Positions 1 to 44,517 of a stretch of 44,517 bases of DNA are shown piece after piece. The notes beneath the pieces were generated by a model. The model saw only the letters and a list, made by a program, of their open reading frames with translations, was not told where the DNA came from and did no database searches. The stretch is from Escherichia phage vB_EcoM_SHAK7858. How positions within the stretch are numbered: the first letter of the stretch is position 1; every line of letters begins with the position of its first letter. The DNA is taken from the sequence record OR594183. One strand, given 5' to 3'. Both the position numbers and the translations under genes were made by a program.

Positions 1-1224
1 ATGCATTGCAAGTTTCCGGCATTCGTAGCTGGCTTCGGTACGGGTAAATCCGAAGTTATGTGCAACTCTGCACTACTCGACAGCATGGAAGGTGGTAGCG
101 ATTCTATCATCGCCATGTATGAGCCGACTTATGACCTGGTGCGCCTCATCCTTGCACCGCGTATGGAAGAAAAGCTCACCGACTGGGGTATCCGGTACAA
201 ATACAACAAGTCTGACAACATAATCTATACGTCTTCCGGACAATTTGGGGATTTTGTTCTGCGTACACTTGATAATCCAGCACGAATCGTTGGCTACGAA
301 TCGTTTCGTGCGAAAATCGACGAGTTGGACACCCTTAACATGGAGCACGCCGAGCACGCGTGGAACAAAGTCATCGCCCGTAACCGCCAGTTGCCGCGGA
401 CATATAAACCTATTACACCGAAACCTGCTAATACCGTTTCCGTGTTCACTACCCCGGAAGGATTCCGTTTCGTACATGACCGCTGGGTAGTCAAAAAGAA
501 TCCAGGCTACGAGATGATTCAGGCGTCCACCCTGTCTAACCCGTTCCTGCCAGAAGATTATGTGCAGTCGTTACGCGACACATACCCAGGTCAGTTGATT
601 GACGCCTACATCAACGGCGAGTTCGTCAACCTGACGGCGGGGACTGTCTATTACGCCTATGACCGCAGGAAAAACAGCAGCCGCGAAACAATAAAACCAG
701 GCGAGACTCTGTATATCGGGCAGGACTTTAACGTAGGCCACATGGCTAGTACAGTTTACGTGCAACGTGGCAAAGTCTGGCATGCAGTCGCCGAGTTGGT
801 GGATATGTTCGATACGCCCGATGTGGTGAGAGCCGTAACAGAGCGCTGGAAAAGTAAGGGCCACTATATCGTTATGTACCCCGACGCAAGCGGTAAAAAC
901 CGTAAAAGTAACAACGCCAGCACATCTGATATTGCCCAGTTACAGCAGGCCGGCTTCGAAGTGCGCGCTAAATCGACAAACCCACCGGTTAAAGACCGCG
1001 TAGCGGCGATGAATAAGGCGCTTGAATCTGGTATGGTCATGATTAATGAACAGGCTTGCCCTGTTACCGCACGATGCCTGGAGCAACAGGCTTACGACAA
1101 GAACGGCGAACCGGATAAATCAGGCGATGTGGACCACCAGAATGATGGAACCACATACCCTATAGCGTATGAAATGCCGATTCGCAAACCAGTTATTAAC
1201 GTCCCGGTGACTTTCGCACTTTAA
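1..1224 (+). CDS. Terminase large subunit, C-terminal 407 aa of the gene; the 5' end appears to lie at 44470-44517
   Basis: Walker-A-like AGFGTGKS at the N-terminal end of the fragment, RNase-H-like nuclease-type C-terminal region, position directly upstream of portal. Reading frame is continuous across the window junction. Confidence 0.85.
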   Translation: MHCKFPAFVAGFGTGKSEVMCNSALLDSMEGGSDSIIAMYEPTYDLVRLILAPRMEEKLTDWGIRYKYNKSDNIIYTSSGQFGDFVLRTLDNPARIVGYESFRAKIDELDTLNMEHAEHAWNKVIARNRQLPRTYKPITPKPANTVSVFTTPEGFRFVHDRWVVKKNPGYEMIQASTLSNPFLPEDYVQSLRDTYPGQLIDAYINGEFVNLTAGTVYYAYDRRKNSSRETIKPGETLYIGQDFNVGHMASTVYVQRGKVWHAVAELVDMFDTPDVVRAVTERWKSKGHYIVMYPDASGKNRKSNNASTSDIAQLQQAGFEVRAKSTNPPVKDRVAAMNKALESGMVMINEQACPVTARCLEQQAYDKNGEPDKSGDVDHQNDGTTYPIAYEMPIRKPVINVPVTFAL

Positions 1225-1236
1225 GAGGATTATTCA

Positions 1237-2712
1237 ATGTTAACTATGAACGGTCAGAATCAGGGTGTTAAGACAAAACACCGGGAATGGCTGCATCACT
1301 TCGATAAATGGCAGAAGGTACGCCACGCTCTTGAAGGCGACCTTATCCGCTATCTGCGCAACGTCGGGAAGAACGAGCCTGACCAGACCTACGCAGCACA
1401 GCGACAGGAAGAATACGAGAACGGCGCTATCTGCTACAATTTCACCAAACGCACGCTGGCGGGGATGACGGGGTCAGTGATGCGCAAAGACCCTGAGCAG
1501 ATTATCCCGCCTGAACTTGAGTACCTGTTGCACAACGCTGACGGTTCAGGTGTCGGGCTGTGGCAGCACGCGCAGGATACGCTGATGGAGATTAACTCGA
1601 TAGGCCGTGGCGGGTTGCTGGTGGACGCCCCGGAAACAGCCGCAGCAACGGCGGCAGAGCAGAACGCGGGATTATTAAACCCGGTAATCGCATTCTATAC
1701 CGCGGAGAACATTATCAACTGGAGACTCACCCGCATCGGTTCAGTGAACCGCGTGACGATGGTTGTATTGCGTGAGGCATGGGAATACTCGGAACCAGGC
1801 GCTGAGTTTGAAACAAAATTCGGCGAGCAATACCGCGTCCTTGACCTGATTGACGGTCGCTACCGCCAGCGCATCTACCGCTTCGATGCCGAAGGTGGCG
1901 CACAGGATGAAGTAATCGAAATCTTCCCGGAACTCGGCGAACAGTTGCGCGGTAAAATCCCGTTCACGTTCATTGGCGCAAGCAACAACGACGCCACTAT
2001 AGACGATGCGCCTTTACTGCCGTTAGCTGAGCTAAATATAGGACACTTCAGAAATTCGGCCGATGTGGAAGAGGCCAGCTTTATAGTAGGTCAACCGACA
2101 CTGTTCATTGCCCCCGGCGAGAACATGAGCATGGAGCAGTGGAAAGACGCCAACCCACACGGCATACGCATGGGGTCGCGTTCAGGCCACAACATCGGCT
2201 CCGGCGGAAATGCGTTTCTGGTTCAGGCGGCGGAAACTAACCTCGCCAAACAGAATATGCTGGATAAAGAGAATCAGGCCATCCAGATTGGCGCGCAGCT
2301 TATCACCCCGACGCAGCAAATCACCGCGGAATCGGCCCGCCTGCAACGCGGCGCCGACACGTCAGTCATGGCAACAATAGCACGTAATGTAAGCATGGCG
2401 TATACCGATGCGTTGCGCTGGGTTGCGGGTATGCTTGGGCTTAGTGAAGATACTGAGTTCAAGCTGAATATGGAATTCTTCCTGCAACCTATGACAGCTC
2501 AGGACCGCGCTCAGTGGATGGCGGATATTAACGCTGGCCTGCTACCCGCCACCGCTTACTATGCTGCGTTGCGCAAGGCAGGTGTGACTGACTGGACAGA
2601 TGAGGACATTCAGAACGCTATTGAAGACGCACCTCTGCCGTTGGGTTCTGTTGCTCAGGTAGCGGGAGAGATTCCGCAGTCGGCGCAGCAACAGGACACC
2701 ACTCAGCAGTAA
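1237..2712 (+). CDS. Portal protein
   Basis: 491 aa ORF immediately after the large terminase and before the Mu-F-like head protein; call is by size and gene order. Confidence 0.7.
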   Translation: MLTMNGQNQGVKTKHREWLHHFDKWQKVRHALEGDLIRYLRNVGKNEPDQTYAAQRQEEYENGAICYNFTKRTLAGMTGSVMRKDPEQIIPPELEYLLHNADGSGVGLWQHAQDTLMEINSIGRGGLLVDAPETAAATAAEQNAGLLNPVIAFYTAENIINWRLTRIGSVNRVTMVVLREAWEYSEPGAEFETKFGEQYRVLDLIDGRYRQRIYRFDAEGGAQDEVIEIFPELGEQLRGKIPFTFIGASNNDATIDDAPLLPLAELNIGHFRNSADVEEASFIVGQPTLFIAPGENMSMEQWKDANPHGIRMGSRSGHNIGSGGNAFLVQAAETNLAKQNMLDKENQAIQIGAQLITPTQQITAESARLQRGADTSVMATIARNVSMAYTDALRWVAGMLGLSEDTEFKLNMEFFLQPMTAQDRAQWMADINAGLLPATAYYAALRKAGVTDWTDEDIQNAIEDAPLPLGSVAQVAGEIPQSAQQQDTTQQ

Positions 2713-2722
2713 GTTCACCTAT

Positions 2723-2744
2723 AGCCCCGAAAGGGGCTTTCTTA
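2723..2744 (+). terminator. Hairpin plus T-rich tract after the portal gene
   Basis: agcccc-gaaa-ggggct followed by ttctta. Confidence 0.4.
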
Positions 2745-2748
2745 TAGT

Positions 2749-3825
2749 ATGCTATTAACTTTAGCGCCACAGGGTTTATCTATGAGCTTACTTACATCCC
2801 TAATCAGCCATCAGATATGGCTGCAACGCACCGCATCCGGTGAGGTGAAAGACCTCACGCCGTTCATTCAGGAGATAAGGGATGAAATCAAACGGCAGGT
2901 GCTGTTATTCGGTGACGACGGTCGCAGCACTGCGCGACTGAATAAACTGTTACGCGACCTGGAAGAAGCACTAACCGGTATTACGGGTGACTGGCAAACA
3001 AAGCTAACAGACGACCTTAAGGAACTGGCGGCGTACGAGGCTGAGTGGAACGTAAAGACACTGACCGCCAACGTAGACGCGGAATTTGTTACGCCTACCG
3101 CTGAGCAGGTATGGGCCGCTGCCGAGTTTCAACCATTATCATTGAGCGACAAGCCCGTTGATTTCACCAAGCTGATGTCTGGATGGGGCGAAACGGAAGT
3201 AGCACGTCTTGTAACTGGAGTTAAGATGGGCTTTGTGCAAGGTCAAACCACACGGCAGATTGTTAAGAATGTTGTTGGCGCTGGTGGACTAGCCGACATC
3301 TCAGAACGTAACGCGACTACGGTAATCCGCACCGCGCTGTCCCACGTATCCAACGAGGCCCGTAACGAGACGTACCGCCAGAACGACGACATCATCGAGA
3401 AGTACGAGTGGGTGTCAACGCTTGACAGCCGCACCAGTACGATTTGCAGGGTCAGAGACGGGATGACGTGGGAAATTGGTAAGGGGCCGATGCCCCCAGC
3501 CCATCCGAACTGCCGGTCGTGCACGGCTCCGGTAATCAGTTCCGAGTTCGACTTCCTCGATAAAGGCGCAAAACGCGCGGCTAAAGGCGCGGAAGGTGGC
3601 ACTCAGGTAAGCGCAGACACCACTTACTACGAGTTCCTTAAACAACAACCGGCGTGGTTTCAGGACCAGGCGCTCGGCCCGGTGCGAGGTAAGATTTTCC
3701 GTAACAGCGGTATATCGCCGGAAGAGTTTCGCGTAATATCTGTAGATGGTTTCGGGAATCCGCTCACGCTTAAGCAGATGGCGGAACTCGATAAACGTGT
3801 TGCTGATTATCTGAAAGGGGAATAA
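2749..3825 (+). CDS. Head morphogenesis protein (Mu gpF-like minor head protein)
   Basis: Conserved C-terminal HPNCRSC motif typical of the Mu F family; position after portal. Start could be 2749 or the ATG near 2779. Confidence 0.75.
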   Translation: MLLTLAPQGLSMSLLTSLISHQIWLQRTASGEVKDLTPFIQEIRDEIKRQVLLFGDDGRSTARLNKLLRDLEEALTGITGDWQTKLTDDLKELAAYEAEWNVKTLTANVDAEFVTPTAEQVWAAAEFQPLSLSDKPVDFTKLMSGWGETEVARLVTGVKMGFVQGQTTRQIVKNVVGAGGLADISERNATTVIRTALSHVSNEARNETYRQNDDIIEKYEWVSTLDSRTSTICRVRDGMTWEIGKGPMPPAHPNCRSCTAPVISSEFDFLDKGAKRAAKGAEGGTQVSADTTYYEFLKQQPAWFQDQALGPVRGKIFRNSGISPEEFRVISVDGFGNPLTLKQMAELDKRVADYLKGE

Positions 3826-4286
3826 TGATGGGCTTTTTCAAAGTAACTGACGTACCGTCTCGTCGCGTAGTCCAGTACGCCCGCGTGTCTGGCTCGGGCG
3901 AGAACGTGGTATTTATTGAGGACGAAAGTGTACTCGGTACACCGGTAGATGATATGCCGTTTGCAGATAAAACCGGTATTGCGTTGCCCGCCGCCGGTGT
4001 GCTTTATGAAATTCCGTATCTGGCGGACGCTGGCGACGTGTATTTCTCTGTGCAACCGAAAGACGCTGAACTGGCAGACGGCAGCGCGACTATCACTGTC
4101 GAAGTTAAGGCGGGTAAAGCGCCGTATACGCTGACCTGGTACAAAGACGGTAAGGAAGTGGTAAACGCCCCAGAAGAGGCTTTGTCTCTGTCGGTTAATG
4201 CGGTAGGTGAATACTTCGTTAAAGTTACTGATGCCGATGGCGTAGAGGTGGTGAGTAAAGCGGCGAAGGTCACTAAGCCAGAATGA
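3825..4286 (+). CDS. Ig-like domain protein (possible head decoration or accessory protein)
   Basis: C-terminal PYTLTWYKDGKEV...GEYFVKV pattern resembles an Ig-like fold; paralogous to the ORF at 7601-7951. Confidence 0.5.
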   Translation: MMGFFKVTDVPSRRVVQYARVSGSGENVVFIEDESVLGTPVDDMPFADKTGIALPAAGVLYEIPYLADAGDVYFSVQPKDAELADGSATITVEVKAGKAPYTLTWYKDGKEVVNAPEEALSLSVNAVGEYFVKVTDADGVEVVSKAAKVTKPE

Positions 4287-4290
4287 CAAA

Positions 4291-4321
4291 AGGCCCCGTT
4301 ATGGGGCCTTAGTTTTATTTT
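4291..4321. terminator. Bidirectional rho-independent terminator
   Basis: aggcccc-gttat-ggggcct followed by a T-run; lies between convergent genes. Confidence 0.6.
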
Positions 4322-4523
4322 AACGGAACCTTGTGTTTATGTAATCCTCATGCACGACCCTCAGAACAGTGTCGTAGTCCCCGTATCTTGCAGGGTCAAA
4401 TACATATAACGCCCTCTCAGCAGAATTTACGTCAGGGAAAACCTGAAGAACCTTTTTAACCCGGCACAAGTCGCCATCAAATTCTTCATCGAACTCTTGA
4501 ACTACTTCGCAAATCGCATACAT
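4320..4523 (-). CDS. Hypothetical small acidic protein (67 aa), reverse-strand orphan inside the head module
   Basis: ORF with a strong SD (aggagg) before the ATG, its own upstream promoter with the recurrent palindrome, terminator downstream. Confidence 0.55.
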   Translation of the reverse strand: MYAICEVVQEFDEEFDGDLCRVKKVLQVFPDVNSAERALYVFDPARYGDYDTVLRVVHEDYINTRFR

Positions 4524-4549
4524 TTCCGCCTCCTGTTTAATTTGACTGA

Positions 4550-4578
4550 ATAGTACCCTATTATGTTGTGGTGTGCAA
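4550..4578 (-). promoter_or_regulatory. Sigma70-like promoter (TTGCAC-N17-TACTAT) with embedded palindrome TGAATAG-N4-CTATTAT
   Basis: Hexamers and spacing read on the minus strand; palindrome at about 4547-4564; directly upstream of the 4320-4523 gene. Confidence 0.45.
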
Positions 4579-4644
4579 ACTATTTGTTTACGTATTCCAG
4601 TTATTCCACTCGATTGTAAATGTAGGAATAAACTATTCGAATAG

Positions 4645-4787
4645 TTGACTTTTCACTAAAAATGTGCTAAGCTCCACCTGAGCTTGTGAAGTATGAACAA
4701 GCGACCGCGGCGCGGGCAGGTAACGGAGCGGGACGTAAGTCCTGAGTGTAGTTACGCTGACGCGTTCGGAAGGGCCATACTCTATTG
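4645..4787 (+). promoter_or_regulatory. Conserved promoter-leader element, copy 1 (TTGACT-N17-TAAGCT plus about 115 nt of leader)
   Basis: About 80 percent identical by eye to 36228-36370, with a 51-nt perfectly identical core at 4660-4710; inverted repeat aagctc-cacct-gagctt at the -10/+1 region. Confidence 0.5.
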
Positions 4788-4853
4788 CTTGTGTAAAAAG
4801 TAACAGGTTTACTTAGATTACGCCGTTTCTATGTTTAAATGATAAGGACTAGC

Positions 4854-4880
4854 GCCCTGCTTTAAGGCAGGGCTTTACTT
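4854..4880 (+). terminator. Terminator-like hairpin in the leader upstream of the spanin genes
   Basis: gccctgc-tttaag-gcagggc followed by tttactt, about 190 nt downstream of the promoter at 4645. Confidence 0.4.
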
Positions 4881-4897
4881 ATCGAGAAAGGAGAAAC

Positions 4898-5284
4898 ATG
4901 AATCTTAAAGCAACCGTCGTAGCAGGAGCATGTTTCATCATCCTGGCTTACACACACGGCATTTATCAGTACCGCAGCGGCTGGCACGAAGGCCGGGCGA
5001 ATCTCGTTTCGCAGCAACAGCAGAAAGCGCAGGCGGAGTTAGCGAAGAAAACACAACGGCAGCAGCAGGACGAATCAAAGGCCGCCGCCGCCGACAACGA
5101 AGGCAAGACGAAATCAGAGGTGATTACCCGTGAAGTCGTTAAATACATTAAAACGCCGGGTCGCAGCGTGTGCACTTTCGACGATGCTCGCGTCCTGCTC
5201 AAGTCCCACGCCGTCGCAAACGCTAATTCCATTACCGGATACGACGATGATGCAGCCTCCGTGCAAACTGGCAGCGCCAAGTAG
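4898..5284 (+). CDS. Inner-membrane spanin component (Rz-like)
   Basis: N-terminal transmembrane segment followed by a Gln/Ala-rich helical region; a lipoprotein ORF overlaps in another frame. Confidence 0.55.
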   Translation: MNLKATVVAGACFIILAYTHGIYQYRSGWHEGRANLVSQQQQKAQAELAKKTQRQQQDESKAAAADNEGKTKSEVITREVVKYIKTPGRSVCTFDDARVLLKSHAVANANSITGYDDDAASVQTGSAK

Positions 5285-5393
5285 CGACGCTGACGAGGAT
5301 TTAGCTATCGACGTTCAGAACGCTGAATGCGTACGGCAGCTGCGGCTGAAAGTGTTCATGTTGCAGGATTACGTGAGGAATATTCTGGAATAG
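5130..5393 (+). CDS. Outer-membrane spanin component (Rz1-like lipoprotein), GTG start
   Basis: Signal peptide with lipobox LASC, proline-rich mature region, overlaps the 3' part of the Rz-like gene in a different frame and extends beyond it. Confidence 0.55.
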   Translation: MKSLNTLKRRVAACALSTMLASCSSPTPSQTLIPLPDTTMMQPPCKLAAPSSDADEDLAIDVQNAECVRQLRLKVFMLQDYVRNILE

Positions 5394-5475
5394 TTGCCTT
5401 GTATGTTGGAATAATTTATTCTTGACATGTAAATCCGGGAGGCCCGGATTCCAACGTCCAGGGGACATACTGACT

Positions 5476-6180
5476 ATGAATCGTTTTTTACGTTATCCGT
5501 TCCAGGAAGAAGCTGGGGCAGAAGATAAAGCTGGTGGCGGTGACGCGCCTAAAATGTTCACCGCTGAAGAAGTTCAGGCGCTGATTGAGAAAGAAGTTGC
5601 CGGGCTTAAGGCTAATCAGGAAGCATTGTTGGCGGAGAAGAAAGAAGCCGCTCGCAAAGCAAAAGAGGCCGAAGAAGAACGGCAGCGCGCGCACCAGGAG
5701 GCGTTAAAAGCCGCTGGTAAGATGGATGAGTTCGAAAAGACGATTCGTAGCCAGTATGACCCGGTGCTAGCCGAGAAAGATGGTCGCATCTCCAAAATGG
5801 CAGAGCGTATCCTCGGCAGCGAACGTAAAGCGGTGCTAGGCTCTTTCGCGGGTGACTTTATTACCCCAGAAGCAGTGGACATTCTTGCTCCGTTCGTTAA
5901 GACTGAGTTTGAAGGCGATGACGTGGTTACTAAGTTTGTTGGCGCAGACGGCAACGTAATCACGACTGACCCGGAACAGTTCCGCAAATACTTGCGAGAA
6001 CACAAAGCGTTTTCACATTTGATTAAAGCAAATGCAGCTTCCGGCGGCGGGGCTTCCGGTAGCAAAGGCGGCGGGGCCGCACCAGCGTTTAAAGACATGA
6101 GTGAAGCGGAGCGTATCGCTCTGTACGAATCGAACCCTGCCGAATTTGAACGGCAACTTAAAGCCCTGAGGAAAAAATAA
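5476..6180 (+). CDS. Head scaffolding protein (putative)
   Basis: Helical, charged, Ala/Glu/Lys-rich protein immediately upstream of the major capsid gene. ORF track opens at 5422 (TTG); the first ATG is at 5476. Confidence 0.5.
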   Translation: MNRFLRYPFQEEAGAEDKAGGGDAPKMFTAEEVQALIEKEVAGLKANQEALLAEKKEAARKAKEAEEERQRAHQEALKAAGKMDEFEKTIRSQYDPVLAEKDGRISKMAERILGSERKAVLGSFAGDFITPEAVDILAPFVKTEFEGDDVVTKFVGADGNVITTDPEQFRKYLREHKAFSHLIKANAASGGGASGSKGGGAAPAFKDMSEAERIALYESNPAEFERQLKALRKK

Positions 6181-7229
6181 TGGCAATTACTACTATCGGC
6201 GACATCGTAACTGGTAAAGAATCGGTAATCCTGTCCTACATGACAGAGGACCCGGTAGAGAAAACCGCGTTCTTCCAGTCCGGTATCCTTACCTCGACTC
6301 CGTATGCCGCCGCTATCGCAAACGGCCCGTCCAACAAAGCGGTCCTGCCGTACTGGAAAGCTATTGATACCTCTATCGAGCCGAACTACTCGAACGACGT
6401 ATATCAGGACGTCGCCACCCCGCGTAACGTGCAAACCGGTGAGATGGATGTTCGCGTAGCTTACCTGAACGAAGGTTTTGGTCAGGCGGATTTGACTGTC
6501 GAACTGACCAGCCAGAACCCGCTGCAATCCGTAGCGTCCCGTCTGGATAACTTCTGGCAGCGCCAGGCACAACGCCGTCTGATTGCTACCGCGCTCGGTC
6601 TGTACAACGACAACGTAGCTGCTACCGATGCTTACCACGAGCAGAACGACATGGTTATCGACGTGTCTGCTACTCTGGGCTTCGATGTGGGCGCGTTCAT
6701 CGACGCTACCCAGACTATGGGCGATGCTCTGACGGGCAACGGCGGTGAAGTGCTGGGGGCTATCGCGATGCATAGCTTCGTTTATGCGCAGGCACGTAAG
6801 CAGCAGCTTATCGACTTCATCCGTGACGCGGACAACAACACCATGTTCGCCACCTACCAGGGCTACCGCGTGATTGTTGACGACAGCATGACCGTAGTCG
6901 GCACTGGCCCGACCCGTAAGTTCATCTCCATCATCTTCGGCAACGGCGCTATCGGTTACGGCGAAGGTTCTCCGTCCAACCCGCTGGAATACGAGCGCGA
7001 AGCGTCCCGCGGCAACGGCGGCGGCGTTGAAACCCTGTGGACCCGTAAGACCTGGTTGCTACATCCGTTTGGTTACAGCTTCACCAGCGCAGTAATCACC
7101 GGTAACGGCACCGAGACTGTCGCACGTTCTGCTTCCTGGCAGGACCTGGCGAACGCCTCTAACTGGAGCCGTGTTGTTGACCGTAAGCACGTACCGATTG
7201 CCTTCCTGGTAACTGGTGTCGGTGCTTAA
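6180..7229 (+). CDS. Major capsid protein
   Basis: 349 aa ORF directly after the scaffold, followed by a strong terminator; call by position and size. Confidence 0.75.
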   Translation: MAITTIGDIVTGKESVILSYMTEDPVEKTAFFQSGILTSTPYAAAIANGPSNKAVLPYWKAIDTSIEPNYSNDVYQDVATPRNVQTGEMDVRVAYLNEGFGQADLTVELTSQNPLQSVASRLDNFWQRQAQRRLIATALGLYNDNVAATDAYHEQNDMVIDVSATLGFDVGAFIDATQTMGDALTGNGGEVLGAIAMHSFVYAQARKQQLIDFIRDADNNTMFATYQGYRVIVDDSMTVVGTGPTRKFISIIFGNGAIGYGEGSPSNPLEYEREASRGNGGGVETLWTRKTWLLHPFGYSFTSAVITGNGTETVARSASWQDLANASNWSRVVDRKHVPIAFLVTGVGA

Positions 7230-7246
7230 GGTTAAGCTATAATCGA

Positions 7247-7273
7247 GAGGGACTTCGGTCCCTCTTTTCATTT
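7247..7273 (+). terminator. Rho-independent terminator after the major capsid gene
   Basis: gagggac-ttcg-gtccctc followed by ttttcattt. Confidence 0.6.
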
Positions 7274-7288
7274 ACTAAGAGGTAAATT

Positions 7289-7588
7289 ATGGTCAAGACC
7301 GGAAAAGGCTTGCCGCGCAGCCTTCAGAATGTCGATTTCGGCGACTTTGATATCCCAGTCACGCCTGCTACTACCAGCGTAGTTGGTGGGGTTAAAAAGT
7401 CAGCTACTGTAGCCGCACCTGCGGCGGTTACCGCTGGTAAAGGAGCGCAGTCCGCCGCGGCACCGACTAAGGAAGAGTTCGACGCCCTTGTAGCGGAGTA
7501 CAACAAACTCCAAACCGATGTTACCGCGCTGCGCACTACCGTAGCAAATCTGTTGACTGCGCTTAAAAACGCAGGAACCGTAAGCTAA
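7289..7588 (+). CDS. Hypothetical head-associated protein (99 aa)
   Basis: Ala/Thr-rich ORF between capsid and neck genes. Confidence 0.45.
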   Translation: MVKTGKGLPRSLQNVDFGDFDIPVTPATTSVVGGVKKSATVAAPAAVTAGKGAQSAAAPTKEEFDALVAEYNKLQTDVTALRTTVANLLTALKNAGTVS

Positions 7589-7600
7589 AGGAGCTTAAAA

Positions 7601-7951
7601 ATGGTTGATGTAATCAAACGTCGTATTACCGGTGTTTCTGATGATTCTCCTGCCGATGGTCAGGTTGAAATCGATATGGCGAATATCTCGCCAGCGTCTT
7701 TTTCTACCGCGCTTGCGGCTACCACCGCAGTTACGGTGGGGCGGACTATGACTCTTACCGTAGTGGTAACTGGCGGTCTGGAGCCGTATTCCTACCAGTG
7801 GTACAAAGATAACAACGCCATCGACGGAGCCACCGCAGCTACCTATGCGAAGGCGTCCACTACTACCGCAGATTCAGGCACGTATAAAGTGGTTGTTCAC
7901 GATGTGTATGGTAATATTATCTCCAGCAGCACCGTAGCAACTGTGTCTTAA
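7601..7951 (+). CDS. Ig-like domain protein
   Basis: EPYSYQWYKDNNAI...GTYKVVV pattern; paralog of 3825-4286. Confidence 0.5.
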   Translation: MVDVIKRRITGVSDDSPADGQVEIDMANISPASFSTALAATTAVTVGRTMTLTVVVTGGLEPYSYQWYKDNNAIDGATAATYAKASTTTADSGTYKVVVHDVYGNIISSSTVATVS

Positions 7952-7987
7952 TACAACGGCCCTTCGGGGCCGTAATAAGGAAAGGTC

Positions 7988-8167
7988 ATGGCAGATAATT
8001 ACGTAATCCGCGAAAAGTATACCCACGTTGATATCGTTGACGGACAGGTGATGCCTGTTCGCGGTGTGGTAGAAGCGGATGAACTGGTTGCAACCCAACC
8101 AGACAATGAAGAAGCGCACAACAACGGCGGTGGTACTAAGCGTCGTCGCCGTAAGTCAGAGGAATAA
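7988..8167 (+). CDS. Hypothetical protein (59 aa, below the ORF-track cutoff)
   Basis: Uninterrupted frame with SD aaggaaagg upstream, fits the gap between neighbouring genes; basic C-terminus KRRRRK. Confidence 0.4.
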   Translation: MADNYVIREKYTHVDIVDGQVMPVRGVVEADELVATQPDNEEAHNNGGGTKRRRRKSEE

Positions 8168-8170
8168 TTT

Positions 8171-8683
8171 ATGCCGCTAATCGTGGAAACTGGGGTGATC
8201 GTCCCAAATGCCGACAGTTACATTAGTCTGGCTGACGCCCGCGCGTTAGCGGCTAATTATGGCCTTGAGCTGCCGGAAGACGATACCGCAGCAGAGGTGG
8301 CCTTACGCAACGGTGCTACTTATGTAGGGCTTGCAGAACCGCAGATGTGCGGTCGTCGAGTATCCGCCGAACAGTCTCTTGCATACCCCCGCACCGGCGT
8401 TACGTTAAACGGGTTCCCGGTGGTCAACAACGCCATTCCGAAACAGGTGATTCTTGCGCAGGTAATCGCTGCCGCTACATATGGCGAGGGCACCGAAGTC
8501 CGGGCTAACTCAGACGGTCGCGCCGTGCAGACTGAGCGTGTCGAGGGTGCGGTAACAGTGACCTACTTCAACAATGGCAACAGTGGCGCTACGACCGCGA
8601 TTACCGCTGCTGACGACGCTTTACGCCCGTTATTGTGTGGCGGTCTTAACAATGGTTTCTCGTTTAACGTGTACCGGGGTTAA
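8171..8683 (+). CDS. Putative head-tail connector/adaptor protein
   Basis: Position in the neck region; no diagnostic motif recognised. Confidence 0.4.
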   Translation: MPLIVETGVIVPNADSYISLADARALAANYGLELPEDDTAAEVALRNGATYVGLAEPQMCGRRVSAEQSLAYPRTGVTLNGFPVVNNAIPKQVILAQVIAAATYGEGTEVRANSDGRAVQTERVEGAVTVTYFNNGNSGATTAITAADDALRPLLCGGLNNGFSFNVYRG

Positions 8684-8685
8684 AA

Positions 8686-9300
8686 ATGGCGAAGACTAAA
8701 TCAGAGATATTCACGCTAATCGGTTCCGAGCTACCGGACAACACGACCGGACTTATTACGCCTGCGAAGTTGCGCGGGGTATTAACCCAGATGGCTGACT
8801 CACCTATTTACGCCACTCCGGGTGTTAAAGAGGTTGAAGTTCTCCGCGCTGCGTCGACAGTAGCGCAAGCGCCTACCGCAGTAGATACGGCGTTGCAGGT
8901 ATCGTTCGGCTCTGATCAGGGTAGTGCATCTGACCCGGTAATGATTAATGCTGCGGGGCTGGTTACATTCAACACCGCGGGTAACTATGCCGTTCGCATC
9001 AAGTTACAGGCCGGTCGCTCCGGCGCTAGCGGAACGTCTATCCTGTTGTCGCGTATCCTCATTAACGGCGCTCAGTACGGCTCACCAGCAGCTACGAAAC
9101 TTGTTAGCTCGGAAACCACCATCCCTATTGAATCCCGTGTAGTGATTAACCCAACCGCCGGGCAAACATTCGCCGTTCAGATTATGCGAGATAGCGCCGG
9201 GACTAACTTCGGAGGCGTATACCCGCGGGTGGCTACTGTAACTGCATGGGGCACGGCACCGTCCGCGCTACTGGTTATTTCGAGACTGGAGGCTGCCTGA
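8686..9300 (+). CDS. Hypothetical structural protein
   Basis: 204 aa ORF in the neck region, translationally coupled to its neighbours. Confidence 0.4.
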   Translation: MAKTKSEIFTLIGSELPDNTTGLITPAKLRGVLTQMADSPIYATPGVKEVEVLRAASTVAQAPTAVDTALQVSFGSDQGSASDPVMINAAGLVTFNTAGNYAVRIKLQAGRSGASGTSILLSRILINGAQYGSPAATKLVSSETTIPIESRVVINPTAGQTFAVQIMRDSAGTNFGGVYPRVATVTAWGTAPSALLVISRLEAA

Positions 9301-9659
9301 TGAGCACTGCTTTCAGTAAACGTATGCAAGGCGTGGGTACACGCCTGCTAACCAAATTCGGTAGCACGGTATCTCTGATTCGCGCTGGCTCGAAAGTGTG
9401 GGATGAAGTTCTCGGTGAGTACGTCTGGTCTGCGGACGAAGTGTTGCCGTTGAAGGCCGTTCCGGTTCCTGTTAATGCGGGTCTGGTGAACGGTACGACG
9501 ATTCAGGCTGGTGACATGATTGTTAAAGCCGATTACAGCGTCGTTCCTAAGATGGAAGACAAAGTGCAATTCGGCGGCGAGCAATGGTCCGTCGTAGCCA
9601 TTGAGAAGAAGGTGGTTAACGATGATGTTGTGGCCTACTTTATTCAGGTGAGAAAATGA
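9300..9659 (+). CDS. Putative head-tail joining protein
   Basis: Position only; SD tggagg before the ATG at 9300. Confidence 0.4.
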   Translation: MSTAFSKRMQGVGTRLLTKFGSTVSLIRAGSKVWDEVLGEYVWSADEVLPLKAVPVPVNAGLVNGTTIQAGDMIVKADYSVVPKMEDKVQFGGEQWSVVAIEKKVVNDDVVAYFIQVRK

Positions 9660-10051
9660 GTTTCGCGCTGGACGTCTCTAAGTTCGTGGAAAAGGCGAAG
9701 AAGAACCCTGAGAAGGTGATGCGTCAGGTGTCTATCAAGCTGTTTTCCGCTATTATAAAGGCGAGTCCGGTAGATACTGGTCGGTTTCGCATGAACTGGA
9801 TGGCATCTGGCGGTACTCCTGCTTCCGGGATTACGGATGCTACGGATAAATCAGGAAACACAGCAACCGGAAACGCTACAAGTTTCGTGCTGAAAGCCAC
9901 CGACTGGCATGAGTTCACGCTGACAAATAACCTGCCGTATGCACAACGGCTGGAGTATGGCTGGTCGCAACAGGCCCCGCAAGGATTCGTCAGGACTAAC
10001 GTGTCCCGCTTCCAGCAACTCATTAACGAAGAAGCTAGCAAGGTGAGATGA
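9656..10051 (+). CDS. Putative neck/tail-completion protein (HK97 gp10-like)
   Basis: DTGRFRMNW motif resembles the gp10 family signature; position. Confidence 0.4.
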   Translation: MSFALDVSKFVEKAKKNPEKVMRQVSIKLFSAIIKASPVDTGRFRMNWMASGGTPASGITDATDKSGNTATGNATSFVLKATDWHEFTLTNNLPYAQRLEYGWSQQAPQGFVRTNVSRFQQLINEEASKVR

Positions 10052-10464
10052 TGGGCTACTTTGAGGACTTAACAAAAGCGTTTGATGTGCCGCTGGTAGC
10101 CTTCGGAACCACCAACGGCATCAAGGTAGCGCTTGAAAACATCGACGCGCCGACGTCAACAGATACGCCGTATCTGGCAAGTTACATGTTGCTGGCGGAT
10201 ACCGAGCAGGCTGACTTATTCTTCACGGAACAACGCGCCGGTGTCTATCAGATAGACATTAACTACGCATCGGTGAAAGGTAGCGCGCCAATCAATAAAA
10301 TGGCAGACTTACTTAACACGGCGTTTAAATCAGGTAAGGCATTTTCGCGTAACGACATCTGCGCCGAGGTTCAATCGGTTAGCCTGGGGCCGCTGATTGT
10401 AGAAAACGGATGGGCCAAACGACCATTGTCAATTAACTTTATTGCATTCACCAAGAGGCTGTGA
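10048..10464 (+). CDS. Putative tail terminator/completion protein
   Basis: Position immediately upstream of the major tail protein gene. Confidence 0.4.
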   Translation: MMGYFEDLTKAFDVPLVAFGTTNGIKVALENIDAPTSTDTPYLASYMLLADTEQADLFFTEQRAGVYQIDINYASVKGSAPINKMADLLNTAFKSGKAFSRNDICAEVQSVSLGPLIVENGWAKRPLSINFIAFTKRL

Positions 10465-10466
10465 AT

Positions 10467-11633
10467 ATGGCTACAACTCCTTTTAAGGGCGCGAATACCG
10501 CGCAATTCTATGTGGCGGAAAATACCCCTGGCGTAACACCGACTAACCCGGTATGGTCGCCGTTGCGTAACACGGGCGGCGTTCCCGCTGTAACCCGCGA
10601 TGCACTGACTTCCAACGAACTGGACGGCAGCCGTGAAACTACATCCATCCGAACCGGTAACAAACAGGTTAGCGGGGAGTACGCCATCGAACTTAGCTCT
10701 CGTAGCCAGGATGATTTCCTTGCGGGAGCGATGACTTCTACGTGGCAAGCTGGGGTAGAGATTACTGGCGCCGAAATTACGGTCGCCCCAGCAGGTAAAA
10801 CATTCACCCGCGCTGCCGGTAGCTTCATTACTGACGGTGTAGAAGTTGGCGACCTGATTGCGTTCACCGACTTAACCGGCGACAACGCAAAACCGTTTAT
10901 CGTGACCGCGGTTTCCGCTCTGGTAGTTACGGGCGCAGGTATTCAGCACACGCTGACAGCAGAGACAGTAACCACTGACGCAAAAACTGGCGACAAGCTG
11001 GAAACCGGTAACGCGTGTAAGACGTTCTCCATCCTGACGTGGTTCAAGGGCCAGTGTGGTAACCCGGGCGCGTACATGCTGACCAAAGGTGTGGAAATCT
11101 CTGGCTTTACCGTAGAGCAGGCGGTTAACGCCATGGTCACCGGCAGCTTCCCGTTCATCGGCCTGAGTCAGGAGATTCTTACCGCGCCGCCGTCTGGCTC
11201 TGATTTCTCTCAGGTTACGTTCACCGATGAGCCGTTCTCGTCGGTAGATGTGTCGGTGTTCGATGGCTCCACGCCGTTGCGTTGCGATACTCTCACCATC
11301 ACCAACGACAACGGAGCTTCCGCGCAGTTCGAACTCGGTAACAGTAGCGTGGCGTTCGTCGAACGTGGACGCGCAGCTAACACATTCTCTATCTCTGGCA
11401 AGCTGTACGACATGGCGATGATTCAGAAGTTTATCAACGAGCAGCAGGTAGAGATTAACTCTATTCTGGCGGGGGTAAACGGGGCTATGTCTTTCAGTTT
11501 GAAACGCGCAGAGCTTACGGCGGTTACACCAGAGATTGGCGGACCTGAGTCAATCACTCAGTCCATTGAGGGGCAGGCCACCGGCAACCAGTACCAGTCG
11601 TCTATCGTAATTCAACGTATCACCTACGCATAA
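10467..11633 (+). CDS. Major tail protein (putative)
   Basis: 389 aa ORF between the neck genes and the chaperone/tape-measure genes, with SD aagagg and a strong terminator downstream. Confidence 0.55.
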   Translation: MATTPFKGANTAQFYVAENTPGVTPTNPVWSPLRNTGGVPAVTRDALTSNELDGSRETTSIRTGNKQVSGEYAIELSSRSQDDFLAGAMTSTWQAGVEITGAEITVAPAGKTFTRAAGSFITDGVEVGDLIAFTDLTGDNAKPFIVTAVSALVVTGAGIQHTLTAETVTTDAKTGDKLETGNACKTFSILTWFKGQCGNPGAYMLTKGVEISGFTVEQAVNAMVTGSFPFIGLSQEILTAPPSGSDFSQVTFTDEPFSSVDVSVFDGSTPLRCDTLTITNDNGASAQFELGNSSVAFVERGRAANTFSISGKLYDMAMIQKFINEQQVEINSILAGVNGAMSFSLKRAELTAVTPEIGGPESITQSIEGQATGNQYQSSIVIQRITYA

Positions 11634-11638
11634 AACTA

Positions 11639-11662
11639 AGGCCCCTTTCGGGGCCTTTTTCT
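11639..11662. terminator. Bidirectional rho-independent terminator
   Basis: aggcccc-tttc-ggggcct with T-run on the + strand and A-run upstream; between convergent genes. Confidence 0.65.
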
Positions 11663-12216
11663 TACAAACCTAATTTTAAAGCAATGTCTATAACGTTCGA
11701 TTTAACGTCACCCGGTATGATGTAGGTGTCGTAATCTTTTACACCACTAACATCATACAGATAGCCACGGCTATCGCCGATGAACGTATAGCCGTCACGA
11801 TGGAGGCGGACGATTCGCACGTCATGCCCCGCGGCGACGATAGGGGCAACTTCACTGGCGAATCCACCATCGGACACTACAAAAACTTCGTCGCCGTCAG
11901 GCAAGTTTTCAGCAAGATACTTACCGAAATAATCATCGCCGAATACCGGTTTAATGAATTGCTCAGAAATGGCAATCATTAACCGGCGGCGGGACAACCC
12001 ATTAAGAAAACCCTCGGGTTTTTCTTTCCGCGCCCGGTCGTCGTAGCCGTCGAGAAAGTCGTGGTAAGCATCCGGGCCTAACGCTGCCAAAGCAATATTG
12101 AACATTGGATTCTTGAAACTGGTAGTTCCTTTCGCAAAGCCCATTTCTACCAGCGCCATAGCAAGCGTGTCTTTCCCGCAACCCGCAGGGCCATTAAGAA
12201 TAATTACCTTAGCCAT
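11662..12216 (-). CDS. P-loop nucleotide kinase (dNMP-kinase-like)
   Basis: N-terminal Walker A GPAGCGKDT resembling phage deoxynucleoside-monophosphate kinases. Confidence 0.6.
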   Translation of the reverse strand: MAKVIILNGPAGCGKDTLAMALVEMGFAKGTTSFKNPMFNIALAALGPDAYHDFLDGYDDRARKEKPEGFLNGLSRRRLMIAISEQFIKPVFGDDYFGKYLAENLPDGDEVFVVSDGGFASEVAPIVAAGHDVRIVRLHRDGYTFIGDSRGYLYDVSGVKDYDTYIIPGDVKSNVIDIALKLGL

Positions 12217-12704
12217 TATTTATCGCTCCCGTGTGGTTTTAAGTGTGTAGAGTTCCCGTTACAGTCGTATTCGGTAACTGCGTGTGCGGTTATGCCGAGG
12301 TCACGGAAATGCTTTATTACCGCTGGAGAGTCGTCGAACGCACACAAGATTCTTTCCAGTCCGAAAGCACGCAACACCTCTTCTTTAATTACGATGTCTT
12401 TTCTGTTGTCGTGTTTGCTGCGCATGATTAGCGTGTCAAACCTAACGTTATTCTCTCGTAACCATTCGCGAGTCTCCTCCTCAGCGTCATCACTTCGCCC
12501 GGTAAGGATAATTATAGTAAGTCCGGAATGCCACAGTACGCTACACAAATGGATATTGTCGTATATCGGAGCGTCATCTTTGCAGGCCATGTTAAATGGC
12601 TTCCACGCCCACGTTTCTCCGTAGTTATCTTTTGGTAACAGGTGTAAGCGATGGGTACCGTCGGCCAATGTCCCGTCTAAATCGAAAATTACAATATCTT
12701 TCAT
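12216..12704 (-). CDS. HAD-superfamily phosphatase (5'-nucleotidase or polynucleotide 3'-phosphatase-like)
   Basis: Motif I FDLDGTL at the N-terminus, downstream motifs consistent with the HAD fold. Confidence 0.65.
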   Translation of the reverse strand: MKDIVIFDLDGTLADGTHRLHLLPKDNYGETWAWKPFNMACKDDAPIYDNIHLCSVLWHSGLTIIILTGRSDDAEEETREWLRENNVRFDTLIMRSKHDNRKDIVIKEEVLRAFGLERILCAFDDSPAVIKHFRDLGITAHAVTEYDCNGNSTHLKPHGSDK

Positions 12705-13831
12705 CCCAGCATCTCCGGTGAAATAGTTAAACGTGCGACCTCGCCATATTCGGCGCTATAAGTAATTACATTTGCACTGCGGCCCGACATCCATCCGCCG
12801 CGAGAGGCGTAGGCGTCTTTAGCCGCTAAGGTGCGGTGTTGCTCAACAATCATGTTACGGCTTTCTACAATCTTCTGGTGGTGCAGATGGCCTACGTGGG
12901 CGTAGCTGTAAACACTCTCGCCGAACGCTTTACGGAACTTGGCAATCATAACCGGTTCGATAGCGTCGAATCGTGCTTTATGCCCGTGATGGAAGAACAG
13001 CGTCGTTTTGCCGTGTTGCACCATCTTATAAACATCCGGCGACGTATCGACGAATACACGAGGCTCGTTGTCGTACAGTGTGCTGAACATCTCCGCCAGC
13101 CAAATCATCCCGGATTCGTCGTGGTTCCCCTGAACTATAAGCAAGCGAACAGTTTTATGCTTAACCAGAGCCATATCAACAACACGGCGGACCATGCGAA
13201 TCATGTAGCGGACAAGTTTCTGGTAACGCGTGTCGGCGTCAAGGACATGACCACTCGCCGGTGTAACGGCGTCAAGACTATCGAAGTGAGCTAAGTCGCC
13301 AAGAAGATTAATAACCCCCGTACCTGCATCCGGTGCTTTCTGAAACGCAGCATCAAACCAACGAGAGAATAAGTCCTCCGCGATTTTCATATCCCAGTCG
13401 TCGCCGCTCTCGTCAGCCCAGGCTAACATACCGAGATGGAAATCAGACACGGTGTACAGGTTAAGCAGCTTGTCGTCACGTTTAGCCCGGGCGGCCTTAA
13501 CTGGCGGAACGGGAGTAATCTCCGACTTCATGCCTTCGACTACGGCTTTCATCAACTCAACCTGACGTTCGGCATCGGTGTCTGTCTTAACCCACTGCAA
13601 CTTAGTGTTACCGAACTCGTCCACCAGAGACGACGTGCCTTTAATCTTGTAGCCGTCTGGTACAAGGTGGCTTACGTCCCGCCCGTGGCCTACGCCTTTC
13701 TTAGCCAGCTTCGCTTTACGGATTCGGATAACGCGGTCTGAGATTCCGTATTTACGGGCGATATCGATATTCTTCATCCCGGCGTTCAATTCTTCCTGTA
13801 ATTGCTCGTCGGTTATTTTCTTCTGGGCCAT
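12701..13831 (-). CDS. HTH-fused calcineurin-like metallophosphoesterase (Mre11/SbcD-like motifs)
   Basis: N-terminal HTH (NIDIARKYGISDRVIRIRK), then DFHLG, GDLAH, GNHD, HHGH and GHLHH motifs. Start taken at the ATG with SD gaggaag; ORF track extends to 13936. Confidence 0.65.
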   Translation of the reverse strand: MAQKKITDEQLQEELNAGMKNIDIARKYGISDRVIRIRKAKLAKKGVGHGRDVSHLVPDGYKIKGTSSLVDEFGNTKLQWVKTDTDAERQVELMKAVVEGMKSEITPVPPVKAARAKRDDKLLNLYTVSDFHLGMLAWADESGDDWDMKIAEDLFSRWFDAAFQKAPDAGTGVINLLGDLAHFDSLDAVTPASGHVLDADTRYQKLVRYMIRMVRRVVDMALVKHKTVRLLIVQGNHDESGMIWLAEMFSTLYDNEPRVFVDTSPDVYKMVQHGKTTLFFHHGHKARFDAIEPVMIAKFRKAFGESVYSYAHVGHLHHQKIVESRNMIVEQHRTLAAKDAYASRGGWMSGRSANVITYSAEYGEVARLTISPEMLG

Positions 13832-13869
13832 GCTTACTTCCTCGTGTTTAGGATTTGTCTTATAGTAGC

Positions 13870-14061
13870 CTACTTCTCTTTCACGTTCGAGTTGCAAGCC
13901 CAGATTAAAATGAATACCCACGGCAACAGAATCCACCCGAGAAATAAGTTAGCCATGAATATCGCCAGCTTTGCTTTATGGTTACGCATATGTGCCACCA
14001 AAAACGGGATAAAATAAACGGCTACAAAAATAATTAAGAAGAACATAGTGATACCGGTCAT
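13870..14061 (-). CDS. Small two-TM membrane protein, superinfection-immunity (Imm)-like
   Basis: Two hydrophobic helices and NLFLGW motif; AT-rich. Start taken at the internal ATG preceded by SD aggag; ORF track extends to 14088. Confidence 0.5.
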   Translation of the reverse strand: MTGITMFFLIIFVAVYFIPFLVAHMRNHKAKLAIFMANLFLGWILLPWVFILIWACNSNVKEK

Positions 14062-14103
14062 AACATAACTCCTGATTTGAGATAACATCGTTGGTGTAAG
14101 TGA

Positions 14104-14132
14104 ATAGTACGCTATTATATTGGGGTGTGCAA
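14104..14132 (-). promoter_or_regulatory. Sigma70-like promoter (TTGCAC-N17-TACTAT) with embedded palindrome TGAATAG-N4-CTATTAT
   Basis: Same architecture as the promoter at 4550-4578; drives the reverse-strand cassette. Confidence 0.45.
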
Positions 14133-14239
14133 GTAGTGTGCTAGAATAATTTTGCGCCTAGTGTCGCACACGAAAAGCGGGTGGTTCCCGTCTGGCGCAT
14201 TTCCTTTAACCAGTAACCTCTTAACCAAAGGATTAAAGA

Positions 14240-14656
14240 ATGAAACTTTCTGATTTTTATTACGAAGCGGAAGCCGAAAAGGGCGCACGTATGCCGATAC
14301 CGCTAAAAGACGGTACTGATTCCGGGGAATGGCTTAATGTTGTTTCTCCTGAGGCGGACGTTGCCGTTAAGGCTATGCGCGCGTTCACCCTTGCATACCG
14401 GGCAGTATTAGGGAAATTAAAACCGCTTCGTGATAAGTGCGAAGAGATGAAAGATTTCTCTGAATACAACCTGAAGATGGAAGACGCGGCGACGGACCTT
14501 AACCGTCAGTTAGCGATTGAATTGGTTAACGGGTGGAGCCTTGACGACGAATTCAATAAAGAGAATCTGAACACACTCCTGACGCAATATAAACGACTCG
14601 CGGAACTTGTTGTTGTGTTTCATAACGAACAACTGCACCAGCTACAGGAAAAGTAG
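14240..14656 (+). CDS. Tail assembly chaperone (gpG-like, putative)
   Basis: Position immediately upstream of the tape measure gene. Confidence 0.5.
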   Translation: MKLSDFYYEAEAEKGARMPIPLKDGTDSGEWLNVVSPEADVAVKAMRAFTLAYRAVLGKLKPLRDKCEEMKDFSEYNLKMEDAATDLNRQLAIELVNGWSLDDEFNKENLNTLLTQYKRLAELVVVFHNEQLHQLQEK

Positions 14657-14661
14657 ACGCG

Positions 14662-15021
14662 TTGCTCCAGTTCGCCCGTTGGAACTTCATAACCCGCCAC
14701 AAACGGCGGGAATTTGACAGTATCGCCGATGGGCATAAAGCCGCGCTAATTGCTATGGGGGTTATGCAAGACGCGCCGGATGCAACGCAGGCCGCTGGGC
14801 CGGAATGCCCCCCTGAGCTACTAACCACATTTGAGAAGTACAGGGAAATTAAATTCACCCGCCGAGTGGACGACGACGGCATCAAGATGTATCCGCGTGA
14901 ACAGTTAAGATGGTCGGATTTAGTGGCATATAGCACCGTTTCAGGCCAGAATATAGGCATGTTTGAATCTGACATCATCATGAGCTTAGACGCTATTTTC
15001 GAGGGTAGAAACGATGGCTGA
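14662..15021 (+). CDS. Tail assembly chaperone second frame (possible -1 frameshift extension, gpGT-like)
   Basis: Lies in the -1 frame relative to 14240-14656, and that frame is already open from about 14626; no canonical slippery heptamer identified. Confidence 0.35.
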   Translation: MLQFARWNFITRHKRREFDSIADGHKAALIAMGVMQDAPDATQAAGPECPPELLTTFEKYREIKFTRRVDDDGIKMYPREQLRWSDLVAYSTVSGQNIGMFESDIIMSLDAIFEGRNDG

Positions 15022-17353
15022 TGTAGCTAGTTTAGTTGTAAAAGTATCAGAGCAAGGCGCGAAAGCTACATCAGACCGTCTTGATAACCTTTCCAAGTCT
15101 GCAAAGGTAGCCGGAGCTGCGGTAGCGGGCCTCGCTTCCATCGTCGCCGCTACCGCTTACAAGGCCGCACAGGAACTGGTAGAATCCCAACGGCAACTGG
15201 ACAAGATGTCCGCCAGTTTGAAGACCTTAACAGGAAGTACCCAAGGTGCTAAACAGGCGCTAAGTATCCTGCAAGATTTTGCCCGCGATACCCCATACGG
15301 ACTGGAGCAGGCGGTAGAGGGATTCCGTAAGCTGGTGGCCCTTGGCCTTACCCCATCCGAGGAGGCGTTGCGGTCCTACGGCAATACCGCATCGGCTATG
15401 GGCAAGGACCTTAATCAGATGATTGAGGCGGTAGCCGACGCCAGTACGTTTGAGTTCGAACGCCTAAAAGAATTCGGCATCAAAGCCAAGCAGAACAAAA
15501 ACGACGTAGAGTTTACATTCCAGGGGACAACAACCGTAGTTAAGAAAAGCGCTGCCGATATTGAGCAGTATTTACTTAATATTGGTAACGTAAATTTTGC
15601 CGGTGCCATGGCGGACCAGGCCAACACCCTTAATGGCGCTATCGCGAGCGCCAGTGACTCATGGTCGCAGCTAAAAATGACGCTTGCCACCAGTCTTGAT
15701 GTTGGCGCACTTGCGGAACCTATCAGGTATATCGATGACTTGATCCAGGAATTAAACGCGTCTGTTGCTTCCGGTGAATTAGCCGCTGAAATGCAGATGT
15801 GGGGCGACATAGCGTCGGAAGTAGGAAGCGCTATCGAGATGTCATTCGACGCTGCGTTTGGCTTTGTTGGTGATGCCATCAACGGGCTTAATGAACTGTG
15901 GGATTTCAGCAGCAAGAGTATTACCGATAGCGGAGAACAAACGGCCACCACCATCGCTGAATCCGCCGCCGATGCTCTTGACTTCATAGCGGAAGAGTTC
16001 ACCGCGATGGAGAGATTCTTTGAAGATATGGTTAAAGGTGCTCAGGACGCTGGCCGTCTTGTACGCGCCGCTTTTACCCCCGGGGAATCAGTAGACGTAG
16101 CTAAAAATATCAACTTCCAGCTTGGCATGGCTTTGGATACCCAGCGCGATGTCGCCGACGTTACGCGTAAAAGTTTCCGCGAACAGGTAGAAGCTCAACA
16201 GGATATTGTAGCGTTAAAACGCGCGGCGTATGACATCGATAAGGAGTCCGCAAAAGCTGAGGGGTTAAACAAATTTAAGGTAACCGGAACCGGCGGCGGT
16301 TCTGACGATGACGGGTCAGCCGCAAAAGCCGCTAAGAAAGCAGCGGACGCGTTCGAGCGCCAGAAAAAGGCGGCGGAAGACTTCTACTATCAGTCAATCC
16401 ATCTTAATGATGACGTATTTCAGAAAATAGAAGCTAACCAGGAAGAGCAACTGTCTAAGTTGCAGGATTTTTATAGCAATAAGCTTCTTAGCGACCAACA
16501 GTACGAAAACGCCAAGACGCAGATTATGCTCTCTGCCGAACAGGCCCGCCAGGAAGAACTGGACAAGAAAAGGAAAGAAGCCCAGGAGAAGCAGCAGAAA
16601 GGTGATGATTTCATGGCTCAGATTATGGGCCAGAACGCCACCGAGCTTGAGCTTCTGGATATTCAGGAACAGCAGAAACTGGCGGTAGCCGATAAGTACC
16701 GGGAACAAGGTCTGATTAGCGAGAAGCAGTATCAGGCCGCGCTTAACGCCATCAACGAGCAGTACGCAACCAAGCGTGCCGACGCAACGGCAACAGCTTT
16801 CGGTAACATGGCCTCAAACATCGGGTCTGCGTTGGGCGAGGCTTCTGGCGCGTATAAGGCATTCGCTATCGTACAGGCTACTATAGCCACGTACACCGCA
16901 GCTATTGAGGCATACAAGTCAACGGCGGCTATCCCTGTAGTCGGTCCGTTCCTGGCCCCAGTAGCCGCTGCTGCTGCTGTTGGGGCCGGTATGGCGCAGG
17001 TTTCCGCTATCAGGTCCGCGCGTGAACAGGGCGGTCAGTTATCAGCAGGACAGGCATCTACCATCGCCGAACGCGGTAAACCTGAGGTAATTATGCCGGC
17101 GGGGGCGTCGCGAGTACGCACCGCGCAACAAATGAAAGAGATTATGGGCCAAAACGGGTCTTCTTCCGGCCCATCTAATGTTACTATCGTAAACAACACG
17201 AGTTCGCAAATCGGCAACGTATCTACTGAACAGGATGATGAAGGGCGTCTGCGCATCATCATCGAGGAGCAGGTAGCTGCCTCTTTGCAGAACAGTAATA
17301 GTAAGATTAGCAAGGCCCGCAAGGCCACAAGAAACGCGCCGGGGTTTAAATAA
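15014..17353 (+). CDS. Tail tape measure protein
   Basis: 779 aa, helical with Ala/Gln/Glu-rich repeats and a Gly/Ala-rich hydrophobic segment near the C-terminus; canonical position. Confidence 0.85.
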   Translation: MADVASLVVKVSEQGAKATSDRLDNLSKSAKVAGAAVAGLASIVAATAYKAAQELVESQRQLDKMSASLKTLTGSTQGAKQALSILQDFARDTPYGLEQAVEGFRKLVALGLTPSEEALRSYGNTASAMGKDLNQMIEAVADASTFEFERLKEFGIKAKQNKNDVEFTFQGTTTVVKKSAADIEQYLLNIGNVNFAGAMADQANTLNGAIASASDSWSQLKMTLATSLDVGALAEPIRYIDDLIQELNASVASGELAAEMQMWGDIASEVGSAIEMSFDAAFGFVGDAINGLNELWDFSSKSITDSGEQTATTIAESAADALDFIAEEFTAMERFFEDMVKGAQDAGRLVRAAFTPGESVDVAKNINFQLGMALDTQRDVADVTRKSFREQVEAQQDIVALKRAAYDIDKESAKAEGLNKFKVTGTGGGSDDDGSAAKAAKKAADAFERQKKAAEDFYYQSIHLNDDVFQKIEANQEEQLSKLQDFYSNKLLSDQQYENAKTQIMLSAEQARQEELDKKRKEAQEKQQKGDDFMAQIMGQNATELELLDIQEQQKLAVADKYREQGLISEKQYQAALNAINEQYATKRADATATAFGNMASNIGSALGEASGAYKAFAIVQATIATYTAAIEAYKSTAAIPVVGPFLAPVAAAAAVGAGMAQVSAIRSAREQGGQLSAGQASTIAERGKPEVIMPAGASRVRTAQQMKEIMGQNGSSSGPSNVTIVNNTSSQIGNVSTEQDDEGRLRIIIEEQVAASLQNSNSKISKARKATRNAPGFK

Positions 17354-18750
17354 TGAGCGACTTATACTTTCCACGTAGCCTTAAGCCGGTGGTATCAAAA
17401 GGCTACTCAATGACCAGACGTAACAACGTCTGGAGTGTAGATTTAGCCGGTGGCGGGGTGCGTCAGGGCCGTGACACGTATTACGACGTGTTCCCTGTTA
17501 GCGTAACCCTGATTACATCCGCAATGGGGCGACAGGCGTTTCTGTCGTTCCTCGAAAAAGTAGACGGCGGTGCGTCAAGTTTCTGGATGGCGCACGACTT
17601 CGGCATGGGCATTGAGGATTACCAGGTAACAATTACATCCACCATCGCGGAGTCCACCGAAGACGGCATTAACTGGACGATTACCTTCACGGCAACCGCC
17701 GAGAAATCGCCGTTCCAGGACCAAGAGAACCAGTGCCTGATTAACAATCTTCCAGATTTGTACGGTTGTTACGGGGATTGTCTGGGTAGTTTCCTGAAAA
17801 TATACGCGAACTACGAAACTACGTTCCCGCGCATCTGGAGCAATGAAGGGCCTGCCGGGTATCCACCGATTAACCTTCTGGCGTCGACTCTTGATAGCCG
17901 CATTGTTTACGATGGGCCACAGGTTTACTACATCAACAGAAATGGCAATCTTGTGCAGTCCGCCGCCAATGAATGGCCTCTTACGTTCATTGATGGTGTT
18001 GCGGTCGGGCGTGTGCCGCCAGAATCCACATCCAGCAATATCCTGATTAAATCGTCGAAATTATCTGACGCATCGTGGACTAAAACTAGAGCAACAGTGT
18101 CGGATGCAGTTGACGGATTTCTAAACGGTGGTACGTTCTCGCTAGTCCCGAACCAGACAAACGGCACCCATCTCGTATATCAATCGGTGTCTTCCGCTTT
18201 TGCGGAGGGTGATGTATACACTCTCAGTTACGTTGCTAAGGCATATGGTTATAATTATGCGAGACTTCGCGCCGCTGATGATGCTGGGTTTATCGCGGAT
18301 TGTGTTGCTAACTTATCGACAGGGGTTATTTACGCGGGCGCCCCCGGCAGCGATATAGCAGAGCTTGGCGATGGTTGGTATCGATTTACAGAAACGGTAG
18401 CTATACGCCAGGGCGGCGCATCTTCTCTGCTTTTAGCGTCATGGGTGTACAACAACTCCGCCGTTGTTTCATTTGTCGGTGACGGGGTTAGTGGGATATT
18501 AGTGTGCGCGATGCAAATAGAAAAATCACCTTTTGCCACGTCGCCAATAGTAACCGAATCGTCACCGGTAACCCGAACGACGGCATCGGCAAAAGTAGTA
18601 ATGAACGGTGCAACAAGCATTGATATTACATATTCAGACGGCTCTGTGGTAAACGTTCCGTCTGTTGACGGTTACGCCGCCATCCCTCAAGCAGACTCTG
18701 CGTGGGGAAGCAAGTACATCACCCGTATTGATTTTAATGTGGACAGTTAA
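17353..18750 (+). CDS. Minor tail protein (possible distal tail protein)
   Basis: Position immediately after the tape measure gene. Confidence 0.5.
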   Translation: MSDLYFPRSLKPVVSKGYSMTRRNNVWSVDLAGGGVRQGRDTYYDVFPVSVTLITSAMGRQAFLSFLEKVDGGASSFWMAHDFGMGIEDYQVTITSTIAESTEDGINWTITFTATAEKSPFQDQENQCLINNLPDLYGCYGDCLGSFLKIYANYETTFPRIWSNEGPAGYPPINLLASTLDSRIVYDGPQVYYINRNGNLVQSAANEWPLTFIDGVAVGRVPPESTSSNILIKSSKLSDASWTKTRATVSDAVDGFLNGGTFSLVPNQTNGTHLVYQSVSSAFAEGDVYTLSYVAKAYGYNYARLRAADDAGFIADCVANLSTGVIYAGAPGSDIAELGDGWYRFTETVAIRQGGASSLLLASWVYNNSAVVSFVGDGVSGILVCAMQIEKSPFATSPIVTESSPVTRTTASAKVVMNGATSIDITYSDGSVVNVPSVDGYAAIPQADSAWGSKYITRIDFNVDS

Positions 18751-18753
18751 CTT

Positions 18754-19269
18754 ATGAGCCAGGAATCAGTAGAAGCCGCCTATCGCCGTAAGCTGGCCTC
18801 CAACCCCGACGGCGAGATGGACTACATCACGTTGCAAATCAGCCACCCGTTGCTGTCTAAGACGTACTATCTTGTGCGCGGGTTACAGGAACTCACGGCA
18901 ACACTGGAGACAGGCGAAATTATCACGTTCGAGCCAACCCCGATGGAGGCGTCGGGGGCGGCTAACAACAGTGATATGGACCAGACGACTACGTTTACTT
19001 TACCGGATATTCTCAATCAACTTGACGATGAGATGGATAAAATCCCTATGAGTAACACCGAGTTGCCGAAGTTCGTCTTCCGTCGTTACGTCAGCACAGA
19101 CCTGTCTTATCCGGCTGACGGTCCTGTCATGTATGAGTTGCAGGCCATCAACCAGGAGAAGGGCGAGTTCTCCGCGGATGTTGGTACACCTATGCTGAAC
19201 CAGCGAAGCACTGGTATACTGATGACACCTAAAGAGATACCGTTATTACGCGGCCTGTTGACCACATGA
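18754..19269 (+). CDS. Minor tail protein
   Basis: Position in the tail-tip cluster. Confidence 0.45.
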   Translation: MSQESVEAAYRRKLASNPDGEMDYITLQISHPLLSKTYYLVRGLQELTATLETGEIITFEPTPMEASGAANNSDMDQTTTFTLPDILNQLDDEMDKIPMSNTELPKFVFRRYVSTDLSYPADGPVMYELQAINQEKGEFSADVGTPMLNQRSTGILMTPKEIPLLRGLLTT

Positions 19270-19631
19270 ATATTAACGACTACACGGGCATACCTTACGA
19301 CTTTCGCAAGCGCAATTGCTGGCATCACGTGCGCATTGTCCGCGCGGATGCCGGGTTAGAAACCCCTGCGTTCGACGTTACAAGCCCAACGGCAATTAAC
19401 GAAGCGTTTGACGAAGGCCACCGTGACACGAAGGGGCTTACAAAAATTGATAAGCCTGAAAACTTCTGCGCGGTGCTTATGGGTTATCGCCGCGGGGGTC
19501 GTATCGTGTGGCACGCTGGAGTTTACTTCGACGGGATGGTGAGTCATTGCGAGCTTGCATCCCGTCAGGTACGACTTGACCGGCTGGCGGACCTCAGAGA
19601 CACGTACACGGAGATTGAATTTTGGCGATAA
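19266..19631 (+). CDS. Tail assembly protein with NlpC/P60-like Cys-His signature (lambda gpK-like)
   Basis: NCWHHV and WHAGVYFDG...SHCE motifs; position before the J-like gene. Confidence 0.45.
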   Translation: MNINDYTGIPYDFRKRNCWHHVRIVRADAGLETPAFDVTSPTAINEAFDEGHRDTKGLTKIDKPENFCAVLMGYRRGGRIVWHAGVYFDGMVSHCELASRQVRLDRLADLRDTYTEIEFWR

Positions 19632-22189
19632 TCCTGCACTACACGCGAAATGCCGACGGGGCTTTCGACCGTACAAAACACGTCGGGATGCCGATAGATT
19701 TTGTCGTTAACCATATTCCTGACGGGGTGCCTGCGCGCGTCTACCTCGGCGAGATTGGCGATGATACTGATGTTACAGACGACTTCGAAGCGCTTAAAGA
19801 CGAAGACGCCGTGTATCATATTATAGAGGGTGCTGGCGGCGGCATCGGCGACGCTATCGGTAGTGTATTCAGTTTCATCCTTAAGCCAATTGCCAAATTG
19901 TTCGGGCTAAACACAGCAGCTAACGCTAATTATTCCGCTACCAACAATCAGGCTACGTCGCCTAACAACAGTCTTACCGACCGCTCAAACAAGCCACGAC
20001 CTTACGAGCGTTCTTATGATATCTGCGGGACAGTGCAGACCATCCCCAATGACCTGATGCAAACATATAAGGTGTTTAATGCCTCTGGGGTACTTATTGA
20101 ATATGCGTACTATGACGCCGGTCGAGGGTATCTGCATATTGAGGAAGACGGTGTAACTGAGGCAGATACCCGAATCAGCGAGATAACTGGCTCGTCGGTG
20201 GTGGTGTATTCCCCTTACACTTCGCCGAATAACACCAACGCCCCACAATTGCATATTGGCGACCCGATAGACCAGAAGTTGTACGTTACATTTAAGAATG
20301 CCGATGTCGATGGCGCTGTTCTTCCCGCACCTAATGACATTGCTATAGACGTGCAGGGCTACACCGTCCAACGGCAGGGAACAACCGGCGTTGTAGTAGG
20401 CGATGACGCTGGTTTCGATGAGTTTTTGGCGGTCGGAGACATGGCATATTTCGATAACGTATATGCAGACACAACCCCAGGGTCTTTAGGTAATGAGGTT
20501 AACCTGGACGGGGGGTACACTGTCCTTTCGGTTAGTGAAACCACGCTAACGGTAGATATCAGCCCTAATCAATCAGTATGGAACCAGCTAGGGACGTCTG
20601 TGTGGTTTATAGGTGAAGAGGGCAACCATCTTATAGGCCCGGCGGATACTTACGCGGCTTCCCTCTCTGAATGGGCGTACATCACCCGCGGAACCGTCGA
20701 CCGTGTTGTAGCCAATGTGGCTGCCAGCAACGGCATGTACAAATACAACGGCGACTATAACCGCGCTTCAGTGACAGTCGAACTGCAATACCAGATGGTA
20801 GATGAATTGAAACAGCCTGTAGGTGACATATTTACCGTACGAGGAACCGTAACAGGCCGGAACACGGATTACACAGGGATTACTCTTTACGGAAGTTTAC
20901 CAACTGCTTCCAGATTCCGCGCCCGTATGCGTCGTGTTTCGGACACCGATAAAGATTTTGAAGGTACTGTTAGCGACGAGGTTACTTTCACTAATCTGTA
21001 TGGGCAGTCGCTGGACACAACCCCCCACTACGGCAACCGTACTACCGTACACTGCGCCCGTAAACAAACCCCACGTGCAGCCGAGGTGTCCGAACCGGAA
21101 CTGCGCATGATTGCAACCGAGATGTGCTACAAATACTTAGGTAACGGCGTATTCGATACGGTAATGACACCGAACACTCAGGCCGTGCAGTCGCTAATCA
21201 GGCTGGCGCGTGACCCTGTGGTGGGTAATCTGGAACTGACAACGGCAAATATGGACAAGTTACTTGCCGTGCAGGAAGAAATTGAGTCGTATTTTGACAG
21301 TGAATTAGCCGGGCAGTTCTGCTACACATTCGACGACTACGACACAACCATGCAAGACATCGTTCAGACCATCGCGGAAGCCGTGTTTTGTACGGCATAC
21401 CGTAAAGGTGCTGATATTATGCTGCGATTCGACCGTCCTGTTGCGGGGCCTGAGATGGTTTTCACCCACCGCAGCAAAACGACCGGTACGGAGAAATGGA
21501 CGCGCACGTTCAACGATTCGACAACCTACGATAGCCTGTCGTTCTCGTACATTGACCCGGATACAAACGTACAGGAGACGATTTATATCCCGGAAGAACT
21601 CGGCGCGAACACCGAGGAGTACGAATCGAAGGGTGTACGTAACTATCAGCAAGCGTACTGGCTGGCGTGGCGTCGCTACCAGCGCAACACGTTAAGTAAA
21701 GTTGTCGTAGAGTTCGAAGCTACCGAAGAAGGCGCTCTCGCTACTCCCGGCGGCGTAATCAGTGTGGTTAAAGGCTCGCGTATCGCGCCGCAGGATGGTT
21801 ATGTTGTTGCCGTCAATGGCCTTACGCTGACGCTGTCTCAGCCTGTTACGTTTACTCCTGGTGATGACCATTCCATCATTCTTAAGAAGCGCGACGGCTC
21901 TGTGCAGAGTATTTCTGTTATCAAAGGAAGCCACGACCGCGAAGTGATTATGCTCTCCGCGCCGGAGGAGGCAATCTACACGGGGAATAGTGCGCTAAAA
22001 ACTGAGTTTTCATTCGGCAACGAAGCAAGGCATAATGCTCAGAAGATAGTTGTTTCTTCAATCGACCCCGGCGACGACCGCACGGTCAAGATTACGGGCT
22101 ACAACTATGATGACGGATTCTATAAATACGACGGCGTCGCGCCATACGGCAGCGGTTTCTCCGACGGATTCAGCAATGGTTTTAATTAA
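19622..22189 (+). CDS. Tail tip / host specificity protein (J-like central fibre)
   Basis: 855 aa ORF at the canonical position. ORF track opens at a TTG; the first in-frame ATG is at 19688. Confidence 0.6.
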   Translation: MAIILHYTRNADGAFDRTKHVGMPIDFVVNHIPDGVPARVYLGEIGDDTDVTDDFEALKDEDAVYHIIEGAGGGIGDAIGSVFSFILKPIAKLFGLNTAANANYSATNNQATSPNNSLTDRSNKPRPYERSYDICGTVQTIPNDLMQTYKVFNASGVLIEYAYYDAGRGYLHIEEDGVTEADTRISEITGSSVVVYSPYTSPNNTNAPQLHIGDPIDQKLYVTFKNADVDGAVLPAPNDIAIDVQGYTVQRQGTTGVVVGDDAGFDEFLAVGDMAYFDNVYADTTPGSLGNEVNLDGGYTVLSVSETTLTVDISPNQSVWNQLGTSVWFIGEEGNHLIGPADTYAASLSEWAYITRGTVDRVVANVAASNGMYKYNGDYNRASVTVELQYQMVDELKQPVGDIFTVRGTVTGRNTDYTGITLYGSLPTASRFRARMRRVSDTDKDFEGTVSDEVTFTNLYGQSLDTTPHYGNRTTVHCARKQTPRAAEVSEPELRMIATEMCYKYLGNGVFDTVMTPNTQAVQSLIRLARDPVVGNLELTTANMDKLLAVQEEIESYFDSELAGQFCYTFDDYDTTMQDIVQTIAEAVFCTAYRKGADIMLRFDRPVAGPEMVFTHRSKTTGTEKWTRTFNDSTTYDSLSFSYIDPDTNVQETIYIPEELGANTEEYESKGVRNYQQAYWLAWRRYQRNTLSKVVVEFEATEEGALATPGGVISVVKGSRIAPQDGYVVAVNGLTLTLSQPVTFTPGDDHSIILKKRDGSVQSISVIKGSHDREVIMLSAPEEAIYTGNSALKTEFSFGNEARHNAQKIVVSSIDPGDDRTVKITGYNYDDGFYKYDGVAPYGSGFSDGFSNGFN

Positions 22190-22201
22190 AGAGGACTCTA
22201 T

Positions 22202-24187
22202 ATGTCAAGCGGATGCGGTGACGTTTTAAGCCTGGCGGATTTACAAACCGTCAAGAAACACCAAATTTTTGAAGCCGAGGTTATCACCGGTAAATCCGGC
22301 GGGGTTGCTGGTGGCGCCGATATTGATTACGCGACCAACCCTGTTACCGGGCAGACCCAGAAGACGCTTCCTGCTGTGTTGCGTGATGCCGGTTTTTCTC
22401 CCGTATCGTGGGACTTTTCCACCGGCGGTACGTTAACAGTTAATGACCGCGACAAAGTGGTGTATGACCCCGTAAGCAAGACGTGGTACTCATATGCGGG
22501 TACGTTGCCGGTTGTTGTTCCCGCGAGTTTTAATCCAGTCGGTAACGCTAACTGGAAGCCGCAGACAGACCCAAATTTGCGTAATGATTTGGCGTCAAGT
22601 ACCGCCGGTTTAGGGGCTTCACTGGTGTCTTTTTCCAACGGTAACACCGTTGAAACATTATCTGACGCGGAAGGTGCCAAGAACATAGGCAGTGGCGAAA
22701 GGAGTTTGCTTGCACGTAACAATGATATTAAGCATTCTGGCGACTTTTCTACCCTTCAAGCCGCGGTAGATGCGTCGTTAACTAAAAACGACTTAATTGT
22801 TTCTCCGGGTGAGTATACAGAAGCAATCACTCTGGGTAGTAAGCAGATAAAAGGTGTAGGTGGTGCTGCAATATTAAAACCATCGGCAAACTATGCAAAT
22901 ACTGTACAGGTTAATTTATCCACCCCGCACTGGCAGTTTCGACACAGCGGTGGTTTTGCCGTAGATGGTACAGGTACAACTGGGGCCGTAGGTATTAGTT
23001 TTGACCCGTCAGACCAATATTCCGGACGTCATAATTTTAGTGATTTATACATCCACAACATCAACAAGGCCATTCAGAAGCCTTCCGGGAACATCGGCAA
23101 TACGTGGAGAAGTATTGGGGTATCTACGTGTGATTGGGGGTATTACGCGATTAGTGGCTCGGAGATGCATTGCGGGGCCGATACCCTCTACAATATCCAC
23201 TTCGACGGCATCTCCACCTATGCCGTCTACCTAAACGGTACTGTCGATAACGGCGGGATAGGCGGATGGTGGCTTAAAGACTCCATTATTGAGGCTTCCG
23301 GAGGCGGCGGGATATACTTAAAAAGCAAATCGGGTGACTGTCCTACATCTCCATGCGGGGTATCCAATGTATGGATGGAAGCTATTGCAACATCATCGGC
23401 TGTTCAGGTAGATGGCGTGGCGCAAAAACCGCGAGTTCTCAAGTTGGTAGACACCGCGATATTCTTTGCTGAGTATTCTTATCTCAACAACATCGAGCTA
23501 TCCAACTCCAACTTAGTAACTTATGGTTGCCGTTTTGACAACGCTAATGGTAATCAGGATATTGTAGTGGATGCACAAAGCACCATTGTAGCCCACGATG
23601 TGTATTTAAACGGCAGTTCTGGAAAGGACGTTATTGTAGAGTCTGTCGCGTCGCAATCCGCAACGATAGCCACTACAAACTTGTCTCTACGAGGAAATTT
23701 AACAAGGGGACGAGTGTTTAATACGCCGACGGGGAATAAGTTAAAAGCTATCACATTTGACTCAGGTAGCCATAATTTTTCTGGTAGCGGTACCGTTAAC
23801 GGTTCGACTGTATCTGACGGACTTCACGCCGCTACATGTACAGAATTTTCATTCCCTGGGTCCGGTTTATATGAAATGGTAGCGTCAAGAACGACACTTA
23901 CATCCGGTAGATGGTACGTGTGGGGCGTCAACTCTCGCCTCCAATCAGGAACAGCAGATGTGAGTATAACGTTAGGTATTACTATGGGTAGCGTTTATAC
24001 TAAGTCTGGTGAGTGGATTAGCACATTTGGGGTGGGTAAAGCTTCCGCTAACGGTACTGTAGGTCTGTACGTCTCTACTGGGGGAGGTTCAGGTGCTGTT
24101 ATCAGATTTAGTGACTTCTTCATCGCTGAGTTTACGACGCAGGCTCAGGCTTTAGCTTTCGCTAACTCCCGAATGTCGTTGGCTTAA
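22202..24187 (+). CDS. Tailspike or tail fibre protein (probable beta-helix receptor-binding protein)
   Basis: 661 aa, last gene of the tail module, Gly/Ser/Thr/Asn-rich repetitive central region typical of beta-helix spikes. Confidence 0.6.
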   Translation: MSSGCGDVLSLADLQTVKKHQIFEAEVITGKSGGVAGGADIDYATNPVTGQTQKTLPAVLRDAGFSPVSWDFSTGGTLTVNDRDKVVYDPVSKTWYSYAGTLPVVVPASFNPVGNANWKPQTDPNLRNDLASSTAGLGASLVSFSNGNTVETLSDAEGAKNIGSGERSLLARNNDIKHSGDFSTLQAAVDASLTKNDLIVSPGEYTEAITLGSKQIKGVGGAAILKPSANYANTVQVNLSTPHWQFRHSGGFAVDGTGTTGAVGISFDPSDQYSGRHNFSDLYIHNINKAIQKPSGNIGNTWRSIGVSTCDWGYYAISGSEMHCGADTLYNIHFDGISTYAVYLNGTVDNGGIGGWWLKDSIIEASGGGGIYLKSKSGDCPTSPCGVSNVWMEAIATSSAVQVDGVAQKPRVLKLVDTAIFFAEYSYLNNIELSNSNLVTYGCRFDNANGNQDIVVDAQSTIVAHDVYLNGSSGKDVIVESVASQSATIATTNLSLRGNLTRGRVFNTPTGNKLKAITFDSGSHNFSGSGTVNGSTVSDGLHAATCTEFSFPGSGLYEMVASRTTLTSGRWYVWGVNSRLQSGTADVSITLGITMGSVYTKSGEWISTFGVGKASANGTVGLYVSTGGGSGAVIRFSDFFIAEFTTQAQALAFANSRMSLA

Positions 24188-24192
24188 AACTA

Positions 24193-24226
24193 GGGCCCCT
24201 ATAGGGCCCCTAACGGGGCCTTTTCT
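24193..24226. terminator. GC-rich hairpin cluster with T-run between convergent late and replication blocks
   Basis: gggcccc-taac-ggggcc followed by ttttct; additional gggccc palindrome. Confidence 0.6.
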
Positions 24227-24364
24227 CTACTCTTCTGATAACTTCTCCAGTACAAACGCCAGTTGCGCATTAGCGGCGTCTCTTTGCTGACGTAGCCGCA
24301 GAACCTCTTCTTCGAGTTCCTTGATACGTTTTTGCAATGCCGGAATTGGGGCTATGATGTTCAT
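24227..24364 (-). CDS. Hypothetical small coiled-coil protein (45 aa)
   Basis: Uninterrupted frame with ATGA start/stop overlap with the upstream Toprim gene; Leu/Glu/Arg-rich heptad-like sequence. Confidence 0.35.
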   Translation of the reverse strand: MNIIAPIPALQKRIKELEEEVLRLRQQRDAANAQLAFVLEKLSEE

Positions 24365-24876
24365 CTGGTAAATTTCCTCGCAAGATACGTTATTTCTTCT
24401 TCACAAAGTTCATCAAGGTCGTTAGATACAAATCCTCTGGTGAATGTTTTGCTGAACTTTAATCCAGCTTTATCATTGTCGCCAGCGCACACCCAGTCAT
24501 ACGGCAAAAGTGACATTTGCTGCCGTAGGTCTGTTGATATATTTGACCCCAGTGCGCTTACAGCATTGAACCCGCAATTCATCAAGGCTACGGCTTTGAA
24601 TATGCTTTCGGTAACAAATACCACCCCGCTTCCCGGCAAATACTCAAGCCCCCATAAACACGGCCTTGTTGTTCTGGTAAAGTACCGCGCGTCTTTAGGG
24701 TTTTTACAGTTCTTTTCGGCATGTGGTTTGTAATGCTGGTATCCGCGAAGCCTACCGTCAAACCCCCACAGGTAAAACGTAGCTACTCCAGGGGCTAAGA
24801 CTACCTGGAGACGGTCAGCGTCAAACCCACGCGCCAGCAGATGAGCTTTAAGTAGAAACTCTTCGAAATCCATCAT
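24361..24876 (-). CDS. Toprim-domain protein
   Basis: Conserved Glu (VFVTES) and DxD (AGDNDKAG) arrangement typical of the Toprim fold. Confidence 0.5.
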   Translation of the reverse strand: MMDFEEFLLKAHLLARGFDADRLQVVLAPGVATFYLWGFDGRLRGYQHYKPHAEKNCKNPKDARYFTRTTRPCLWGLEYLPGSGVVFVTESIFKAVALMNCGFNAVSALGSNISTDLRQQMSLLPYDWVCAGDNDKAGLKFSKTFTRGFVSNDLDELCEEEITYLARKFTR

Positions 24877-26303
24877 TTCTTACCTCGTCTCTTCATGTAA
24901 TTAAGCAACTCTTCCTGTACCGATTTCTTCTCGTCGGTACGCGCGGCGACAACCTCGTCCAGAGTGTCTTTAGCAACGATGTGATAAAGGAACACCGGGC
25001 GCTCGTGACCCGCCTGTTTCTGGCGGACTGGGCCTATGCGCTCAACAACCTGCAAATAGTGCTCAAGGTTCCAGCCTTGCGAGATGAACGCCAGATGATG
25101 ACCCCCGTCCTGTAAATTCAAACCATGCCCGGCTGACGCAGGATGCACGCATAAAATCTCGATTTCCCCACGGTTCCACGCTTCCATCTGCTTGTTCCCC
25201 CTAGCGCCTTTGGCGAACGCCTGTGCCTGTGGGAATCGCTTAAGGATACGCTCCAGTTCGTGTTTAAACTGATAGGCTACCAGCAACGGCGCACCCTGCA
25301 ACTCCTCAACAATCGACTCGAGCGCATCCAGTTTCGTGTCGTGCACTTTCTCCCAGTCTTTGGTCGCTTCGCCATCCGGCCCTGACACATACACGGCACC
25401 AGATGCAATCTGCAAGCACTTTGAGGTCTTCGCCGCAGCGTTAGCCGCTTCAACTTCCCCGCTCTCCAGTTCTGCGAATAACTTCTCCTCCATATCTATG
25501 TACGCCTGACGCGCTTTCTTCGGCAGGTCTATTTCCACCGGTACGATAACAGGCGCTTCACAACCAAACCACTCGGCAGGGTCTATGGTCAGGCTGATGT
25601 CTTTCATCTTCTGATGAATCTCATTATCCGCACCCGGTCGTGCATGATACTCGCGGGCCATAGCCGATTTACCTTTCTGTACCGAGTTAAACCAGCGGTC
25701 TGTGAATGCCGTATACGAAGAGCCGAGGCGCTCGCCAGCGTCGATAAACCAGTTCTGACCCCACAAGTCTTTGAGGCCGTTTGGTGACGGTGTGCCCGTC
25801 AGGTTGATGAAACGCTTAACCTTTCCGAACGCGACCTTGCTGAGCGCCTTTGCCCGCTTGCTACCACCCGAACGGCTGCGGAACGATTTAAGCTTCGTGC
25901 TTTCATCGGCAACGATAACCGTAAAAGGCCAGTCGTCTTTGCCGTAGTAGTCAATTAGCCACTCGATAACTTCGTAGTTAGTGCACACCACGTTAGCATC
26001 TGACTCCAGCGCCGCGATGCGGCGCTTCTCCGAACCAGTTGCATCTACGACACGCAGACAAGGGAATTGCCATTTCTCTTGTTCAGCGGGCCACGTACCG
26101 GACGCAACACGTAACGGGGCAAGGATTAACACGCGGTCCTCTTCCGTAAGCTGCCCGTTGCGGAACAGGCGGTTGAGCACCCACATAGTGGAGGAGGTTT
26201 TACCTCCCCCCATTCCGCACCAGATATTACAGCGCGGGTGTTGCAGCATGAACGAAGTCATGAGCTTCTGGTACTCTCGACGGATAAATTTAGACATGTT
26301 CAA
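24873..26303 (-). CDS. SNF2-family DNA-dependent ATPase/helicase
   Basis: Walker A GMGGGKT, DExx-type box VIVADESTKLK, LTGTP motif. Confidence 0.8.
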   Translation of the reverse strand: MNMSKFIRREYQKLMTSFMLQHPRCNIWCGMGGGKTSSTMWVLNRLFRNGQLTEEDRVLILAPLRVASGTWPAEQEKWQFPCLRVVDATGSEKRRIAALESDANVVCTNYEVIEWLIDYYGKDDWPFTVIVADESTKLKSFRSRSGGSKRAKALSKVAFGKVKRFINLTGTPSPNGLKDLWGQNWFIDAGERLGSSYTAFTDRWFNSVQKGKSAMAREYHARPGADNEIHQKMKDISLTIDPAEWFGCEAPVIVPVEIDLPKKARQAYIDMEEKLFAELESGEVEAANAAAKTSKCLQIASGAVYVSGPDGEATKDWEKVHDTKLDALESIVEELQGAPLLVAYQFKHELERILKRFPQAQAFAKGARGNKQMEAWNRGEIEILCVHPASAGHGLNLQDGGHHLAFISQGWNLEHYLQVVERIGPVRQKQAGHERPVFLYHIVAKDTLDEVVAARTDEKKSVQEELLNYMKRRGKK

Positions 26304-26494
26304 TCCTTAACGTAGAGTACCAGCTCTTTACGCCCGAACGCGGTAACGTTGCCTGTTACATCTTCGATAACCAGTTTACCGTTCGACTCGACGAACACCG
26401 TATCAACGGCAACAGGGCGACGTGTCTTAACGTTGAAAATCATGTCGCCAGGTACGATGTCACGTGCTGGTTTACGGTCATATTCGTGTTTCAT
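26300..26494 (-). CDS. Hypothetical protein (64 aa)
   Basis: ORF with SD aagga, first gene after the promoter at 26528-26556. Confidence 0.45.
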   Translation of the reverse strand: MKHEYDRKPARDIVPGDMIFNVKTRRPVAVDTVFVESNGKLVIEDVTGNVTAFGRKELVLYVKD

Positions 26495-26524
26495 TTCTCA
26501 ATTCCTTATATTGTTGGTGTAAGG

Positions 26525-26809
26525 CTAACTATAATAGTTCGCTATTAGGTCGTCAACCTGTTTAAACGAACCAACGACAAAAACATTTGCACCGCGTTTA
26601 CGGAATCTTTCATGCTCGCGTAACTGGTGGGGGTCAGGCTTCGTGTTTTCGTCTTTCTTAATCTCGACGAACCAGATGATACCGCCGGGGAGAATTACCA
26701 GCAGGTCCATGGCGGCTCGCCGGCCTTCAAATGCCATCTTGCGAACGAGGCCGCCGATGGCCTCGAATTGCTCTTTTGCGTATTTCTGTATTTTGCCTTC
26801 CGGGGTCAT
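26525..26809 (-). CDS. VRR-NUC domain nuclease
   Basis: PD-(D/E)XK-like pattern D...EIK (DLLVILPGGIIWFVEIKK) in a 94 aa protein adjacent to an SNF2 helicase. Confidence 0.7.
   Translation of the reverse strand: MTPEGKIQKYAKEQFEAIGGLVRKMAFEGRRAAMDLLVILPGGIIWFVEIKKDENTKPDPHQLREHERFRKRGANVFVVGSFKQVDDLIANYYS
26528..26556 (-). promoter_or_regulatory. Sigma70-like promoter (TTGACG-N17-TATAGT) with embedded palindrome ATAATAG-N4-CTATTAG
   Basis: Read on the minus strand; overlaps the 3' end of the VRR-NUC coding region. Confidence 0.45.
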
Positions 26810-26958
26810 GAGCGCAGAACCCAGGTTATAAACGCTCCTCCGAGAACGGCAACGCCAACAAACTTAAAGAACAGGCCGTAACAGAACATCGCAGCTATTC
26901 CCGCGCCGAGTAACAGTGCGAGCATGGTTACTATGGTCCTAAATACAAACATTGTCAT
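26806..26958 (-). CDS. Hypothetical small membrane protein (50 aa)
   Basis: Uninterrupted frame, SD gaggggtg, ATGA coupling to the VRR-NUC gene, two hydrophobic segments. Confidence 0.35.
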   Translation of the reverse strand: MTMFVFRTIVTMLALLLGAGIAAMFCYGLFFKFVGVAVLGGAFITWVLRS

Positions 26959-27040
26959 AATACACACCCCTCACGTTTCGTATGCTCAATCCCGCAGCGC
27001 GGACAGATTCGGCAGTCTTCTTCGTATAACCAGTAAATTT

Positions 27041-27172
27041 TCATTCCAGCACCCACAGATAAATTGCTACTAACATACCCAATACGGCGACCATCATGCC
27101 GTATCGGCCCTCGTGACAGTAGACAACTGCGGCGAATCCCGCCAGTACCGCGATAATCAGTTTACTTAGCAT
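27041..27172 (-). CDS. Hypothetical small membrane protein (43 aa)
   Basis: Uninterrupted frame overlapping the 3' end of the polymerase gene; hydrophobic. Confidence 0.3.
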   Translation of the reverse strand: MLSKLIIAVLAGFAAVVYCHEGRYGMMVAVLGMLVAIYLWVLE

Positions 27173-29342
27173 AGCGCTTCATCTCCGCACCTTCCGCCAC
27201 AAGAGGGAACCCCTCCGCCCATTCCGGTAATTCACACATCAACCGCTCAAGCTCTGCAACATTGTATTCCGGTAAATCAGGTGTCTCGCAGATAATCTCA
27301 TCGTGTACATGAAGCACAATATGGTAGCCGTTTGCCTCTACGTTCAGCAGGGCGTTAGCCAGCAAATCACGGCACAGCGCCTGAGTACAGTTTTCCACCA
27401 GTTTACCAGAGTAGGTGTACTGGAAACCCCACTGCCTGGTTAACTGATTTTCACCCTGATACTTGATGCGCACGTTAGTAGAAACTTTTCCGTCTTCGTC
27501 TGTCTCTTTCGACACGCTCAACCCGACGCCCGGGTATGACATAACGCGACCTGACGGCAACGTCATGCGCAACCACCAACCAGCGACTTTGTTGCCGTTG
27601 TTGTCTGTTTCTACGTTGCGAGAAAACTTAACCCCGCGAGGGCCAGCGGTGAACTCTTTCCCCGGATTACGGATTGCTGCCATAGCTGCGTCTTCAATAT
27701 CACGCCAGAAAGCTACTGTTTCCGGGTGGGACTCCCGCCACATACGCTTAATTGCGTCGCATGTACGCCAGACTTTCTTATCAAGAATATATGATGGTCG
27801 GTCATCCTTTTCACCCGGACGCGGTGGTCGCTTGGCTTCCTGAATACGCGCCCACTCGTACCCGCGCGCGGTAGCGGCCCAGATGTGGTCAGGGAAAGTA
27901 CCGTCCATTGTTTTAGCCATATCAACCAGGTCAAGGCCGAGGTTTTTAGCGAACTGAACGAAAGCACCGACACCGCCCGCGTATCCGAGGCCCAATTCGC
28001 AGGCTTTACCAATCTGGCGTAAGTCTTTACGTTCTTTCTTAATGTAATCCGGCTCCATGCCGAACATCTTACCTGCTGTTACGCAGTAAATATCCAGTCC
28101 GGCGCGGAACGTATCTAGCGCGGTTTCTTCGCCCGCCAGCCACGCAAGACCGCGGCCTTCGACGTTAGAGTAATCGGCGATGACAAACTTATGTCCGGCT
28201 TCCGGGATAATGCAGCTACGAACGGTCGACGCCGTCAGCTTGGCTACGTCAAATCGGCGGTGCGCCCGGCCCTTAAGTAACGCTGAAATGCCTTTATCCA
28301 GTTCATCATCGTGATAGTACCCACGCGCCAGGTTCTGTGGCTGGAAGCCTTTACCCGCGAACCGTAACGTACGCTTTGCCCCACCGTACTGGATACAACC
28401 GCGGCGTCGGTCGTCCGACGAGCGGCCTAACAGCAGCGGGTTATATTTCGTGGACGCTGTTGACGCGGCCCCGAGGCGCATTTCGATAATCATCCGGGCG
28501 TCGTCCGGTAAATCATCATCTGCCAACAGGTCGTTAAGCGTCGACTTCTGTGCATTGTGTATGCGGTGCGCGGGCGCAAGTTCACGCAGAATCGGAAGGA
28601 AGTCTTTACCGGTAAGCGAGCCGCCGTATTTACGTTGAGCTTCTTCCTGTAACTGTGCCTTGTGCTTCTCTACGGCTTCAATCGCGGCTTCCGCCAGTGC
28701 GACGTCAACCTTAAATCCGCGGTCGTTGATTAACTGGTCAAGTTCCAGTACACGGTCTTCGAACTCGGAGTTACCCCAACGCGGCAGCTTATGGAAGACT
28801 TCACGCATCGCAGTGATGTCGCTCACGGCGTACCTGATGAACATCGCCCACTCGTCAGGGTGAGTTTCTGCGGTGTAGCGGCGGATTTTGTAGTTCTTCG
28901 GCGTCGGTTTAGAGAAACGCTTAATCAGAGCCTTGCCGCGTTTATCTTTCGCGTTGTCTGCAGACACGCCCAGCACTTCGCACAGCGCATCAAGAGAACC
29001 CGGCAGCGCGTGACGGAACGCCCAAATCATAGTATCAATGGTGTTACTTACCGGAATATCAAAGTCCCAGCAGTGTTTCATGATTAGGCGATCGAAAAGT
29101 CCACCGTTGTGCCACACCATCTTGATGCGGCTGTTGGGCTTAACAAGGCGGCGCAGTGCGCGGTGTAAATCCCCCGGCATGTCGCTGCCGTCGGTGCAAT
29201 CCCATACCCGCACAGGTTCGTCGTCAAAAGCATATGTACAGATAAGCACTTCGGTTGACGGGTGTTCGGCGTAAGCGTAAGAACCGACTTTCTTCAAATC
29301 GGCTTCTGAGAATGTTTCAAAGTCTAAGAACAGGTAACTCAT
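27162..29342 (-). CDS. Family A DNA polymerase with N-terminal 3'-5' exonuclease domain
   Basis: Exo I FLDFETFS; polymerase motif A DYSNVEGR, motif B K..ELGLGYAGG, motif C HVHDEI. Confidence 0.9.
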   Translation of the reverse strand: MSYLFLDFETFSEADLKKVGSYAYAEHPSTEVLICTYAFDDEPVRVWDCTDGSDMPGDLHRALRRLVKPNSRIKMVWHNGGLFDRLIMKHCWDFDIPVSNTIDTMIWAFRHALPGSLDALCEVLGVSADNAKDKRGKALIKRFSKPTPKNYKIRRYTAETHPDEWAMFIRYAVSDITAMREVFHKLPRWGNSEFEDRVLELDQLINDRGFKVDVALAEAAIEAVEKHKAQLQEEAQRKYGGSLTGKDFLPILRELAPAHRIHNAQKSTLNDLLADDDLPDDARMIIEMRLGAASTASTKYNPLLLGRSSDDRRRGCIQYGGAKRTLRFAGKGFQPQNLARGYYHDDELDKGISALLKGRAHRRFDVAKLTASTVRSCIIPEAGHKFVIADYSNVEGRGLAWLAGEETALDTFRAGLDIYCVTAGKMFGMEPDYIKKERKDLRQIGKACELGLGYAGGVGAFVQFAKNLGLDLVDMAKTMDGTFPDHIWAATARGYEWARIQEAKRPPRPGEKDDRPSYILDKKVWRTCDAIKRMWRESHPETVAFWRDIEDAAMAAIRNPGKEFTAGPRGVKFSRNVETDNNGNKVAGWWLRMTLPSGRVMSYPGVGLSVSKETDEDGKVSTNVRIKYQGENQLTRQWGFQYTYSGKLVENCTQALCRDLLANALLNVEANGYHIVLHVHDEIICETPDLPEYNVAELERLMCELPEWAEGFPLVAEGAEMKRYAK

Positions 29343-29357
29343 TATTTTTGACCCCTA

Positions 29358-29388
29358 GTAAAAAGGCCCAATGAAGGGCCTTAGTTAA
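29358..29388 (-). terminator. Hairpin plus T-run on the minus strand between the SSB-like and polymerase genes
   Basis: aggccc-aatgaa-gggcct with A-run upstream on the + strand. Confidence 0.45.
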
Positions 29389-29401
29389 ATTGATTCAGAT
29401 A

Positions 29402-30028
29402 TTAGCGGCGGCGACGTTCGCGGCGCGGTGCTTCGTCTTCTTCGTCGTCTTCCAGGTCATTGACGCTCGCAGCGACTTTAGAACCGCCGAACGCTTTGCC
29501 TTCGCCAACGTATTTAATCGCCAGCAGGTTAACGCCGAGGACTTTGTATTTCTGGCTGAACCAGATTTCAACGCTTACGTTAGCTAAGCATCCGCTGTAA
29601 ACCTGTTCACCTTCAATCTGTTCACCGTCTACATTGAAGTCCTGTTCTACCTGAGTCTCACCTTTTTTAGAGGTTACAATCAGCGGCTGCTTCTGTGCCT
29701 TCGCTTTGAAGTAGAAGCCTTCCGGGAAGTCTTCAAACGGATTGTCACGCTCGGCAATGTCTTTAATCGCACATTTATCCATGTGCTTACCTTCGCCGTA
29801 GTTGGACTTCATCCACTTCTCGGCGGCGGCTGCACCTAACGCTTCTTCAACTACAGCGTAAACGGTGTCGTAGAGCGCGTCGATTTGCGCGTGGTCGGAC
29901 GGCAGGATAATAGTCGCGCTGTACTGACCTTTAGTGATTGAACCATCATCATTTTCACGGTCTTTTTCGCGTTCGAATACGTTAACCCATGCAGTGTTTA
30001 CTTTACGCAGATTCAGTTTAATGCCCAT
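29402..30028 (-). CDS. SSB-like protein (DUF2815-like) with acidic C-terminal tail
   Basis: C-terminal DLEDDEEDE tail, position beside the polymerase and Cas4-like nuclease. Confidence 0.5.
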   Translation of the reverse strand: MGIKLNLRKVNTAWVNVFEREKDRENDDGSITKGQYSATIILPSDHAQIDALYDTVYAVVEEALGAAAAEKWMKSNYGEGKHMDKCAIKDIAERDNPFEDFPEGFYFKAKAQKQPLIVTSKKGETQVEQDFNVDGEQIEGEQVYSGCLANVSVEIWFSQKYKVLGVNLLAIKYVGEGKAFGGSKVAASVNDLEDDEEDEAPRRERRRR

Positions 30029-30082
30029 CGTGATTTCTCGCTTTTAAGTTTACTCCGGGAAGCTGCCCGGCCAGTGATTAGA

Positions 30083-30111
30083 ACTATAATAGCTAACTAT
30101 TCATGTGTCAA
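30083..30111 (-). promoter_or_regulatory. Sigma70-like promoter (TTGACA-N17-TATAGT) with embedded palindrome ATAATAG-N4-CTATTCA
   Basis: Read on the minus strand, upstream of the SSB-like gene; palindrome at 30086-30103. Confidence 0.45.
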
Positions 30112-30330
30112 ATAAAATTTTGCAATAGGGATTATGTTCTCGAAATTAAGCATATCGGCCGGTTCGAACTCATCTTCTACAGGGTCGTATCGCATCATGG
30201 TACCGTTCAAGAACGTGAACGATTCCGAGTGTAGATACCCATCCCAGCGCCATACCATCAAAAAATCTTTATCAGTCGGCATTTCATTTACTTGAATAAT
30301 TCTAAATCCTCCTCTGTAACCTGATTCCAC
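30097..30330 (-). CDS. Hypothetical protein (77 aa)
   Basis: ORF overlapping the Cas4-like nuclease gene end. Confidence 0.4.
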   Translation of the reverse strand: MESGYRGGFRIIQVNEMPTDKDFLMVWRWDGYLHSESFTFLNGTMMRYDPVEDEFEPADMLNFENIIPIAKFYLTHE

Positions 30331-31538
30331 TCAGGACGTTTGTCATCTGCCGTTGCGACACATGGTGCGCCTGGCTTACGTGTAATGAAGTCTTTCAGTC
30401 CATCTTCAGGCACAACTTTAACCGCTTCGGTTGGCGTCATGAGCACTTGCTTCATTAGCGCTATGCCATACTTGCCAGCCACTTTCTCCGCGTCTTTCCA
30501 CACGCGATTACCCTGACGACCTTCAACCAGCTTGTACCCAGGCACTTTCTTACCGGAATGCAAAGCGGCAGCCATAGCTTTCTCAACCTTATCGATGTGC
30601 TGGCGCAGCAACGGCAACTTCTCATACTCAGCTACGAGTTGTTCAGGCGTCAGTTCCAGCGCAAAGTCGTCCTCCAGTTCTTCCGCCAGTACAGAATTAA
30701 CCGTCTTTGTACGCGCGGCGCACTGTTCAGAGAACCGACACCACTGACAACCATCGACCGACGGCTTGAAGTCCGACGCTTTCAGGTTCTTCTTGCCACG
30801 GGAATAGGCATCTAACGCTAACAGCGCACGTTTCTGCGCGAACTTAGCGAACAGTTCCAGACCTTCAACCGAGATGTCCCACTCCGACGCGCCCCCGGCG
30901 TACGGCTGGAAGATGACCAGGCGCACTACTGAGATGTTATAGCGTCTCTTGAGTCGACGATAAACACCGAGAGCGTAAAGCATAAGCTGCTTGTTTTCTT
31001 TCGCTTCGACGCGATGCCGCCCTGTTTTCAGGTCGCCGATAATGAGCATGTGCTCGTCGGTGTTTGCCAGTTCCTGGACAGCAACGAGGTCAGCGGTTCC
31101 GAACGTCTCAACGCCTTCATACCCCGGATGCAATACCTCAGTAAGATTGACCCGCATTTCCAGCTTAGCGTAAGCCGCTACGTCGATAATCGCTTTGCAG
31201 TAGTCGGTGTACTTGCGCACCTGCTCAATCATGTCCGCCGTAATCAGTACAGCACCTTTCATCGGGCTGATTAGCGCCTTAATCTGGCCTTTACCCTCGT
31301 CCAGCACGTAAGCGCCAACTTCACGCTCTAACGGCAGTGCAGTTCCGCGGATATAGGCGTTGAGATGGACCTCCGCTATGGTGTGGCACGCTGTACCTGT
31401 AACGGCGGCTTTACCTGACGTGTTGGGAATATCTTTCTCACAGGCCAGCGATGCGGCGCAGCTTAGCCACTTTTTAGCCCCTGACGGCGACAGCAGGGCG
31501 TGCACATCGTTATTGCCGCCGCGTTCTTTTAAAATCAT
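30288..31538 (-). CDS. PD-(D/E)XK nuclease with Cys cluster (Cas4-like / DUF2800-like)
   Basis: GTADLV...IIGDLKTG nuclease core plus CQWCRFSEQC cluster. Start taken at the ATG with SD gggagg; ORF track extends to 31553. Confidence 0.7.
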   Translation of the reverse strand: MILKERGGNNDVHALLSPSGAKKWLSCAASLACEKDIPNTSGKAAVTGTACHTIAEVHLNAYIRGTALPLEREVGAYVLDEGKGQIKALISPMKGAVLITADMIEQVRKYTDYCKAIIDVAAYAKLEMRVNLTEVLHPGYEGVETFGTADLVAVQELANTDEHMLIIGDLKTGRHRVEAKENKQLMLYALGVYRRLKRRYNISVVRLVIFQPYAGGASEWDISVEGLELFAKFAQKRALLALDAYSRGKKNLKASDFKPSVDGCQWCRFSEQCAARTKTVNSVLAEELEDDFALELTPEQLVAEYEKLPLLRQHIDKVEKAMAAALHSGKKVPGYKLVEGRQGNRVWKDAEKVAGKYGIALMKQVLMTPTEAVKVVPEDGLKDFITRKPGAPCVATADDKRPEWNQVTEEDLELFK

Positions 31539-31807
31539 ACCCTGACCTCCCACTGGTCAATTAAATGTCGTGTCTTGTGGTCACAATGCATCGCCCAGCT
31601 ATACATCGACTCGAAGACATAAAAGTCAGGCTTGGCGAAAGTTGTGCGCTTAATCTGTGACACGTGACGGCCTATGTCTTTAGGCCGTGGTACTTTTCCT
31701 AAGTACGCCATCTCTTCCATCTGGTGCGCACCGGACGGAGCACGCAATAGCCATAGCGCCTCTGTGTTATCACGCCTGTCGACGGCTCGGTAGAGTTGGT
31801 AAATCAT
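31535..31807 (-). CDS. Hypothetical protein (90 aa)
   Basis: ORF translationally coupled (ATGA) to the nuclease gene. Confidence 0.45.
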   Translation of the reverse strand: MIYQLYRAVDRRDNTEALWLLRAPSGAHQMEEMAYLGKVPRPKDIGRHVSQIKRTTFAKPDFYVFESMYSWAMHCDHKTRHLIDQWEVRV

Positions 31808-31850
31808 AATTCCGACCCTCAGTTAAAGCGGCCCGAAGGCCGCGAGATAG

Positions 31851-32369
31851 TTATTCTTCTTCGAAATACTTGTTCTTGATTGCTGTCAGGCGTTCCAGGT
31901 ACTCAACCAGGTCTTCGTCTTTAATCGCGGCAATCTTCATCTTCTTACCTGTGAACTCTTCCAGCAGTTCATCAGAATCATCGCACGCGGCATCGCTAGG
32001 ACCTTCATTAATTGCATCGTCGATGGCCTGAATCTGGTCACGCAGAGACTTGTAATCGACTTCTTCTTTCTCTTCTTCCGGTTCTGGCGCAGGTTCCTCT
32101 ACTTTAGCTTTACGCGGCTTGCGTTTTGGCTTCTCTTCCTCCGCCGGTTTAGTGTCAACTACGTCTTCACCCTCGACCGGGATTTCTTTTGTTTCTTCTT
32201 TTACAACAGTAGGCGTGATTGTTGCAGTTTCTGCGACACCACTGTCGACGTCTTTACCATATGGCGCCGTGATAGCCTTCGGCAGTTCAGTACGGCGTGC
32301 ACTGTTCGCAGCAATCAGTTCATGCGCAACTACGAAACGTTCCAGTAATACTAAGAATTTCTCTAACAT
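31851..32369 (-). CDS. Hypothetical acidic protein (172 aa) with a basic KPKRKPRKAK patch
   Basis: Glu/Asp-rich ORF, second gene of the leftward operon. Confidence 0.5.
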   Translation of the reverse strand: MLEKFLVLLERFVVAHELIAANSARRTELPKAITAPYGKDVDSGVAETATITPTVVKEETKEIPVEGEDVVDTKPAEEEKPKRKPRKAKVEEPAPEPEEEKEEVDYKSLRDQIQAIDDAINEGPSDAACDDSDELLEEFTGKKMKIAAIKDEDLVEYLERLTAIKNKYFEEE

Positions 32370-32393
32370 TATTTATTCTCCTGTTTATTTGGG

Positions 32394-32621
32394 TTACTCG
32401 CCGTCGCCTTCTGTAAGGCTATCGTCTATTAATTCAAATTTACCGTTTGGGTGTTGAATAGCTTCTTGCCCGCAATGGTCGCAGACAACAAGTTTATCGA
32501 ACCCATCAAACTCGTCCCCGACTACGCAAGAAAGTACAAATTTATGTTTTGTGCACACTTCCTGCGATTCTCCGAAAATTGCTAGAAAACCTTTAGCTAT
32601 GGCTCCCGTTATTGTGTTCAT
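32394..32621 (-). CDS. Small zinc-ribbon-like protein (75 aa)
   Basis: Cys pairs CTKHK...C and CDHCG; first gene after the promoter at 32650-32678. Confidence 0.45.
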   Translation of the reverse strand: MNTITGAIAKGFLAIFGESQEVCTKHKFVLSCVVGDEFDGFDKLVVCDHCGQEAIQHPNGKFELIDDSLTEGDGE

Positions 32622-32649
32622 ATCCGCCCCTCTCGTTTGGTATGGGCTA

Positions 32650-32678
32650 ACTATAATAGCGAACTATTCACATGTCAA
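32650..32678 (-). promoter_or_regulatory. Leftward promoter (TTGACA-N17-TATAGT) with embedded palindrome ATAATAG-N4-CTATTCA
   Basis: Read on the minus strand; palindrome at 32653-32670; part of the divergent control region next to the HTH gene. Confidence 0.5.
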
Positions 32679-32696
32679 TGGGCTTTTCTAAAATAA

Positions 32697-32714
32697 TTAA
32701 TATGGTACTATTCA
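32697..32714 (+). promoter_or_regulatory. Second, degenerate palindrome copy (TTAATAT-N4-CTATTCA) overlapping a TACTAT -10 for the HTH gene
   Basis: Lies about 40 bp from the first site and about 30 bp upstream of the HTH start codon; SD aaggag follows. Confidence 0.4.
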
Positions 32715-32742
32715 CATATCAACTGACTAAGGAGTAATTGAC

Positions 32743-32958
32743 ATGCAACCATCTGAACTAGGTATCCGTGTAGAACAACGCCGTAAAGAACTCGGCATCT
32801 CCCAGCGCCGTTTGGCGGCCCTGACCGGCGTTTCCCAGGGCGCGATTAACCAACTGGCACTTGGAGTAACTCAGGACGTCCGCCCGGCAACGCTGTTCAA
32901 ACTGGCGGAAGTTCTGGAAGTAGACGCCAAGTGGCTGGCGTTAGGTGAAGGGGCTTAA
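32743..32958 (+). CDS. Cro/CI-type (XRE-family) helix-turn-helix DNA-binding protein
   Basis: Classic HTH LGISQRRLAALTGVSQGAINQL; strong SD; terminator downstream. Confidence 0.85.
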   Translation: MQPSELGIRVEQRRKELGISQRRLAALTGVSQGAINQLALGVTQDVRPATLFKLAEVLEVDAKWLALGEGA

Positions 32959-32975
32959 AGCCCCTTTCTTTTTAT
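32949..32975. terminator. Rho-independent terminator after the HTH gene
   Basis: aggggc-ttaa-gcccct followed by ttctttttat. Confidence 0.6.
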
Positions 32976-33286
32976 AGCAACTTATCGAGTTCTTCCAAAT
33001 TCTTAATAGTGTGTTGCACGTTCAGGTACTGAATCCAGGCGAGAAACCACGCACTTACAGGAAAACTTATAACAATAGTTATCGATATAATTAATTTGAA
33101 AAGGCACTTTATAATCTCTGCCAGCGTCATGTCTAAAATGTCTTTAAACTCCGCAAAAATCCCCGCTGCATACACACAAAAAGTCCACCAGTTGTTGCTT
33201 ACAGCGGAAACACATGTCAGGTATGACGGGCGGTATCCTGCCTTCACTGCTTTAAACGGGTTATCTATAAAATCGTAAATATTCAT
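32972..33286 (-). CDS. Hypothetical membrane protein (104 aa), AT-rich
   Basis: Hydrophobic helices; noticeably lower GC than flanking genes. Confidence 0.45.
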   Translation of the reverse strand: MNIYDFIDNPFKAVKAGYRPSYLTCVSAVSNNWWTFCVYAAGIFAEFKDILDMTLAEIIKCLFKLIISITIVISFPVSAWFLAWIQYLNVQHTIKNLEELDKLL

Positions 33287-35535
33287 TCCAAATCCTCCTC
33301 GGTCACTGTCAGCATTTCATTCGGTTCGTATATTGTCTTCGGAATCTTGTTATCTGTTATCATGGTGTTCAGTCTGTAACGGCCTGGGATTATCTGATTG
33401 TTTTCGTCAGTACCCGGAACAAGATACCCAGCCTCAACCATTTTCTTAATCTTCCCGCGTTCTATGGCTTCTTTGGAGTTAAACGCCTTTGCGTTGGGGT
33501 CAGACTGCGCGAGCTTATTCGCTGCGGATACCGTGATGCCCTCGTTGCCGTTGTAGGTCCCCTCCGCCAGTTCAAACGCCGCGAGTATCGTGGCCTCGGA
33601 ACTGTTGACGGCGTTCTCTATGGTTTTACGTACATTTTGTTTACCTTCGTTAGTTAACCCTTCTTCCCTCTCTTTCTCCTCGTCGGTCTTGAATGGCTCG
33701 AAGCCCCACGGCATCAATACAAGCGCCTTGTGCGGCTCAGGCAGGTCGAGGTTTACTATTGTGCCGTATTCCTCTGTGCTACCGAGGAACTCAACCGCGC
33801 GGTACTCTTTCGGCGGCGGTGCTTCACGGAACTGTACAGACTCCAGTACCATGCCAACCGTCTTCTGTTGCGGACCGTGCTTAAATTTAGAGTGGTATAC
33901 GTTTATCTGACGGTCGGTAGCGCGTTCGATTGTCAGTTCCACGTCGACACCCGCATACAATGCTCCACTGCCGCGGGCTTTCTTTCCGCCCTTCGGAGTA
34001 TGGTGAACGACACCGACAGCGGCTTTAGTTGCATCGCGCACTTCTTTCAGGATGGCGATAACTTTACCCATACCGATTGCCGTTGATGAACTGTTCTCGT
34101 CGAACTTATCAATCGTCAGGGCCAGCGTCTGGTTAAGGGTGTCGAAGGCAACCATGCCAATAGGTTCATCCCCTGCGGTTTCGCGCATCCTGCGGATTAG
34201 AGCTGGAATTTTTTTATCACCATGCGTAGCGAGTATTTCGCCCATATCGATGACATGTACATAATCTTTACCTTCCTCGCCATATTTAGCCGCGAGTGCA
34301 TCAATACGTGTTCGTGTAGCTGCACCACCCTCGCCGTCAATATAGAAATGGTGGCAACGTTGGGTGTCAGCCCCCGCAAACCGGTACCCGGCGGCGCTCA
34401 GGTACATCATCCCCAGCGTATAGAATGATTTGTACGTGCCGGATTCCCCGACAATATCCCAGATACAATCCGACGGCATGTACCCCTCAACGACGAAATC
34501 AGCCTTTACCGGTTCTGGTAACTCGTCCTCTTCTTCAAGGTCTTCCAGCGTGCAAGTTACAGGCTCCTCGTTCTCTGTGCGGTGCAGTTCTTCAATCTCT
34601 TCATCCGGTAAATCAGGCAGAGCCGCACGAATGCTGTTAATACTGATAGGTTGCTTGTCTACGTTAAGCTCGTCCGGCAGGCCGCACATACGCAGGGCCA
34701 AATGCTGTCGGCGGTTAAGCTCGGTGCAAGCGCCGTTGTTTGTATGCTGGCACACAAAGCGCACTTCTTTACCATCAAGCATGATGCTTGTGGAGCCTTT
34801 GCCTGTATGCAGATGTTCGTTAGGGCATGGGACTTCGTACCCGCGCCCGGAAGATAAAGCGTCAAGGCCAAGCTCGGCTTCGCAGAAATGCGCTATATCA
34901 GCATTAAGCCCATACTCATCGGCGGCAAGTGTCTTAACTTCACGTTTACTCAACCCCATCTCTTCGGCTTTCTTGATGTACCGCTCGGCACGGATAACAC
35001 GCCCTTCTGTAACCGTTATCTTTGACTCTCTATGTGGCAGATAGATAAGGCGGTTGCCGTCTTCCGTGCAGTGGTCACGCAAGGCTTCATCTATTTCTAA
35101 CTCTGCACAAATAGCCCGTTGGACCATCCACGCGTCGTTAGAGTTAAACGGCGTGCGAGCCGGAACCAGAACGCGGAAGGCGTAATCACCGTTTTTACAC
35201 ACATGCTGATGCGATGCCGTTGTATGCAGAATATTGAAGAACGGTGCGTTCTTGAATTTGCGGGTAAGGTCGCGGTACTGAGTACGGTTGAGATGGTCAA
35301 AATCGAACTTAACCACACTGTCTTCCAGGATAGCGTTTTTACGGCGACCCCCAACAGGCGCAATAGCTTTCTGCTTAATCTTGGCAGCGTCGTACTCTTC
35401 CTTAGACCACGACGGATCCACGGATAAACGCTTCGATGTATCGCAGACATACTCCACAAACTGCTCGAGCGGCATCTCACGCGCTACAGGGTTTTTATCG
35501 AATGTGTTGCGCAGCGTTGCAAAAACAATATTCAT
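33283..35535 (-). CDS. DNA primase / RecA-like replicative ATPase fusion
   Basis: N-terminal primase-like region with a Cys/His zinc-binding segment; C-terminal Walker A GESGTYKS, Walker B MVAFDTL and VVHHTPKGG. Confidence 0.75.
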   Translation of the reverse strand: MNIVFATLRNTFDKNPVAREMPLEQFVEYVCDTSKRLSVDPSWSKEEYDAAKIKQKAIAPVGGRRKNAILEDSVVKFDFDHLNRTQYRDLTRKFKNAPFFNILHTTASHQHVCKNGDYAFRVLVPARTPFNSNDAWMVQRAICAELEIDEALRDHCTEDGNRLIYLPHRESKITVTEGRVIRAERYIKKAEEMGLSKREVKTLAADEYGLNADIAHFCEAELGLDALSSGRGYEVPCPNEHLHTGKGSTSIMLDGKEVRFVCQHTNNGACTELNRRQHLALRMCGLPDELNVDKQPISINSIRAALPDLPDEEIEELHRTENEEPVTCTLEDLEEEDELPEPVKADFVVEGYMPSDCIWDIVGESGTYKSFYTLGMMYLSAAGYRFAGADTQRCHHFYIDGEGGAATRTRIDALAAKYGEEGKDYVHVIDMGEILATHGDKKIPALIRRMRETAGDEPIGMVAFDTLNQTLALTIDKFDENSSSTAIGMGKVIAILKEVRDATKAAVGVVHHTPKGGKKARGSGALYAGVDVELTIERATDRQINVYHSKFKHGPQQKTVGMVLESVQFREAPPPKEYRAVEFLGSTEEYGTIVNLDLPEPHKALVLMPWGFEPFKTDEEKEREEGLTNEGKQNVRKTIENAVNSSEATILAAFELAEGTYNGNEGITVSAANKLAQSDPNAKAFNSKEAIERGKIKKMVEAGYLVPGTDENNQIIPGRYRLNTMITDNKIPKTIYEPNEMLTVTEEDLE

Positions 35536-35660
35536 TTCTTTTTCTCCGCACGTTCTAAGGCTTCCTGCATACGGCGCATTGCGCGGTTCATCTTTACCGG
35601 TGCGAAGAAGTCAGCGCCGTGTTTCTGGCGGCGTAGCTGTGGAACTATTAACTTTGTCAT
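35532..35660 (-). CDS. Hypothetical small basic protein (42 aa)
   Basis: Uninterrupted frame with SD aagga and stop/start overlap with the primase gene. Confidence 0.3.
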   Translation of the reverse strand: MTKLIVPQLRRQKHGADFFAPVKMNRAMRRMQEALERAEKKK

Positions 35661-35728
35661 TGTATAATCCTTATGCTTACTTTGATGATTTGTACTTTAG
35701 CCCCGACGTTCTGGCGTTGGGGTTTCTT

Positions 35729-35941
35729 TTACTTAACGCCCGCAATCCACGCACGCTCCGAAGCGTAGAAACGACACTTACTTAAAGCCTCGATTGGCAT
35801 CTTAATAATGCGTGTCGGTTCCAACAAATGATTAGGCTTACATATTTCCGCATAGAATCCGCTGTCAGTAATTTCCGACGCAAACTTAAACCAGTATTTA
35901 ACTTTACAGTTTTCAAAGTAACAACCCATACGCCCAATCAT
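35729..35941 (-). CDS. Hypothetical protein (70 aa)
   Basis: ORF translationally coupled to the upstream HTH gene. Confidence 0.4.
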   Translation of the reverse strand: MIGRMGCYFENCKVKYWFKFASEITDSGFYAEICKPNHLLEPTRIIKMPIEALSKCRFYASERAWIAGVK

Positions 35942-36120
35942 TTCACGTTCTCCTTAATCCATGCTTCAACTTTATTACGGTCAAATGTTCCTGGTAAACG
36001 GCGACCCATAACCTTAATACAGCAATCAGGGAATTTACCGCTGCGCAACCAGTTATTAATTGTTTGACGTGTCACCCCGATACGTTCAGCCACTTCATTC
36101 TGTGTCATGTAATGCTGCAT
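35938..36120 (-). CDS. Small HTH DNA-binding protein (AlpA/excisionase-like fold)
   Basis: MTQNEVAERIGVTRQTINNWLRSGKFP; start taken at the ATG with SD aggagat. Confidence 0.55.
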   Translation of the reverse strand: MQHYMTQNEVAERIGVTRQTINNWLRSGKFPDCCIKVMGRRLPGTFDRNKVEAWIKENVK

Positions 36121-36151
36121 TTTTATATCTCCTGTTTGTTTGGTGAAAACG

Positions 36152-36180
36152 AGTATAGGATAGCGTGAATGTAAAAGCAA
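36152..36180 (-). promoter_or_regulatory. Leftward promoter (TTGCTT-N17-TATACT) for the replication-side operon
   Basis: Read on the minus strand; followed by an aaacaggag leader before the HTH gene. Confidence 0.4.
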
Positions 36181-36227
36181 CCAAAACACCACACAAAGTT
36201 ACTAATATACAAAAGATGCTAATGGTA

Positions 36228-36370
36228 TTGACTTTTACTAAGAAATGTGCTAAGCTCCACCTGAGCTTGTGAAGTATGAACAAGCGACCGCGGTGCGGCA
36301 GGAAACGGAGCGGTGCGTCAGCACTGAGTGTAGTGTCGCTGCCTGCATTCGGAAGGGCCATAATCTATTG
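36228..36370 (+). promoter_or_regulatory. Conserved promoter-leader element, copy 2 (TTGACT-N17-TAAGCT plus leader)
   Basis: Same length as copy 1 at 4645-4787, identical 51-nt core at 36243-36293, diverged centre retaining the 10-mer ctgagtgtag. Confidence 0.5.
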
Positions 36371-36457
36371 TAAATCCCGTCTAAATAACCCAAGTCACTA
36401 ATAATTAAAAGTTTCTATAGTTGCCGTAAGCAAGGTAGAGAGTACTTCACTCCGCTG

Positions 36458-36477
36458 GGGTGGGCTAAAGCCCACCC
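36458..36477 (+). other. GC-rich hairpin in the leader downstream of promoter-leader copy 2
   Basis: gggtgggc-taaa-gcccaccc, not followed by a clear T-run. Confidence 0.3.
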
Positions 36478-36536
36478 GCTGCGTTGCGTACTCTTTAAAG
36501 AAACAAAAGAATCACAACGGCAACGTAACTAATCTC

Positions 36537-36565
36537 TTGCACACCCCAACATAATAGGATACTAT
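36537..36565 (+). promoter_or_regulatory. Sigma70-like promoter (TTGCAC-N17-TACTAT) with embedded palindrome ATAATAG-N4-CTATTCA
   Basis: Palindrome at 36551-36568; about 35 nt upstream of the ATG at 36600. Confidence 0.45.
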
Positions 36566-36599
36566 TCACTTATCGAAACGAGACATAAGGAATTTAGAA

Positions 36600-36818
36600 A
36601 TGAACAAAGCGACCGCAAGCGTAGTTTCCGCAATCAAAGAAGTTTACGGCATCGATATCTCAGAGCGCGTAATTATCGGGAACAAGCGCAACTTCTTTAC
36701 GTTCGACACCGACGGAATGGATGAAAATGATTTTGTTAACGTACAACGTTTCGCTAACGGTAAAGGACTTCGTAACGAGCCAGCGGGTTACAAGAAATTT
36801 GCTATCTACTTTAAATAA
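36600..36818 (+). CDS. Hypothetical protein (72 aa)
   Basis: ORF with SD and upstream promoter. Confidence 0.5.
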   Translation: MNKATASVVSAIKEVYGIDISERVIIGNKRNFFTFDTDGMDENDFVNVQRFANGKGLRNEPAGYKKFAIYFK

Positions 36819-36836
36819 GACAGAGGAGTGATGGTT

Positions 36837-37022
36837 ATGTTTAAGAAGAGTCAGTTGGTTCGGAATAAATCCACCGGCGATTTATTTACGGTAATAGAGT
36901 CGGAGTTAATGTGGTTCGGTTTTGTAGAGGTTAATAGCGTAGTTGGGTTTGGTAAAGGGTTACTCCGTAAATGTGATTTAGAACTCATCGGCAACAATTT
37001 TAAATTCAAAGGGGCGAAGTGA
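36837..37022 (+). CDS. Hypothetical protein (61 aa), AT-rich
   Basis: ORF with SD agaggag; start chosen by spacing. Confidence 0.4.
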   Translation: MFKKSQLVRNKSTGDLFTVIESELMWFGFVEVNSVVGFGKGLLRKCDLELIGNNFKFKGAK

Positions 37023-37462
37023 TGATTAAGCTAGAGATTAAATCGAAAGAGACAAGACAAACCGTAGCCAGTAAAGAATTCAACAGTAAATCTGAAATTG
37101 GCCCCTGGCTAAAACAGTACGCACATTTGCAGACTGTTTACATCCTTCTGACGAAAGCAAGTGGTGTAGTCACTTTACTTGAACCGGCATCGAATCATGA
37201 TGCTTGTGCCGACGACTATGAGGGGGGGGGGGTTGCCGTGAATAATATTTTAATTGCGGGGGTTGGTATGAGTCCGTATAACGAATTCCGCTTACGCCGT
37301 CTGATTGGCGGTCTGCGCGCCGCCGAGTTTGGTGTTGAATGCCGGGAAAAGGCGAAGTACGCCCCGTGGAAGTCGTGGCATTTGGCTCATGCTAAGGCGG
37401 TAGCACAGTACCGTGAGTACAAGTTAAACAGTTTTCTTAAGCACCACGGGGTTGAGTTATGA
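37019..37462 (+). CDS. Hypothetical protein (147 aa) containing an 11-G homopolymer
   Basis: ORF overlapping the previous stop; poly-G at 37222-37232 encodes EGGGV. Confidence 0.45.
   Translation: MMIKLEIKSKETRQTVASKEFNSKSEIGPWLKQYAHLQTVYILLTKASGVVTLLEPASNHDACADDYEGGGVAVNNILIAGVGMSPYNEFRLRRLIGGLRAAEFGVECREKAKYAPWKSWHLAHAKAVAQYREYKLNSFLKHHGVEL
37222..37232 (+). repeat. Homopolymeric G11 tract inside a coding region
   Basis: Eleven consecutive G read directly; position confirmed against the ORF frame. Confidence 0.9.
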
Positions 37463-37605
37463 GAGAAGCATTTGAACGTCGGGCCGTTGCAGATGGTCTG
37501 CCTGTCAACAAGGGCTCGCGGAACGAGTACCTTAGCGCTAAGACGCGTCTCGCGTGGCGGATGTGGAAAGCTGGTGTGCAGTATGCGATGAATACGAGGT
37601 GAGAT

Positions 37606-37794
37606 ATGGGCGAGTGGATTAAGTGTAGCGAGCGGATGCCGGAGCCTTATGAATACGTTCTTGTAACTGATGGTTTTGTCGGTTGTGAGGTTATGCGTGT
37701 TAATTCAGATGGCTACTGGGGACCAGCGAAGAGTTTATACCACGGCGATATCTCCCACTGGATGCCCTTACCTGAGCCACCGGCGCCGGTGTAA
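37606..37794 (+). CDS. Hypothetical protein (62 aa)
   Basis: ORF with SD; terminator downstream. Confidence 0.45.
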   Translation: MGEWIKCSERMPEPYEYVLVTDGFVGCEVMRVNSDGYWGPAKSLYHGDISHWMPLPEPPAPV

Positions 37795-37828
37795 CAGGTC
37801 AATAGTTTACTATTTGGCTTTGTGACTT

Positions 37829-37866
37829 ACGCTGCTACACAGCAGCGTATCATTTTTCTCATTTTT
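37829..37866 (+). terminator. Rho-independent terminator
   Basis: acgctgct-acac-agcagcgt followed by atcatttttctcattttt. Confidence 0.6.
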
Positions 37867-37942
37867 GTTCTATTTCACCAAACGCAACAATCGAAGCGAC
37901 TATTGCAGGAGATGCAACAATACAAACACCAATAAAATTTAC

Positions 37943-37971
37943 TTGCACACTAAAATAGAATAGGCTACTAT
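37943..37971 (+). promoter_or_regulatory. Sigma70-like promoter (TTGCAC-N17-TACTAT) with embedded palindrome AGAATAG-N4-CTATTCA
   Basis: Palindrome at 37957-37974; followed by the aaacgagaggagagacagag leader. Confidence 0.45.
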
Positions 37972-38001
37972 TCATTTACACAAACGAGAGGAGAGACAGA
38001 G

Positions 38002-38151
38002 ATGGTTACTTTAATGGTTGTGGAATTCGAAAACAGCACTGCAACTTACCGCGAGATGACTATGGCGCAGGCGTATCACCTGGCCTCAAACGGCAACTTC
38101 TACAAGGCGCAAATCATCAATGAGTTCGGGGTAATTGACTATGAATTTTAA
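38002..38151 (+). CDS. Hypothetical protein (49 aa, below the ORF-track cutoff)
   Basis: Uninterrupted frame preceded by the conserved leader and SD gaggag. Confidence 0.4.
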   Translation: MVTLMVVEFENSTATYREMTMAQAYHLASNGNFYKAQIINEFGVIDYEF

Positions 38152-38413
38152 CAGTTACACCGTTACCGTTGATTTTGAGGGGCTGGAGCTGCCCCTCCCC
38201 AACAACTACCGGTATATCTCACGCGACTGTAACGGGTTTATTCAGGGGTGGAGGAACAAACCAACAGACACTGAGTTCGGGATGTCAGGAGGAGAAGAGC
38301 TGCCGATCACGTTCGGGCACCAAAGTAGTAATGAAGAGCTTAAAACTGTGATTCGTAAGTATCGCCGCCGCGGTAATACTGGGCTTATAGCAATAACAGG
38401 CGCTGTTGAATAA
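38141..38413 (+). CDS. Hypothetical protein (90 aa)
   Basis: ORF; start chosen at the ATG rather than the upstream TTG of the track. Confidence 0.4.
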   Translation: MNFNSYTVTVDFEGLELPLPNNYRYISRDCNGFIQGWRNKPTDTEFGMSGGEELPITFGHQSSNEELKTVIRKYRRRGNTGLIAITGAVE

Positions 38414-38431
38414 ACGAGAGGAGAGACAGAG

Positions 38432-39181
38432 ATGAGTAACAAAAACGAAGTATTCGAGTACCTGATTGATCAACTACGGCAGCAGGTAAATAAGAAAGAT
38501 GTCACATCTTTCAATGTGTCTGTGCAGATATCCGACCTTGATGAGGTCAAGCAGGTAATTCACAACCTACAGCAGCATATCGCAGGTAAGGATGACGAAA
38601 TACGTGCGCTGAAAGACAGTTTACGGCAGCAGGTAAATAGCAACCAGTGCGAAGACCTGGCGCATGAGGTGCAGTCACTAAAGAATCAGTTACGTGATGC
38701 TTCGGCGCTGGTGGCGGAGTTGCAGGAAGACAACATTAAGAAATCCGACCATATATCACATCTGACCGGGCAATTGTCCGCATATCGCAATGATGCGTTG
38801 CGCTTTCAAGCGCAAGTCGGGGACCTGGTAAAACGACTGGCTAAGGTCACTGGCGACGAGTCTGTGCAGATTAAGGAGTTGACGCTCGCGCTAGATAGTT
38901 TAGATAACGAGGTTATGTGTCTTCGTTCAATCGTTGACCTGGACCCTAAAGGCGCGATTGGGTACATCCGGCGGGCAAATAGTGCAATGACTGACACCCT
39001 GCGCCGCCAATACCTTAGCAAAGCACTTGAGGAACTCGGATGTAAGGATGCGCCAGAACAATCCGGTTGCCGAAAGGAAGACGCTCAACTACCTGTATGC
39101 TCGTGCATTCCGGCTCACTGCGGAACTTACTACGGCAACACTGTAGTCTGTGATAACTGTGGTGGAGCTATAACCGAATGA
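38432..39181 (+). CDS. Coiled-coil protein with C-terminal Cys-rich (zinc-ribbon-like) tail
   Basis: Heptad-like Gln/Leu/Glu-rich N-terminal two-thirds; CSCIPAHCG...CDNCG at the C-terminus; shares a 28-aa motif with the ORF at 41656. Confidence 0.5.
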   Translation: MSNKNEVFEYLIDQLRQQVNKKDVTSFNVSVQISDLDEVKQVIHNLQQHIAGKDDEIRALKDSLRQQVNSNQCEDLAHEVQSLKNQLRDASALVAELQEDNIKKSDHISHLTGQLSAYRNDALRFQAQVGDLVKRLAKVTGDESVQIKELTLALDSLDNEVMCLRSIVDLDPKGAIGYIRRANSAMTDTLRRQYLSKALEELGCKDAPEQSGCRKEDAQLPVCSCIPAHCGTYYGNTVVCDNCGGAITE

Positions 39182-39381
39182 CCAGCATCTTATTTATCTG
39201 GGTATTGTCGGCAGGCCAGATGCAACTAGCGGCATCAGAAACGTTTTACTCGATGGAGGCGTGCCAGTCAGCGGCACGCGCCGCAGAGAACGCGCACTTC
39301 CTGTTTCAGGGCGACAAGCCCAACGATTCAGAGGTACGAGCTATCTGCTCACCTAAGCGACTTGGTAAACAGGAGAAGTGA
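39178..39381 (+). CDS. Hypothetical small protein with signal-peptide-like N-terminus
   Basis: Hydrophobic N-terminal stretch MTSILFIWVLSAGQMQLAASE. Confidence 0.4.
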   Translation: MTSILFIWVLSAGQMQLAASETFYSMEACQSAARAAENAHFLFQGDKPNDSEVRAICSPKRLGKQEK

Positions 39382-39566
39382 TTATGGTGCAGAGATATAC
39401 CTACGACCAGATATTCGGGTTTACTCCTGATGTTGAGGGCGTGTTAGTGCTTTACGAAGATTACGCGAAACTTGAAGCTGAGTTACAGAAATACAAAGAC
39501 CAGTACCCTGATTACGTCGAGTGCGCGAACTGTGGGTCGGTTACACATGTGGAGGGGGTGGAGTGA
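39378..39566 (+). CDS. Hypothetical small protein (62 aa)
   Basis: ORF with CANCG motif. Confidence 0.4.
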   Translation: MIMVQRYTYDQIFGFTPDVEGVLVLYEDYAKLEAELQKYKDQYPDYVECANCGSVTHVEGVE

Positions 39567-39859
39567 TGTCGTTAGCAACTGACATCCTGAAACGAAGCGG
39601 CCTTGCGCCGCTGTCACCGAGAGCGAAGACACGTATACACAAGCGTCGCCGTAACGTGCTGTACCCAGAGATACAAGAACGGCGTAAAGCTATCCGCGCC
39701 TGTGGATTCCAGAACGGAAAGGCCGTGAATCTAGGAGAGTTTAAAACACAGGAACGCGCGGCAATCGCTAATCGGTTATTTAATTACTGGAAATCGCTCG
39801 GATACGATGATATTCCGACTAAACCGCAGAGACGACAATACATCTGGCGTCATAAATAA
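39566..39859 (+). CDS. Hypothetical basic protein (97 aa)
   Basis: ORF with SD ggaggggg; start chosen at the ATG rather than the earlier track start. Confidence 0.4.
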   Translation: MSLATDILKRSGLAPLSPRAKTRIHKRRRNVLYPEIQERRKAIRACGFQNGKAVNLGEFKTQERAAIANRLFNYWKSLGYDDIPTKPQRRQYIWRHK

Positions 39860-39889
39860 ACCGTTATTAAGATAATTCCTAACCGTGCT

Positions 39890-39929
39890 ATCCTCCAGTT
39901 ACTGCATACTTAATACGCACCTGGAGGAT
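39890..39929 (+). promoter_or_regulatory. Perfect 9-bp inverted repeat (atcctccag ... ctggaggat) whose 3' arm contains the holin Shine-Dalgarno
   Basis: Arms separated by 22 nt; GGAGGA lies in the 3' arm, 6 nt before the TTG start at 39935. Confidence 0.45.
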
Positions 39930-39934
39930 TCATC

Positions 39935-40243
39935 TTGGATAAATTTACTGAAACAGTGACGGGGTGGCTTCTCGCTGCCGCATTAGCTGGTGGGGTAATA
40001 GGCTTACGGCAACACAAAGCCACTATTACCGGCCCTGTAGATGCTCTCTGTTTTCTCGCCACTGGCTTTGCGTGCGCCGTATTCGGTGCGCCTCTCGCCG
40101 CTCAATGGTTCGGTATCGCAGGTGAACGCGAAATAGCGGGCCTTGGATTCATCATTGCTATTCTCTGGATGCCAATTTATTCACGTCTCTCTGGCATTGT
40201 CGCTGGAGAATACATCGCACGTCGCGGAGGTGGTAATGAATGA
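39935..40243 (+). CDS. Holin (three predicted TM segments), TTG start
   Basis: 102 aa with three hydrophobic helices and a charged C-terminus; precedes a second membrane protein and the lysozyme. Confidence 0.55.
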   Translation: MDKFTETVTGWLLAAALAGGVIGLRQHKATITGPVDALCFLATGFACAVFGAPLAAQWFGIAGEREIAGLGFIIAILWMPIYSRLSGIVAGEYIARRGGGNE

Positions 40244-40508
40244 GTTATTCTGGTTTGGTGGTATGCTCGCAATCGGGAGCACATCGCTGTTTAACGTATA
40301 CCACCCCAGCGTAGATGATGGCCTGTTCGGGCGTGTGCTTTATATTCTGACTGCTATTGTCTGCGCCGCCGGATGTATCCACCTGTTACAGGGCAGCATG
40401 TCACCTACGCTGCCTGAGACATTAATTACATTAGTTGCGCTGCGTCAGATTCGTCAGGCGTGGCTGTCGTACGGAGGACATAAGCGTGTCTCGAAACATT
40501 TCAGATAA
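40236..40508 (+). CDS. Small membrane protein (second holin or antiholin-like component)
   Basis: Two hydrophobic helices; ATGAATGA overlap with the holin stop; SD ggagg. Confidence 0.45.
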   Translation: MNELFWFGGMLAIGSTSLFNVYHPSVDDGLFGRVLYILTAIVCAAGCIHLLQGSMSPTLPETLITLVALRQIRQAWLSYGGHKRVSKHFR

Positions 40509-41001
40509 TGGACTTAGCCATGACTATGTTCGTAGCGTTTTAGAATACAACCCTGACACAGGATTATTCACGTGGCTTAAGACGGTTAGTTCAAAAGCCC
40601 CTAAAGGGACTGTGCCTGACGGGATAGACCCGGACGGGTATAAAGTAATCATGCTCAAAGGTAAATACCTACGGCAACACAGGCTTGCATGGTTTTATAT
40701 GACCGGAGAGTGGCCGATAGGGCAGATAGACCACCGGAACGGGGTAAGAGACGATAATAGGTTTTGTAACCTGAGAGAATGTGATTCGCAGGATAACAAC
40801 CGCAACCGTGGGCTGTCGCGCAACAACACCAGTGGGGTATCAGGAGTCCATAGACAGCAAGGGAAATGGATGGTAAGAATCCGTTTGCAAAAAGGTGTGC
40901 GCAAGTTTTTCGGTTACTTCGATGACCTTGAGTTCGCTGAGTTAGTAGCTAGCGAAGCCCGAGATAAATATCACAAGGAGTTCTCTTTATGCGCTCGATG
41001 A
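40486..41001 (+). CDS. HNH homing endonuclease with AP2-like DNA-binding domain, GTG start
   Basis: QHRLAW...IDHRNG..DDNR..NLRECD..NNRN HNH core followed by GVSGVHRQQGKWMVRIRLQKGVRKFFGYFDD; SD ggagg 8 nt before the GTG. Confidence 0.8.
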   Translation: MSRNISDNGLSHDYVRSVLEYNPDTGLFTWLKTVSSKAPKGTVPDGIDPDGYKVIMLKGKYLRQHRLAWFYMTGEWPIGQIDHRNGVRDDNRFCNLRECDSQDNNRNRGLSRNNTSGVSGVHRQQGKWMVRIRLQKGVRKFFGYFDDLEFAELVASEARDKYHKEFSLCAR

Positions 41002-41474
41002 GTGACAACGGCCTCAAGTTTACTGCGGCTTGGGAAGATTTCCGTGGGACCGCCTACCGCGCGACACCTTCGGAAAAATACTTAACCATAGGCTACGGAA
41101 GCTATGGCCCTCATGTGTATGAAGGACAGACCATCACACCAGGGCAAGGCCTCCTGTTACTGAATCGTGATATGGCTAAAGCCGTTGCTGCGGTCGATGC
41201 GGCAGCACACCATTCGCTTACACAGGCGCAGTTCGACGCTGTGTGTGACCTGGTATACAACGCAGGTGCTGGTGTGATTGCTGCTACTACCGGCACGGGT
41301 AAGGCACTGCGTTCTGGTGATATTGCAACGCTGCGGGCTAAGCTGGCGCTGTTCATCAACCAGAACGGCAAACCGTTACTAGGCCTGCGTCGCCGTACCG
41401 CCGGTCGTCTGGCGCTGTTCGACGGTAAACCGTGGCAAGAGGCAGAGGCTATCGGGCGCGCGGTGAAAGGTTGA
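40989..41474 (+). CDS. Endolysin, lysozyme-type muramidase
   Basis: N-terminal catalytic pattern (E in WEDF, D/T, TIGYG) reminiscent of phage lysozymes; SD aaggag; terminator downstream. Confidence 0.7.
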   Translation: MRSMSDNGLKFTAAWEDFRGTAYRATPSEKYLTIGYGSYGPHVYEGQTITPGQGLLLLNRDMAKAVAAVDAAAHHSLTQAQFDAVCDLVYNAGAGVIAATTGTGKALRSGDIATLRAKLALFINQNGKPLLGLRRRTAGRLALFDGKPWQEAEAIGRAVKG

Positions 41475-41540
41475 CACCTAAGACTAATCCGACGATACTT
41501 AAATCACCTCCTGCTCCATCCCTCTGCTCTCCAGTTTTAT

Positions 41541-41570
41541 CCCGGCCCTGACCCAGCCGGGATTTTTTTT
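41541..41570 (+). terminator. Rho-independent terminator after the endolysin gene
   Basis: cccggc-cctgaccca-gccggg followed by a T8 run. Confidence 0.7.
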
Positions 41571-41592
41571 ATCTATTTTCTGTGATGACTAG

Positions 41593-41621
41593 TTGACTAT
41601 TATCCTCGACCCTATTATATT
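41593..41621 (+). promoter_or_regulatory. Sigma70-like promoter (TTGACT-N17-TATATT) carrying two CTATTAT half-sites
   Basis: Hexamers and spacing; followed by an acaacgagaacggag leader. Confidence 0.45.
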
Positions 41622-41655
41622 TACTTCATCGACAACGAGAACGGAGTAGAGAGAA

Positions 41656-41856
41656 ATGGGCAACGTATCGACGATAGAAATAACCGAAGAACTCGAAGTT
41701 AAATGTATCGCATCAGCTATAATAGGGAATGGTTCGGTGGAAAAACTACAGATGAGGGCTGCTGCGGGCTACATACGCAGGGCTAATAGCGCGCAGACTG
41801 ATGTTTTACGTAAACGTTACCCCGTGAAAGCGTTAGAAATACTGGAGAATAACTAA
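41656..41856 (+). CDS. Hypothetical protein (66 aa) sharing a motif with the 38432 ORF
   Basis: GYIRRANSAQTDVLRKRYPVKALE matches GYIRRANSAMTDTLRRQYLSKALE. Confidence 0.45.
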   Translation: MGNVSTIEITEELEVKCIASAIIGNGSVEKLQMRAAAGYIRRANSAQTDVLRKRYPVKALEILENN

Positions 41857-42005
41857 TGAAAATCACAGATATCGAAGCATTCAAAGACGCGCAACTGATG
41901 GCGCGCATCGCAGTTAGTAACCTGAGCAACAGCATTCCTGCGGGCGCGTTCTGGTTCGCTGCTATGCAGACACTTAAAGCAGCTTATGCAGGAGAGAAGA
42001 AATGA
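41856..42005 (+). CDS. Hypothetical protein (49 aa, below the ORF-track cutoff)
   Basis: Uninterrupted frame with TAATG and ATGA coupling to both neighbours. Confidence 0.35.
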   Translation: MKITDIEAFKDAQLMARIAVSNLSNSIPAGAFWFAAMQTLKAAYAGEKK

Positions 42006-42199
42006 AAGTTAAAGCCGCTAAAATTCTCTGGTTAGCCGCCCTTGACTATGTGACAGAGGGTAAAGTGTATGATGTATACAACCCGACAGCTACTGGTTTC
42101 GGTTATATAGACTCCGACGACGACTGCCATATTTTCATAGACTTTGGTAACGATGAAGGTGATGGCTTCCACGGCGTTAAATGGGAGATTGTAGAATGA
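42002..42199 (+). CDS. Hypothetical protein (65 aa)
   Basis: ORF, translationally coupled. Confidence 0.45.
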   Translation: MKVKAAKILWLAALDYVTEGKVYDVYNPTATGFGYIDSDDDCHIFIDFGNDEGDGFHGVKWEIVE

Positions 42200-42354
42200 G
42201 CGAACAAGGTCAAGTAAGCCAACCACTACGGGTAGGCCGTAAAGTCAGCCACACCCCGTTCCCGACACGCGAGGAACTGATGAAACGTAACAGTTTCCCT
42301 GGGCCGGACAAGAACAAGTATCTCAATCGCATGTGGGGAGAGCGTAAAGTATGA
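42196..42354 (+). CDS. Hypothetical protein (52 aa, below the ORF-track cutoff)
   Basis: Uninterrupted frame with ATGA coupling on both sides. Confidence 0.35.
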   Translation: MSEQGQVSQPLRVGRKVSHTPFPTREELMKRNSFPGPDKNKYLNRMWGERKV

Positions 42355-42575
42355 CTAATAACGAATATGAAAAAGCATGCGTCGAATCCGCGACCGGTGA
42401 ATCTGAAATAGCGTGGATTGACACCCACATCGAACACCACTTACGGCAGGTGGATAATCTTATGGAACGCCGCCGTGAGCTGATTAGCCGCTTCAACATG
42501 AACAAGGGGCGCGCTATTTCTGACGATTTCGATGGGGATTACCGAAATGGCGATTTTTATGAGGGAGCCGAATAA
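42351..42575 (+). CDS. Hypothetical protein (74 aa)
   Basis: ORF, translationally coupled. Confidence 0.45.
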   Translation: MTNNEYEKACVESATGESEIAWIDTHIEHHLRQVDNLMERRRELISRFNMNKGRAISDDFDGDYRNGDFYEGAE

Positions 42576-42865
42576 TGCCTAAAATCACAATCGCGTCACT
42601 TGAGCGTCGTATTCTGGTCCTTGAGTCAGAGAAACAGACGTTAGGCGGGCAACTGTCAATTAACGGTGAGTTTCAACTGGAGGCGTTTAAGGAGTTACTG
42701 GCTATTAAGACGCAAGAACCGAACGTGTACGCGGGGTTGTTCGTCGGTGAAGACAGTTCTTCGCTGGCTTATTACAACACGGCAACCGCAGCTTCAAAGG
42801 ATGGGGCTGATGTGATAATCCCGCTGTACGACAATGTTGTCGGACCAGAAGATGAAAGCGCCTGA
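42575..42865 (+). CDS. Hypothetical protein (96 aa)
   Basis: ORF, translationally coupled. Confidence 0.45.
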   Translation: MPKITIASLERRILVLESEKQTLGGQLSINGEFQLEAFKELLAIKTQEPNVYAGLFVGEDSSSLAYYNTATAASKDGADVIIPLYDNVVGPEDESA

Positions 42866-43034
42866 ACCGGTAGTTATTGATGGCGTCCTGTGGAAACCAT
42901 ACTCGGTTAACCACATCGACGCCGACGGGAAGAAGTTCAGCTTCTACATTTTTGCAATTAGCCGTGAGCATGCTGCCTGTGTGGTCGATGATATACGAGA
43001 AACGGCGTGGCTCGGTGATGAGATAGTGGGGTAA
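42852..43034 (+). CDS. Hypothetical protein (60 aa)
   Basis: ORF; start chosen at an internal ATG of the track ORF. Confidence 0.35.
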   Translation: MKAPEPVVIDGVLWKPYSVNHIDADGKKFSFYIFAISREHAACVVDDIRETAWLGDEIVG

Positions 43035-43121
43035 GAGTATGAGTCTTGAGGTTGTTATTGGCCTGGTCGGTCTTAGTTACTTCATCGGACTATTGGTTGG
43101 GTTTCTGTGGGGCAGATACTA

Positions 43122-43292
43122 ATGTTCAGTGACATCAACGCAGCAATCGAAGAGGCAATCTGGCGACGCTACAACGGCGAGCAGCAACGGCACTTCTGCC
43201 TGGTGCAACGCGGCAACATGGTCGCCGTAGTGCAGGACCGCGATAACAAATATCCGAATGCGATGTGGACGACGAGGAATTTCTTAGGATGA
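43122..43292 (+). CDS. Hypothetical protein (56 aa)
   Basis: ORF; start chosen at the ATG. Confidence 0.35.
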   Translation: MFSDINAAIEEAIWRRYNGEQQRHFCLVQRGNMVAVVQDRDNKYPNAMWTTRNFLG

Positions 43293-43525
43293 TTACCAGC
43301 ATTCCTAACCTTATTAAAGAATTTGGCACGATGGCGGAGACGTGCCGACAAACAGGCCTCAACGAAATGACGATTGCGAAGTACAGCAAAGACGTGAAAT
43401 GCGAGCGCCATGTAATTTATAATAACCGCCTTATGACGCACGTTAAGACAAGCCCGGTGTTATTCACGCGCCGTGGTATCACTAAAACAGAGCAACGCAT
43501 TGCGCGAGAGGAGAGCGGGGAATGA
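43289..43525 (+). CDS. Hypothetical protein (78 aa)
   Basis: ORF; ATGA coupling. Confidence 0.4.
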   Translation: MITSIPNLIKEFGTMAETCRQTGLNEMTIAKYSKDVKCERHVIYNNRLMTHVKTSPVLFTRRGITKTEQRIAREESGE

Positions 43526-43794
43526 TTGAATATGATAACTACCACATAAACCGGTGTGAGGCACTTGAATTTTTGTCCAGAAACTTCCACGATTTCCCAG
43601 AACACATGCCTAATGTACGCGAAGTTGCGGAGGGTATTTCCGAGAACATATTCAAAGGCTGGCGATTCGTCGTTATTGATTCTGGTGAGTTGGTTTTCGC
43701 TGATTGCCTTTCACCATGTATTCGTAAAATAGACCTTGAGGAATTTAATGCAACTTTTAGTCTTTCCGAATGCCTGGGTTATAGCGGTAGCTAA
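43522..43794 (+). CDS. Hypothetical protein (90 aa)
   Basis: ORF followed by a terminator. Confidence 0.45.
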   Translation: MIEYDNYHINRCEALEFLSRNFHDFPEHMPNVREVAEGISENIFKGWRFVVIDSGELVFADCLSPCIRKIDLEEFNATFSLSECLGYSGS

Positions 43795-43854
43795 CGACCA
43801 TTACGGCGGCGACGGTAAACGAGCGCCACGCCACGGCCTATATAACTGATACAA

Positions 43855-43878
43855 GCCCTCTACGGAGGGCTTTTCTGT
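43855..43878 (+). terminator. Rho-independent terminator
   Basis: gccctc-tacg-gagggc followed by ttttctgt. Confidence 0.65.
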
Positions 43879-43970
43879 ACATCCCGCCCAATCCCCTTAT
43901 ATAATCCCTTTAGACGCGTAGGGCGCGTCTGGTGCGCTCTGATGGTCAGACGCATATGCAAGGGGATTCT

Positions 43971-44480
43971 ATGAAGCTGAAACTTAAGCAGCCATCGCCA
44001 GAGGTGGTACAAGCTGCACATGAAGAAGCTGTTAGCGCAAACCGTCGCCGTAAACGACCGCGCGGTAAACAGAGCCTTTATCAATCATCCCGTAATTCTG
44101 CGGCATTGTGGGACCCGGACTACTGTGACGCGTTAATCGAGTTCTTCGACCGCACGTCGTGGGAGCTTGTGCCTACGTCTAAGGGTGACGAACGCCCGCT
44201 GATTCAGGATAAACCACCGTCACTGGCCCGCTTCGCCTTACACATCGGAGTCACTATCCCGATTATTAAGCTTTGGCTGCGTGAGATTCCCGCATTTGCA
44301 GAAGCCTGGGAGACAGCACAGGCGCTGGAAGAGGCATACTTCACTGAAACGGGGGCCGCGGGCATCTCTGCTACGTTTGCTGCCGCGAAACTGGGCCTGA
44401 ATAAAACAGTTGTCGCCGAAGAAGTACGCGACGAGCCAATCAGCGAAGTAACAATTAAGGTGGTGTCCGGTGAACGTTAA
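43971..44480 (+). CDS. Terminase small subunit (putative)
   Basis: 169 aa ORF immediately upstream of and overlapping the large terminase start, with a basic N-terminus and helical DNA-binding-like segment. Start could also be 43932 or 43956. Confidence 0.55.
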   Translation: MKLKLKQPSPEVVQAAHEEAVSANRRRKRPRGKQSLYQSSRNSAALWDPDYCDALIEFFDRTSWELVPTSKGDERPLIQDKPPSLARFALHIGVTIPIIKLWLREIPAFAEAWETAQALEEAYFTETGAAGISATFAAAKLGLNKTVVAEEVRDEPISEVTIKVVSGER

Positions 44481-44517
44481 TATCACGGCAACGGAGCCGC
44501 AAGGCGCGTTTCTCGGT
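44470..44517 (+). CDS. 5' end of the large terminase gene (GTG start), continuing in frame into position 1
   Basis: GTG preceded by SD aaggtgg; frame opens after a TAA at 44449-44451, runs to the last base of the window and is in phase with the ORF starting at position 1. Confidence 0.5.
   Translation, partial: MNVNITATEPQGAFLG

What the first reader, a model, noticed from the sequence alone, without database searches (positions are those of the whole stretch)
4320..4523. Orphan reverse-strand gene for a small acidic protein inside the head gene block
A 67-aa acidic protein is encoded on the opposite strand between two + strand structural genes, with a strong SD, its own palindrome-bearing early-type promoter and a bidirectional terminator. 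Small acidic proteins under early promoters in such moron positions are frequent host-takeover or anti-defence factors; nothing in the sequence identifies the target.
Basis: inference. Interest (0 to 1): 0.55.

Follow-up and report, generated by a model that had tools for sequence, protein, structure and literature searches.

The report
Portable early accessory gene in phage
The reverse-strand ORF is a real gene for a small acidic protein of unknown function, carried on a self-contained promoter-gene-terminator cassette in a swappable slot of a Kagunavirus coliphage; it is a reasonable but unproven candidate for a host- or defence-inhibiting factor.

Summary
ORF 4320-4523 (-) encodes a 67-aa protein (pI 4.5, net charge -6.4). 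It has an AGGAGG Shine-Dalgarno 5 nt upstream, a promoter of a repeated palindrome-bearing class, and a shared hairpin terminator.

The window is a Kagunavirus (Guernseyvirinae) genome.

- **Real gene:** dN/dS is about 0.2. Homologues at 44-67% identity occur in other phage genera. AlphaFold gives pLDDT 92.
- **Mobile unit:** promoter, SD, ORF and terminator occur together in a second head-module slot in relatives. Here they sit in a slot where at least five unrelated cargos alternate between identical flanks. This is classical "moron" architecture.
- **Anti-restriction unlikely:** BASEL phages Bas70-76 carry the gene yet are highly restriction-sensitive.

My best reading, by inference, is an early accessory protein that binds and inhibits a host or defence protein. 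Variability concentrates on one helix face.

A neighbouring promoter plus leader RNA, present in two copies and almost invariant across genera, may be the more interesting feature.

The parts
4290..4310 (.). G+C-rich hairpin AAGGCCCCGTTATGGGGCCTT. It is an intrinsic-terminator-like site on both strands. It ends the upstream + strand operon (terminase to Hoc-like gene) and the - strand 67-aa gene, and it is the left anchor of the cassette slot.
   Evidence: Scored on both strands by the terminator scan. Stem invariant and loop variable among relatives. The same hairpin follows the gene where it sits in the portal/MuF slot.
4320..4523 (-). Coding sequence of the 67-aa acidic protein (7.97 kDa, pI 4.5). 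Predicted fold: beta1(2-12)-beta2(17-29)-alpha1(32-42)-alpha2(44-47)-beta3(53-58).
   Evidence: dN/dS 0.2. Family alignments. AF2 pLDDT 92, pTM 0.74. GC 44% against 50.6% for the window.
4529..4534 (-). Shine-Dalgarno AGGAGG, 5 nt upstream of the ATG. It is the right anchor of the cassette slot: sequence identity among relatives resumes exactly here.
   Evidence: Sequence. Alignment of four phages carrying three different cargos.
4550..4578 (-). Class A sigma-70-type promoter TTGCAC-17 nt-TACTAT. The predicted start is near 4541-4543, giving a 5' UTR of about 20 nt.
   Evidence: The 29-nt sequence occurs 3 times (4550, 14104, 36537) at up to 3 mismatches against 0 expected, and a fourth class A copy lies at 37959. 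All are oriented toward a downstream SD and ATG. Activity is not tested.
4549..4562 (.). Palindrome AATAG-N4-CTATT overlapping the -10 element. Presumed operator for a phage regulator, shared by the promoters of non-structural gene blocks.
   Evidence: 8 sites against 0.04 expected. Positions and orientations relative to genes. The binding protein is not identified.
4631..4646 (.). Perfect 16-bp palindrome AACTATTCGAATAGTT, built from the same half-sites in everted order. It overlaps the -35 of the divergent + strand promoter.
   Evidence: Unique in the window. Invariant in four relatives.
4645..4673 (+). Neighbouring divergent promoter TTGACT-17 nt-TAAGCT with an extended -10 TG. It is not part of the gene unit but is the conserved right flank of the slot.
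   Evidence: Sequence. Duplicated at 36228. 95-100% identical in 178 of 180 phage records.
4680..4790 (+). Conserved structured leader RNA candidate downstream of that promoter. A second copy lies at 36263-36373.
   Evidence: Hairpin 4729-4744 has compensatory changes in 3 of 5 pairs.
4854..4873 (+). Hairpin terminator or attenuator between the leader RNA and the spanin, scaffold and capsid genes.
   Evidence: Compensatory T>C / A>G change in the stem among relatives.

Best explanation
The ORF is a real protein-coding gene on a self-contained, portable transcription unit: promoter with operator, SD, ORF and hairpin terminator, about 330 bp. This is a 'moron'-type accessory cassette lodged in a polymorphic slot of the head-gene block of a virulent Kagunavirus. 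Shown at sequence level: the unit, its mobility, its dispensability, and purifying selection on the protein core. Inferred: host sigma-70 RNA polymerase transcribes it early as a monocistronic RNA of about 250 nt, and a phage regulator later shuts it off through the AATAG-N4-CTATT operator that it shares with the replication-gene and small-early-gene promoters. Inferred with less certainty: the 8-kDa acidic alpha/beta product has no catalytic signature and acts by stoichiometric binding to a host protein, using the variable face of helix alpha1 and the 58-63 segment on an invariant core. That partner is most likely a component of an anti-phage defence or another host factor that limits infection. 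The target is unknown. My confidence is about 0.9 for 'real accessory moron gene' and about 0.4-0.45 for 'inhibitor of a host or defence protein'.
For: Real gene: dN/dS 0.19-0.23 against the Bas72-type allele; homologues of 63-71 aa at 44-67% identity in Jerseyvirus, Cornellvirus, Jedunavirus and other Klebsiella and Escherichia phages, with Enterobacter phage EcP1 matched by fold, and further family members in the representative-library profile search; AF2 pLDDT 92, with independent BFVD models of relatives superposing at TM 0.78-0.95. Autonomous unit: promoter class repeated, operator 8 times against 0.04 expected, AGGAGG SD, terminator. Portable: the P0004 allele (91% identical, 15 contigs) and VSt10 carry the same promoter, SD and terminator around the gene between the portal and MuF genes; those two genes are only 36 nt apart in this window. 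Accessory: between identical flanks the slot holds the 67-aa gene, a 173-aa beta-clamp-like gene, or 94-, 63- or 57-aa genes. Only 32 of 50,697 phage records carry the family. ORF GC is 44% against 50.6%. Non-structural and early association: in other phages the gene lies directly after DNA polymerase A, between an Acb1-like 2H phosphoesterase and the primase, or at the head of a small-gene operon. The same promoter class drives a superinfection-immunity plus PNKP end-healing island at 11662-14088. Binder-like features: small, acidic, no enzyme motif; the invariant residues are core hydrophobics plus D16 and the C-terminal F-R. Between the two main alleles, 14 nonsynonymous and 2 synonymous changes fall in codons 30-46 and 58-64, against 0 and 11 elsewhere. 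No relative turned up in the scan of one genome per bacterial species, consistent with the family being phage-borne.
Against: There is no expression data. The only Kagunavirus transcriptome found did not annotate this slot. The promoter matches the sigma-70 consensus only moderately, and the generic scan missed it. No homology or fold match links the protein to any known anti-defence or host-takeover family. The padloc scan failed on a coordinate error and was not repeated. Carriers Bas70-76 show no unusual resistance to the RM systems and Old system tested. With 10 alleles the enrichment of amino-acid changes in the variable patch is weak (27N:24S against 16N:34S, p=0.044), and the patch was defined post hoc. 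Guilt by association is weak: the Acb1-like hit is below the Pfam cutoff.
Confidence: 0.45

Rival explanations
1. The protein is a host-takeover factor aimed at housekeeping machinery rather than at a dedicated defence system. One version is a mimic or decoy of the ClpS adaptor that perturbs ClpAP proteolysis. Another is an inhibitor of a host nuclease, replication or transcription component, in the way T7 gp5.5-5.9 proteins encoded after the DNA polymerase gene act.
Confidence: 0.17
2. The protein is an accessory factor of the phage's own DNA replication or recombination machinery, for example a small subunit or modulator of the polymerase, helicase or nuclease. In this genome it was relocated to the head block.
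For: In two relatives it is co-directional and tightly packed between DNA polymerase A and an endonuclease/SNF2 helicase. In vB_Kpn2-P2 it sits just upstream of the primase. The promoter's operator is shared with the replication-gene promoters.
Against: It is absent from most Guernseyvirinae that have the same replication genes. In this lineage it moves as an independent cassette and is interchangeable with unrelated genes. The family occurs in phages with different replication modules.
Confidence: 0.12
3. The protein is a phage-versus-phage competition or superinfection-exclusion factor acting in the cytoplasm against co-infecting relatives.
For: Cargo polymorphism at one slot among near-identical phages. 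The sister island under the same promoter class starts with a superinfection-immunity (Imm) gene. Variability is concentrated on one surface.
Against: No membrane segment or signal peptide is evident in the sequence. The family has no known exclusion homologue. An early gene of a virulent phage has only a short time window to exclude others.
Confidence: 0.08
4. The protein is a head assembly or decoration accessory, which would explain its place in the head block.
For: Position between head genes here, and between the portal and MuF genes in relatives.
Against: Opposite strand with its own early-type promoter. Sporadic distribution and replacement by unrelated genes. Located in replication or early modules in other phages. 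No structural-protein homology.
Confidence: 0.03
5. The ORF is not translated. The conserved sequence serves only as an RNA or as spacer DNA.
For: No direct expression evidence.
Against: Synonymous changes far exceed nonsynonymous ones in the core (0 N against 11 S). Protein-level conservation persists at saturated dS across genera. The fold is confidently predicted and reproducible. The SD is strong.
Confidence: 0.02

Closest known systems
Morons of lambdoid and other tailed phages (autonomous promoter-gene-terminator units inserted between genes of a late operon; concept of Juhala, Hendrix and colleagues, cited from my own knowledge)
   Same: An extra gene sits between genes that are adjacent in relatives. 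It has its own promoter and its own terminator, a different base composition, opposite orientation to the surrounding operon, and sporadic distribution.
   Different: The host phage is virulent. The unit cannot be a prophage-expressed fitness factor, and the family was not found in bacterial genomes. The promoter is one of the phage's own operator-controlled early-type promoters rather than a constitutive one. The slot behaves as a fixed expression socket in which only the coding sequence is exchanged.
Small acidic early or middle inhibitors of T7-like phages (Ocr/gp0.3, Gp2, gp5.7, gp5.9; from my own knowledge)
   Same: Size of 50-120 aa, acidic, expressed before the structural genes, and in relatives located just after the DNA polymerase gene. 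The secondary-structure order beta-beta-alpha-beta, as I recall it from memory for Gp2, resembles the model.
ClpS (ClpAP adaptor)
   Different: Below the usual significance level. The topology is only partly shared, and the profile comparison is negative. The protein is 67 aa against a ClpS core of about 85 aa. N-degron pocket residues cannot be mapped.
Small anti-CRISPR proteins AcrIC8 and AcrIF9
   Different: The scores are in the noise. There is no adjacent aca-type HTH gene in any context examined. E. coli K-12 type I-E is normally silent, and no phenotype is known.
PHROG 27256 (unknown function)
   Same: The only library family hit, covering the full length (residues 2-67 to profile positions 4-65 of 65).
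   Different: E = 0.0014 is borderline, and the family carries no functional information.

Membership tests
Moron (autonomous accessory transcription unit in a phage late-gene block) | Extra gene inserted between two genes that are adjacent in related phages | tested here: met
   The portal and MuF genes are 36 nt apart here but hold the cassette in P0004-type contigs and VSt10. The Hoc/spanin slot holds at least five different cargos in relatives.
Moron (autonomous accessory transcription unit in a phage late-gene block) | Own promoter upstream | tested here: inconclusive
   A conserved TTGCAC-17-TACTAT element of a repeated class travels with the gene. Only sequence evidence is available, and the match to consensus is moderate.
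Moron (autonomous accessory transcription unit in a phage late-gene block) | Own terminator downstream | tested here: met
   Hairpin AAGGCCCC-loop-GGGGCCTT followed by a T-rich tract, present in both slots. Pattern level only.
Moron (autonomous accessory transcription unit in a phage late-gene block) | Base composition different from the surrounding genome | tested here: met
   ORF GC 44.1% against window 50.6%.
DNA-mimic anti-restriction proteins (Ocr, ArdA type) | Fold or sequence similarity to a known DNA mimic | tested here: not met
DNA-mimic anti-restriction proteins (Ocr, ArdA type) | Carriers are protected from restriction-modification systems | tested here: not met
   Bas70-76 all carry an 82-84% identical allele and are reported as highly sensitive to RM systems (PMC11990801). 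This is literature evidence on a different allele.
ClpS adaptor family | Significant sequence-profile or fold match to ClpS | tested here: not met
ClpS adaptor family | N-degron binding pocket residues | not testable with these tools
   No residue-level structural alignment was available.
T7 Gp2-like RNA polymerase inhibitors | Sequence-profile or fold match to Gp2 | tested here: not met
Anti-CRISPR proteins | Fold match to a known Acr, or an adjacent aca regulator gene | tested here: not met
PHROG 27256 | Profile match over the full length at a convincing E-value | tested here: inconclusive
   E 0.0014, 19.7 bits, residues 2-67 to profile positions 4-65 of 65.

The most novel reading that the evidence does not exclude
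Guernseyvirinae keep fixed 'expression sockets' in the head block: an operator-controlled early promoter and SD on one side, a shared hairpin terminator on the other. Unrelated counter-defence cargos are exchanged into these sockets by recombination at the invariant flanks. On this reading the 67-aa protein founds a new anti-defence family with a fold not represented in the PDB, and its variable helix face tracks a polymorphic host immune protein. In addition, the socket's right flank is a promoter plus ~110-nt structured leader RNA that is nearly invariant across genera and present in two copies, one heading each long late operon. That leader could be a factor-independent (HK022 put-like) or Q/6S-like antitermination device that has not been described in this subfamily.
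Probability: 0.2. Interest if true: 0.7.

Novelty: new member of a known kind. Interest (0 to 1): 0.4.

Why it matters
If the protein inhibits a defence system or host factor, it would add a new family, with no fold match in the PDB, to the anti-defence repertoire of small E. coli, Salmonella and Klebsiella siphophages, a group also isolated for phage-therapy purposes. It is directly testable in the BASEL phages Bas70-76, which carry it. The polymorphic slot, with a conserved promoter/SD and terminator around interchangeable cargos, gives a simple rule for harvesting further accessory-gene candidates from Guernseyvirinae genomes. It is also a natural insertion site for engineering these 41-45 kb phages. 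As it stands the finding is a well-delimited hypothetical accessory gene, which is common in phage genomes.

Tried and rejected
**Library searches**
- Pfam, NCBIfam and PDB sequence searches with the single protein and with a 26-sequence profile gave nothing meaningful.
- PHROGs gave only a borderline hit to an unknown-function family.
- The padloc scan failed on a coordinate error and was not repeated.

**Fold searches**
- The afdb50 library was not available.

**Specific hypotheses tested**
- I tested a Gp2-like RNA polymerase inhibitor and a ClpS relative by profile comparison. Both were rejected.
- A conserved two-gene module with the downstream ~170-aa gene in Geezett and vB_Kpn2-P2 was rejected. 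The two neighbours are unrelated.
- A paralogue elsewhere in the window: none.
- Prophage or bacterial copies: none in the species-representative genome scan. That scan used only two peptide patterns.

**Expression data**
- The only Kagunavirus transcriptome paper found (PMC12645636) called no gene in this slot.
- No Jerseyvirus RNA-seq study was found.
- Two literature searches with generic terms returned irrelevant papers.

**Other**
- Reading the conserved + strand region 4693-4803 as the annotated 36-aa protein was rejected. The two genomic copies differ by two compensating 1-nt indels that change the middle of the peptide while the nucleotides stay conserved.

Full report

Yes. The six-frame ORF list shows a 67-codon ATG ORF at 4320..4523 on the - strand. 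It translates to MYAICEVVQEFDEEFDGDLCRVKKVLQVFPDVNSAERALYVFDPARYGDYDTVLRVVHEDYINTRFR.

- It has 14 acidic and 8 basic residues, pI 4.5, net charge -6.4 and mass 7.97 kDa. Its G+C content is 44%, against 50.6% for the window.
- AGGAGG lies at 4529-4534, 5 nt from the ATG.
- The ORF occupies a gap between the + strand genes 3825-4286 and 4898-5284 and overlaps neither.
- Hairpin 4290-4310 scores as a terminator on both strands.

**2. What is the window?**

The surrounding 1.5 kb is 90-93% identical to the best-matching Escherichia phage genomes, which are Kagunavirus (Guernseyvirinae) phages. These include BASEL phages Bas70-76.

In those records the ORF is annotated as 'hypothetical protein' (Bas72_0006). 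It lies between a Hoc-like head decoration gene and an Rz-like spanin, which is followed by the scaffold and major capsid genes. So the downstream neighbour is a lysis gene inside the head block.

**3. Anatomy of the unit**

Upstream of the SD lies TTGCAC (4573-4578), 17 nt, then TACTAT (4550-4555).

- **Promoter class.** The generic sigma-70 scan did not score this element. However, the 29-nt stretch recurs at 14104-14132 (-) and 36537-36565 (+) with 2-3 mismatches, against 0 expected. A fourth copy of the same class lies at about 37959 (+). All four point at an SD and ATG 30-50 nt downstream.
- **Operator.** The -10 element is embedded in the palindrome AATAG-N4-CTATT, which occurs 8 times in the window against 0.04 expected.
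- **Second class.** At three further sites (26533, 30088, 32655) the same palindrome sits in the spacer of near-consensus TTGACA-17-TATAGT promoters. These read the - strand replication genes.
- **Timing.** The palindrome marks promoters of the replication block, the small-gene block and two reverse-strand islands. It is not found at the structural operons. That is the basis for calling the promoter 'early-type'. Timing itself is inferred, and the binding protein is not identified.

**4. A portable cassette in a polymorphic slot**

I aligned this region from four Kagunaviruses. Identity is near-perfect up to the terminator hairpin, and it resumes exactly at the SD. Between these anchors lie three unrelated coding sequences of 67, 173 and 63 aa.

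Across the 19 loci in hand that have both anchors, the cargo is as follows:

| Cargo | Loci |
|---|---|
| 67-aa gene | 9 |
| 173-aa beta-clamp-like gene | 5 |
| 94-aa gene | 2 |
| 63-aa gene | 1 |
| 57-aa gene | 1 |
| other, 736 nt | 1 |

The clamp-like cargo is present at 80% identity or more in 23 phage records.

The 67-aa gene also occurs in a different slot. A 91%-identical allele (P0004, 15 contigs) and the Jerseyvirus VSt10 copy both lie between the portal and MuF genes on the opposite strand. There the gene has the same promoter (…CATAATAGGGTACTATTCA…AACAGGAGG), the same SD and the same hairpin AAGGCCCC-loop-GGGGCCTT. In this window the portal and MuF genes are only 36 nt apart.

The whole ~330-bp promoter-SD-ORF-terminator unit is therefore mobile. 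This is the classical moron architecture.

**5. The protein family**

- **Distribution in phages.** tblastn finds the protein in only 32 of 50,697 phage records. These are 20 Kagunavirus, a few Jerseyvirus and Cornellvirus, Klebsiella Jedunavirus and other Klebsiella phages, and a 61-kb Escherichia phage.
- **Wider searches.** The 5.8-billion-protein search gave 18 clusters. A profile search of 1.84 billion representatives gave 22 hits, about 18 of them credible, all 63-75 aa or carrying annotation-type N-terminal extensions.
- **Bacterial genomes.** A scan of one genome per bacterial species found no relative.
- **Conserved residues.** The invariant residues are D16, V22, A35 and the C-terminal F66-R67. 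C5, V7, L26, Q27, F29, R55 and V57 are nearly invariant.
- **Predicted fold.** AlphaFold2 with the 18-sequence alignment gives pLDDT 92 and pTM 0.74, with the order beta-hairpin, helix, short helix, strand. BFVD models of VSt10, EcP1 and two other relatives superpose at TM 0.69-0.95.
- **Contexts elsewhere.** In other phages the gene is non-structural. It lies directly after DNA polymerase A, between an Acb1-like 2H phosphoesterase (below the Pfam cutoff) and the primase, or first in an operon of small genes after the endolysin. In Geezett it again lies on the opposite strand between the portal and MuF genes.

**6. Selection**

Against the common Bas72-type allele, dS is 0.40 and dN is 0.09, giving a ratio of 0.23.

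The changes are sharply partitioned:

| Region | Nonsynonymous | Synonymous |
|---|---|---|
| Codons 30-46 and 58-64 | 14 | 2 |
| Rest of the gene | 0 | 11 |

The variable residues 32, 33, 36, 37, 40 and 41 have the i, i+1, i+4, i+5 spacing of one face of helix alpha1.

With ten alleles the enrichment persists but is weak (27N:24S against 16N:34S, Fisher p=0.044), and I chose the patch after seeing the data. I take this as suggestive of an interaction surface under diversifying pressure. It is not proof.

**7. What does it do?**

Nothing identifies a target.

- Pfam and NCBIfam gave no hit, PDB sequence searches returned only chance-level matches (E 0.019 or weaker), and PHROGs gave one borderline family of unknown function.
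- Profile comparisons with ClpS and with T7 Gp2 are negative. I tested Gp2 because I recalled a similar strand-strand-helix-strand order.
- The anti-restriction idea is weakened by published phenotypes. [quoted passage not shown]

The context points to an early, dispensable, frequently exchanged, phage-only small protein with no catalytic signature and a variable surface. The best-supported mechanism is stoichiometric binding and inhibition of a host protein, most probably part of a defence system or another infection-limiting factor.

I rate the 'real accessory moron gene' part at about 0.9 and the 'inhibitor' part at about 0.4-0.45. The rivals are:
- housekeeping takeover, including a ClpS-like decoy;
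- a replication accessory role;
- inter-phage exclusion;
- a structural role;
- a non-coding region.

**8. Things seen beside the finding**

- **Conserved promoter and leader RNA.** The right flank of the slot is a strong + strand promoter, TTGACT-17-TGcTAAGCT at 4645-4673, followed by about 110 nt of conserved sequence. A second copy lies at 36228-36373.
  - This 161-nt element is 95-100% identical in 178 of 180 phage records, including Salmonella Jerseyviruses. Over the 1.5-kb query that includes the neighbouring genes, 111 of 299 matching records fall in the 60-80% identity band.
  - A consensus fold has 31 pairs with 97.9% of cells paired, against 31-45% when the partners are slid. Hairpin 4729-4744 has compensatory changes in 3 of 5 pairs.
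  - The 36-aa ORF that some records annotate there is not conserved as a protein between the two copies.
  - No Rfam family matches.
  - Each copy is followed by a hairpin terminator and then by one of the two long + strand operons. This suggests a lambda PR'/6S-like or HK022 put-like antitermination leader. I did not test that.
- **Palindrome at the late promoter.** A perfect 16-bp palindrome built from the same half-sites overlaps the -35 of copy 1 only.
- **int-alpA RNA.** An Rfam int-alpA RNA match (36.6 bits, just above the gathering score) sits at 14151-14215, before the tail chaperone gene.
- **Second reverse-strand island.** The island at 11662-14088 is under the same promoter class. 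It encodes a superinfection-immunity protein, a metallophosphoesterase, and an HAD-PNKP phosphatase plus a P-loop protein, which looks like an end-healing module.

**9. Limits**

- All promoter, operator, terminator and timing statements rest on sequence patterns and their repetition.
- No expression data exist for this slot.
- The BASEL phenotype evidence concerns an allele 82-84% identical to the one in this window.
- The bacterial-genome scan used two peptide patterns and one genome per species.
- The afdb50 fold library was unavailable.
- The padloc scan was not completed.

Noticed in passing
window 4645-4790 and 36228-36373 (+); terminators 4854-4873 and ~36455-36480: Two copies of a strong sigma-70 promoter (TTGACT-17-TGcTAAGCT) plus a ~110-nt conserved, structured leader RNA. 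Each copy is followed by a hairpin terminator and then a long + strand operon. The 161-nt element is 95-100% identical in 178 of 180 phage records across Kagunavirus and Jerseyvirus, far above the flanking genes. Hairpin 4729-4744 shows compensatory changes in 3 of 5 pairs. No Rfam family matches. It may be an antitermination leader (put-like or PR'/6S-like).
   Followed up: partly
window 4693-4803 (+): The 36-aa ORF annotated as a hypothetical protein in several GenBank records (e.g. Bas72_0007) lies inside the conserved leader. The two genomic copies differ by two compensating 1-nt indels, so the middle of the peptide is not conserved while the nucleotides are. It is probably not a protein-coding gene.
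   Followed up: partly
window 4631-4646: Perfect 16-bp palindrome AACTATTCGAATAGTT, made of the same AATAG/CTATT half-sites as the early-promoter operator but in everted order. It overlaps the -35 of the + strand promoter of copy 1 only; copy 2 at 36228 lacks it.
   Followed up: partly
window 4549, 14103, 26533, 30088, 32655, 36553, 37801, 37959: Eight AATAG-N4-CTATT palindromes (0.04 expected) define two promoter classes. In class A (TTGCAC-17-TACTAT) the palindrome overlaps the -10. In class B (TTGACA-17-TATAGT) it sits in the spacer. All sites are at non-structural gene blocks. The regulator that binds them is unknown; HTH candidates are at 35938-36120 (-) and the homologue of Bas72_0050.
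   Followed up: partly
window 14151-14215 (+): Rfam int-alpA RNA (RF02996) match at 36.6 bits (gathering score 35.8), with the conserved GCGCCUAG…CGAAAAGCGGG…CUGGCGC core. It lies between a class A promoter and the tail assembly chaperone gene.
   Followed up: partly
window 11662-14088 (-): A second reverse-strand island inside the structural block, under the same class A promoter. It encodes a 72-aa Imm superinfection-immunity protein, a 411-aa metallophosphoesterase, a 162-aa HAD_PNKP phosphatase and a 184-aa P-loop protein. The last two look like a polynucleotide kinase-phosphatase-like end-healing pair that could counter RNA- or DNA-nicking defences. Gene content differs from Bas72 at this island.
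   Followed up: partly
L007 1516-2037 (-) (phage fFiEco03) and relatives: The alternative 173-aa cargo of the same slot resembles one domain of the DNA polymerase III beta clamp (weak Pfam and NCBIfam hits; PHROG 3007 and 947). It is found in 225 phage records. In several unrelated siphophages it lies on the reverse strand early in the record, where head genes usually lie (e.g. EP23, VLCpiS13a).
   Followed up: partly
window 4898-5284 (+) and overlapping ORF: The Rz/Rz1-like spanin genes sit in the head-gene block, far from the holin and endolysin genes (about 40-41.5 kb). They come directly after the leader RNA and its terminator.
   Followed up: no
L004 2524-2985 (Klebsiella phage vB_Kpn2-P2 gp30): The gene immediately upstream of the family member in this phage is annotated as RNA ligase. 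It gives a sub-threshold Pfam hit to anti-CBASS Acb1 (E 0.001, 19.3 bits, cutoff 27), a 2H phosphoesterase.
   Followed up: no
L008 (OR594180.1, phage vB_EcoM_SHAK7693): The GenBank record is classified as Autographiviridae/Kayfunavirus and named as a myovirus. Its sequence is about 92% identical to Kagunavirus siphophages over the region compared, so the taxonomy line is probably wrong.
   Followed up: no

What the first reader, a model, noticed from the sequence alone, without database searches (positions are those of the whole stretch)
4645..4880. Duplicated 143-bp promoter-leader element, copy 1, upstream of the spanin and head genes
A 143-bp element (TTGACT-N17-TAAGCT plus about 115 nt of leader) occurs at 4645-4787 and again at 36228-36370, same orientation and same length. 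A 51-nt core (4660-4710 and 36243-36293) is identical; the centre is diverged but keeps the 10-mer ctgagtgtag. In both copies a GC-rich hairpin lies 70-90 nt further downstream before the first gene. The weak -10 (TAAGCT), the inverted repeat over -10/+1 (aagctc-cacct-gagctt) and the downstream hairpin resemble a late promoter with an antiterminator loading site and a short terminated leader RNA, or a conserved small RNA. Copy 1 is also directly preceded by a perfect palindrome CTATTCGAATAG (4633-4644) made of the same half-site as the operator-like palindrome found elsewhere.
Basis: partly seen in the sequence, partly recalled or inferred. Interest (0 to 1): 0.8.

Follow-up and report, generated by a model that had tools for sequence, protein, structure and literature searches.

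The report
Duplicated promoter with structured leader RNA
A bacterial-virus genome carries two copies of a promoter that transcribes a conserved, folded ~110-base RNA at the head of its long gene blocks; this RNA is not in the RNA-family library and probably controls how far transcription runs, though that role is inferred.

Summary
4645-4787 and 36228-36370 are two same-strand copies of one 143-bp module with a 51-nt identical core.

The window is a Kagunavirus (Guernseyvirinae) phage genome. The module is a sigma-70 extended -10 promoter, TTGACT-N14-TGn-TAAGCT. It is followed by a ~109-nt RNA (4680-4788; 36263-36371) that begins with a 5'-terminal hairpin P1. A long three-part hairpin follows (P2a/P2b/P2c), then an invariant tail UUCGGAAGG...UAUUG.

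Across 33 distinct variants, 97% of pair cells are paired and 18 of 29 pairs show double compensatory changes. Slid-register controls pair only 28-37%. No Rfam family matches.

Copy 1 is present in roughly 450 sequenced Guernseyvirinae, in two forms. Copy 2 is present in only about 40 Kagunaviruses, where it replaces a different non-coding cassette. I found nothing like it in E. coli genomes or outside this phage lineage.

Function is inferred. The most likely role is a cis-acting leader that acts on the transcribing polymerase or on read-through, in the manner of HK022 put or a nut site (about 0.4). Rivals are a stand-alone small RNA and a stability or processing leader.

Only copy 1's downstream hairpin looks like a terminator.

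The parts
4600..4633 (+). Conserved upstream inverted repeat GTTATTCC-N17-GGAATAAAC, centred near -63.5 of the predicted start. It is a candidate activator or architectural-protein site and occurs at copy 1 only.
   Evidence: Read from the sequence. The same repeat is kept in the diverged Jerseyvirus locus, CAGTTATTCC...AGGAATAC. It is absent upstream of copy 2. Its function is inferred.
4633..4644 (.). Perfect palindrome CTATTCGAATAG abutting the -35, centred near -41.5. Copy 1 only.
   Evidence: It is conserved in V1-type loci, only loosely in Jerseyvirus (TTTATTCAGAAAGT), and absent at copy 2.
4645..4673 (+). Copy 1 promoter: -35 TTGACT (4645-4650), extended -10 TGc (4665-4667) and -10 TAAGCT (4668-4673).
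   Evidence: Across 36 distinct upstream sequences the -35, the TG and the -10 are kept while the base after TG is C, A, G or T and the spacer varies. The simple consensus scan misses it because the -10 matches only 3 of 6 positions. Other annotators predicted the same promoter in phage fBC-Eco01.
4680..4788 (+). Copy 1 structured RNA element, about 109 nt: P1 (4682-4687 with 4697-4702), P2a/P2b/P2c (4705-4769), and tail AAGGGCCAUACUCUAUUGC (4770-4788).
   Evidence: Minimum-energy folds. Covariance-model hit at 139.6 bits. Covariation in all four helices. The start coordinate is the predicted transcription start and has not been mapped.
4830..4835 (+). Conserved -10-like hexamer TATGTT in the otherwise variable spacer. 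With TTTACT at 4808-4813 it forms a weak promoter-like site. It may be a second promoter or a pause site.
   Evidence: The equivalent hexamers are TATAGT or TATAAT after copy-2 variants, TATGAT in Jerseyvirus and TATATA in V4. PHIRE predicted it as 'host promoter 2' in fBC-Eco01. Its role is unresolved.
4854..4882 (+). GC-rich hairpin GCCCTGC-TTTAAG-GCAGGGC followed by TTTACTTAT, just before the spanin ribosome-binding site. It is terminator-like.
   Evidence: Terminator scan. The stem energy of -15.7 kcal/mol is comparable to the genome's clear terminators. The stem covaries: GCCCCGC/GCGGGGC and GCCCGGC/GCCGGGC.
4898..5284 (+). First gene downstream of copy 1, an Rz-like spanin. Scaffold, major capsid, head, neck and the first tail gene follow, to 11633.
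   Evidence: PHROG phrog_2536, E=3e-54. Gene order taken from the Bas73 annotation.
36228..36256 (+). Copy 2 promoter: TTGACT (36228-36233), TGc (36248-36250) and TAAGCT (36251-36256).
36263..36371 (+). Copy 2 structured RNA element. It has the same architecture as copy 1 with compensatory differences in P2a, P2b and P2c.
   Evidence: Covariance-model hit at 119.1 bits. Fold. Of the helix differences between the two window copies, 4 are double compensatory changes and 1 is disruptive.
36458..36477 (+). GC-rich hairpin GGGTGGGC-TAAA-GCCCACCC after copy 2. It has no U-tract.
   Evidence: The terminator scan does not report it. It is conserved in the V2, V3 and V7b variants and replaced by GGTGCC-TTCG-GGCACC in V4.
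36537..36565 (+). Separate near-consensus promoter TTGCAC-N17-TACTAT with an operator-like palindrome, between the copy 2 cassette and the first gene (36600).
   Evidence: Read from the sequence. The same promoter occurs on the minus strand at 4578-4550 and at 14132-14104.

Best explanation
**Shown.** Each copy is a host-type (sigma-70, extended -10) promoter fused to a ~109-nt RNA that folds from the very 5' end of the transcript. The fold is a short hairpin P1, one or two bases, then a long hairpin P2. P2 consists of an almost invariant basal helix (P2a, with a bulged C and two tandem G-U pairs), a variable middle helix (P2b), an asymmetric conserved internal loop and a freely varying tip (P2c). 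An invariant single-stranded tail UUCGGAAGG...UAUUG follows. This is a previously uncatalogued RNA family, found here only in Guernseyvirinae phages.

**Inferred.** The RNA acts in cis on the complex that makes it. After folding at the RNA exit of RNA polymerase, alone like HK022 put or with a host or phage factor like a nut site, it would make the polymerase resistant to pausing and termination. The polymerase could then pass the hairpin 65-90 nt downstream and the internal terminators of the long blocks: 7245-7266 after the capsid gene, and 37828-37849 and 2723-2738 in the other block.

Copy 1 would thereby drive the spanin, head and neck genes and the first tail gene. Where present, copy 2 would feed polymerase through the early-right block into the lysis, terminase and portal genes.
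For: **Structure**
- 33 distinct variants give 97.3% paired cells, and 18 of 29 pairs have changes on both sides.
- 0 of 500 shuffles reach the observed values.
- Slid registers pair only 28-37% of cells.
- Five of the six variant classes folded alone give the same architecture as their minimum-energy fold; the sixth, V5, does so for one of four sequences (V5g). The other V5 sequences included bases upstream of the predicted start and folded differently, and the V7 recombinant also folded differently.

**Promoter**
- The conservation pattern is that of a working promoter, with TG invariant and the following base free.

**Position**
- The RNA starts at +1 to +3 of the predicted transcript.
- Copy 1 lies between a strong bidirectional terminator (4290-4310) and the late genes.
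- The scan reports no + strand promoter (at least 9 of 12) between that terminator and the late genes; the first lies at 10273.

**Terminators to overcome**
- These are the hairpin at 4854-4873, and then 7245-7266, 37828-37849 and 2723-2738.

**Constraint pattern**
- P2a and the tail are invariant in sequence while the other helices vary only in a compensatory way. This is what is expected of a site read by a protein or by polymerase.

**Interchangeability**
- Recombinant loci carry copy-2-type P2 at the copy-1 locus, and the reverse (L032, L076).

**Parallels with put (PMC9378689)**
- Two adjacent stem-loops.
- The element starts at about +3 of the transcript.
- Two copies sit behind two promoters.
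- Long operons lie downstream.

**Possible pause element**
- The -10 hexamer recurs 3-5 nt downstream, as TACGCT-N3-TACGCT in Jerseyvirus and TAAGCT-N5-TGAGCT here.
- This is the position where sigma-dependent pause elements sit in Q, AlpA and putL systems.
Against: - There are no transcript data, so the start site, the 3' ends and read-through are all unmeasured.
- There is no sequence or model similarity to put. The covariance model does not hit the HK022 put regions.
- The downstream hairpin is a plausible terminator only at copy 1 in Kagunavirus. The Jerseyvirus tail (UUAGCGUAU) and the copy-2 tail (GCUGCGUUG) are not U-rich.
- Copy 2 is dispensable. Most relatives carry another non-coding cassette there. 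A separate good promoter (36537-36565) sits between copy 2 and the genes, so copy 2 need not be their leader.
- A weak promoter-like site lies in the spacer after copy 1 (4808-4835) and could start the late mRNA independently.
- BoxA- and ops-like matches are at chance level.
- No antiterminator protein was recognised.
Confidence: 0.4

Rival explanations
1. Stand-alone small RNA gene. The promoter makes a roughly 200-230-nt RNA that ends at or near the downstream hairpin and acts in trans, on host or phage RNA or by binding or sequestering a protein. The neighbouring genes would be transcribed from other promoters: the spacer site at 4808-4835 for copy 1 and the promoter at 36537-36565 for copy 2.
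For: - Both copies form a self-contained unit of promoter, structured RNA and GC-rich hairpin.
- Copy 2 lies upstream of an independent strong promoter.
- Copy 2 occupies a locus where other phages carry a different cassette that also has its own promoter and hairpin. This looks like exchangeable non-coding genes.
- A conserved -10-like hexamer sits in the spacer.
- The hairpin at 4854 is terminator-like.
Against: - Most of the hairpins lack the U-tail typical of enterobacterial small-RNA terminators.
- The region between the conserved RNA and the hairpin is poorly conserved.
- The invariant tail has no complementary target in the phage genome.
- There is no related sequence in E. coli genomes.
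- The spacer promoter is weak, and its -35 is not conserved in Jerseyvirus.
- Both copies point into long operons.
Confidence: 0.25
2. Leader acting after transcription. The 5'-terminal hairpin and the folded domain would protect the late mRNA from 5'-end-dependent decay. Alternatively they would be a processing or binding site for a ribonuclease or a translational regulator. There would be no effect on polymerase.
For: - P1 sits at the extreme 5' end of the predicted transcript in both lineages.
- The untranslated leader is long, at 218 nt.
- A second conserved hairpin lies directly before the spanin ribosome-binding site.
- The invariant P2a and tail would fit a protein-binding site.
Against: - A stabilising 5' hairpin does not need about 90 further nucleotides of covarying structure with invariant loops.
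- The same element also occurs at copy 2, which is separated from the genes by another promoter.
- No candidate RNA-binding protein was identified. The Arg-rich 97-aa protein gave only non-significant fold hints.
Confidence: 0.15
3. Riboswitch or attenuator. The folded domain would bind a small molecule or ion and switch the downstream hairpin between terminating and non-terminating forms.
For: - It is a conserved structured leader upstream of a hairpin.
- It has a conserved asymmetric internal loop.
Against: - No Rfam riboswitch matches, even at E<=10.
- The hairpin is 65-90 nt away, across a variable spacer.
- I found no consistent alternative pairing between the element or its tail and either hairpin arm across variants (folds, sequences).
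- The fold is two simple hairpins, with no supported multi-helix junction or pseudoknot.
Confidence: 0.06
4. DNA-level or replication role. The promoter and its transcript would prime or activate an origin, as promoters do at the T7 primary origin. Alternatively the module is mainly a protein-binding DNA site.
For: - Copy 2 lies at the divergent switch between the replication genes and the rightward genes, where cumulative GC skew is minimal.
- The phage has T7-like replication genes.
Against: - Compensatory base changes argue for selection on the RNA fold, not on the DNA sequence.
- The universal copy (copy 1) is not at the strand switch.
- Copy 2 is absent from most relatives.
Confidence: 0.04

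Closest known systems
HK022 put RNAs (putL, putR): protein-independent antiterminator RNAs that bind the RNA polymerase beta' zinc-binding domain
   Same: - E. coli phage.
- Two related copies behind two promoters.
- The element starts within the first bases of the transcript (putL).
- Two adjacent stem-loops with bulges and internal loops.
- A -10-like hexamer in the early transcribed region.
- Long operons with terminators downstream.
   Different: - No detectable sequence or covariance-model similarity.
- About 109 nt rather than about 72 nt.
- P1 is much shorter, and P2 is a three-part helix.
- An invariant single-stranded 3' tail that put lacks.
- The host is a virulent siphovirus, and the element leads late structural genes rather than lambdoid early operons.
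- Activity is untested.
Lambda-type nut sites (boxA + boxB) with N protein and Nus factors
   Same: - Duplicated RNA sites just downstream of two promoters.
- A small hairpin plus conserved single-stranded sequence.
- Would give processive read-through.
   Different: - No boxA match above chance.
- P1 is not a boxB-like GNRA-type pentaloop hairpin.
- No N-like arginine-rich protein was recognised.
- The structure is much larger.
Lambda PR'-6S RNA-tR' with Q, and Pseudomonas AlpA: DNA-loaded antiterminators at late promoters
   Same: - A promoter that by sequence needs no phage factor (inferred).
- A roughly 200-nt leader ending at a terminator-like hairpin directly before the lysis and head genes (copy 1).
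- A -10-like repeat just after the start, where a sigma-dependent pause element would sit.
   Different: - Those systems need no conserved RNA fold, whereas here the RNA fold is what is conserved.
- No Q or AlpA homologue was found. The only nearby helix-turn-helix protein is 61 aa (HTH_17) and lacks the ring-forming part of AlpA.
- There is no shared DNA site upstream of both copies.
EAR RNA and conAn2-type RNAs: antitermination RNAs of Gram-positive operons and conjugative elements
   Same: A structured RNA at the start of a long operon, proposed or shown to promote processive read-through (PMC8191782).
   Different: - Unrelated hosts and sequences.
- No Rfam match.
- conAn needs a partner protein.

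Membership tests
HK022 put RNA | Sequence and secondary-structure similarity to putL/putR | tested here: not met
   The covariance model of the element gives no hit at E<=1 on the HK022 loci L002/L003, which hold putL and the put-like repeat. No similarity is visible by eye.
HK022 put RNA | Located just downstream of a promoter, as two adjacent stem-loops, in two copies per genome | tested here: met
   The second copy exists in only about 42 of 180 Kagunavirus-type records.
HK022 put RNA | Binds the RNA polymerase beta' zinc-binding domain and suppresses pausing and termination without any protein | not testable with these tools
   This needs in vitro transcription and rpoC mutants.
Any Rfam 15 family | Covariance-model match at the gathering score | tested here: not met
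   There is no match on either copy at the gathering score. At E<=10, searched over copy 1 only (4500-5000), the only hits are two chance snoRNA matches outside the element.
Lambda-type nut site | BoxA consensus next to a boxB hairpin, plus an N-like protein | tested here: not met
   BoxA-like matches occur at chance frequency, and none lies in the element. No N-like protein was recognised.
Q/AlpA-type late promoter | A -10-like pause element in the initially transcribed region | tested here: inconclusive
   The -10 hexamer recurs 3-5 nt downstream, exactly in Jerseyvirus and at 5 of 6 positions but without the key A at position 2 here. Pausing is untested.
Q/AlpA-type late promoter | A Q- or AlpA-family antiterminator protein encoded by the phage | tested here: not met
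   None was found by Pfam or PHROGs among about 30 small ORFs. Unknown families cannot be excluded.
Q/AlpA-type late promoter | An intrinsic terminator downstream of the promoter | tested here: inconclusive
   Copy 1 has a terminator-like hairpin with tail UUUACUUAU. Copy 2 and the Jerseyvirus versions lack a U-tract.
Riboswitch | An aptamer overlapping or adjoining an expression platform with mutually exclusive pairings | tested here: not met
   There is no Rfam hit. The hairpin is 65-90 nt away, and no conserved alternative pairing was found.
Sigma-70 extended -10 promoter | TGn immediately upstream of a -10 with A at position 2 and T at position 6, and a conserved -35 at 17 nt | tested here: met
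   Activity has not been measured.

The most novel reading that the evidence does not exclude
The element is a second, independently evolved class of protein-independent antiterminator RNA, after HK022 put. The nascent RNA would dock on E. coli or Salmonella RNA polymerase and make it processive across whole late operons of a widespread group of virulent siphoviruses.
Probability: 0.2. Interest if true: 0.8.

Novelty: new variant of a known kind. Interest (0 to 1): 0.62.

Why it matters
Promoter-proximal RNAs that reprogram RNA polymerase are textbook mechanisms, but they are known from very few examples. Put is confined to a handful of HK022-like phages.

This is a well-supported, uncatalogued RNA family. 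It sits at the head of the late genes in several hundred sequenced E. coli and Salmonella phages, including therapy candidates and BASEL and synthetic-biology model phages. It offers a tractable new case for testing how a nascent RNA controls elongation, using E. coli polymerase and the existing put-resistant rpoC mutants.

Even if the role proves different, the finding has immediate uses:
- It corrects annotation. Several GenBank records place a spurious 36-38-aa 'hypothetical protein' on the element.
- It defines the late promoter region of these phages.
- It shows that the early-region locus holds interchangeable non-coding cassettes.

Tried and rejected
- **Rfam.** Gathering thresholds across the window and E<=10 around copy 1 gave nothing on the element.
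- **put homology.** The HK022 put regions were fetched and searched with the model, without a hit.
- **Host origin.** blastn against 5,426 E. coli genomes found no match.
- **Wider distribution.**
  - Two IMG/VR pattern scans and one metagenome scan were run with the invariant P2a and tail motifs.
  - Every true hit came from contigs or fragments carrying the same variant classes, mostly 40-45 kb; the rest were chance matches that the model rejected.
  - The patterns require the invariant motifs, so more diverged relatives would be missed.
- **Loop-tail pseudoknot.** The P1 loop GUAUG is complementary to the tail CAUAC in V1. It is not supported in the V2-V5 variants, so I dropped it (sequences).
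- **Tail-terminator alternative pairing.** Only 4-5 bp could form, and not consistently across variants.
- **BoxA and ops elements.** Both match at chance frequency.
- **Antisense targets.** The invariant tail has none in the phage genome.
- **Small ORF.**
  - The 37-codon ORF starts at the AUG in the P1 loop.
  - That AUG is missing in V3 and V5, and the frame is broken by the two compensating indels in copy 2.
  - A UUG mini-ORF after the tail is not conserved in length and is lost in L017.
- **Homology with the alternative cassette B.** A shared 14-mer was noticed, but local alignment scores fall within the shuffled range.
- **Protein antiterminator.**
  - Pfam and PHROGs scans of about 30 small ORFs found only an HTH_17 protein and a weak NinH-like match.
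  - The Arg-rich 97-aa protein (39566-39859) has no PDB sequence match.
  - Its model reached pLDDT 67, and the fold search gave nothing significant. The best hits were E about 1 to dsRBD and AP2 domains.
- **Literature.** I found no description of this RNA. The one Kagunavirus time-course RNA-seq paper reports gene-level data only.

Full report
**What the window is.** The window is a complete or near-complete genome of a Kagunavirus (subfamily Guernseyvirinae).
- The region around the finding is 97-98% identical to E. coli phages Bas70-75, K1H, phiEc3 and others.
- Gene order matches the annotated phage Bas73.
- Plus-strand blocks run 36600 to the window end and on through 1-4286 (small early genes, lysis, terminase, portal), 4898-11633 (spanin, scaffold, capsid, neck, first tail gene) and 14240-24187 (tail).
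- Minus-strand blocks (replication and accessory genes) lie between them.

- The two copies align over 143 bp each, with a 51-nt identical core (4660-4710 = 36243-36293) and the shared 10-mer ctgagtgtag.
- The palindrome CTATTCGAATAG is at 4633-4644.
- A covariance model built from the element finds exactly these two sites in the window (139.6 and 119.1 bits) and nothing else below E=1 with filters off.
- GC-rich hairpins follow at 4854-4873 and 36458-36477.

**The promoter.**
- The hexamers TTGACT and TAAGCT are 17 nt apart, and the three bases before the -10 are TGc, which makes an extended -10.
- In 36 distinct upstream sequences from related phages the -35, the TG and the -10 are kept.
- The base after TG is C, A, G or T, and the spacer and the -10-to-hairpin linker drift. 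That is the conservation pattern of a working promoter.
- The simple consensus scan misses it because the -10 scores only 3 of 6.
- Annotators of phage fBC-Eco01 predicted the same promoter independently.
- The start site near 4680 or 4681 is predicted, not mapped.

**The RNA and its variants.**
- From that start, the sequence folds into a 5'-terminal hairpin P1 (GCUUGU/ACAAGC). After two bases comes a long hairpin made of P2a, P2b, an asymmetric internal loop and P2c.
- I collected homologues with two IMG/VR scans, one metagenome scan and GenBank phage searches.
- They fall into distinct classes:
  - V1 is window copy 1.
  - V2 is window copy 2.
  - V3 and V4 are other copy-2 forms.
  - V5 is the form at the copy-1 locus of most Jerseyviruses such as SETP3, SE2 and Jersey (268 records).
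  - V6 is a V1-like form with a different P2c tip.
  - V7 is a recombinant of V1 and V2.

**Covariation.**
- Sequence-only alignment misplaces the inner helices. I therefore aligned the hits to a covariance model and counted pairs.
- Across 33 distinct sequences, 97.3% of cells are paired.
- 18 of 29 pairs change on both sides, against 10.6 +/- 1.8 in shuffles, and 0 of 500 shuffles reach the observed value.
- Sliding the 3' partners by 1-3 columns drops pairing to 28-37%.
- The alignment was fitted to the structure, which favours it. As an independent check, five of the six variant classes folded alone give the same architecture; V5 does so for only one of four sequences, and the V7 recombinant does not.
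- The tip helix alone takes at least six different complementary forms (GGGAC/GUCC, GGUGC/GCAC, GUGCC/GGCAC, CACGU/ACGUG, GGGCGC/GCGCCC, GGGCGU/ACGCCC).
- Within the window itself, the helix differences between the two copies comprise four double compensatory changes and one disruption.

**What is invariant.**
- P2a is almost invariant in sequence: CCG-C-GGnGCG paired with CGCnUUCGG, with a bulged C and two tandem G-U pairs. So is the tail UUCGGAAGG...UAUUG.
- That suggests these parts are read directly by a partner.

**Not coding.**
- The ORF that some GenBank records annotate over the element (Bas73_0007, fBCEco01_09) starts at an AUG in the P1 loop.
- That AUG is absent in V3 and V5.
- The frame is broken by the two compensating indels in copy 2.

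**Distribution.**
- Copy 1 is present in all 180 Kagunavirus-type records searched, and in diverged form in Jerseyviruses.
- A second copy is present in about 42 records.
- In the other phages, the locus between the leftward HTH_17 gene (36123-35938) and the rightward promoter at 36537-36565 holds a different ~300-nt non-coding cassette. It has its own promoter (TTGACA-N17-TAAGGT) and hairpin, and is found in about 397 records.
- The two are not significantly similar.
- Recombinant loci carry copy-2-type P2 at the copy-1 locus and the reverse (L032, L076), so the variants are interchangeable.
- No relative was found in E. coli genomes.
- All true hits in IMG/VR and metagenomes carry the same variant classes, mostly on 40-45-kb contigs, i.e. 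the same phage lineage.
- No Rfam family matches.

**Surroundings that bear on function.**
- Copy 1 lies after a strong bidirectional terminator (4290-4310) and a small divergent gene.
- The scan reports no + strand promoter (at least 9 of 12) between there and the late genes; the first is at 10273.
- There is one weak site, TTTACT-N16-TATGTT at 4808-4835. Its -10-like hexamer has counterparts in all variant classes, but its -35 does not.
- Upstream of copy 1, and only there, an inverted repeat (4600-4633) and the palindrome (4633-4644) are conserved into Jerseyvirus, where the -35 is poor (TAGATT). This points to a regulated late promoter.
- The hairpin at 4854-4873 has a stem as stable as the genome's clear terminators and a moderately U-rich tail. 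Its stem covaries among phages.
- The Jerseyvirus tail and the copy-2 hairpin tail are not U-rich.
- Internal plus-strand terminators exist after the capsid gene (7245-7266), after the portal gene (2723-2738) and at 37828-37849.
- Copy 2 is separated from its first gene by a near-consensus promoter with an operator-like palindrome. This promoter recurs twice on the minus strand.

**Mechanism.**
- The best-supported reading is a cis-acting leader that acts on elongation and termination.
- It resembles HK022 put in five ways: position at the very start of the transcript, two adjacent stem-loops, duplication behind two promoters, long operons with terminators downstream, and a -10-like repeat just after the start.
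- It is not a put family member, because the model does not hit the HK022 put regions.
- A factor-assisted version (nut-like) is equally possible. However, boxA and ops matches are at chance, and no N-, Q- or AlpA-like protein is recognisable.
- An Arg-rich 97-aa protein just before the lysis genes is the only candidate partner I found. Its fold assignment is not significant.
- I put this reading at about 0.4. The existence of the RNA family itself I put at about 0.9.

**Rivals.**
- **Stand-alone small RNA (0.25).** It is favoured by the self-contained cassette architecture and by the independent promoter after copy 2. It is disfavoured by the missing U-tails, the variable 3' part and the lack of targets.
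- **Stability, processing or translation leader (0.15).**
- **Riboswitch (0.06).** There is no Rfam hit and no alternative pairing.
- **Replication-priming or DNA-level role (0.04).** The GC-skew minimum is near copy 2, but the compensatory changes argue for selection on the RNA, and copy 2 is optional.

**Verdict.** This is a real, duplicated promoter-plus-structured-RNA module and an uncatalogued RNA family specific to Guernseyvirinae. Its function is unproven. The 'terminated leader with antiterminator loading site' reading is plausible for copy 1 but not demonstrated, and it fits copy 2 poorly.

Noticed in passing
window 14120-14215: The tail-gene block also starts with a promoter, TTGGGG-N16-TGc-TAGAAT (14120-14147), followed at once by a structured leader. 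The leader just passes the Rfam threshold for int-alpA RNA (RF02996, 36.6 bits against 35.8) and ends in a U-rich stretch before the first tail gene. So all three plus-strand blocks may begin with folded leaders. The hit is marginal and was not found at threshold in Bas73.
   Followed up: partly
window 36537-36565 (+), 4578-4550 (-), 14132-14104 (-): The near-consensus promoter TTGCAC-N17-TACTAT occurs three times. Each copy has a palindrome GAATAGTAnnCTATTAT over its spacer and -10. They drive the early-right genes, a 67-aa gene and the superinfection-immunity block. These are probably early promoters sharing one operator. The half-site matches the palindrome next to copy 1.
   Followed up: partly
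L044 (Bas73) 37025-37345; L221 (Jersey) 400-800; L222 (SS3e) 300-760: Where copy 2 is absent, the same locus holds a different conserved non-coding cassette of about 300 nt. It has its own promoter and hairpin and occurs in about 397 phage records. It has no Rfam hit and is unannotated. It may be another non-coding RNA gene. Its terminal hairpin and flanks resemble the copy-1 downstream hairpin with the stem arms swapped.
   Followed up: partly
window 4692-4805 and equivalents (Bas73_0007, fBCEco01_09): Several GenBank records annotate a 36-38-aa 'hypothetical protein' over the RNA element. The ORF is not conserved among variants and is probably spurious. The 88-aa minus-strand ORF at 36095-36361 over copy 2 is likewise suspect.
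   Followed up: yes
window 4668-4684; L001 1440-1455: The -10 hexamer recurs just downstream as the 5' arm of hairpin P1: TAAGCT...TGAGCT here, and an exact TACGCT-N3-TACGCT in Jerseyviruses. The two hexamers changed together between lineages. This may be a sigma-dependent pause element or a coincidence of the hairpin sequence.
   Followed up: partly
window 39566-39859 (+): A 97-aa arginine-rich protein (pI about 10.8) lies directly upstream of the lysis genes and is conserved only in this phage group. It has no Pfam or PDB sequence match. The model reached pLDDT 67 with a helix, two strands and a helix. Fold hits to AP2 and dsRBD domains were weak and non-significant. It is a candidate nucleic-acid-binding regulator.
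   Followed up: partly
window 4290-4310 and 11638-11657: Two nearly identical bidirectional terminators (AAGGCCCC-loop-GGGGCCTT with T-runs on both sides) close the blocks on either side of the head, neck and first-tail-gene block.
   Followed up: no
L062 2394-2496 (IMG/VR 2597490042_000001, 43,221-bp Salmonella phage record): There is a strong Rfam hit to ColE1-type plasmid RNAI (96 bits) inside a phage genome record. This is most likely cloning-vector contamination of that public sequence.
   Followed up: no
window 36489-36501: UACUCUUUAAAGA after the copy-2 hairpin resembles the boxA consensus (3 mismatches). Matches of this quality occur at chance frequency in the window.
   Followed up: yes

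What the first reader, a model, noticed from the sequence alone, without database searches (positions are those of the whole stretch)
4898..5393. Spanin pair located in the head module, far from holin and endolysin
An Rz-like inner-membrane protein and an overlapping Rz1-like lipoprotein (lipobox LASC, proline-rich) lie between the Ig-like head gene and the scaffold gene, about 8 kb from the holin-endolysin genes across the terminase junction. They are expressed from the duplicated promoter-leader element rather than with the rest of the lysis cassette, so the lysis functions are split across two transcription units.
Basis: partly seen in the sequence, partly recalled or inferred. Interest (0 to 1): 0.5.

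Follow-up and report, generated by a model that had tools for sequence, protein, structure and literature searches.

The report
Known spanin pair in head module
The two overlapping genes are a real inner-membrane/outer-membrane spanin pair that breaks the host outer membrane at lysis, but both this spanin family and its position away from the holin and endolysin genes are already published for this phage group, so the finding is ordinary.

Summary
ORF 4898-5284 encodes a 128-aa protein with one N-terminal membrane anchor. ORF 5130-5393 starts at a GTG in the +1 frame, overlaps the first ORF by 155 nt, and encodes an 87-aa lipoprotein precursor with lipobox LAS|C. They lie between the Hoc-like head decoration gene and the scaffold gene, 7.9 kb from the endolysin gene across the genome junction.

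The window is a Kagunavirus-like (Guernseyvirinae) coliphage genome. The pair belongs to the "Jersey" overlapped spanin family catalogued by Kongari et al. 2018, with the same 155-bp overlap and the same conserved Cys45/Cys67. Many GenBank relatives annotate it as spanins. The Schulenberg genome announcement states that the holin/antiholin and endolysin genes are genetically separate from the spanin genes.

The expression claim fits the sequence but was not tested by experiment. A strong bidirectional terminator and a minus-strand gene isolate the pair from upstream genes. It is preceded by a conserved extended -10 promoter, a roughly 115-nt structured leader and a terminator-like hairpin.

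The second copy of the promoter-leader lies upstream of holin/endolysin on the same strand, but most relatives lack it.

The leader RNA, which has covariation support and no Rfam match, is the only possibly new item.

Verdict: already known, low interest.

The parts
4898..5284 (+). i-spanin gene (128 aa): N-terminal membrane anchor (about residues 5-23), helical periplasmic domain, conserved Cys92
   Evidence: ORF and translation come and the hydropathy values. It matches phrog_2536 'Rz-like spanin' at E 3e-54. It is 63% identical to the phage Jersey i-spanin and 92% to the Snoke i-spanin, with Cys92 invariant. A single-sequence AF2 model gives helices 3-84 and 94-107 at low-to-moderate confidence. 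The Snoke homologue is annotated with one TMHMM transmembrane domain, N-terminus in, C-terminus out.
5130..5393 (+). o-spanin gene (87-aa precursor, GTG start, +1 frame, 155-nt overlap with the i-spanin gene): SPII signal with lipobox LAS|C, mature 65-aa outer-membrane lipoprotein, Cys45 and Cys67
   Evidence: The lipobox regex, Shine-Dalgarno sequence, frame and overlap come. It matches phrog_5672 (E 3e-30) and phrog_1267 (E 2e-17). C23, C45 and C67 are invariant in five homologues down to 39% identity. It is the only credible lipobox ORF in the window.
5116..5123 (+). Shine-Dalgarno sequence AGAGGTGA for the o-spanin, inside the i-spanin coding sequence, 6 nt before the GTG
   Evidence: Read directly from the sequence. 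Phage Jersey has an ATG at the same position.
4290..4310 (.). Bidirectional intrinsic terminator after the Hoc-like gene. Together with the minus-strand ORF 4320-4523, it isolates the spanin unit from upstream transcription.
   Evidence: The terminator scan calls it on both strands. The hairpin is -15.9 kcal/mol and is followed by a U-run. The equivalent site is annotated as a terminator in phage Snoke.
4592..4638 (+). Conserved upstream sites: TATTCCAGTTATTCC direct repeat and GAATAAACTATTC palindrome (4626-4638), just upstream of the -35. Candidate binding sites for a regulator.
   Evidence: The repeat and palindrome are conserved in Kagunavirus-, Jerseyvirus- and Cornellvirus-type sequences. 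The palindrome type occurs only twice in the window.
4645..4673 (+). Promoter-like site TTGACT-17 nt-TAAGCT with an extended -10 TG (4665-4666). Inferred promoter of the spanin-scaffold-capsid unit.
   Evidence: Repeat family D2. The TGnTAnnnT -10 and the -35 are kept in all three genera. It falls below the threshold of the generic promoter scan (8 of 12 matches), so one search does not list it.
4674..4788 (+). Structured leader of about 115 nt: a P1 hairpin plus a long P2/P3 hairpin, with a conserved 3' GCRTTCGGAAGGGYC
   Evidence: Folding z-score is -2.85. RNAalifold predicts 32 pairs. On 26 distinct sequences, 97.1% of cells pair and 10 of 32 pairs show changes on both sides. The covariation score is 0.249 against 0.093 for shuffles (0 of 500 shuffles reach it) and at most 0.043 when partners are slid. 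There is no Rfam match at E up to 10.
4854..4882 (+). Terminator-like GC hairpin (GCCCTGC/GCAGGGC) followed by UUUACUUAU, ending about 15 nt before the spanin Shine-Dalgarno sequence. Possible attenuator.
   Evidence: Called by the terminator scan. Its stability is -15.7 kcal/mol, equal to the phage's other terminators. Relatives carry the compensatory change CCCTGC/GCAGGG to CCCCGC/GCGGGG, and Jersey and SP-031 have different GC hairpins at the same place.
5409..5450 (+). Element after the o-spanin stop codon: palindrome GAATAATTTATTC, then TTGACA (5422-5427), then hairpin 5432-5450 in the scaffold 5' region. Possible internal regulatory site or promoter.
   Evidence: In Jersey the hairpin is kept through compensatory changes, AATCCGGG/CCCGGATT becoming ACACCGGG/CCCGGTGT. 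No -10 hexamer sits at the right spacing from the TTGACA (read from the sequence).
36228..36371 (+). Second copy of the promoter-leader (87% identical to 4645-4790), 3.6 kb upstream of the holin genes on the same strand
   Evidence: The covariance model scores it at 132 bits. About 42 of 180 related records have a second copy, and Bas73 has none.
39935..41474 (+). The rest of the lysis set: holin genes 39935-40243 and 40236-40508, an inserted HNH endonuclease ORF 40435-41001, and endolysin 40989-41474
   Evidence: Phage_lysozyme E 4.7e-24; HNH_3 E 2.7e-12. Relatives annotate the same genes as holin, holin and endolysin.

Best explanation
The region encodes a two-component spanin of the 'Jersey' family in the overlapped gene arrangement.

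How the proteins work (mechanism taken from work on lambda Rz/Rz1, not tested here):
- The i-spanin is anchored in the inner membrane by its N-terminal transmembrane segment and extends a mostly helical domain into the periplasm.
- The o-spanin is exported, lipidated on Cys23 after cleavage at LAS|C, and sorted to the inner leaflet of the outer membrane (Ser at +2).
- The C-terminal parts of the two proteins bind, so the complex spans the periplasm through the murein mesh. Conserved periplasmic cysteines (i-spanin Cys92; o-spanin Cys45 and Cys67) probably form intermolecular disulfides.
- Once holin and endolysin have removed the peptidoglycan, the complexes are free to fuse or disrupt the outer membrane, which completes lysis.

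Why the genes can sit apart (inference): spanins are harmless until the wall is gone, so they need no tight linkage to the holin clock.

How they are expressed (inference from sequence):
- In this phage group the spanin genes are the first cistrons of a late head operon (spanins, scaffold, major capsid protein).
- That operon starts at a conserved extended -10 promoter at 4645-4673.
- It carries a structured leader of about 115 nt and a terminator-like hairpin just before the spanin ribosome-binding site.
- The holin and endolysin genes lie in a different rightward unit.
For: Shown by the sequence:
- Both ORFs, the membrane anchor, the lipobox, the Shine-Dalgarno sequence, the +1 frame and the 155-nt overlap are present.
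- This is the only lipobox ORF in the genome, and there is no spanin candidate next to the endolysin gene.

Family membership:
- The proteins match PHROG 'Rz-like spanin' families at E 3e-54 and 3e-30.
- They are 63% and 66% identical to the phage Jersey pair and 92% and 91% identical to the CPT-annotated Snoke i-/o-spanin. The lipid Cys, Cys45, Cys67 and i-spanin Cys92 are invariant.
- Kongari et al. 2018 (PMC6139136) define the Jersey i- and o-spanin families, which include K1G, K1H and K1ind1-3. They report a 155-bp overlap in Jersey and constant Cys at positions 45 and 67.

Position:
- The same head-module position is found in Jerseyvirus, Kagunavirus, Cornellvirus and Dhillonvirus.
- The separation from holin/endolysin is stated for phage Schulenberg (PMC6763661) and implicit for Golestan (PMC7203180).

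Expression:
- A terminator and an antisense gene lie upstream.
- The promoter, leader and hairpin module is conserved in all spanin-linked copies.
- The leader has covariation support.
- A terminator follows the capsid gene at 7245-7266.
Against: - No experiment on any member of the Jersey spanin family was found, so the function rests on architecture and on analogy with lambda Rz/Rz1.
- Pfam and NCBIfam give no significant hit for either protein, so homology to lambda Rz/Rz1 itself is not detectable.
- The 19-residue hydropathy of the membrane anchor is marginal (1.59).
- The single-sequence AF2 model has low confidence (pLDDT 62).
- The promoter has a weak -10 hexamer (3 of 6 matches) and was not called by the generic scan.
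- No transcript mapping is available. The one Kagunavirus RNA-seq paper found does not mention the spanins, and no per-gene expression table is among its four held supplements.
Confidence: 0.88

Rival explanations
1. The pair is not a lysis device. Instead it would be a membrane protein plus a lipoprotein used for something else encoded in a structural module, for example superinfection exclusion or receptor blocking, as with T5 Llp or phi80 Cor.
For: The pair lies in the head module, far from holin and endolysin. Pfam and NCBIfam show no similarity to lambda Rz/Rz1. No functional test of this family was found.
Against: - The defining two-gene architecture is kept across relatives down to 36-39% identity: a type II anchor protein plus an overlapping +1-frame lipoprotein with matching conserved periplasmic cysteines and conserved C-termini.
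- The genome has no other spanin candidate, although it has a canonical holin and a soluble endolysin and infects a Gram-negative host.
- The curated spanin census places the family among two-component spanins.
Confidence: 0.05
2. Only the 128-aa ORF is a gene. The overlapping 87-aa GTG ORF would be a chance open frame, or the real product would be the 47-aa ATG-initiated version annotated in several relatives.
For: Bas73 and other records annotate only a 47-aa product from an internal ATG. PHROG 5672 is a 47-position profile. The start codon is GTG.
Against: - The full frame with its signal peptide and lipobox Cys is open and conserved in every relative examined, including Bas73.
- Phage Jersey has an ATG at the same position.
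- A strong Shine-Dalgarno sequence lies 6 nt upstream.
- In FSL SP-031 the homologous gene is essentially non-overlapping and still starts with a lipoprotein signal.
- Kongari et al. report that wrong o-spanin start codons are a common annotation error.
Confidence: 0.02
3. The spanins are not transcribed mainly from the promoter-leader. They would be made by read-through from the upstream head genes, and the 4645-4880 element would be an independent small-RNA gene that merely lies in front of them.
For: - In Dhillonvirus the homologous pair follows the minor capsid gene directly, with no intergenic region.
- The element has its own promoter and ends in a stable hairpin with a partial U-tract, about 200 nt long, like a stand-alone sRNA.
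- A second copy exists at a place with no spanin genes.
Against: - A strong bidirectional terminator and an oppositely oriented gene stand between the head genes and the spanins.
- The hairpin's U-tract is interrupted (UUUACUUAU; in Jersey UUAGCGUAU), which predicts leaky termination.
- The module is physically linked to the spanin start in every Guernseyvirinae sequence examined.
Confidence: 0.12

Closest known systems
Jersey i-spanin/o-spanin families (Kongari et al. 2018, BMC Bioinformatics 19:326; members Jersey, SETP3, K1G, K1H, K1ind1-3, HK578 group)
   Same: Both have the overlapped arrangement with a 155-nt overlap. Both have an N-terminal transmembrane i-spanin with two helical segments. 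Both have an o-spanin with lipobox and conserved Cys45/Cys67. Identity to Jersey is 63% (i-spanin) and 66% (o-spanin).
   Different: Nothing of substance differs. The o-spanin here starts with GTG instead of ATG and has lipobox LASC instead of LNGC.
Spanin annotations in Kagunavirus/Guernseyvirinae genomes (Snoke MK931441; Golestan; K1H; Schulenberg announcement PMC6763661)
   Same: The gene order is the same: head morphogenesis, Hoc-like decoration, spanins, scaffold, capsid. Holin and endolysin lie elsewhere. The Schulenberg announcement states the separation explicitly.
   Different: This genome has a short minus-strand ORF (4320-4523) where Snoke has a sliding-clamp-like gene. It also carries an HNH endonuclease ORF between the holin and endolysin genes, which most relatives lack.
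Lambda Rz/Rz1
   Same: Both have the same two-component logic: an inner-membrane anchor protein, plus an outer-membrane lipoprotein encoded in the +1 frame of the same DNA, with periplasmic cysteines.
   Different: There is no detectable sequence homology, since Pfam Rz/Rz1 models do not hit. In lambda, Rz1 is fully embedded and the genes are the last cistrons of the S-R-Rz/Rz1 cassette. [quoted passage not shown]
T4 PseT.3/PseT.2 and other phages with unclustered lysis genes
   Same: The spanin genes lie far from the holin (t) and endolysin (e) genes. Kongari et al. note that lysis genes are not clustered in T4-like phages.
   Different: The protein families differ, the T4 genes are in the separated arrangement, and they do not lie inside a head-assembly operon.
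Lambda PR'-6S RNA-tR' late leader (and the StxS sRNA derived from it), and HK022 put RNAs
   Same: As a working analogy only, both have a promoter followed by a short structured transcript and a terminator-like hairpin, placed immediately before late or lysis genes. The comparison with lambda and HK022 rests on my own knowledge and on the abstract of PMC7547250 listed.
   Different: There is no sequence or Rfam relationship. No Q-like or other antiterminator gene was identified. No functional evidence exists.

Membership tests
Two-component spanin (i-spanin + o-spanin) | The i-spanin is a small protein with a single N-terminal transmembrane domain (type II, N-terminus in, C-terminus out) and no cleavable signal. 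| tested here: met
   The one hydrophobic segment is residues 5-23 (KD15 2.17, KD19 1.59) and no lipobox regex match in the i-spanin. No A-x-A-type signal-peptidase site is apparent on reading the sequence. The Snoke homologue (92% identical) is annotated as TMHMM N-in/C-out. Topology itself was not tested by experiment.
Two-component spanin (i-spanin + o-spanin) | The periplasmic domain of the i-spanin is largely alpha-helical (two helical segments joined by a linker). | tested here: inconclusive
   A single-sequence AF2 model gives helices 3-84 and 94-107, but mean pLDDT is only 61.7. This agrees with the published description of the Jersey family.
Two-component spanin (i-spanin + o-spanin) | The o-spanin has a signal peptidase II signal with a lipobox Cys and no Asp at +2, which gives outer-membrane sorting. 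| tested here: met
   The regex matches MKSLNTLKRRVAACALSTMLAS|C, and residues +2 and +3 are Ser-Ser. The Cys is invariant in homologues.
Two-component spanin (i-spanin + o-spanin) | The two genes are adjacent in an embedded, overlapped or separated arrangement, with the o-spanin in the +1 frame when they overlap. | tested here: met
   The arrangement is overlapped: +1 frame, 155 nt shared and 109 nt beyond the i-spanin stop.
Two-component spanin (i-spanin + o-spanin) | Periplasmic cysteines are present in both subunits. | tested here: met
   The i-spanin Cys92 and the o-spanin Cys45 and Cys67 are invariant.
Two-component spanin (i-spanin + o-spanin) | The pair is required for outer-membrane disruption and complements lambda Rz/Rz1 defects. 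| not testable with these tools
   This needs genetics. No published test of this family was found.
Jersey spanin family (Kongari 2018) | Significant sequence similarity of the periplasmic domains to the Jersey or K1H i- and o-spanins. | tested here: met
   Identity to Jersey is 63% and 66%. tblastn shows 92% identity to K1H. phrog_2536 scores E 3e-54.
Jersey spanin family (Kongari 2018) | Overlapped arrangement with a 155-bp overlap, and constant Cys45 and Cys67 in the o-spanin. | tested here: met
   The overlap here is 155 nt and the cysteines are at precursor positions 45 and 67.
Lambda Rz (Pfam Phage_lysis) / Rz1 families | A match to the Pfam family models for Rz and Rz1. | tested here: not met
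   No such Pfam hit appears at E up to 1. The only hit is a sub-threshold DUF2514 match (E 0.017, 15.6 bits against a cutoff of 26). NCBIfam gives no meaningful hit. The pair works like Rz/Rz1 but is not a detectable sequence homologue.
Rfam RNA families (for the leader 4674-4788) | A covariance-model match to any of the 4227 families. | tested here: not met
   There is no relevant match at gathering threshold or at E up to 10.

The most novel reading that the evidence does not exclude
The spanin genes would be the first cistrons of a late operon governed by an undescribed structured 5' leader RNA that is found across the subfamily.

The leader:
- It consists of a P1 hairpin plus a long P2/P3 hairpin, spans 4674-4788 and has no Rfam match.
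- A terminator-like hairpin follows at 4854-4873.
- In some phages, including this one, a second copy heads the rightward block that contains holin and endolysin.

Possible roles:
- It could act in cis to let RNA polymerase read through the phage's internal terminators, as HK022 put RNAs do.
- It could yield a regulatory small RNA by early termination, as with lambda 6S/StxS.

Either role would make it a new RNA element that couples head assembly and outer-membrane lysis functions to one switch.
Probability: 0.2. Interest if true: 0.5.

Novelty: already known. Interest (0 to 1): 0.12.

Why it matters
The finding matters little as it stands. It confirms a correct reading of the sequence, but the spanin family, its overlapped architecture and its separation from holin/endolysin are all in the literature and in GenBank annotations.

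Two practical points follow:
- Several recent relatives (for example Bas70-76) annotate the o-spanin from an internal ATG as a 47-aa protein without its lipoprotein signal. Those annotations should be corrected.
- The conserved promoter, structured leader and hairpin module in front of the spanin genes is a defined, testable candidate for how these phages switch on their late head and lysis genes. No transcript mapping for it was found in the literature searches run here.

Tried and rejected
- Pfam and NCBIfam scans of both spanins gave nothing significant, so family placement rests on PHROGs, direct alignments and the published census.
- Rfam gave no match for the leader, either over the whole window at gathering threshold or over 4520-5480 at E up to 10.
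- A MAFFT/RNAalifold run over all three genus types recovered only the basal stem, because the interior was misaligned. I therefore folded the Kagunavirus and Jersey types separately. I then used a covariance model to make a structure-aware alignment. That alignment leans towards the model. The FSL SP-031 leader was not recovered by the model at E up to 1.
The single-sequence model is weak, and I did not run fold searches on it.
- The 36-aa ORF at 4693-4803, annotated as a hypothetical protein in Bas73 and Snoke, was considered as a leader peptide and rejected. Its start lies in the P1 loop, which is replaced in Jersey-type leaders. Indels between the two copies in this window shift its frame.
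- The Kagunavirus K1B4 RNA-seq paper was checked for spanin timing. It never mentions spanins or holins, and no per-gene expression table is among its four held supplements, which I did not open.
- A whole-genome search for other lipobox ORFs, as alternative spanins near the lysis cassette, found only two implausible antisense ORFs.
- A paper search for the phage Snoke announcement found nothing.
Full report
**1. What is there**

The window is a complete siphophage genome of 44.5 kb. It starts at the large terminase gene and is about 94-95% identical over the queried 1.6-kb spanin region to E. coli Kagunavirus-like phages (Bas70-76, phiEc3, K-01).

At the stated coordinates there are two overlapping plus-strand ORFs.

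- ORF 4898-5284 (128 aa) has an AAGGAG ribosome-binding site. Its single hydrophobic stretch is at residues 5-23, and the rest of the protein is Q/A/K-rich.
- ORF 5130-5393 (87 aa) starts at a GTG six nucleotides after AGAGGTGA. It is in the +1 frame, shares 155 nt with the first ORF and runs 109 nt beyond it.
- Its N-terminus, MKSLNTLKRRVAACALSTMLAS|C, matches a lipoprotein signal pattern.
- Ser follows the lipid Cys at +2. The mature 65-aa protein has 7 prolines and two more cysteines.
- No other credible lipobox ORF exists anywhere in the window.

- A Hoc-like, Ig-domain head decoration gene lies at 3825-4286.
- The scaffold gene lies at 5476-6180.
- The major head protein gene lies at 6180-7229.

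The rest of the lysis set lies far away:

- Two holin genes are at 39935-40243 and 40236-40508.
- A soluble lysozyme-type endolysin gene is at 40989-41474.
- This is 7,940 nt from the spanin start across the genome junction.

**2. What it is**

Both proteins hit PHROG families named 'Rz-like spanin': phrog_2536 at E 3e-54, phrog_5672 at E 3e-30 and phrog_1267 at E 2e-17. tblastn finds the i-spanin in 528 phage records, mostly Salmonella and Escherichia Guernseyvirinae. Many of these annotate the locus as 'putative spanin', 'Rz-like spanin' or 'i-spanin/o-spanin'.

I aligned the pair with the homologues from Snoke, Jersey, FSL SP-031 and the Dhillonvirus Oekolampad. Across identities down to 36-39%, the following are conserved:

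- a variable but always hydrophobic N-terminus in the i-spanin;
- an invariant i-spanin Cys92;
- an invariant o-spanin lipid Cys;
- invariant o-spanin Cys45 and Cys67;
- a strongly conserved o-spanin C-terminus.

A single-sequence AF2 model of the i-spanin is weak (pLDDT 62), but it shows one long helix (3-84) and a second helix (94-107).

**3. Comparison with what is known**

Kongari et al. 2018 (PMC6139136) list a 'Jersey' i-spanin family and a 'Jersey' o-spanin family in the overlapped class. Members include Jersey, SETP3, K1G, K1H, K1ind1-3 and the HK578 group. The paper states that the Jersey spanin genes overlap by 155 bp and that Cys45 and Cys67 of the o-spanin are constant. Both values are exactly what I measured here.

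The head-module position is conserved in several groups:

- Jerseyvirus (Jersey);
- Kagunavirus (Bas73 and Snoke);
- Cornellvirus (FSL SP-031);
- Dhillonvirus (Oekolampad), where the homologous pair follows the minor capsid gene directly.

The separation from the rest of the lysis genes is also in print.

- The Golestan paper lists holins as ORF66/67, endolysin as ORF68 and spanins as ORF7/8 (PMC7203180).
- Kongari et al. also note that lysis genes are unclustered in T4-like phages.

The finding is therefore correct but already known.

Pfam and NCBIfam models do not detect either protein. The pair works like lambda Rz/Rz1 but is not a detectable sequence homologue of it.

**4. How it most likely works**

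The mechanism is taken from established work on lambda Rz/Rz1 and is not shown here.

- The i-spanin is anchored in the inner membrane and the lipidated o-spanin in the outer membrane.
- Their C-termini join across the periplasm, and the conserved cysteines probably form intermolecular disulfides.
- Once holin and endolysin have destroyed the murein, the complexes disrupt or fuse the outer membrane.

Spanins are inert until the wall is removed, so they can accumulate with the structural proteins and need no linkage to the holin gene. This is a sufficient and unsurprising reason for their position.

**5. The expression claim**

Upstream transcription from the head genes meets a strong bidirectional terminator at 4290-4310 (-15.9 kcal/mol, followed by a U-run). 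It then meets a minus-strand ORF (4320-4523) that has its own promoter.

The only promoter-like site in the gap is TTGACT-17-TAAGCT with a TG extended -10, at 4645-4673. It scores 8 of 12 matches, so the generic scan did not list it. However, the -35 hexamer and the TGnTAnnnT -10 are kept in the Kagunavirus and Jerseyvirus upstream regions. Cornellvirus keeps only the -10 pattern, with a poor -35.

A leader of about 115 nt follows (4674-4788), and it is a conserved structured RNA.

- Kagunavirus-type and Jersey-type leaders have the same architecture: a P1 hairpin and then a long composite hairpin.
- The P1 sequences are entirely different between the two types.
- In a covariance-model alignment of 26 distinct sequences, 97% of cells pair and 10 of 32 pairs change on both sides.
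- The covariation score is 0.249, against 0.093 in shuffles (0 of 500 reach it) and at most 0.043 when partners are slid.
- That alignment is fitted to the model, which favours the structure.
- Rfam has no match.

About 65 nt further on there is a GC hairpin (4854-4873, -15.7 kcal/mol) followed by UUUACUUAU. It sits just before the spanin Shine-Dalgarno sequence.

- It is as stable as the phage's other terminators.
- It is kept through compensatory changes in relatives.
- Jersey and SP-031 have different GC hairpins at the same place, each with a poor U-tract.

The next strong plus-strand terminator is after the capsid gene, at 7245-7266. The simplest reading is therefore a late unit of spanins, scaffold and capsid that starts at 4645-4673, with a leaky attenuator in its leader.

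A second palindrome of the same type as the one upstream of the promoter lies right after the o-spanin stop codon. The first is GAATAAACTATTC at 4626-4638. The second is GAATAATTTATTC at 5409-5421, abutting TTGACA and a conserved hairpin. These are the only two such palindromes in the window. The scaffold gene may thus have additional control of its own.

**6. The 'duplicated' element**

The promoter plus leader recurs at 36228-36371 at 87% identity, and several of the differences are compensatory. This copy faces the same way as the holin and endolysin genes and lies 3.6 kb upstream of them.

The link is loose, however, for four reasons.

- Two promoters of the phage's other class lie in between, at about 36537 and 37940. 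These have the form TTGCAC-17-TACTAT with an AATAG-N4-CTATT operator.
- A terminator-like hairpin lies in between at 37828-37849.
- Only about 42 of 180 related records carry a second copy.
- Bas73 has none.

By contrast, every spanin-linked Kagunavirus and Jerseyvirus sequence examined carries the spanin-linked copy. In Cornellvirus FSL SP-031 only a more divergent counterpart is visible, and the covariance model did not recover it.

No transcript data settle any of this. The one Kagunavirus RNA-seq study found does not mention spanins or holins, and its held supplements list no per-gene expression table.

**7. Verdict**

Novelty is nil for the spanin pair and its location.

The only element that may be new is the structured leader in front of the spanin genes. 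I record it as a lead with partial support, not as a finding about the spanins.

Noticed in passing
window 4674-4788 and 36257-36371 (promoters at 4645-4673 and 36228-36256): This is a conserved structured RNA of about 115 nt that follows an extended -10 promoter, with no Rfam match. One copy sits before the spanin genes in every Kagunavirus and Jerseyvirus sequence examined. A second copy occurs in a minority of genomes. Covariation supports the structure: 10 of 32 pairs change on both sides, and the score is 0.249 against 0.093 for shuffles.
   Followed up: partly
window 4693-4803: This 36-aa ORF is annotated as a hypothetical protein in Bas73 and Snoke, but it lies inside the structured leader. 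Its start codon is in the P1 loop, which Jersey-type leaders lack, and indels between the two copies in this window shift its frame. It is probably not a gene.
   Followed up: partly
L001 (Bas73) 5861-6004 versus 5741-6004; PHROG 5672: Bas73 annotates the o-spanin from an internal ATG as a 47-aa protein lacking the signal peptide and lipobox. One search lists the same 'Rz-like spanin (x2)' annotation for Bas70-76. The full 87-codon GTG-initiated frame with lipobox LSAC is intact in Bas73. PHROG 5672 is a 47-position profile that matches only residues 41-87 of the o-spanin.
   Followed up: yes
window 4626-4638 and 5409-5421; also 4592-4607: GAATA-N-TATTC palindromes occur only twice in the window, one on each side of the spanin genes, each abutting a TTGAC motif. 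A TATTCCAGTTATTCC direct repeat lies further upstream. All are conserved in Jersey- and Cornellvirus-type sequences, so they are candidate sites for an unidentified regulator.
   Followed up: partly
window 4549-4562, 14103-14116, 26533-26546, 30088-30101, 32655-32668, 36553-36566, 37801-37814, 37959-37972: AATAG-N4-CTATT inverted repeats form a family. Most sit in the spacer of sigma-70-like promoters (TTGACA/TTGCAC-17-TATAGT/TACTAT) that head the replication and early gene blocks on both strands. This looks like a shared operator.
   Followed up: partly
window 14151-14215 (+): This is the only Rfam hit in the window above the gathering threshold: int-alpA RNA (RF02996, 36.6 bits). It lies just upstream of the tail assembly chaperone gene and follows a GTGCTAGAAT extended -10 that resembles the spanin promoter's GTGCTAAGCT.
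   Followed up: partly
window 40435-41001 (+): An HNH_3 endonuclease ORF (188 aa, E 2.7e-12) lies between the second holin gene and the endolysin gene and overlaps both. Of 143 related records that match this region, only one (vB_Ec_DUEC01) covers the insertion.
   Followed up: partly
window 39890-39929 (+): A 9-bp stem (AUCCUCCAG/CUGGAGGAU, -16.7 kcal/mol for the region) pairs the first holin's Shine-Dalgarno sequence GGAGGA just before its TTG start codon. This may be translational control of the holin.
   Followed up: no
window 35941-36120 (-): This 60-aa helix-turn-helix protein (Pfam HTH_17, E 1.6e-8; its relative is annotated 'excisionase and transcriptional regulator') is the first gene of the leftward block. 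It is transcribed divergently from the second promoter-leader copy, which makes it a candidate regulator.
   Followed up: no
L029 (Salmonella phage MB78, X87092) 1640-2311: In this record the gene downstream of the spanin homologue (p26/p28, at the scaffold position) is annotated with a programmed ribosomal frameshift at 2252-2258. I did not check this in the window.
   Followed up: no

What the first reader, a model, noticed from the sequence alone, without database searches (positions are those of the whole stretch)
11662..14132. Reverse-strand enzyme cassette inserted between the major tail and tail-chaperone genes
Four minus-strand genes with their own promoter (14104-14132) and flanking terminator (11639-11662) interrupt an otherwise colinear + strand tail module. 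They encode an Imm-like two-TM membrane protein, a 376-aa protein fusing an N-terminal HTH to a calcineurin-like phosphoesterase with Mre11/SbcD-type motifs, a HAD phosphatase (FDLDGTL) and a P-loop kinase (GPAGCGKDT). The Imm-like gene is AT-rich, suggesting separate acquisition. Kinase plus phosphatase plus phosphoesterase together resemble the parts list of nucleic-acid end-healing enzymes (polynucleotide kinase-phosphatase type), here split into separate genes and linked to a membrane exclusion protein. Alternative readings: nucleotide-pool enzymes (dNMP kinase plus 5'-nucleotidase), or a cyclic-nucleotide phosphodiesterase acting against host signalling defences. No ligase was seen in the window. 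I could not assign the cassette to a described system from the sequence alone.
Basis: partly seen in the sequence, partly recalled or inferred. Interest (0 to 1): 0.85.

Follow-up and report, generated by a model that had tools for sequence, protein, structure and literature searches.

The report
Mosaic DNA/nucleotide-enzyme island in phage tail module
Four reverse-strand genes between the tail-tube and tail-chaperone genes of this Kagunavirus phage form a patchwork accessory island: a superinfection-exclusion membrane protein, a very conserved DNA-binding Mre11-like nuclease, and an optional phosphatase plus nucleotide-kinase pair; it most likely breaks down DNA and recycles nucleotides, and its function has never been tested.

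Summary
The window is a complete Kagunavirus genome (about 98% identical to phages Golestan and fEg-Eco06). Four minus-strand genes lie between the tail tube gene and the tail assembly chaperone genes:
- An Imm_superinfect two-TM protein.
- A 376-aa HTH-metallophosphoesterase.
- A HAD phosphatase.
- A P-loop kinase.

The last three are translationally coupled.
- **HAD:** a full-length homologue of the T4 Pnkp phosphatase domain.
- **Ligase:** none in the genome.

The cassette is not one system and not a recent insertion. The nuclease sits at this junction throughout Kagunavirus and Jerseyvirus under very strong purifying selection. The first slot holds Imm or an unrelated secreted protein. HAD plus kinase are optional.

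The nuclease-HAD-kinase triad recurs in Drexlerviridae and in T7-like Gajwadongvirus, where a DNA ligase follows it.

My best reading (about 0.45) is DNA breakdown plus nucleotide recycling, analogous but not homologous to T5 A1/Dmp/Dnk. Split end-healing remains a real rival. GenBank records already name these genes, but I found no report of an experimental test of any of them. Interest is moderate.

The parts
11638..11657 (.). Bidirectional G+C-rich hairpin terminator shared by the tail tube gene (+) and the cassette (-)
   Evidence: 8-bp stem with 6 G-C pairs and loop TTTC. T-run TTTTTCTT on the + strand, AGTTTTATGC on the - strand.
11662..12216 (-). 184-aa P-loop kinase, a compact relative of the dNMP kinases T4 gp1 and T5 Dnk; optional gene of the island
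12216..12704 (-). 162-aa stand-alone HAD phosphatase, homologous to the 3'-phosphatase domain of T4 Pnkp; optional gene, always upstream of the kinase
   Evidence: Pfam HAD_PNKP E 3.3e-20. PDB hits to Pnkp1 and T4 Pnkp. BLASTP against T4 PseT residues 162-300, E 4e-10. D8, D10, R19, T68, G69, K107 and D125 are at least 95% conserved.
12701..13831 (-). 376-aa protein: N-terminal three-helix HTH, a beta-hairpin/helix linker, then an Mre11/SbcD/DP1-like metallophosphoesterase; the constant core of the island
13870..14061 (-). 63-aa two-TM Imm_superinfect protein (raw ORF extends to 14088); occupies a swappable first slot
   Evidence: Pfam PF14373 50.6 bits against a cut-off of 27.9. PHROG 1039. 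Two hydrophobic segments. Replaced by an unrelated secreted protein of about 110 aa in K1H-type phages.
14104..14132 (-). Putative sigma-70-type promoter of the cassette (TTGCAC, 17 nt, TACTAT)
   Evidence: Weak match, 7 of 12, not called by the scan. Both hexamers and the spacing are conserved from Kagunavirus to Jerseyvirus and upstream of different first genes.
10461..11633 (+). Context: tail tube gene, last gene before the island
   Evidence: Phage_tube_2 E 3.6e-35.
14240..15021 (+). Context: two tail assembly chaperone genes that restart the + strand tail module
   Evidence: Phage_TAC_4 E 1.1e-7 and Phage_TAC_18 E 1.4e-18.

Best explanation
The region is a separately transcribed accessory island at a natural transcription-unit boundary: the terminator after the tail tube gene and the restart before the chaperone genes. 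It is assembled from three independently mobile units rather than being one system.

- **Unit 1.** A swappable first slot, here holding a T4-Imm-type inner-membrane protein that excludes superinfecting phage DNA.
- **Unit 2.** The constant core: a stand-alone, HTH-tethered, Mn-type Mre11/SbcD/DP1-like DNA nuclease. I infer that it degrades DNA, most probably the host chromosome, as the metallophosphatase A1 does for phage T5.
- **Unit 3.** An optional, co-translated pair.
  - A Pnkp-type HAD 3'-phosphatase. I infer that it strips 3'-phosphates from DNA ends or from 3'-phosphorylated nucleotides.
  - A gp1/Dnk-like kinase. I infer that it converts the resulting 5'-dNMPs to dNDPs, which the host's nucleoside diphosphate kinase would then convert to dNTPs for phage DNA synthesis.

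**Shown:** gene structure, family and fold assignments, intact catalytic residues, synteny and its variation, and purifying selection.

**Inferred:** the substrates, the host-DNA target, early expression from a host-type promoter, and any cooperation among the three enzymes.
For: **Kinase.** Its best structural match is the T4 gp1 dNMP kinase over 92% of its length. It shares motifs beyond the P-loop with gp1 and T5 Dnk.

**HAD.** It keeps the T4 Pnkp phosphatase residues. A 45%-identical stand-alone copy in phage JSE lies directly after nrdA-nrdB and upstream of denA, beside a genuine pseT.

**Context in other phages.** In T7-like ECBP5 the triad follows the exonuclease and endonuclease genes of the DNA-metabolism region.

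**Precedent from papers.**
- T5 A1, a predicted metallophosphatase, is necessary and sufficient for host DNA degradation. It acts alongside the dNMP phosphatase Dmp (bioRxiv 10.64898/2026.04.02.716235).
- A Tunavirinae phage triggers a defence that senses m6-dAMP from host DNA breakdown (bioRxiv 10.64898/2026.01.15.699771).
- An MPE nuclease can leave 3'-phosphate ends (PMC7826289).

**Mosaic nature:**

**Selection.** MPE shows 102 synonymous against 7 non-synonymous codon changes; the tube gene shows 118 against 40.
Against: - No member of any of the three enzyme families has been assayed.
- The kinase fails Pfam DNMK and replaces the D-x-R of gp1/Dnk with DGG, so its substrate could differ.
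- By homology the HAD is a polynucleotide 3'-phosphatase, not a known nucleotidase.
- No sequence homology to T5 A1 (hhalign probability 16%). Similarity to Dmp is marginal.
- I found no report that Kagunavirus degrades host DNA.
- A ligase directly follows the triad in Gajwadongvirus-like loci, which also suits end repair.
- A phosphatase strictly paired with a kinase is the classic end-healing logic.
Confidence: 0.45

Rival explanations
1. Split end-healing pathway. The HAD removes 3'-phosphates and the kinase phosphorylates 5'-OH ends of broken DNA or RNA. The MPE trims or opens damaged ends. Sealing is left to host LigA or RtcB, or to a phage DNA ligase where one is present. The pathway would repair phage DNA or host tRNA cut by defence nucleases.
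For: - The HAD is a true homologue of the Pnkp phosphatase domain.
- HAD and kinase are always adjacent in the order HAD then kinase in every locus where the kinase is at least about 44% identical. They are co-translated.
- An ATP-dependent DNA ligase directly follows the triad in L035, L037 and ECBP5.
- Clostridium thermocellum Pnkp uses a metallophosphoesterase for end healing (PMC2190708).
- An MPE nuclease can create 3'-phosphate ends (PMC7826289).
Against: - No ligase of any tested type occurs in this genome.
- The MPE falls with nucleases, not with the lambda-phosphatase-like clade used by CthPnkp.
- T7-like phages carry a ligase anyway, so the adjacency may be incidental.
- HAD and kinase are separated by five ORFs, and lie 12 kb from the MPE, in SECphi27.
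Confidence: 0.25
2. Counter-defence by removing nucleotide signals. The MPE would hydrolyse cyclic (oligo)nucleotide messengers. Alternatively or additionally, the HAD and kinase would clear m6-dAMP, the danger signal sensed by the Metis and PUA-Cal-HAD systems, by dephosphorylating or phosphorylating it.
For: - HAD plus kinase are variably present among close relatives, as accessory counter-defence genes often are.
- The host HAD MisB destroys m6-dAMP, and both defences are triggered by phage-driven host DNA degradation (bioRxiv 10.1101/2025.11.05.686725 and 10.64898/2026.01.15.699771).
- The island shares an operon with an exclusion gene.
Against: - No similarity to any known anti-defence protein, and no PADLOC hits.
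- The MPE carries a DNA-binding HTH and is best matched by nucleases.
- The MPE's extreme conservation and near-universal presence in several phage families (2049 phage records) look like a core function rather than an arms-race gene.
- The HAD is Pnkp-type (3'-phosphatase logic), whereas m6-dAMP is a 5'-monophosphate.
Confidence: 0.12
3. The MPE is not a host-DNA degrader. It would be a replication, recombination or maturation nuclease (SbcD-like hairpin or end processing, or concatemer resolution), or a DNA-binding regulator. HAD and kinase would then be unrelated passengers that balance nucleotide pools.
For: - The MPE is extremely conserved and always present.
- It sits directly upstream of terS in Dhillonvirus and next to helicase, methylase and lysis genes in T1-like phages.
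- The HTH gives weak matches to sigma-70 region 4 / GerE and to a late transcriptional activator PHROG.
Against: - No SbcC/Rad50 partner is annotated in the genome.
- The phage already encodes a separate exonuclease next to its polymerase.
- A regulator would not need an intact dinuclear metal site.
Confidence: 0.18

Closest known systems
T4 polynucleotide kinase-phosphatase (PseT/Pnkp)
   Same: The HAD aligns end to end with Pnkp residues 162-300 (26% identity, E 4e-10). The DxDGT motif, the Arg after motif I, [ST]GR, RKD..K and DD are conserved. A kinase gene is obligately adjacent.
   Different: - Two separate genes in the reverse order (phosphatase first).
- The kinase is not the Pnkp kinase type.
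- The HAD has a conserved insertion of about 16 residues after motif I that Pnkp lacks.
- No RNA or DNA ligase partner occurs in the genome.
dNMP kinases T4 gp1 (PDB 1DEK) and T5 Dnk (Pfam DNMK)
   Same: - Shared GKDT P-loop, F/A-K-P, S.R[RK][LM][LM] and downstream Asp.
- PHROG 139 groups them.
   Different: - 184 aa against 241-250 aa; it lacks the long insert of gp1 and Dnk.
- DGG replaces their D-x-R.
- No Pfam DNMK match for this or for 42 relatives.
- Substrate unknown.
Phage T5 pre-early set A1 (metallophosphatase, host DNA degradation), Dmp (dNMP phosphatase), early Dnk
   Same: The same parts list: a metallophosphoesterase, a DxDGT phosphatase and a dNMP-type kinase, with a small two-TM protein and a DNA-binding function in the same operon (bioRxiv 10.64898/2026.04.02.716235).
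   Different: - No detectable homology to A1, A2 or T5.005.
- Only the motif I region resembles Dmp.
- The HTH is fused to the MPE here but is a separate protein in T5.
- T5 discards host nucleotides, whereas a kinase coupled to the phosphatase here suggests reuse.
Mre11/SbcD nucleases and the PolD DP1 proofreading exonuclease
   Different: - No Rad50/SbcC or polymerase partner.
- N-terminal HTH and beta-hairpin module.
- Below Pfam's Metallophos cut-off.
Pseudomonas putida MPE (DNA-repair operon endonuclease)
   Different: Much smaller (about 200 aa), bacterial, lies in an Lhr-ligase operon, and is only a distant fold relative.
T4 Imm superinfection immunity protein
   Same: Pfam Imm_superinfect above the cut-off; two TM segments.
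   Different: 63 aa. Located in a tail module of a siphovirus. Replaced by an unrelated secreted protein in sister phages.

Membership tests
T4-type polynucleotide kinase-phosphatase / end-healing system | HAD (DxDxT) 3'-phosphatase domain homologous to the Pnkp C-terminal domain | tested here: met
   Pfam HAD_PNKP 73.1 bits against a cut-off of 27.6. PDB hits 4xrp, 5uj0 and 1ltq. BLASTP E 4e-10 over the whole domain.
T4-type polynucleotide kinase-phosphatase / end-healing system | Pnkp-type P-loop 5'-OH polynucleotide kinase domain | tested here: not met
   [not shown]
T4-type polynucleotide kinase-phosphatase / end-healing system | Kinase and phosphatase in one polypeptide, kinase N-terminal | tested here: not met
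   Separate genes in the order HAD then kinase. No fused homologues among the hits.
T4-type polynucleotide kinase-phosphatase / end-healing system | Partner ligase encoded by the same genome | tested here: not met
   No ligase is annotated in the near-identical Golestan genome. tblastn with ATP-dependent DNA ligase, NAD-dependent ligase and Rnl1 queries gave a best E of 0.49. A ligase is adjacent only in Gajwadongvirus-like relatives.
T4-type polynucleotide kinase-phosphatase / end-healing system | Activity on 5'-OH, 3'-phosphate or 2',3'-cyclic phosphate ends | not testable with these tools
   Needs enzyme assays.
dNMP kinase (T4 gp1 / T5 Dnk; Pfam DNMK PF21448) | Match to the Pfam DNMK profile above its cut-off | tested here: not met
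   No DNMK hit for the window protein. None either for 42 relatives, whereas gp1 and Dnk both hit.
dNMP kinase (T4 gp1 / T5 Dnk; Pfam DNMK PF21448) | gp1-like fold over the whole protein | tested here: met
   [not shown]
dNMP kinase (T4 gp1 / T5 Dnk; Pfam DNMK PF21448) | Shared sequence motifs beyond the P-loop | tested here: inconclusive
   hhalign to Dnk gives 95% probability, but over only 49 residues; to gp1 it gives 40%. MAFFT aligns S.RRLM and two Asp residues, but D-x-R is DGG here.
dNMP kinase (T4 gp1 / T5 Dnk; Pfam DNMK PF21448) | Phosphorylation of dNMPs | not testable with these tools
   Needs enzyme assays.
Mre11/SbcD-type metallophosphoesterase nuclease | Five MPE motifs with all metal ligands, plus the motif II histidine (GDLxH) | tested here: met
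   D130, H132, D179, N236, H237, H282 and H317 are invariant; H182, H284 and H315 are at least 90% conserved in 36 sequences of 31-50% identity.
Mre11/SbcD-type metallophosphoesterase nuclease | Fold closest to nuclease members of the superfamily | tested here: met
   [not shown]
Mre11/SbcD-type metallophosphoesterase nuclease | Rad50/SbcC ATPase partner | tested here: not met
   None is annotated in the near-identical genome. The only 'SbcD' label is a 45-aa ORF.
Mre11/SbcD-type metallophosphoesterase nuclease | Pfam Metallophos match above its cut-off | tested here: not met
   Metallophos 18.8 bits against 21.5; Metallophos_2 21.7 against 27.
Imm_superinfect (T4 Imm) | Profile match above the cut-off and two transmembrane segments | tested here: met
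   50.6 bits against 27.9. Hydrophobic segments at about residues 3-23 and 33-55.
Imm_superinfect (T4 Imm) | Blocks DNA entry of superinfecting phage | not testable with these tools
   Needs exclusion assays.
T5 A1 / Dmp host-DNA degradation proteins | Sequence homology to A1 and Dmp | tested here: not met
   A1: hhalign probability 16%, over the NHD motif only. Dmp: pairwise E 5e-4 limited to motif I. A2 and T5.005: no similarity.
Known anti-phage defence systems (PADLOC-DB 2.0) | Match to any model | tested here: not met
   No hit for any of the four proteins at E up to 0.01. The library predates Metis and PUA-Cal-HAD.

The most novel reading that the evidence does not exclude
The HTH-tethered stand-alone Mre11-like nuclease would be the so far unidentified host-chromosome degradation enzyme of the small enterobacterial siphoviruses: T1-like Drexlerviridae, Dhillonvirus and Guernseyvirinae. 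It is found in 2049 phage records and about 4600 clusters at 50% identity. The optional Pnkp-type phosphatase plus mini dNMP kinase would form a two-enzyme adaptor. That adaptor would turn the nuclease's breakdown products into usable dNDPs and, as a side effect or as its main purpose, remove the (m6-)dNMP danger signal read by the Metis and PUA-Cal-HAD defences.
Probability: 0.15. Interest if true: 0.65.

Novelty: new variant of a known kind. Interest (0 to 1): 0.36.

Why it matters
The MPE family is one of the most widespread uncharacterised enzymes of coliphage-type siphoviruses and is under unusually tight constraint. Two kinds of phage defence described in 2025-26 are triggered by products of phage-driven host DNA degradation, yet I found no paper that names the responsible nuclease in T1-like and related phages.

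If this protein is that nuclease, and if the phosphatase-kinase pair processes its products, three things would follow:
- It would link a common unannotated gene set to nucleotide economy and to immune sensing.
- It would explain why the pair comes and goes between close relatives.
- It would give phage engineers a dispensable locus, with its own promoter and terminator, inside the tail module.

If the genes are simply routine DNA-metabolism enzymes, the finding is ordinary. The domain names are already in dozens of GenBank records.

Tried and rejected
- **Sequence searches against PDB.** Single-sequence and profile searches found only P-loop matches for the kinase. They found nothing significant for the MPE. 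Structure prediction was needed.
- **Curated libraries.** NCBIfam and PADLOC gave nothing useful.
- **Locus scan.** A scan of viral contigs with the MPE alignment failed because no stretch was conserved enough.
- **BFVD fold search.** It returned only unnamed or generically named phage MPEs and did not identify T5 A1 among the matches.
- **Expression timing.** The one Kagunavirus transcriptome paper (PMC12645636) uses 5-120 min multi-cycle sampling and mentions only the Imm gene, so it gives no usable timing.
- **Literature.** Searches for functional work on this cassette in Kagunavirus, Guernseyvirinae or Drexlerviridae found none. A phage Tn-seq preprint does not cover these phages.
- **Rejected: Imm acquired separately because it is AT-rich.** GC3 is normal.
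- **Rejected: the cassette as a single co-inherited system.** Synteny varies.
- **Considered: the perfect TATAAT at about 14114-14119 as the -10 element.** It is not conserved in Jerseyvirus, whereas TACTAT/TATTAT is.


Full report
**What the window is.** The 3-kb region is 98-99% identical to Escherichia phages fEg-Eco06, phiEc4 and Golestan (Guernseyvirinae, genus Kagunavirus). The window is colinear with the complete 44.8-kb Golestan genome. GenBank records already label the four genes, variously, as 'deoxynucleoside monophosphate kinase / ATP-binding protein', 'polynucleotide kinase / acid phosphatase', 'DNA repair exonuclease / calcineurin-like phosphoesterase' and 'superinfection immunity protein'. 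I found no paper that tests any of them.

**Check of the observation.**
- The four minus-strand genes are real: kinase 11662-12216, HAD 12216-12704, HTH-MPE 12701-13831, Imm 13870-14061.
- The MPE stop overlaps the HAD start (ATGA), and the HAD stop overlaps the kinase start (TAATG). Imm and MPE each have a good Shine-Dalgarno sequence.
- The flanks are the tail tube gene and two tail assembly chaperone genes followed by the tape measure gene.
- The hairpin at 11638-11657 is a strong terminator for the + strand tube gene and a weaker one for the cassette.
- The proposed promoter matches the consensus poorly, and the scan did not call it. Its two hexamers and 17-nt spacing are nevertheless conserved from Kagunavirus to Salmonella Jerseyvirus, even where a different gene follows.
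- The island therefore sits at a transcription-unit boundary with its own likely host-type promoter.
- The AT-richness of Imm reflects its hydrophobic amino acids. GC at codon positions 1+2 is 0.31, while GC3 is 0.578 against a genome mean of 0.554.

**The kinase.**
- Pfam sees only a P-loop. PHROG 139, 'dNMP kinase', matches at 1.6e-44.
- An AlphaFold model built on 31 homologues has pLDDT 94.6.
- T4 Pnkp is not among the 60 best matches.
- A profile comparison with T5 Dnk gives 95% probability over the first 49 residues. The comparison with T4 Pnkp covers the P-loop only.
- In a joint alignment the family shares GKDT, F-K-x-P, S-x-R-R-L-M and two aspartates with gp1 and Dnk. It lacks their long insert and has DGG where they have D-x-R.
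- Neither this protein nor 42 relatives match Pfam DNMK.
- It is thus a compact sister family of the dNMP kinases, with its substrate unproven.

**The HAD.**
- It matches Pfam HAD_PNKP (E 3.3e-20) and the solved Pnkp1 and T4 Pnkp phosphatase domains.
- It aligns over the whole T4 domain, residues 162-300.
- Motif I (D8, D10, G11, T12), R19, T68-G69, the R-x-D-x-x-x-K block and D125 are at least 95% conserved among 36 family members.
- A conserved insertion of about 16 residues after motif I (P24, W34, N38, D44, P46) is absent from T4 Pnkp. It might narrow the substrate range, but that is inference.
- A 45%-identical stand-alone copy in phage JSE sits directly after nrdA-nrdB and before denA, alongside a genuine pseT. 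That is a nucleotide-metabolism neighbourhood.

**The HTH-metallophosphoesterase.**
- The family is very large: 4637 clusters at 50% identity, nearly all 370-420 aa, and 2049 phage records.
- Every metal ligand of the calcineurin-like fold is invariant or nearly so, as is the Mre11-type histidine of GDLxH.
- The model (pLDDT 89) shows a three-helix HTH, a beta-hairpin plus helix, and then the MPE core.
- LpxH scores 14.0, a cyclic-nucleotide phosphodiesterase 12.5, and protein phosphatases 9.1 or less.
- It is the most constrained gene in the region. Against phage K1H it shows 102 synonymous and 7 non-synonymous codon changes. The tube gene shows 118 and 40.
- No Rad50/SbcC-like partner is annotated.

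**The island is a mosaic.**
- Of 80 viral-contig loci that encode a kinase relative, all 16 Kagunavirus loci carry MPE-HAD-kinase.
- Seven further lineages carry the same triad in the same order.
- Twelve loci carry HAD then kinase without a recognised MPE nearby. In three of those (phiAS7-like) the upstream gene is a divergent Metallophos protein.
- The 45 most distant kinases stand alone.
- Jerseyvirus phages SETP7 and sidste, and the Kagunavirus phages Bas71 and fEg-Eco19, keep the MPE at the tube/chaperone junction. They have small ORFs, an HNH endonuclease or a DNA-binding protein instead of HAD and kinase.
- In K1H-type phages the Imm slot holds an unrelated protein of about 110 aa with a signal peptide.
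- T1 and Dhillonvirus carry the MPE alone, beside the lysis genes or directly upstream of terS.
- Drexlerviridae phage TR2 has the triad beside the lysis genes.
- In SECphi27 the three genes are scattered over 15 kb.
- In T7-like ECBP5 the triad follows the exonuclease and endonuclease genes, and an ATP-dependent DNA ligase follows the triad.
- The window itself has no ligase homologue.

**Mechanism.** I favour DNA breakdown plus nucleotide recycling (confidence about 0.45).
- *Steps.* An HTH-anchored Mre11-like nuclease degrades DNA, probably the host chromosome. The Pnkp-type phosphatase clears 3'-phosphates from ends or nucleotides. The gp1-like kinase makes dNDPs. Imm is an unrelated exclusion gene that shares the transcript.
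- *Support.* The kinase and MPE folds, and the neighbourhoods in JSE and ECBP5.
- *Precedent.* In T5 the metallophosphatase A1 is necessary and sufficient for host DNA degradation and works alongside the dNMP phosphatase Dmp (bioRxiv 10.64898/2026.04.02.716235).
- *Related observations.* A Tunavirinae phage triggers a defence that senses m6-dAMP from degraded host DNA (bioRxiv 10.64898/2026.01.15.699771). An MPE nuclease can leave 3'-phosphates (PMC7826289).
- *Limit of the T5 parallel.* It is functional only. I found no homology to A1, A2 or T5.005, and only motif-level similarity to Dmp.
- *Main rival: split end-healing (0.25).* The Pnkp-type HAD, the strict HAD-kinase pairing and the ligase adjacency in Gajwadongvirus keep it alive.
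- *Other rivals.* Nucleotide-signal erasure (0.12) and a replication or maturation role for the MPE (0.18) are not excluded.

**Verdict.** The thing is a conserved but modular accessory island built from known enzyme families, already named in public records and never characterised. Interest is moderate. The most interesting element is not the four-gene 'system' but the very widespread, tightly constrained HTH-MPE nuclease and its optional phosphatase-kinase companion.

Noticed in passing
L013:3990-4320, L016 (phage K1H), L019, L020; corresponds to window 13870-14088: In some Kagunavirus phages the Imm slot holds an unrelated ORF of about 110 aa that starts MRKLVLALGFMSFAAFGSPCEQ. It has a signal-peptide-like N-terminus and is possibly a periplasmic or lipoprotein exclusion factor. 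It lies behind the same conserved promoter-like sequence.
   Followed up: partly
window 14140-14200 (minus-strand reading GCGCCAGACGGGAACCACCCGCTTTTCGTGTGCGAC): A G+C-rich stretch of about 40 nt in the divergent intergenic region is almost invariant between Kagunavirus and Jerseyvirus. It contains a short CGGG/CCCG hairpin followed by TTTT. It may be an operator or the control region of the chaperone/tape-measure operon.
   Followed up: no
L092:3840-7103 (phage ECBP5), L037, L039, L035: T7-like Gajwadongvirus phages carry exonuclease, endonuclease, HTH-MPE (annotated 'oxidoreductase'), HAD, kinase and an unannotated ATP-dependent DNA ligase as one consecutive block.
   Followed up: partly
L095:124-858 (T5 dmp): T5 Dmp, the 5'-dNMP phosphatase, has no Pfam match. 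Its N-terminus (IWDLDGTIINSFHRV) resembles motif I plus the following His-Arg of the window HAD (IFDLDGTLADGTHRL), with pairwise E 5e-4.
   Followed up: partly
L087:3998-4474 (phage JSE, EpJSE_00235): Krischvirus JSE has a stand-alone HAD_PNKP gene that overlaps the end of nrdB, in addition to a full-length pseT. It is annotated 'polynucleotide kinase' although it has no kinase domain.
   Followed up: partly
L052:4485-5447, also L047 and L054 (phiAS7-like podoviruses): A 321-aa Metallophos protein that my iterative search did not recognise as a member of the HTH-MPE family sits directly upstream of HAD-kinase and just before the phage RNA polymerase gene. The triad is therefore probably more widespread than my count.
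   Followed up: no
window 11638-11657 and 14089-14239: Late + strand transcription of the tail module appears to be interrupted by a strong terminator right after the tube gene. It must restart before the chaperone genes, and no + strand promoter was called in the gap.
   Followed up: no
L001:24254-24391 (Golestan gp31): A 45-aa ORF is annotated 'exonuclease subunit SbcD' in the RefSeq record. It is far too short to be one and looks like an annotation artefact.
   Followed up: no
window 12836-13294 (+ strand): A 152-aa ORF lies antisense to the MPE gene. It is not annotated in relatives and is most likely a chance ORF in a gene whose synonymous sites vary freely.
   Followed up: no

What the first reader, a model, noticed from the sequence alone, without database searches (positions are those of the whole stretch)
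24361..35535. Self-contained replication block combining a family-A polymerase with Cas4-like nuclease, SSB-like protein, VRR-NUC, SNF2 helicase, Toprim protein and primase/RecA-like ATPase
The motifs read directly support each call. The combination gives this small phage an unusually complete replisome. A separate 171-aa Toprim protein alongside a large primase-ATPase fusion is an unusual split of priming functions.
Basis: partly seen in the sequence, partly recalled or inferred. Interest (0 to 1): 0.4.

Follow-up and report, generated by a model that had tools for sequence, protein, structure and literature searches.

The report
Standard phage replication module plus anti-retron gene
This is the ordinary, already catalogued DNA-replication gene block of a Kagunavirus-type E. 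coli phage, and its odd small "Toprim primase" is most likely not a primase subunit but a homologue of Rad, a phage protein reported to switch off bacterial retron defences.

Summary
VRR-NUC gets no Pfam hit but matches crystal structure 4QBN at E 2e-49. The primase half of the 750-aa protein rests on motifs only.

The block is not unusual. The window is a Guernseyvirinae (Kagunavirus) genome, and 487 phage records share this module.

The "split priming" idea is not supported. The 171-aa Toprim protein folds as a DnaG/T7-gp4 catalytic core but has no zinc-binding or helicase-binding domain. It is an accessory gene, found in 67 records against about 450 for the neighbouring helicase gene.

It is 49% identical (E 6e-40) to T5 ORF071. 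That gene was once annotated as a primase and is now named Rad (retron anti-defence). A 2023 preprint reports that Rad lowers retron msr-msd RNA and msDNA.

T5-like phages keep a separate primase beside their replicative helicase. Elsewhere, Rad-family genes lie among tRNA and RNA-repair genes and are twice fused to CCA-adding enzymes.

Verdict: already known, low interest, with a modest lead on how Rad works.

The parts
24227..24364 (-). 45-aa coiled-coil ORF, the last gene of the minus-strand operon. Its ATG overlaps the stop codon of the Toprim gene (ATGA).
   Evidence: (phrog_5915, unknown function). It is also present in relatives that lack the Toprim gene.
24361..24876 (-). 171-aa Rad-like Toprim protein. 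It is a DnaG/T7-gp4-type RNA-polymerase-domain fold without a zinc-binding domain. It is an accessory gene and a probable retron anti-defence protein.
   Evidence: Toprim_2 23.1 bits and phrog_849 4e-48. AlphaFold2 pLDDT 96.4. Foldseek top hits are the DnaG core and the T7 gp4 primase fragment, E about 7e-6, TM 0.64. 49% identical to T5 ORF071/Rad, E 6e-40. Rad function comes from bioRxiv 10.1101/2023.03.15.532788.
24873..26303 (-). SNF2-family helicase, 476 aa.
   Evidence: SNF2-rel_dom 7e-13, Helicase_C 1.3e-3; phrog_62 2e-166.
26300..26494 (-). 64-aa conserved protein of unknown function.
   Evidence: phrog_4879 1.7e-45.
26525..26809 (-). VRR-NUC Holliday-junction-resolving nuclease, 94 aa, with catalytic D35, E49 and K51.
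   Evidence: phmmer 2.3e-49 to PDB 4QBN over residues 2-93. 4QBN is saNUC, a dimer that cleaves Holliday junctions (PMC4103454). phrog_93/5702. The Pfam VRR_NUC model gives no hit.
26806..26967 (-). 53-aa hydrophobic small protein.
   Evidence: phrog_14925; sequence.
27162..29342 (-). Family-A DNA polymerase with an N-terminal 3'-5' exonuclease domain, 726 aa. No 5' nuclease domain was detected.
   Evidence: DNA_pol_A 4.7e-16, DNA_pol_A_exo1 1.6e-4; phrog_17 4e-136; Pol I structures about 1e-7.
29402..30028 (-). gp2.5/Enc34-type ssDNA-binding and annealing protein (former DUF2815).
   Evidence: Enc34_ssDNA-bd 4.2e-16; phrog_112 4e-41; weak PDB hits 4JG2 and 5ODJ.
30097..30330 (-). Small conserved ORF of unknown function. 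The true start is probably downstream of the listed GTG.
   Evidence: phrog_6314 5.5e-24. Relatives annotate a 204-nt gene here.
30288..31553 (-). DUF2800 PD-(D/E)XK (Cas4-like) exonuclease with a C269-x2-C272-x5-C278 cysteine cluster. The true start is probably a few codons downstream.
   Evidence: DUF2800 5.2e-68, PDDEXK_1 1.8e-8; phrog_69 1e-120; cysteine positions. Relatives annotate 1239-1242 nt.
31535..32621 (-). Three conserved genes of unknown function: 31535-31807 (90 aa), 31851-32369 (172 aa, acidic) and 32394-32621 (75 aa, with four cysteines).
   Evidence: phrog_4965, phrog_3127 and phrog_32657; no Pfam hits.
32743..32958 (+). 71-aa ORF on the opposite strand, annotated as a transcriptional regulator in Bas70. 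A hairpin with a T run at 32947-32967 overlaps its 3' end.
   Evidence: Not analysed further.
32972..33286 (-). 104-aa ORF with hydrophobic stretches, function unknown.
   Evidence: phrog_2638 7e-33; sequence.
33283..35535 (-). 750-aa replicative helicase-primase. Residues 1-230 are a putative AEP/PrimPol-like domain with invariant D78-x-D80, H111 and D154. A zinc cluster follows (C237, H243, C262, H264). Residues 328-517 are a RepA/AAA_25 RecA-type ATPase, followed by a C-terminal tail.
   Evidence: AAA_25 2e-20; phrog_3228 'replicative helicase-primase', 1026 bits; invariant residues in the six-sequence alignment A3. The N-terminal domain has no significant HMM, PDB or hhalign match.

Best explanation
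The region is the conserved early replication and recombination gene block of a Guernseyvirinae (Kagunavirus-like) siphophage.

Inferred replication roles: the 750-aa protein supplies the replicative helicase, shown by its RepA-type ATPase domain. It probably also supplies priming through an N-terminal AEP-like domain plus zinc cluster, which is inferred from motifs only. The family-A polymerase with a proofreading domain copies the DNA. The gp2.5-type SSB coats and anneals single strands. The DUF2800 Cas4-like exonuclease, the SSB and the VRR-NUC resolvase form a recombination and junction-processing set. The SNF2 helicase probably remodels branched DNA. Ligation and primer removal presumably fall to the host, because no such gene was detected in the block.

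The 171-aa Toprim gene at the far end of the operon is not part of this machine. It is an accessory gene, translationally coupled to its neighbours on both sides. It encodes a homologue of T5 Rad (retron anti-defence). It keeps the DnaG/gp4 catalytic-core fold and the Toprim acidic residues E90, D133, D135 and D153. It has no zinc-binding domain and no helicase-binding domain.

The most likely mechanism is inferred from the T5-family work and was not tested for this protein. Early in infection it would use its Toprim metal centre to destroy or block the retron msr-msd non-coding RNA. The host would then make no msDNA, and retron abortive infection would fail.
For: Identity of the block:
- 96% nucleotide identity to Escherichia phage vB_EcoS-22664BS2 (Guernseyvirinae; Kagunavirus), and 487 phage records match.
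- The duf2800-gp2.5-polA module is described in PMC8093625.
- The VRR-NUC orthologue has a crystal structure and cleaves Holliday junctions.

The Toprim gene is accessory:
- About half of the 20 best-matching genomes start matching only at query base 513, which is the helicase stop.
- Bas70 has the helicase directly followed by the 45-aa ORF.
- The gene is found in 67 records, against about 452 records at 80% identity or more for the adjacent SNF2 gene.
- The Kenya phage paper notes a 'TOPRIM primase' in only two of its Jersey-like phages.
- ATGA stop-start overlaps occur at both junctions.

Fold:
- AlphaFold2 pLDDT is 96.4.
- All 37 best Foldseek matches in PDB are DnaG, T7 gp4, Twinkle or T4 primase cores. 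RNase M5 appears only at E about 0.04.

Rad homology:
- T5 AAX12008.1 'DNA primase' sits between ORF070 and ORF072 in the tRNA region, so it is ORF071. PMC10644984 states that ORF071 is Rad.
- BLASTP of the window protein against it gives 81/167 identical residues, E 6e-40, over nearly the full length.
- Of the five residues whose mutation weakens Rad (R13, P33, I88, D135, E156), three are identical here (R16, D135, E156) and one is conservative (V88).

Rad is separate from replication in T5-like phages:
- FFH1 has a separate 296-aa primase next to its DnaB-like helicase and polymerase.
- The mutants T5n and SP15m, and the natural phage BF23, lack the rad region and still propagate.
Against: - No experiment exists for the Guernseyvirinae orthologue. 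At 49% identity its function could differ. Two of the heterologous Rad homologues tested in the preprint gave only weak protection.
- The Rad work is a 2023 preprint with in vivo read-outs only. RNA cleavage by the purified protein has not been shown.
- Here the gene lies in a replication operon, coupled to the SNF2 helicase, and not in a tRNA or anti-defence island. The window has no tRNA genes.
- The protein keeps primase-like features: invariant G45, Y49, (R/K)64-Y65 and G76, plus the Toprim acids.
- The AEP assignment for the large protein, on which the argument 'priming is already covered' depends, has no statistical support.
Confidence: 0.72

Rival explanations
1. The 171-aa Toprim protein is a real DnaG-type primase catalytic subunit that shares priming with the large primase-ATPase. 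It would borrow a zinc finger in trans, for example the C-H-C-H cluster of the 750-aa protein.
For: - The complete DnaG/gp4 RNA-polymerase-domain fold is present, with E90, D133, D135 and D153 intact.
- The gene sits in the replication operon and is translationally coupled to the helicase gene.
- PHROG and many GenBank records call it 'DNA primase'.
- Iyer et al. 2021 describe jumbo phages whose DnaG-like Toprim primase is accompanied by a separate primase-type zinc ribbon.
- One family member is fused to the DUF3268 zinc-finger domain.
Against: - It is absent from most relatives that carry the same replication module, so it is dispensable.
- It has no zinc-binding or helicase-binding domain and no CxxC motif.
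- The aspartate of the EGxxD metal-binding motif is a lysine here.
- The T5 orthologue is deletable, lies outside the replication cluster, and has a demonstrated anti-retron phenotype.
- In 36 other lineages none of my four replicative probes (T5 DnaB-like helicase, T5 primase, T5 polymerase, T7 gp4) matched nearby. These probes have limited sensitivity.
Confidence: 0.1
2. The Rad family is more broadly an RNA-end or structured-RNA processing enzyme belonging to phage tRNA/RNA-repair islands and working with CCA-adding enzymes. Anti-retron activity would be one outcome of that chemistry. In this phage it would act on host RNAs without a phage-encoded partner.
For: - Two independent fusions to CCA-adding enzymes. 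P0165 has the Rad-family domain at residues 31-176 followed by PolyA_pol, PolyA_pol_RNAbd and HD. P0064 has a Toprim domain plus the PolyA_pol head.
- One fusion to a HAD phosphatase, P0095.
- The gene overlaps or abuts a tRNA nucleotidyltransferase gene in Vibrio phage eugene 12A10.
- Contig L010 has the order RNA ligase, CCA enzyme, Rad-like gene, HD protein.
- In Erwinia phage Bosolaphorus it lies directly upstream of an RtcB-like gene.
- Among 36 clusters at 70% identity outside Guernseyvirinae, 22 have tRNA/tmRNA genes or a CCA enzyme, RtcB, Rnl1, Rnl2 or Pnk-HD within about 8 kb, and 17 within 3 kb.
- Pfam confirmed the Rnl1, Rnl2-like, HD+kinase and metallophosphoesterase neighbours.
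Against: - No matched random-window control was run, so the enrichment is not quantified.
- tRNA regions of large phages are also general anti-defence islands, so co-location may reflect shared selection and not shared chemistry.
- 14 of the 36 clusters show no such neighbour.
- The window has no tRNA or RNA-repair gene.
- Fusions might be gene-calling artefacts in metagenomes.
Confidence: 0.15
3. The 171-aa ORF is a decaying fragment of a former full-length primase gene with no present function.
For: Compared with DnaG, it is short and lacks the flanking domains.
Against: - It belongs to a large family of stand-alone proteins of similar length. 394 representatives at the 50% clustering level score E<=1e-3, and most are 165-195 aa.
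- The family has invariant residues and a very confident fold.
- Protein identity is 90-99% in 63 of the 67 Guernseyvirinae records that carry the gene.
Confidence: 0.02

Closest known systems
Replication module of Guernseyvirinae (Jerseyvirus / Kagunavirus), e.g. Escherichia phage vB_EcoS-22664BS2, Bas70-76, Jersey, SETP3
   Same: The gene order and content are the same: helicase-primase, DUF2800 nuclease, gp2.5-like SSB, PolA, VRR-NUC, SNF2 helicase. Nucleotide identity is 90-96% over 85-89% of the block.
   Different: Only accessory content differs. This genome has the Rad-like gene and lacks the DNA methyltransferase that many relatives carry next to the helicase.
Rad (retron anti-defence), T5 ORF071 / phage SP15 ORF75 (Azam et al. 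2023, bioRxiv 10.1101/2023.03.15.532788)
   Same: It is a single-domain Toprim protein of the same size, 49% identical over nearly the full length. It is an accessory gene, historically annotated 'DNA primase', and it conserves R, D135 and E156, whose mutation weakens Rad.
   Different: Here the gene sits at the end of a replication operon in a 44.5-kb siphophage without tRNA genes. In T5 it sits in the tRNA-rich anti-defence island. P33 of Rad is Y35 here. Activity of this orthologue is untested.
DnaG / T7 gp4 primase RNA-polymerase domain (PDB 1DDE, 1NUI)
   Same: The two-subdomain fold is the same: an N-terminal subdomain plus Toprim, with a TM-score up to 0.65 against T7 gp4. The Toprim glutamate and DxD motif are conserved.
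   Different: There is no zinc-binding domain and no helicase-binding or helicase domain. EGxxD is ESxxK. The arginine of DnaG's GFGGR-type motif, recalled from memory, appears to be replaced by the invariant Y49. No primase activity is known for any family member.
AEP primase-helicase fusions of mobile elements (PrimPol-PV1 supergroup, e.g. PrimQH family; Kazlauskas et al. 2018, PMC5862659)
   Same: The 750-aa protein has the described domain order: putative AEP, Zn-binding domain, RepA-type helicase, C-terminal tail.
   Different: No profile or structural match to any AEP could be obtained here. Family membership is therefore not shown.
saNUC, VRR-Nuc protein of Salmonella Enteritidis typing phage 3 (PDB 4QBN)
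   Same: Near-identical sequence over 92 residues, E 2e-49. It is a dimer that cleaves Holliday junctions.
   Different: None of note. It is an orthologue.

Membership tests
Rad (retron anti-defence) family | Full-length sequence homology to T5 ORF071 / SP15 Rad | tested here: met
   BLASTP gives 81/167 identical residues, E 6e-40, covering residues 9-170 of 171. T5 AAX12008.1 is identified as ORF071/Rad.
Rad (retron anti-defence) family | Small single-domain architecture (about 170-190 aa) with a Toprim domain | tested here: met
   171 aa with Toprim_2 at residues 87-147. Family members are mostly 165-195 aa.
Rad (retron anti-defence) family | Conservation of the residues whose mutation weakens Rad (R13, P33, I88, D135, E156) | tested here: met
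   R16, D135 and E156 are identical, V88 is conservative, and P33 corresponds to Y35, which is not conserved. The mapping comes from the alignment; the residue list is.
Rad (retron anti-defence) family | Neutralises retron defence and lowers msr-msd RNA and msDNA | not testable with these tools
   Needs plaque assays and RNA/msDNA gels.
DnaG / T7 gp4-type primase | RNA-polymerase domain: N-terminal subdomain plus Toprim with the catalytic glutamate and DxD | tested here: met
   AlphaFold2 pLDDT 96.4. Foldseek E about 7e-6 to 1DDE and 1NUI. E90 is invariant; D133 is invariant in A2 and D135 nearly so.
DnaG / T7 gp4-type primase | N-terminal zinc-binding domain for template recognition | tested here: not met
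   The protein starts directly at the RNA-polymerase domain. Its five cysteines are scattered and there is no CxxC motif.
DnaG / T7 gp4-type primase | Helicase-interaction domain or fused helicase | tested here: not met
   The protein ends about 20 residues after the Toprim domain.
DnaG / T7 gp4-type primase | EGxxD metal-binding motif | tested here: not met
   The window has E90-S-I-F-K94. In alignment A2 this position is D in 60 of 80 members and K in 19 of 80.
duf2800-gp2.5-polA phage replication/recombination module | Adjacent, co-oriented DUF2800 nuclease, DUF2815/gp2.5-type SSB and family-A polymerase genes | tested here: met
   30288-31553, 29402-30028 and 27162-29342, all on the minus strand. 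The module is described in PMC8093625.
VRR-NUC nucleases | Homology to a solved VRR-Nuc structure and the PD-(D/E)XK catalytic residues | tested here: met
   4QBN at 2.3e-49 and 4QBO at 2.6e-6. D35, E49 and K51 are read from the sequence. The Pfam VRR_NUC model itself gives no hit.
AEP (archaeo-eukaryotic primase / PrimPol) fused to RepA-type helicase | RecA-type RepA/AAA_25 ATPase domain | tested here: met
   AAA_25 2e-20 at residues 328-517.
AEP (archaeo-eukaryotic primase / PrimPol) fused to RepA-type helicase | AEP catalytic domain recognisable by profile or structure | tested here: inconclusive
   Invariant D78-x-D80, H111 and D154 across six homologues at 28-38% identity. There is no Pfam, NCBIfam or PDB profile hit. 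hhalign to the NrS-1 primase aligned only the DxD motif, probability 1.6%. The single-sequence AlphaFold2 model is unusable, pLDDT 37.

The most novel reading that the evidence does not exclude
The Rad family, which includes this gene, is a zinc-finger-less DnaG/gp4-type polymerase-fold enzyme. Its native partners would be tRNA-repair enzymes, above all CCA-adding enzymes, to which it is fused in at least two proteins and adjacent in several phage lineages. On this reading it is a previously unrecognised component of phage RNA 3'-end or structured-RNA repair and counter-defence. Its anti-retron effect would be one instance of a broader activity on tRNA-like RNAs, and not simply cleavage of the retron non-coding RNA.
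Probability: 0.2. Interest if true: 0.55.

Novelty: already known. Interest (0 to 1): 0.18.

Why it matters
For the finding as stated, little changes: it is a textbook module of a well-sampled phage subfamily.

The practical value is an annotation correction. At least 67 Guernseyvirinae genomes carry this gene labelled 'DNA primase', 'Toprim primase' or 'hypothetical protein'. It is more likely a retron counter-defence gene. That matters for predicting host range and for choosing phages for therapy against retron-bearing E. coli and Salmonella.

Two observations offer testable leads on how Rad works, which is not yet established biochemically. Rad has a complete primase catalytic-core fold, and its relatives are repeatedly fused or adjacent to CCA-adding and RNA-repair enzymes.

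Tried and rejected
- Pfam VRR_NUC for the 94-aa protein gave no hit even at E<=10. The question was resolved by the PDB sequence search.
- The primase domain of the 750-aa protein had no hits in Pfam or NCBIfam, in PDB by phmmer, or in PDB with a six-sequence profile.
- The search for homologous proteins on that domain returned only two near-identical fragments.
- The IMG/VR scan for the same domain added only members of the same four phage groups.
- Single-sequence AlphaFold2 on that domain gave pLDDT 37 and is unusable.
- hhalign of the domain against the NrS-1 primase-polymerase aligned only the DxD motif at 1.6% probability.
- hhalign of the Toprim family against T7 gp4 aligned the expected motifs but with 2% probability. 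I therefore rely on Foldseek.
- phmmer of the Toprim protein against PDB gave no hits.
- I first pursued a pure 'tRNA-repair enzyme' reading of the Toprim protein from genomic context. Full-text searches combining Toprim with RtcB, CCA-adding enzyme or tRNA nucleotidyltransferase found no paper on it.
- The search 'toprim + T5-like + tRNA' then led to the Rad literature, which explains the T5 context. The repair idea is kept only as a secondary reading.
- Burroughs & Aravind 2016 (PMC5062991) is not held.
- I could not establish whether Salmonella phage vB_Sen_I1, a Rad homologue tested in the preprint, is a Guernseyvirinae member.
- The promoter and terminator scans were no richer than shuffled sequence.
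- A co-varying zinc-ribbon partner was considered. The only cysteine-rich small protein (32394-32621) is also present in Bas70, which lacks the Toprim gene.

Full report
**What is in the window.**
The minus strand from about 24.2 to 36.2 kb carries a run of co-oriented genes, matched by a negative GC skew across the same stretch. Megablast of 24361-35535 against 50,697 phage records finds 487 matching records. In 33 of them one match covers at least 80% of the query. The best is Escherichia phage vB_EcoS-22664BS2, at 96.3% identity over 89% of the query. That phage is classified in Guernseyvirinae, genus Kagunavirus. At 44.5 kb, the window is essentially one Kagunavirus-type genome, and the finding describes its replication module.

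**Checking each domain call.**
- SNF2 helicase: SNF2-rel_dom 7e-13.
- Family-A polymerase: DNA_pol_A 4.7e-16, with a weak match to the 3'-5' exonuclease domain. PHROGs and Pol I crystal structures agree.
- SSB-like protein: Enc34_ssDNA-bd, the former DUF2815, 4.2e-16.
- Cas4-like nuclease: DUF2800 5.2e-68 plus PDDEXK_1. It carries a C269-x2-C272-x5-C278 cysteine pattern. From my own knowledge, that pattern is the Cas4/AddB-type iron-sulfur signature.
- ATPase of the 750-aa protein: AAA_25 2e-20.
- VRR-NUC: the 94-aa protein gets no Pfam hit at all. However, it matches PDB 4QBN at E 2.3e-49 over residues 2-93. 4QBN is saNUC, the VRR-Nuc protein of Salmonella Enteritidis typing phage 3, a dimer that cuts Holliday junctions (PMC4103454).
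- Toprim: the Pfam score is marginal, 23.1 bits against a cut-off of 22.1, but phrog_849 gives 4e-48.

The "primase" half of the 750-aa protein (residues 1-330) has no significant match anywhere, and a single-sequence AlphaFold2 model was unusable (pLDDT 37).

What does support a primase domain is the following.
- Residues D78-x-D80, H111 and D154, and a C237/H243/C262/H264 cluster, are invariant across six homologues at 28-38% identity.
- The domain order (putative AEP, Zn-binding domain, RepA-type helicase, C-terminal tail) matches that described for PrimPol-PV1 families of mobile elements (PMC5862659).
- PHROG 3228 is named "replicative helicase-primase".

I treat the primase domain as likely but unproven.

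**Is the replisome unusual?**
No. The same gene order recurs in hundreds of Guernseyvirinae genomes. The duf2800-gp2.5-polA core is a described module in phages of both Gram-positive and Gram-negative hosts (PMC8093625). None of the domain searches on the ORFs of the block returned a ligase, 5' flap nuclease, sliding clamp or topoisomerase, so "self-contained" overstates it. A plus-strand ORF at 32743-32958 and several small genes of unknown function interrupt the block.

**The Toprim protein: structure.**
An 80-sequence alignment gave an AlphaFold2 model with mean pLDDT 96.4. The 37 best Foldseek matches in PDB are all primase catalytic cores: E. coli, M. tuberculosis, S. aureus, P. aeruginosa, B. 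subtilis and Aquifex DnaG, T7 gp4, Twinkle and T4 gp61. E-values go down to about 7e-6, and the TM-score reaches 0.65 against T7 gp4. RNase M5 and other Toprim-only proteins appear only at E of 0.04 or worse.

The protein is therefore a whole DnaG/gp4-type RNA-polymerase domain. It begins right at that domain and ends about 20 residues after it. It has no zinc-binding domain, no CxxC motif and no helicase-binding region. E90 is invariant in both family alignments; D133 is invariant in A2 and D135 and D153 are nearly invariant. The aspartate of the EGxxD motif is K94 here; in alignment A2 that position is D in 60 of 80 members and K in 19 of 80.

**The Toprim protein: distribution.**
Among the 20 best genome matches, about half begin matching only at query base 513, which is exactly the helicase stop codon. 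In Bas70 the helicase gene runs straight into the 45-aa terminal ORF. blastn and tblastn each find the gene in 67 phage records. The adjacent SNF2 gene is found in about 452 records at 80% identity or more. A survey of Kenyan Salmonella phages independently noted a "TOPRIM primase" in only two of its Jersey-like phages, 46% identical to a hypothetical protein of a T5-like phage (PMC10783031). Both gene junctions are ATGA stop-start overlaps. This is an accessory gene that replication does not require.

**The Toprim protein: identity.**
tblastn finds homologues at about 47% identity in T5-like phages. There the gene lies inside the tRNA array, while a separate 296-aa primase sits beside the DnaB-like helicase and the polymerase.

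[quoted passage not shown] The primary source is Azam et al. 2023 (bioRxiv 10.1101/2023.03.15.532788). It reports the following.
- Rad is a 189-aa protein in an approximately 8-kb anti-defence island.
- It neutralises retrons Ec67, Ec78, Ec83, Ec48 and Se72.
- It lowers msr-msd RNA and msDNA but not the reverse-transcriptase or effector transcripts.
- It has 541 homologues in 19,263 phage genomes.
- It is weakened by the mutations R13E, P33T, I88T, D135H and E156H.

In T5 (AY587007) the CDS annotated "DNA primase" lies between ORF070 and ORF072. The window protein is 49% identical to it (81/167, E 6e-40) over residues 9-170. Mapping through that alignment, R16, D135 and E156 are identical to the Rad residues, V88 is conservative, and Y35 replaces P33. 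The mutants T5n and SP15m and the natural phage BF23 lack the rad region and still propagate. I therefore file the window gene as a Rad-family member. I infer, without having tested it, that it protects this phage from retrons of E. coli and Salmonella.

**Additional context analysis, done before the Rad link emerged.**
An exhaustive HMMER search found 394 cluster representatives with E of 1e-3 or better, mostly stand-alone proteins of 165-195 aa. The few fused forms carry:
- a full CCA-adding enzyme in P0165, with the Rad-family domain at residues 31-176 followed by PolyA_pol, PolyA_pol_RNAbd and HD;
- a PolyA_pol head in P0064;
- a HAD phosphatase in P0095;
- the DUF3268 zinc-finger domain in P0052;
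- Mom or Arr-like domains in others.

Gene neighbourhoods include the following.
- An overlap with a tRNA nucleotidyltransferase gene in Vibrio phage eugene 12A10.
- The order RNA ligase, CCA enzyme, Rad-like gene, HD protein on a 209-kb contig.
- A position immediately upstream of an RtcB-like gene in an Erwinia jumbo phage.

I examined 51 loci outside Guernseyvirinae, which collapse to 36 clusters at 70% identity. In 22 clusters, tRNA/tmRNA genes or a CCA enzyme, RtcB, Rnl1, Rnl2-like or HD-kinase gene lie within about 8 kb. In 17 they lie within 3 kb (Pfam confirmation). None of my four replicative probes matched in these loci. Those probes were T5 DnaB-like helicase, T5 primase, T5 polymerase and T7 gp4.

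There are three caveats. No matched random-window control was run. The probes have limited sensitivity. The tRNA regions of large phages double as anti-defence islands, so co-location need not mean shared chemistry. I found no paper in the held library that connects this family with CCA-adding or RNA-repair enzymes.

**Mechanism and confidence.**
- Shown here: the gene content, the primase-core fold, the accessory status of the gene, and the homology to Rad.
- Taken from the literature: Rad's anti-retron phenotype and the depletion of retron non-coding RNA.
- Inferred: that this orthologue does the same thing; that it acts through its Toprim metal centre as a nuclease, by analogy with other Toprim nucleases such as RNase M5, OLD and AriB (general knowledge); and that the 750-aa protein alone supplies priming.

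I put about 0.7 on the combined statement, about 0.1 on a genuine auxiliary-primase role, and about 0.15-0.2 on a broader RNA-repair-linked function of which retron inhibition is one facet.

**Verdict.**
The finding is a correct reading of an ordinary, already catalogued module. Its one "unusual" element is explained by existing work as a mis-annotated counter-defence gene. Novelty: already known. Interest is low (0.18). There is a modest residual lead: Rad has a complete primase catalytic-core fold and is recurrently coupled to CCA-adding enzymes.

Noticed in passing
window 32743-32958 (+), hairpin 32947-32967: A 71-aa ORF on the opposite strand sits inside the minus-strand replication block, and a GC-rich hairpin with a T run overlaps its 3' end. 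The equivalent gene in Bas70 is annotated as a transcriptional regulator. It may divide the block into two transcription units.
   Followed up: no
window about 26300 (junction of the SNF2 gene and the 64-aa ORF), compared with L002 3926-4711: Many close relatives (Bas70, phiEc3/4, JSSK01 and others) carry a DNA (cytosine) methyltransferase gene between the SNF2 helicase and the 64-aa ORF. This genome has none there. It is a second accessory slot in the module.
   Followed up: partly
window 24361-24876, residue 94; alignments A1 and A2: In the Rad family the aspartate of the Toprim EGxxD motif is D in 60 of 80 members and K in 19 of 80 (alignment A2). The window protein and the T5 protein have K. 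This suggests two catalytic subtypes.
   Followed up: partly
L013 about 4989-5505 (Erwinia phage Bosolaphorus); also L090, L093, L103: The Rad homologue of Agricanvirus-type jumbo phages appears as two tblastn pieces and is only partly annotated. This could be a frameshift or an intervening sequence. In Bosolaphorus it lies directly upstream of an RtcB-like RNA ligase gene.
   Followed up: no
L007 7756-8111: A tmRNA gene (tag peptide ANDNATVLRAAA) lies 1.2 kb downstream of the Rad homologue on a 324-kb jumbo-phage contig.
   Followed up: no
P0084, P0115, L107 7110-8972; P0146: Three Rad-family proteins carry a C-terminal Arr-ms (ADP-ribosyltransferase-like) domain and one carries a Mom-family domain. 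These are unexplained fusion partners, distinct from the CCA-enzyme fusions.
   Followed up: no
L005, L011, L077, L100, L104, L115, L118 and others: A calcineurin-type metallophosphoesterase recurs within 4 kb of Rad homologues in 8 of 36 lineages. ATP-dependent DNA ligase recurs in 5, Band_7 proteins in 3 and HD_4-type HD proteins in 3.
   Followed up: partly
window 26806-26967 and about 26964-27095: Two very hydrophobic mini-ORFs, of 53 aa and about 43 aa, lie between the VRR-NUC and polymerase genes. They are conserved in relatives as small 'hypothetical proteins'.
   Followed up: no
window 30288-31553 and 30097-30330: The ORF starts listed mechanically (GTG at 31553 and at 30330) are probably too far upstream. 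Relatives annotate a 1239-1242-nt nuclease gene and a 204-nt small gene, which removes the apparent 43-nt overlap.
   Followed up: partly
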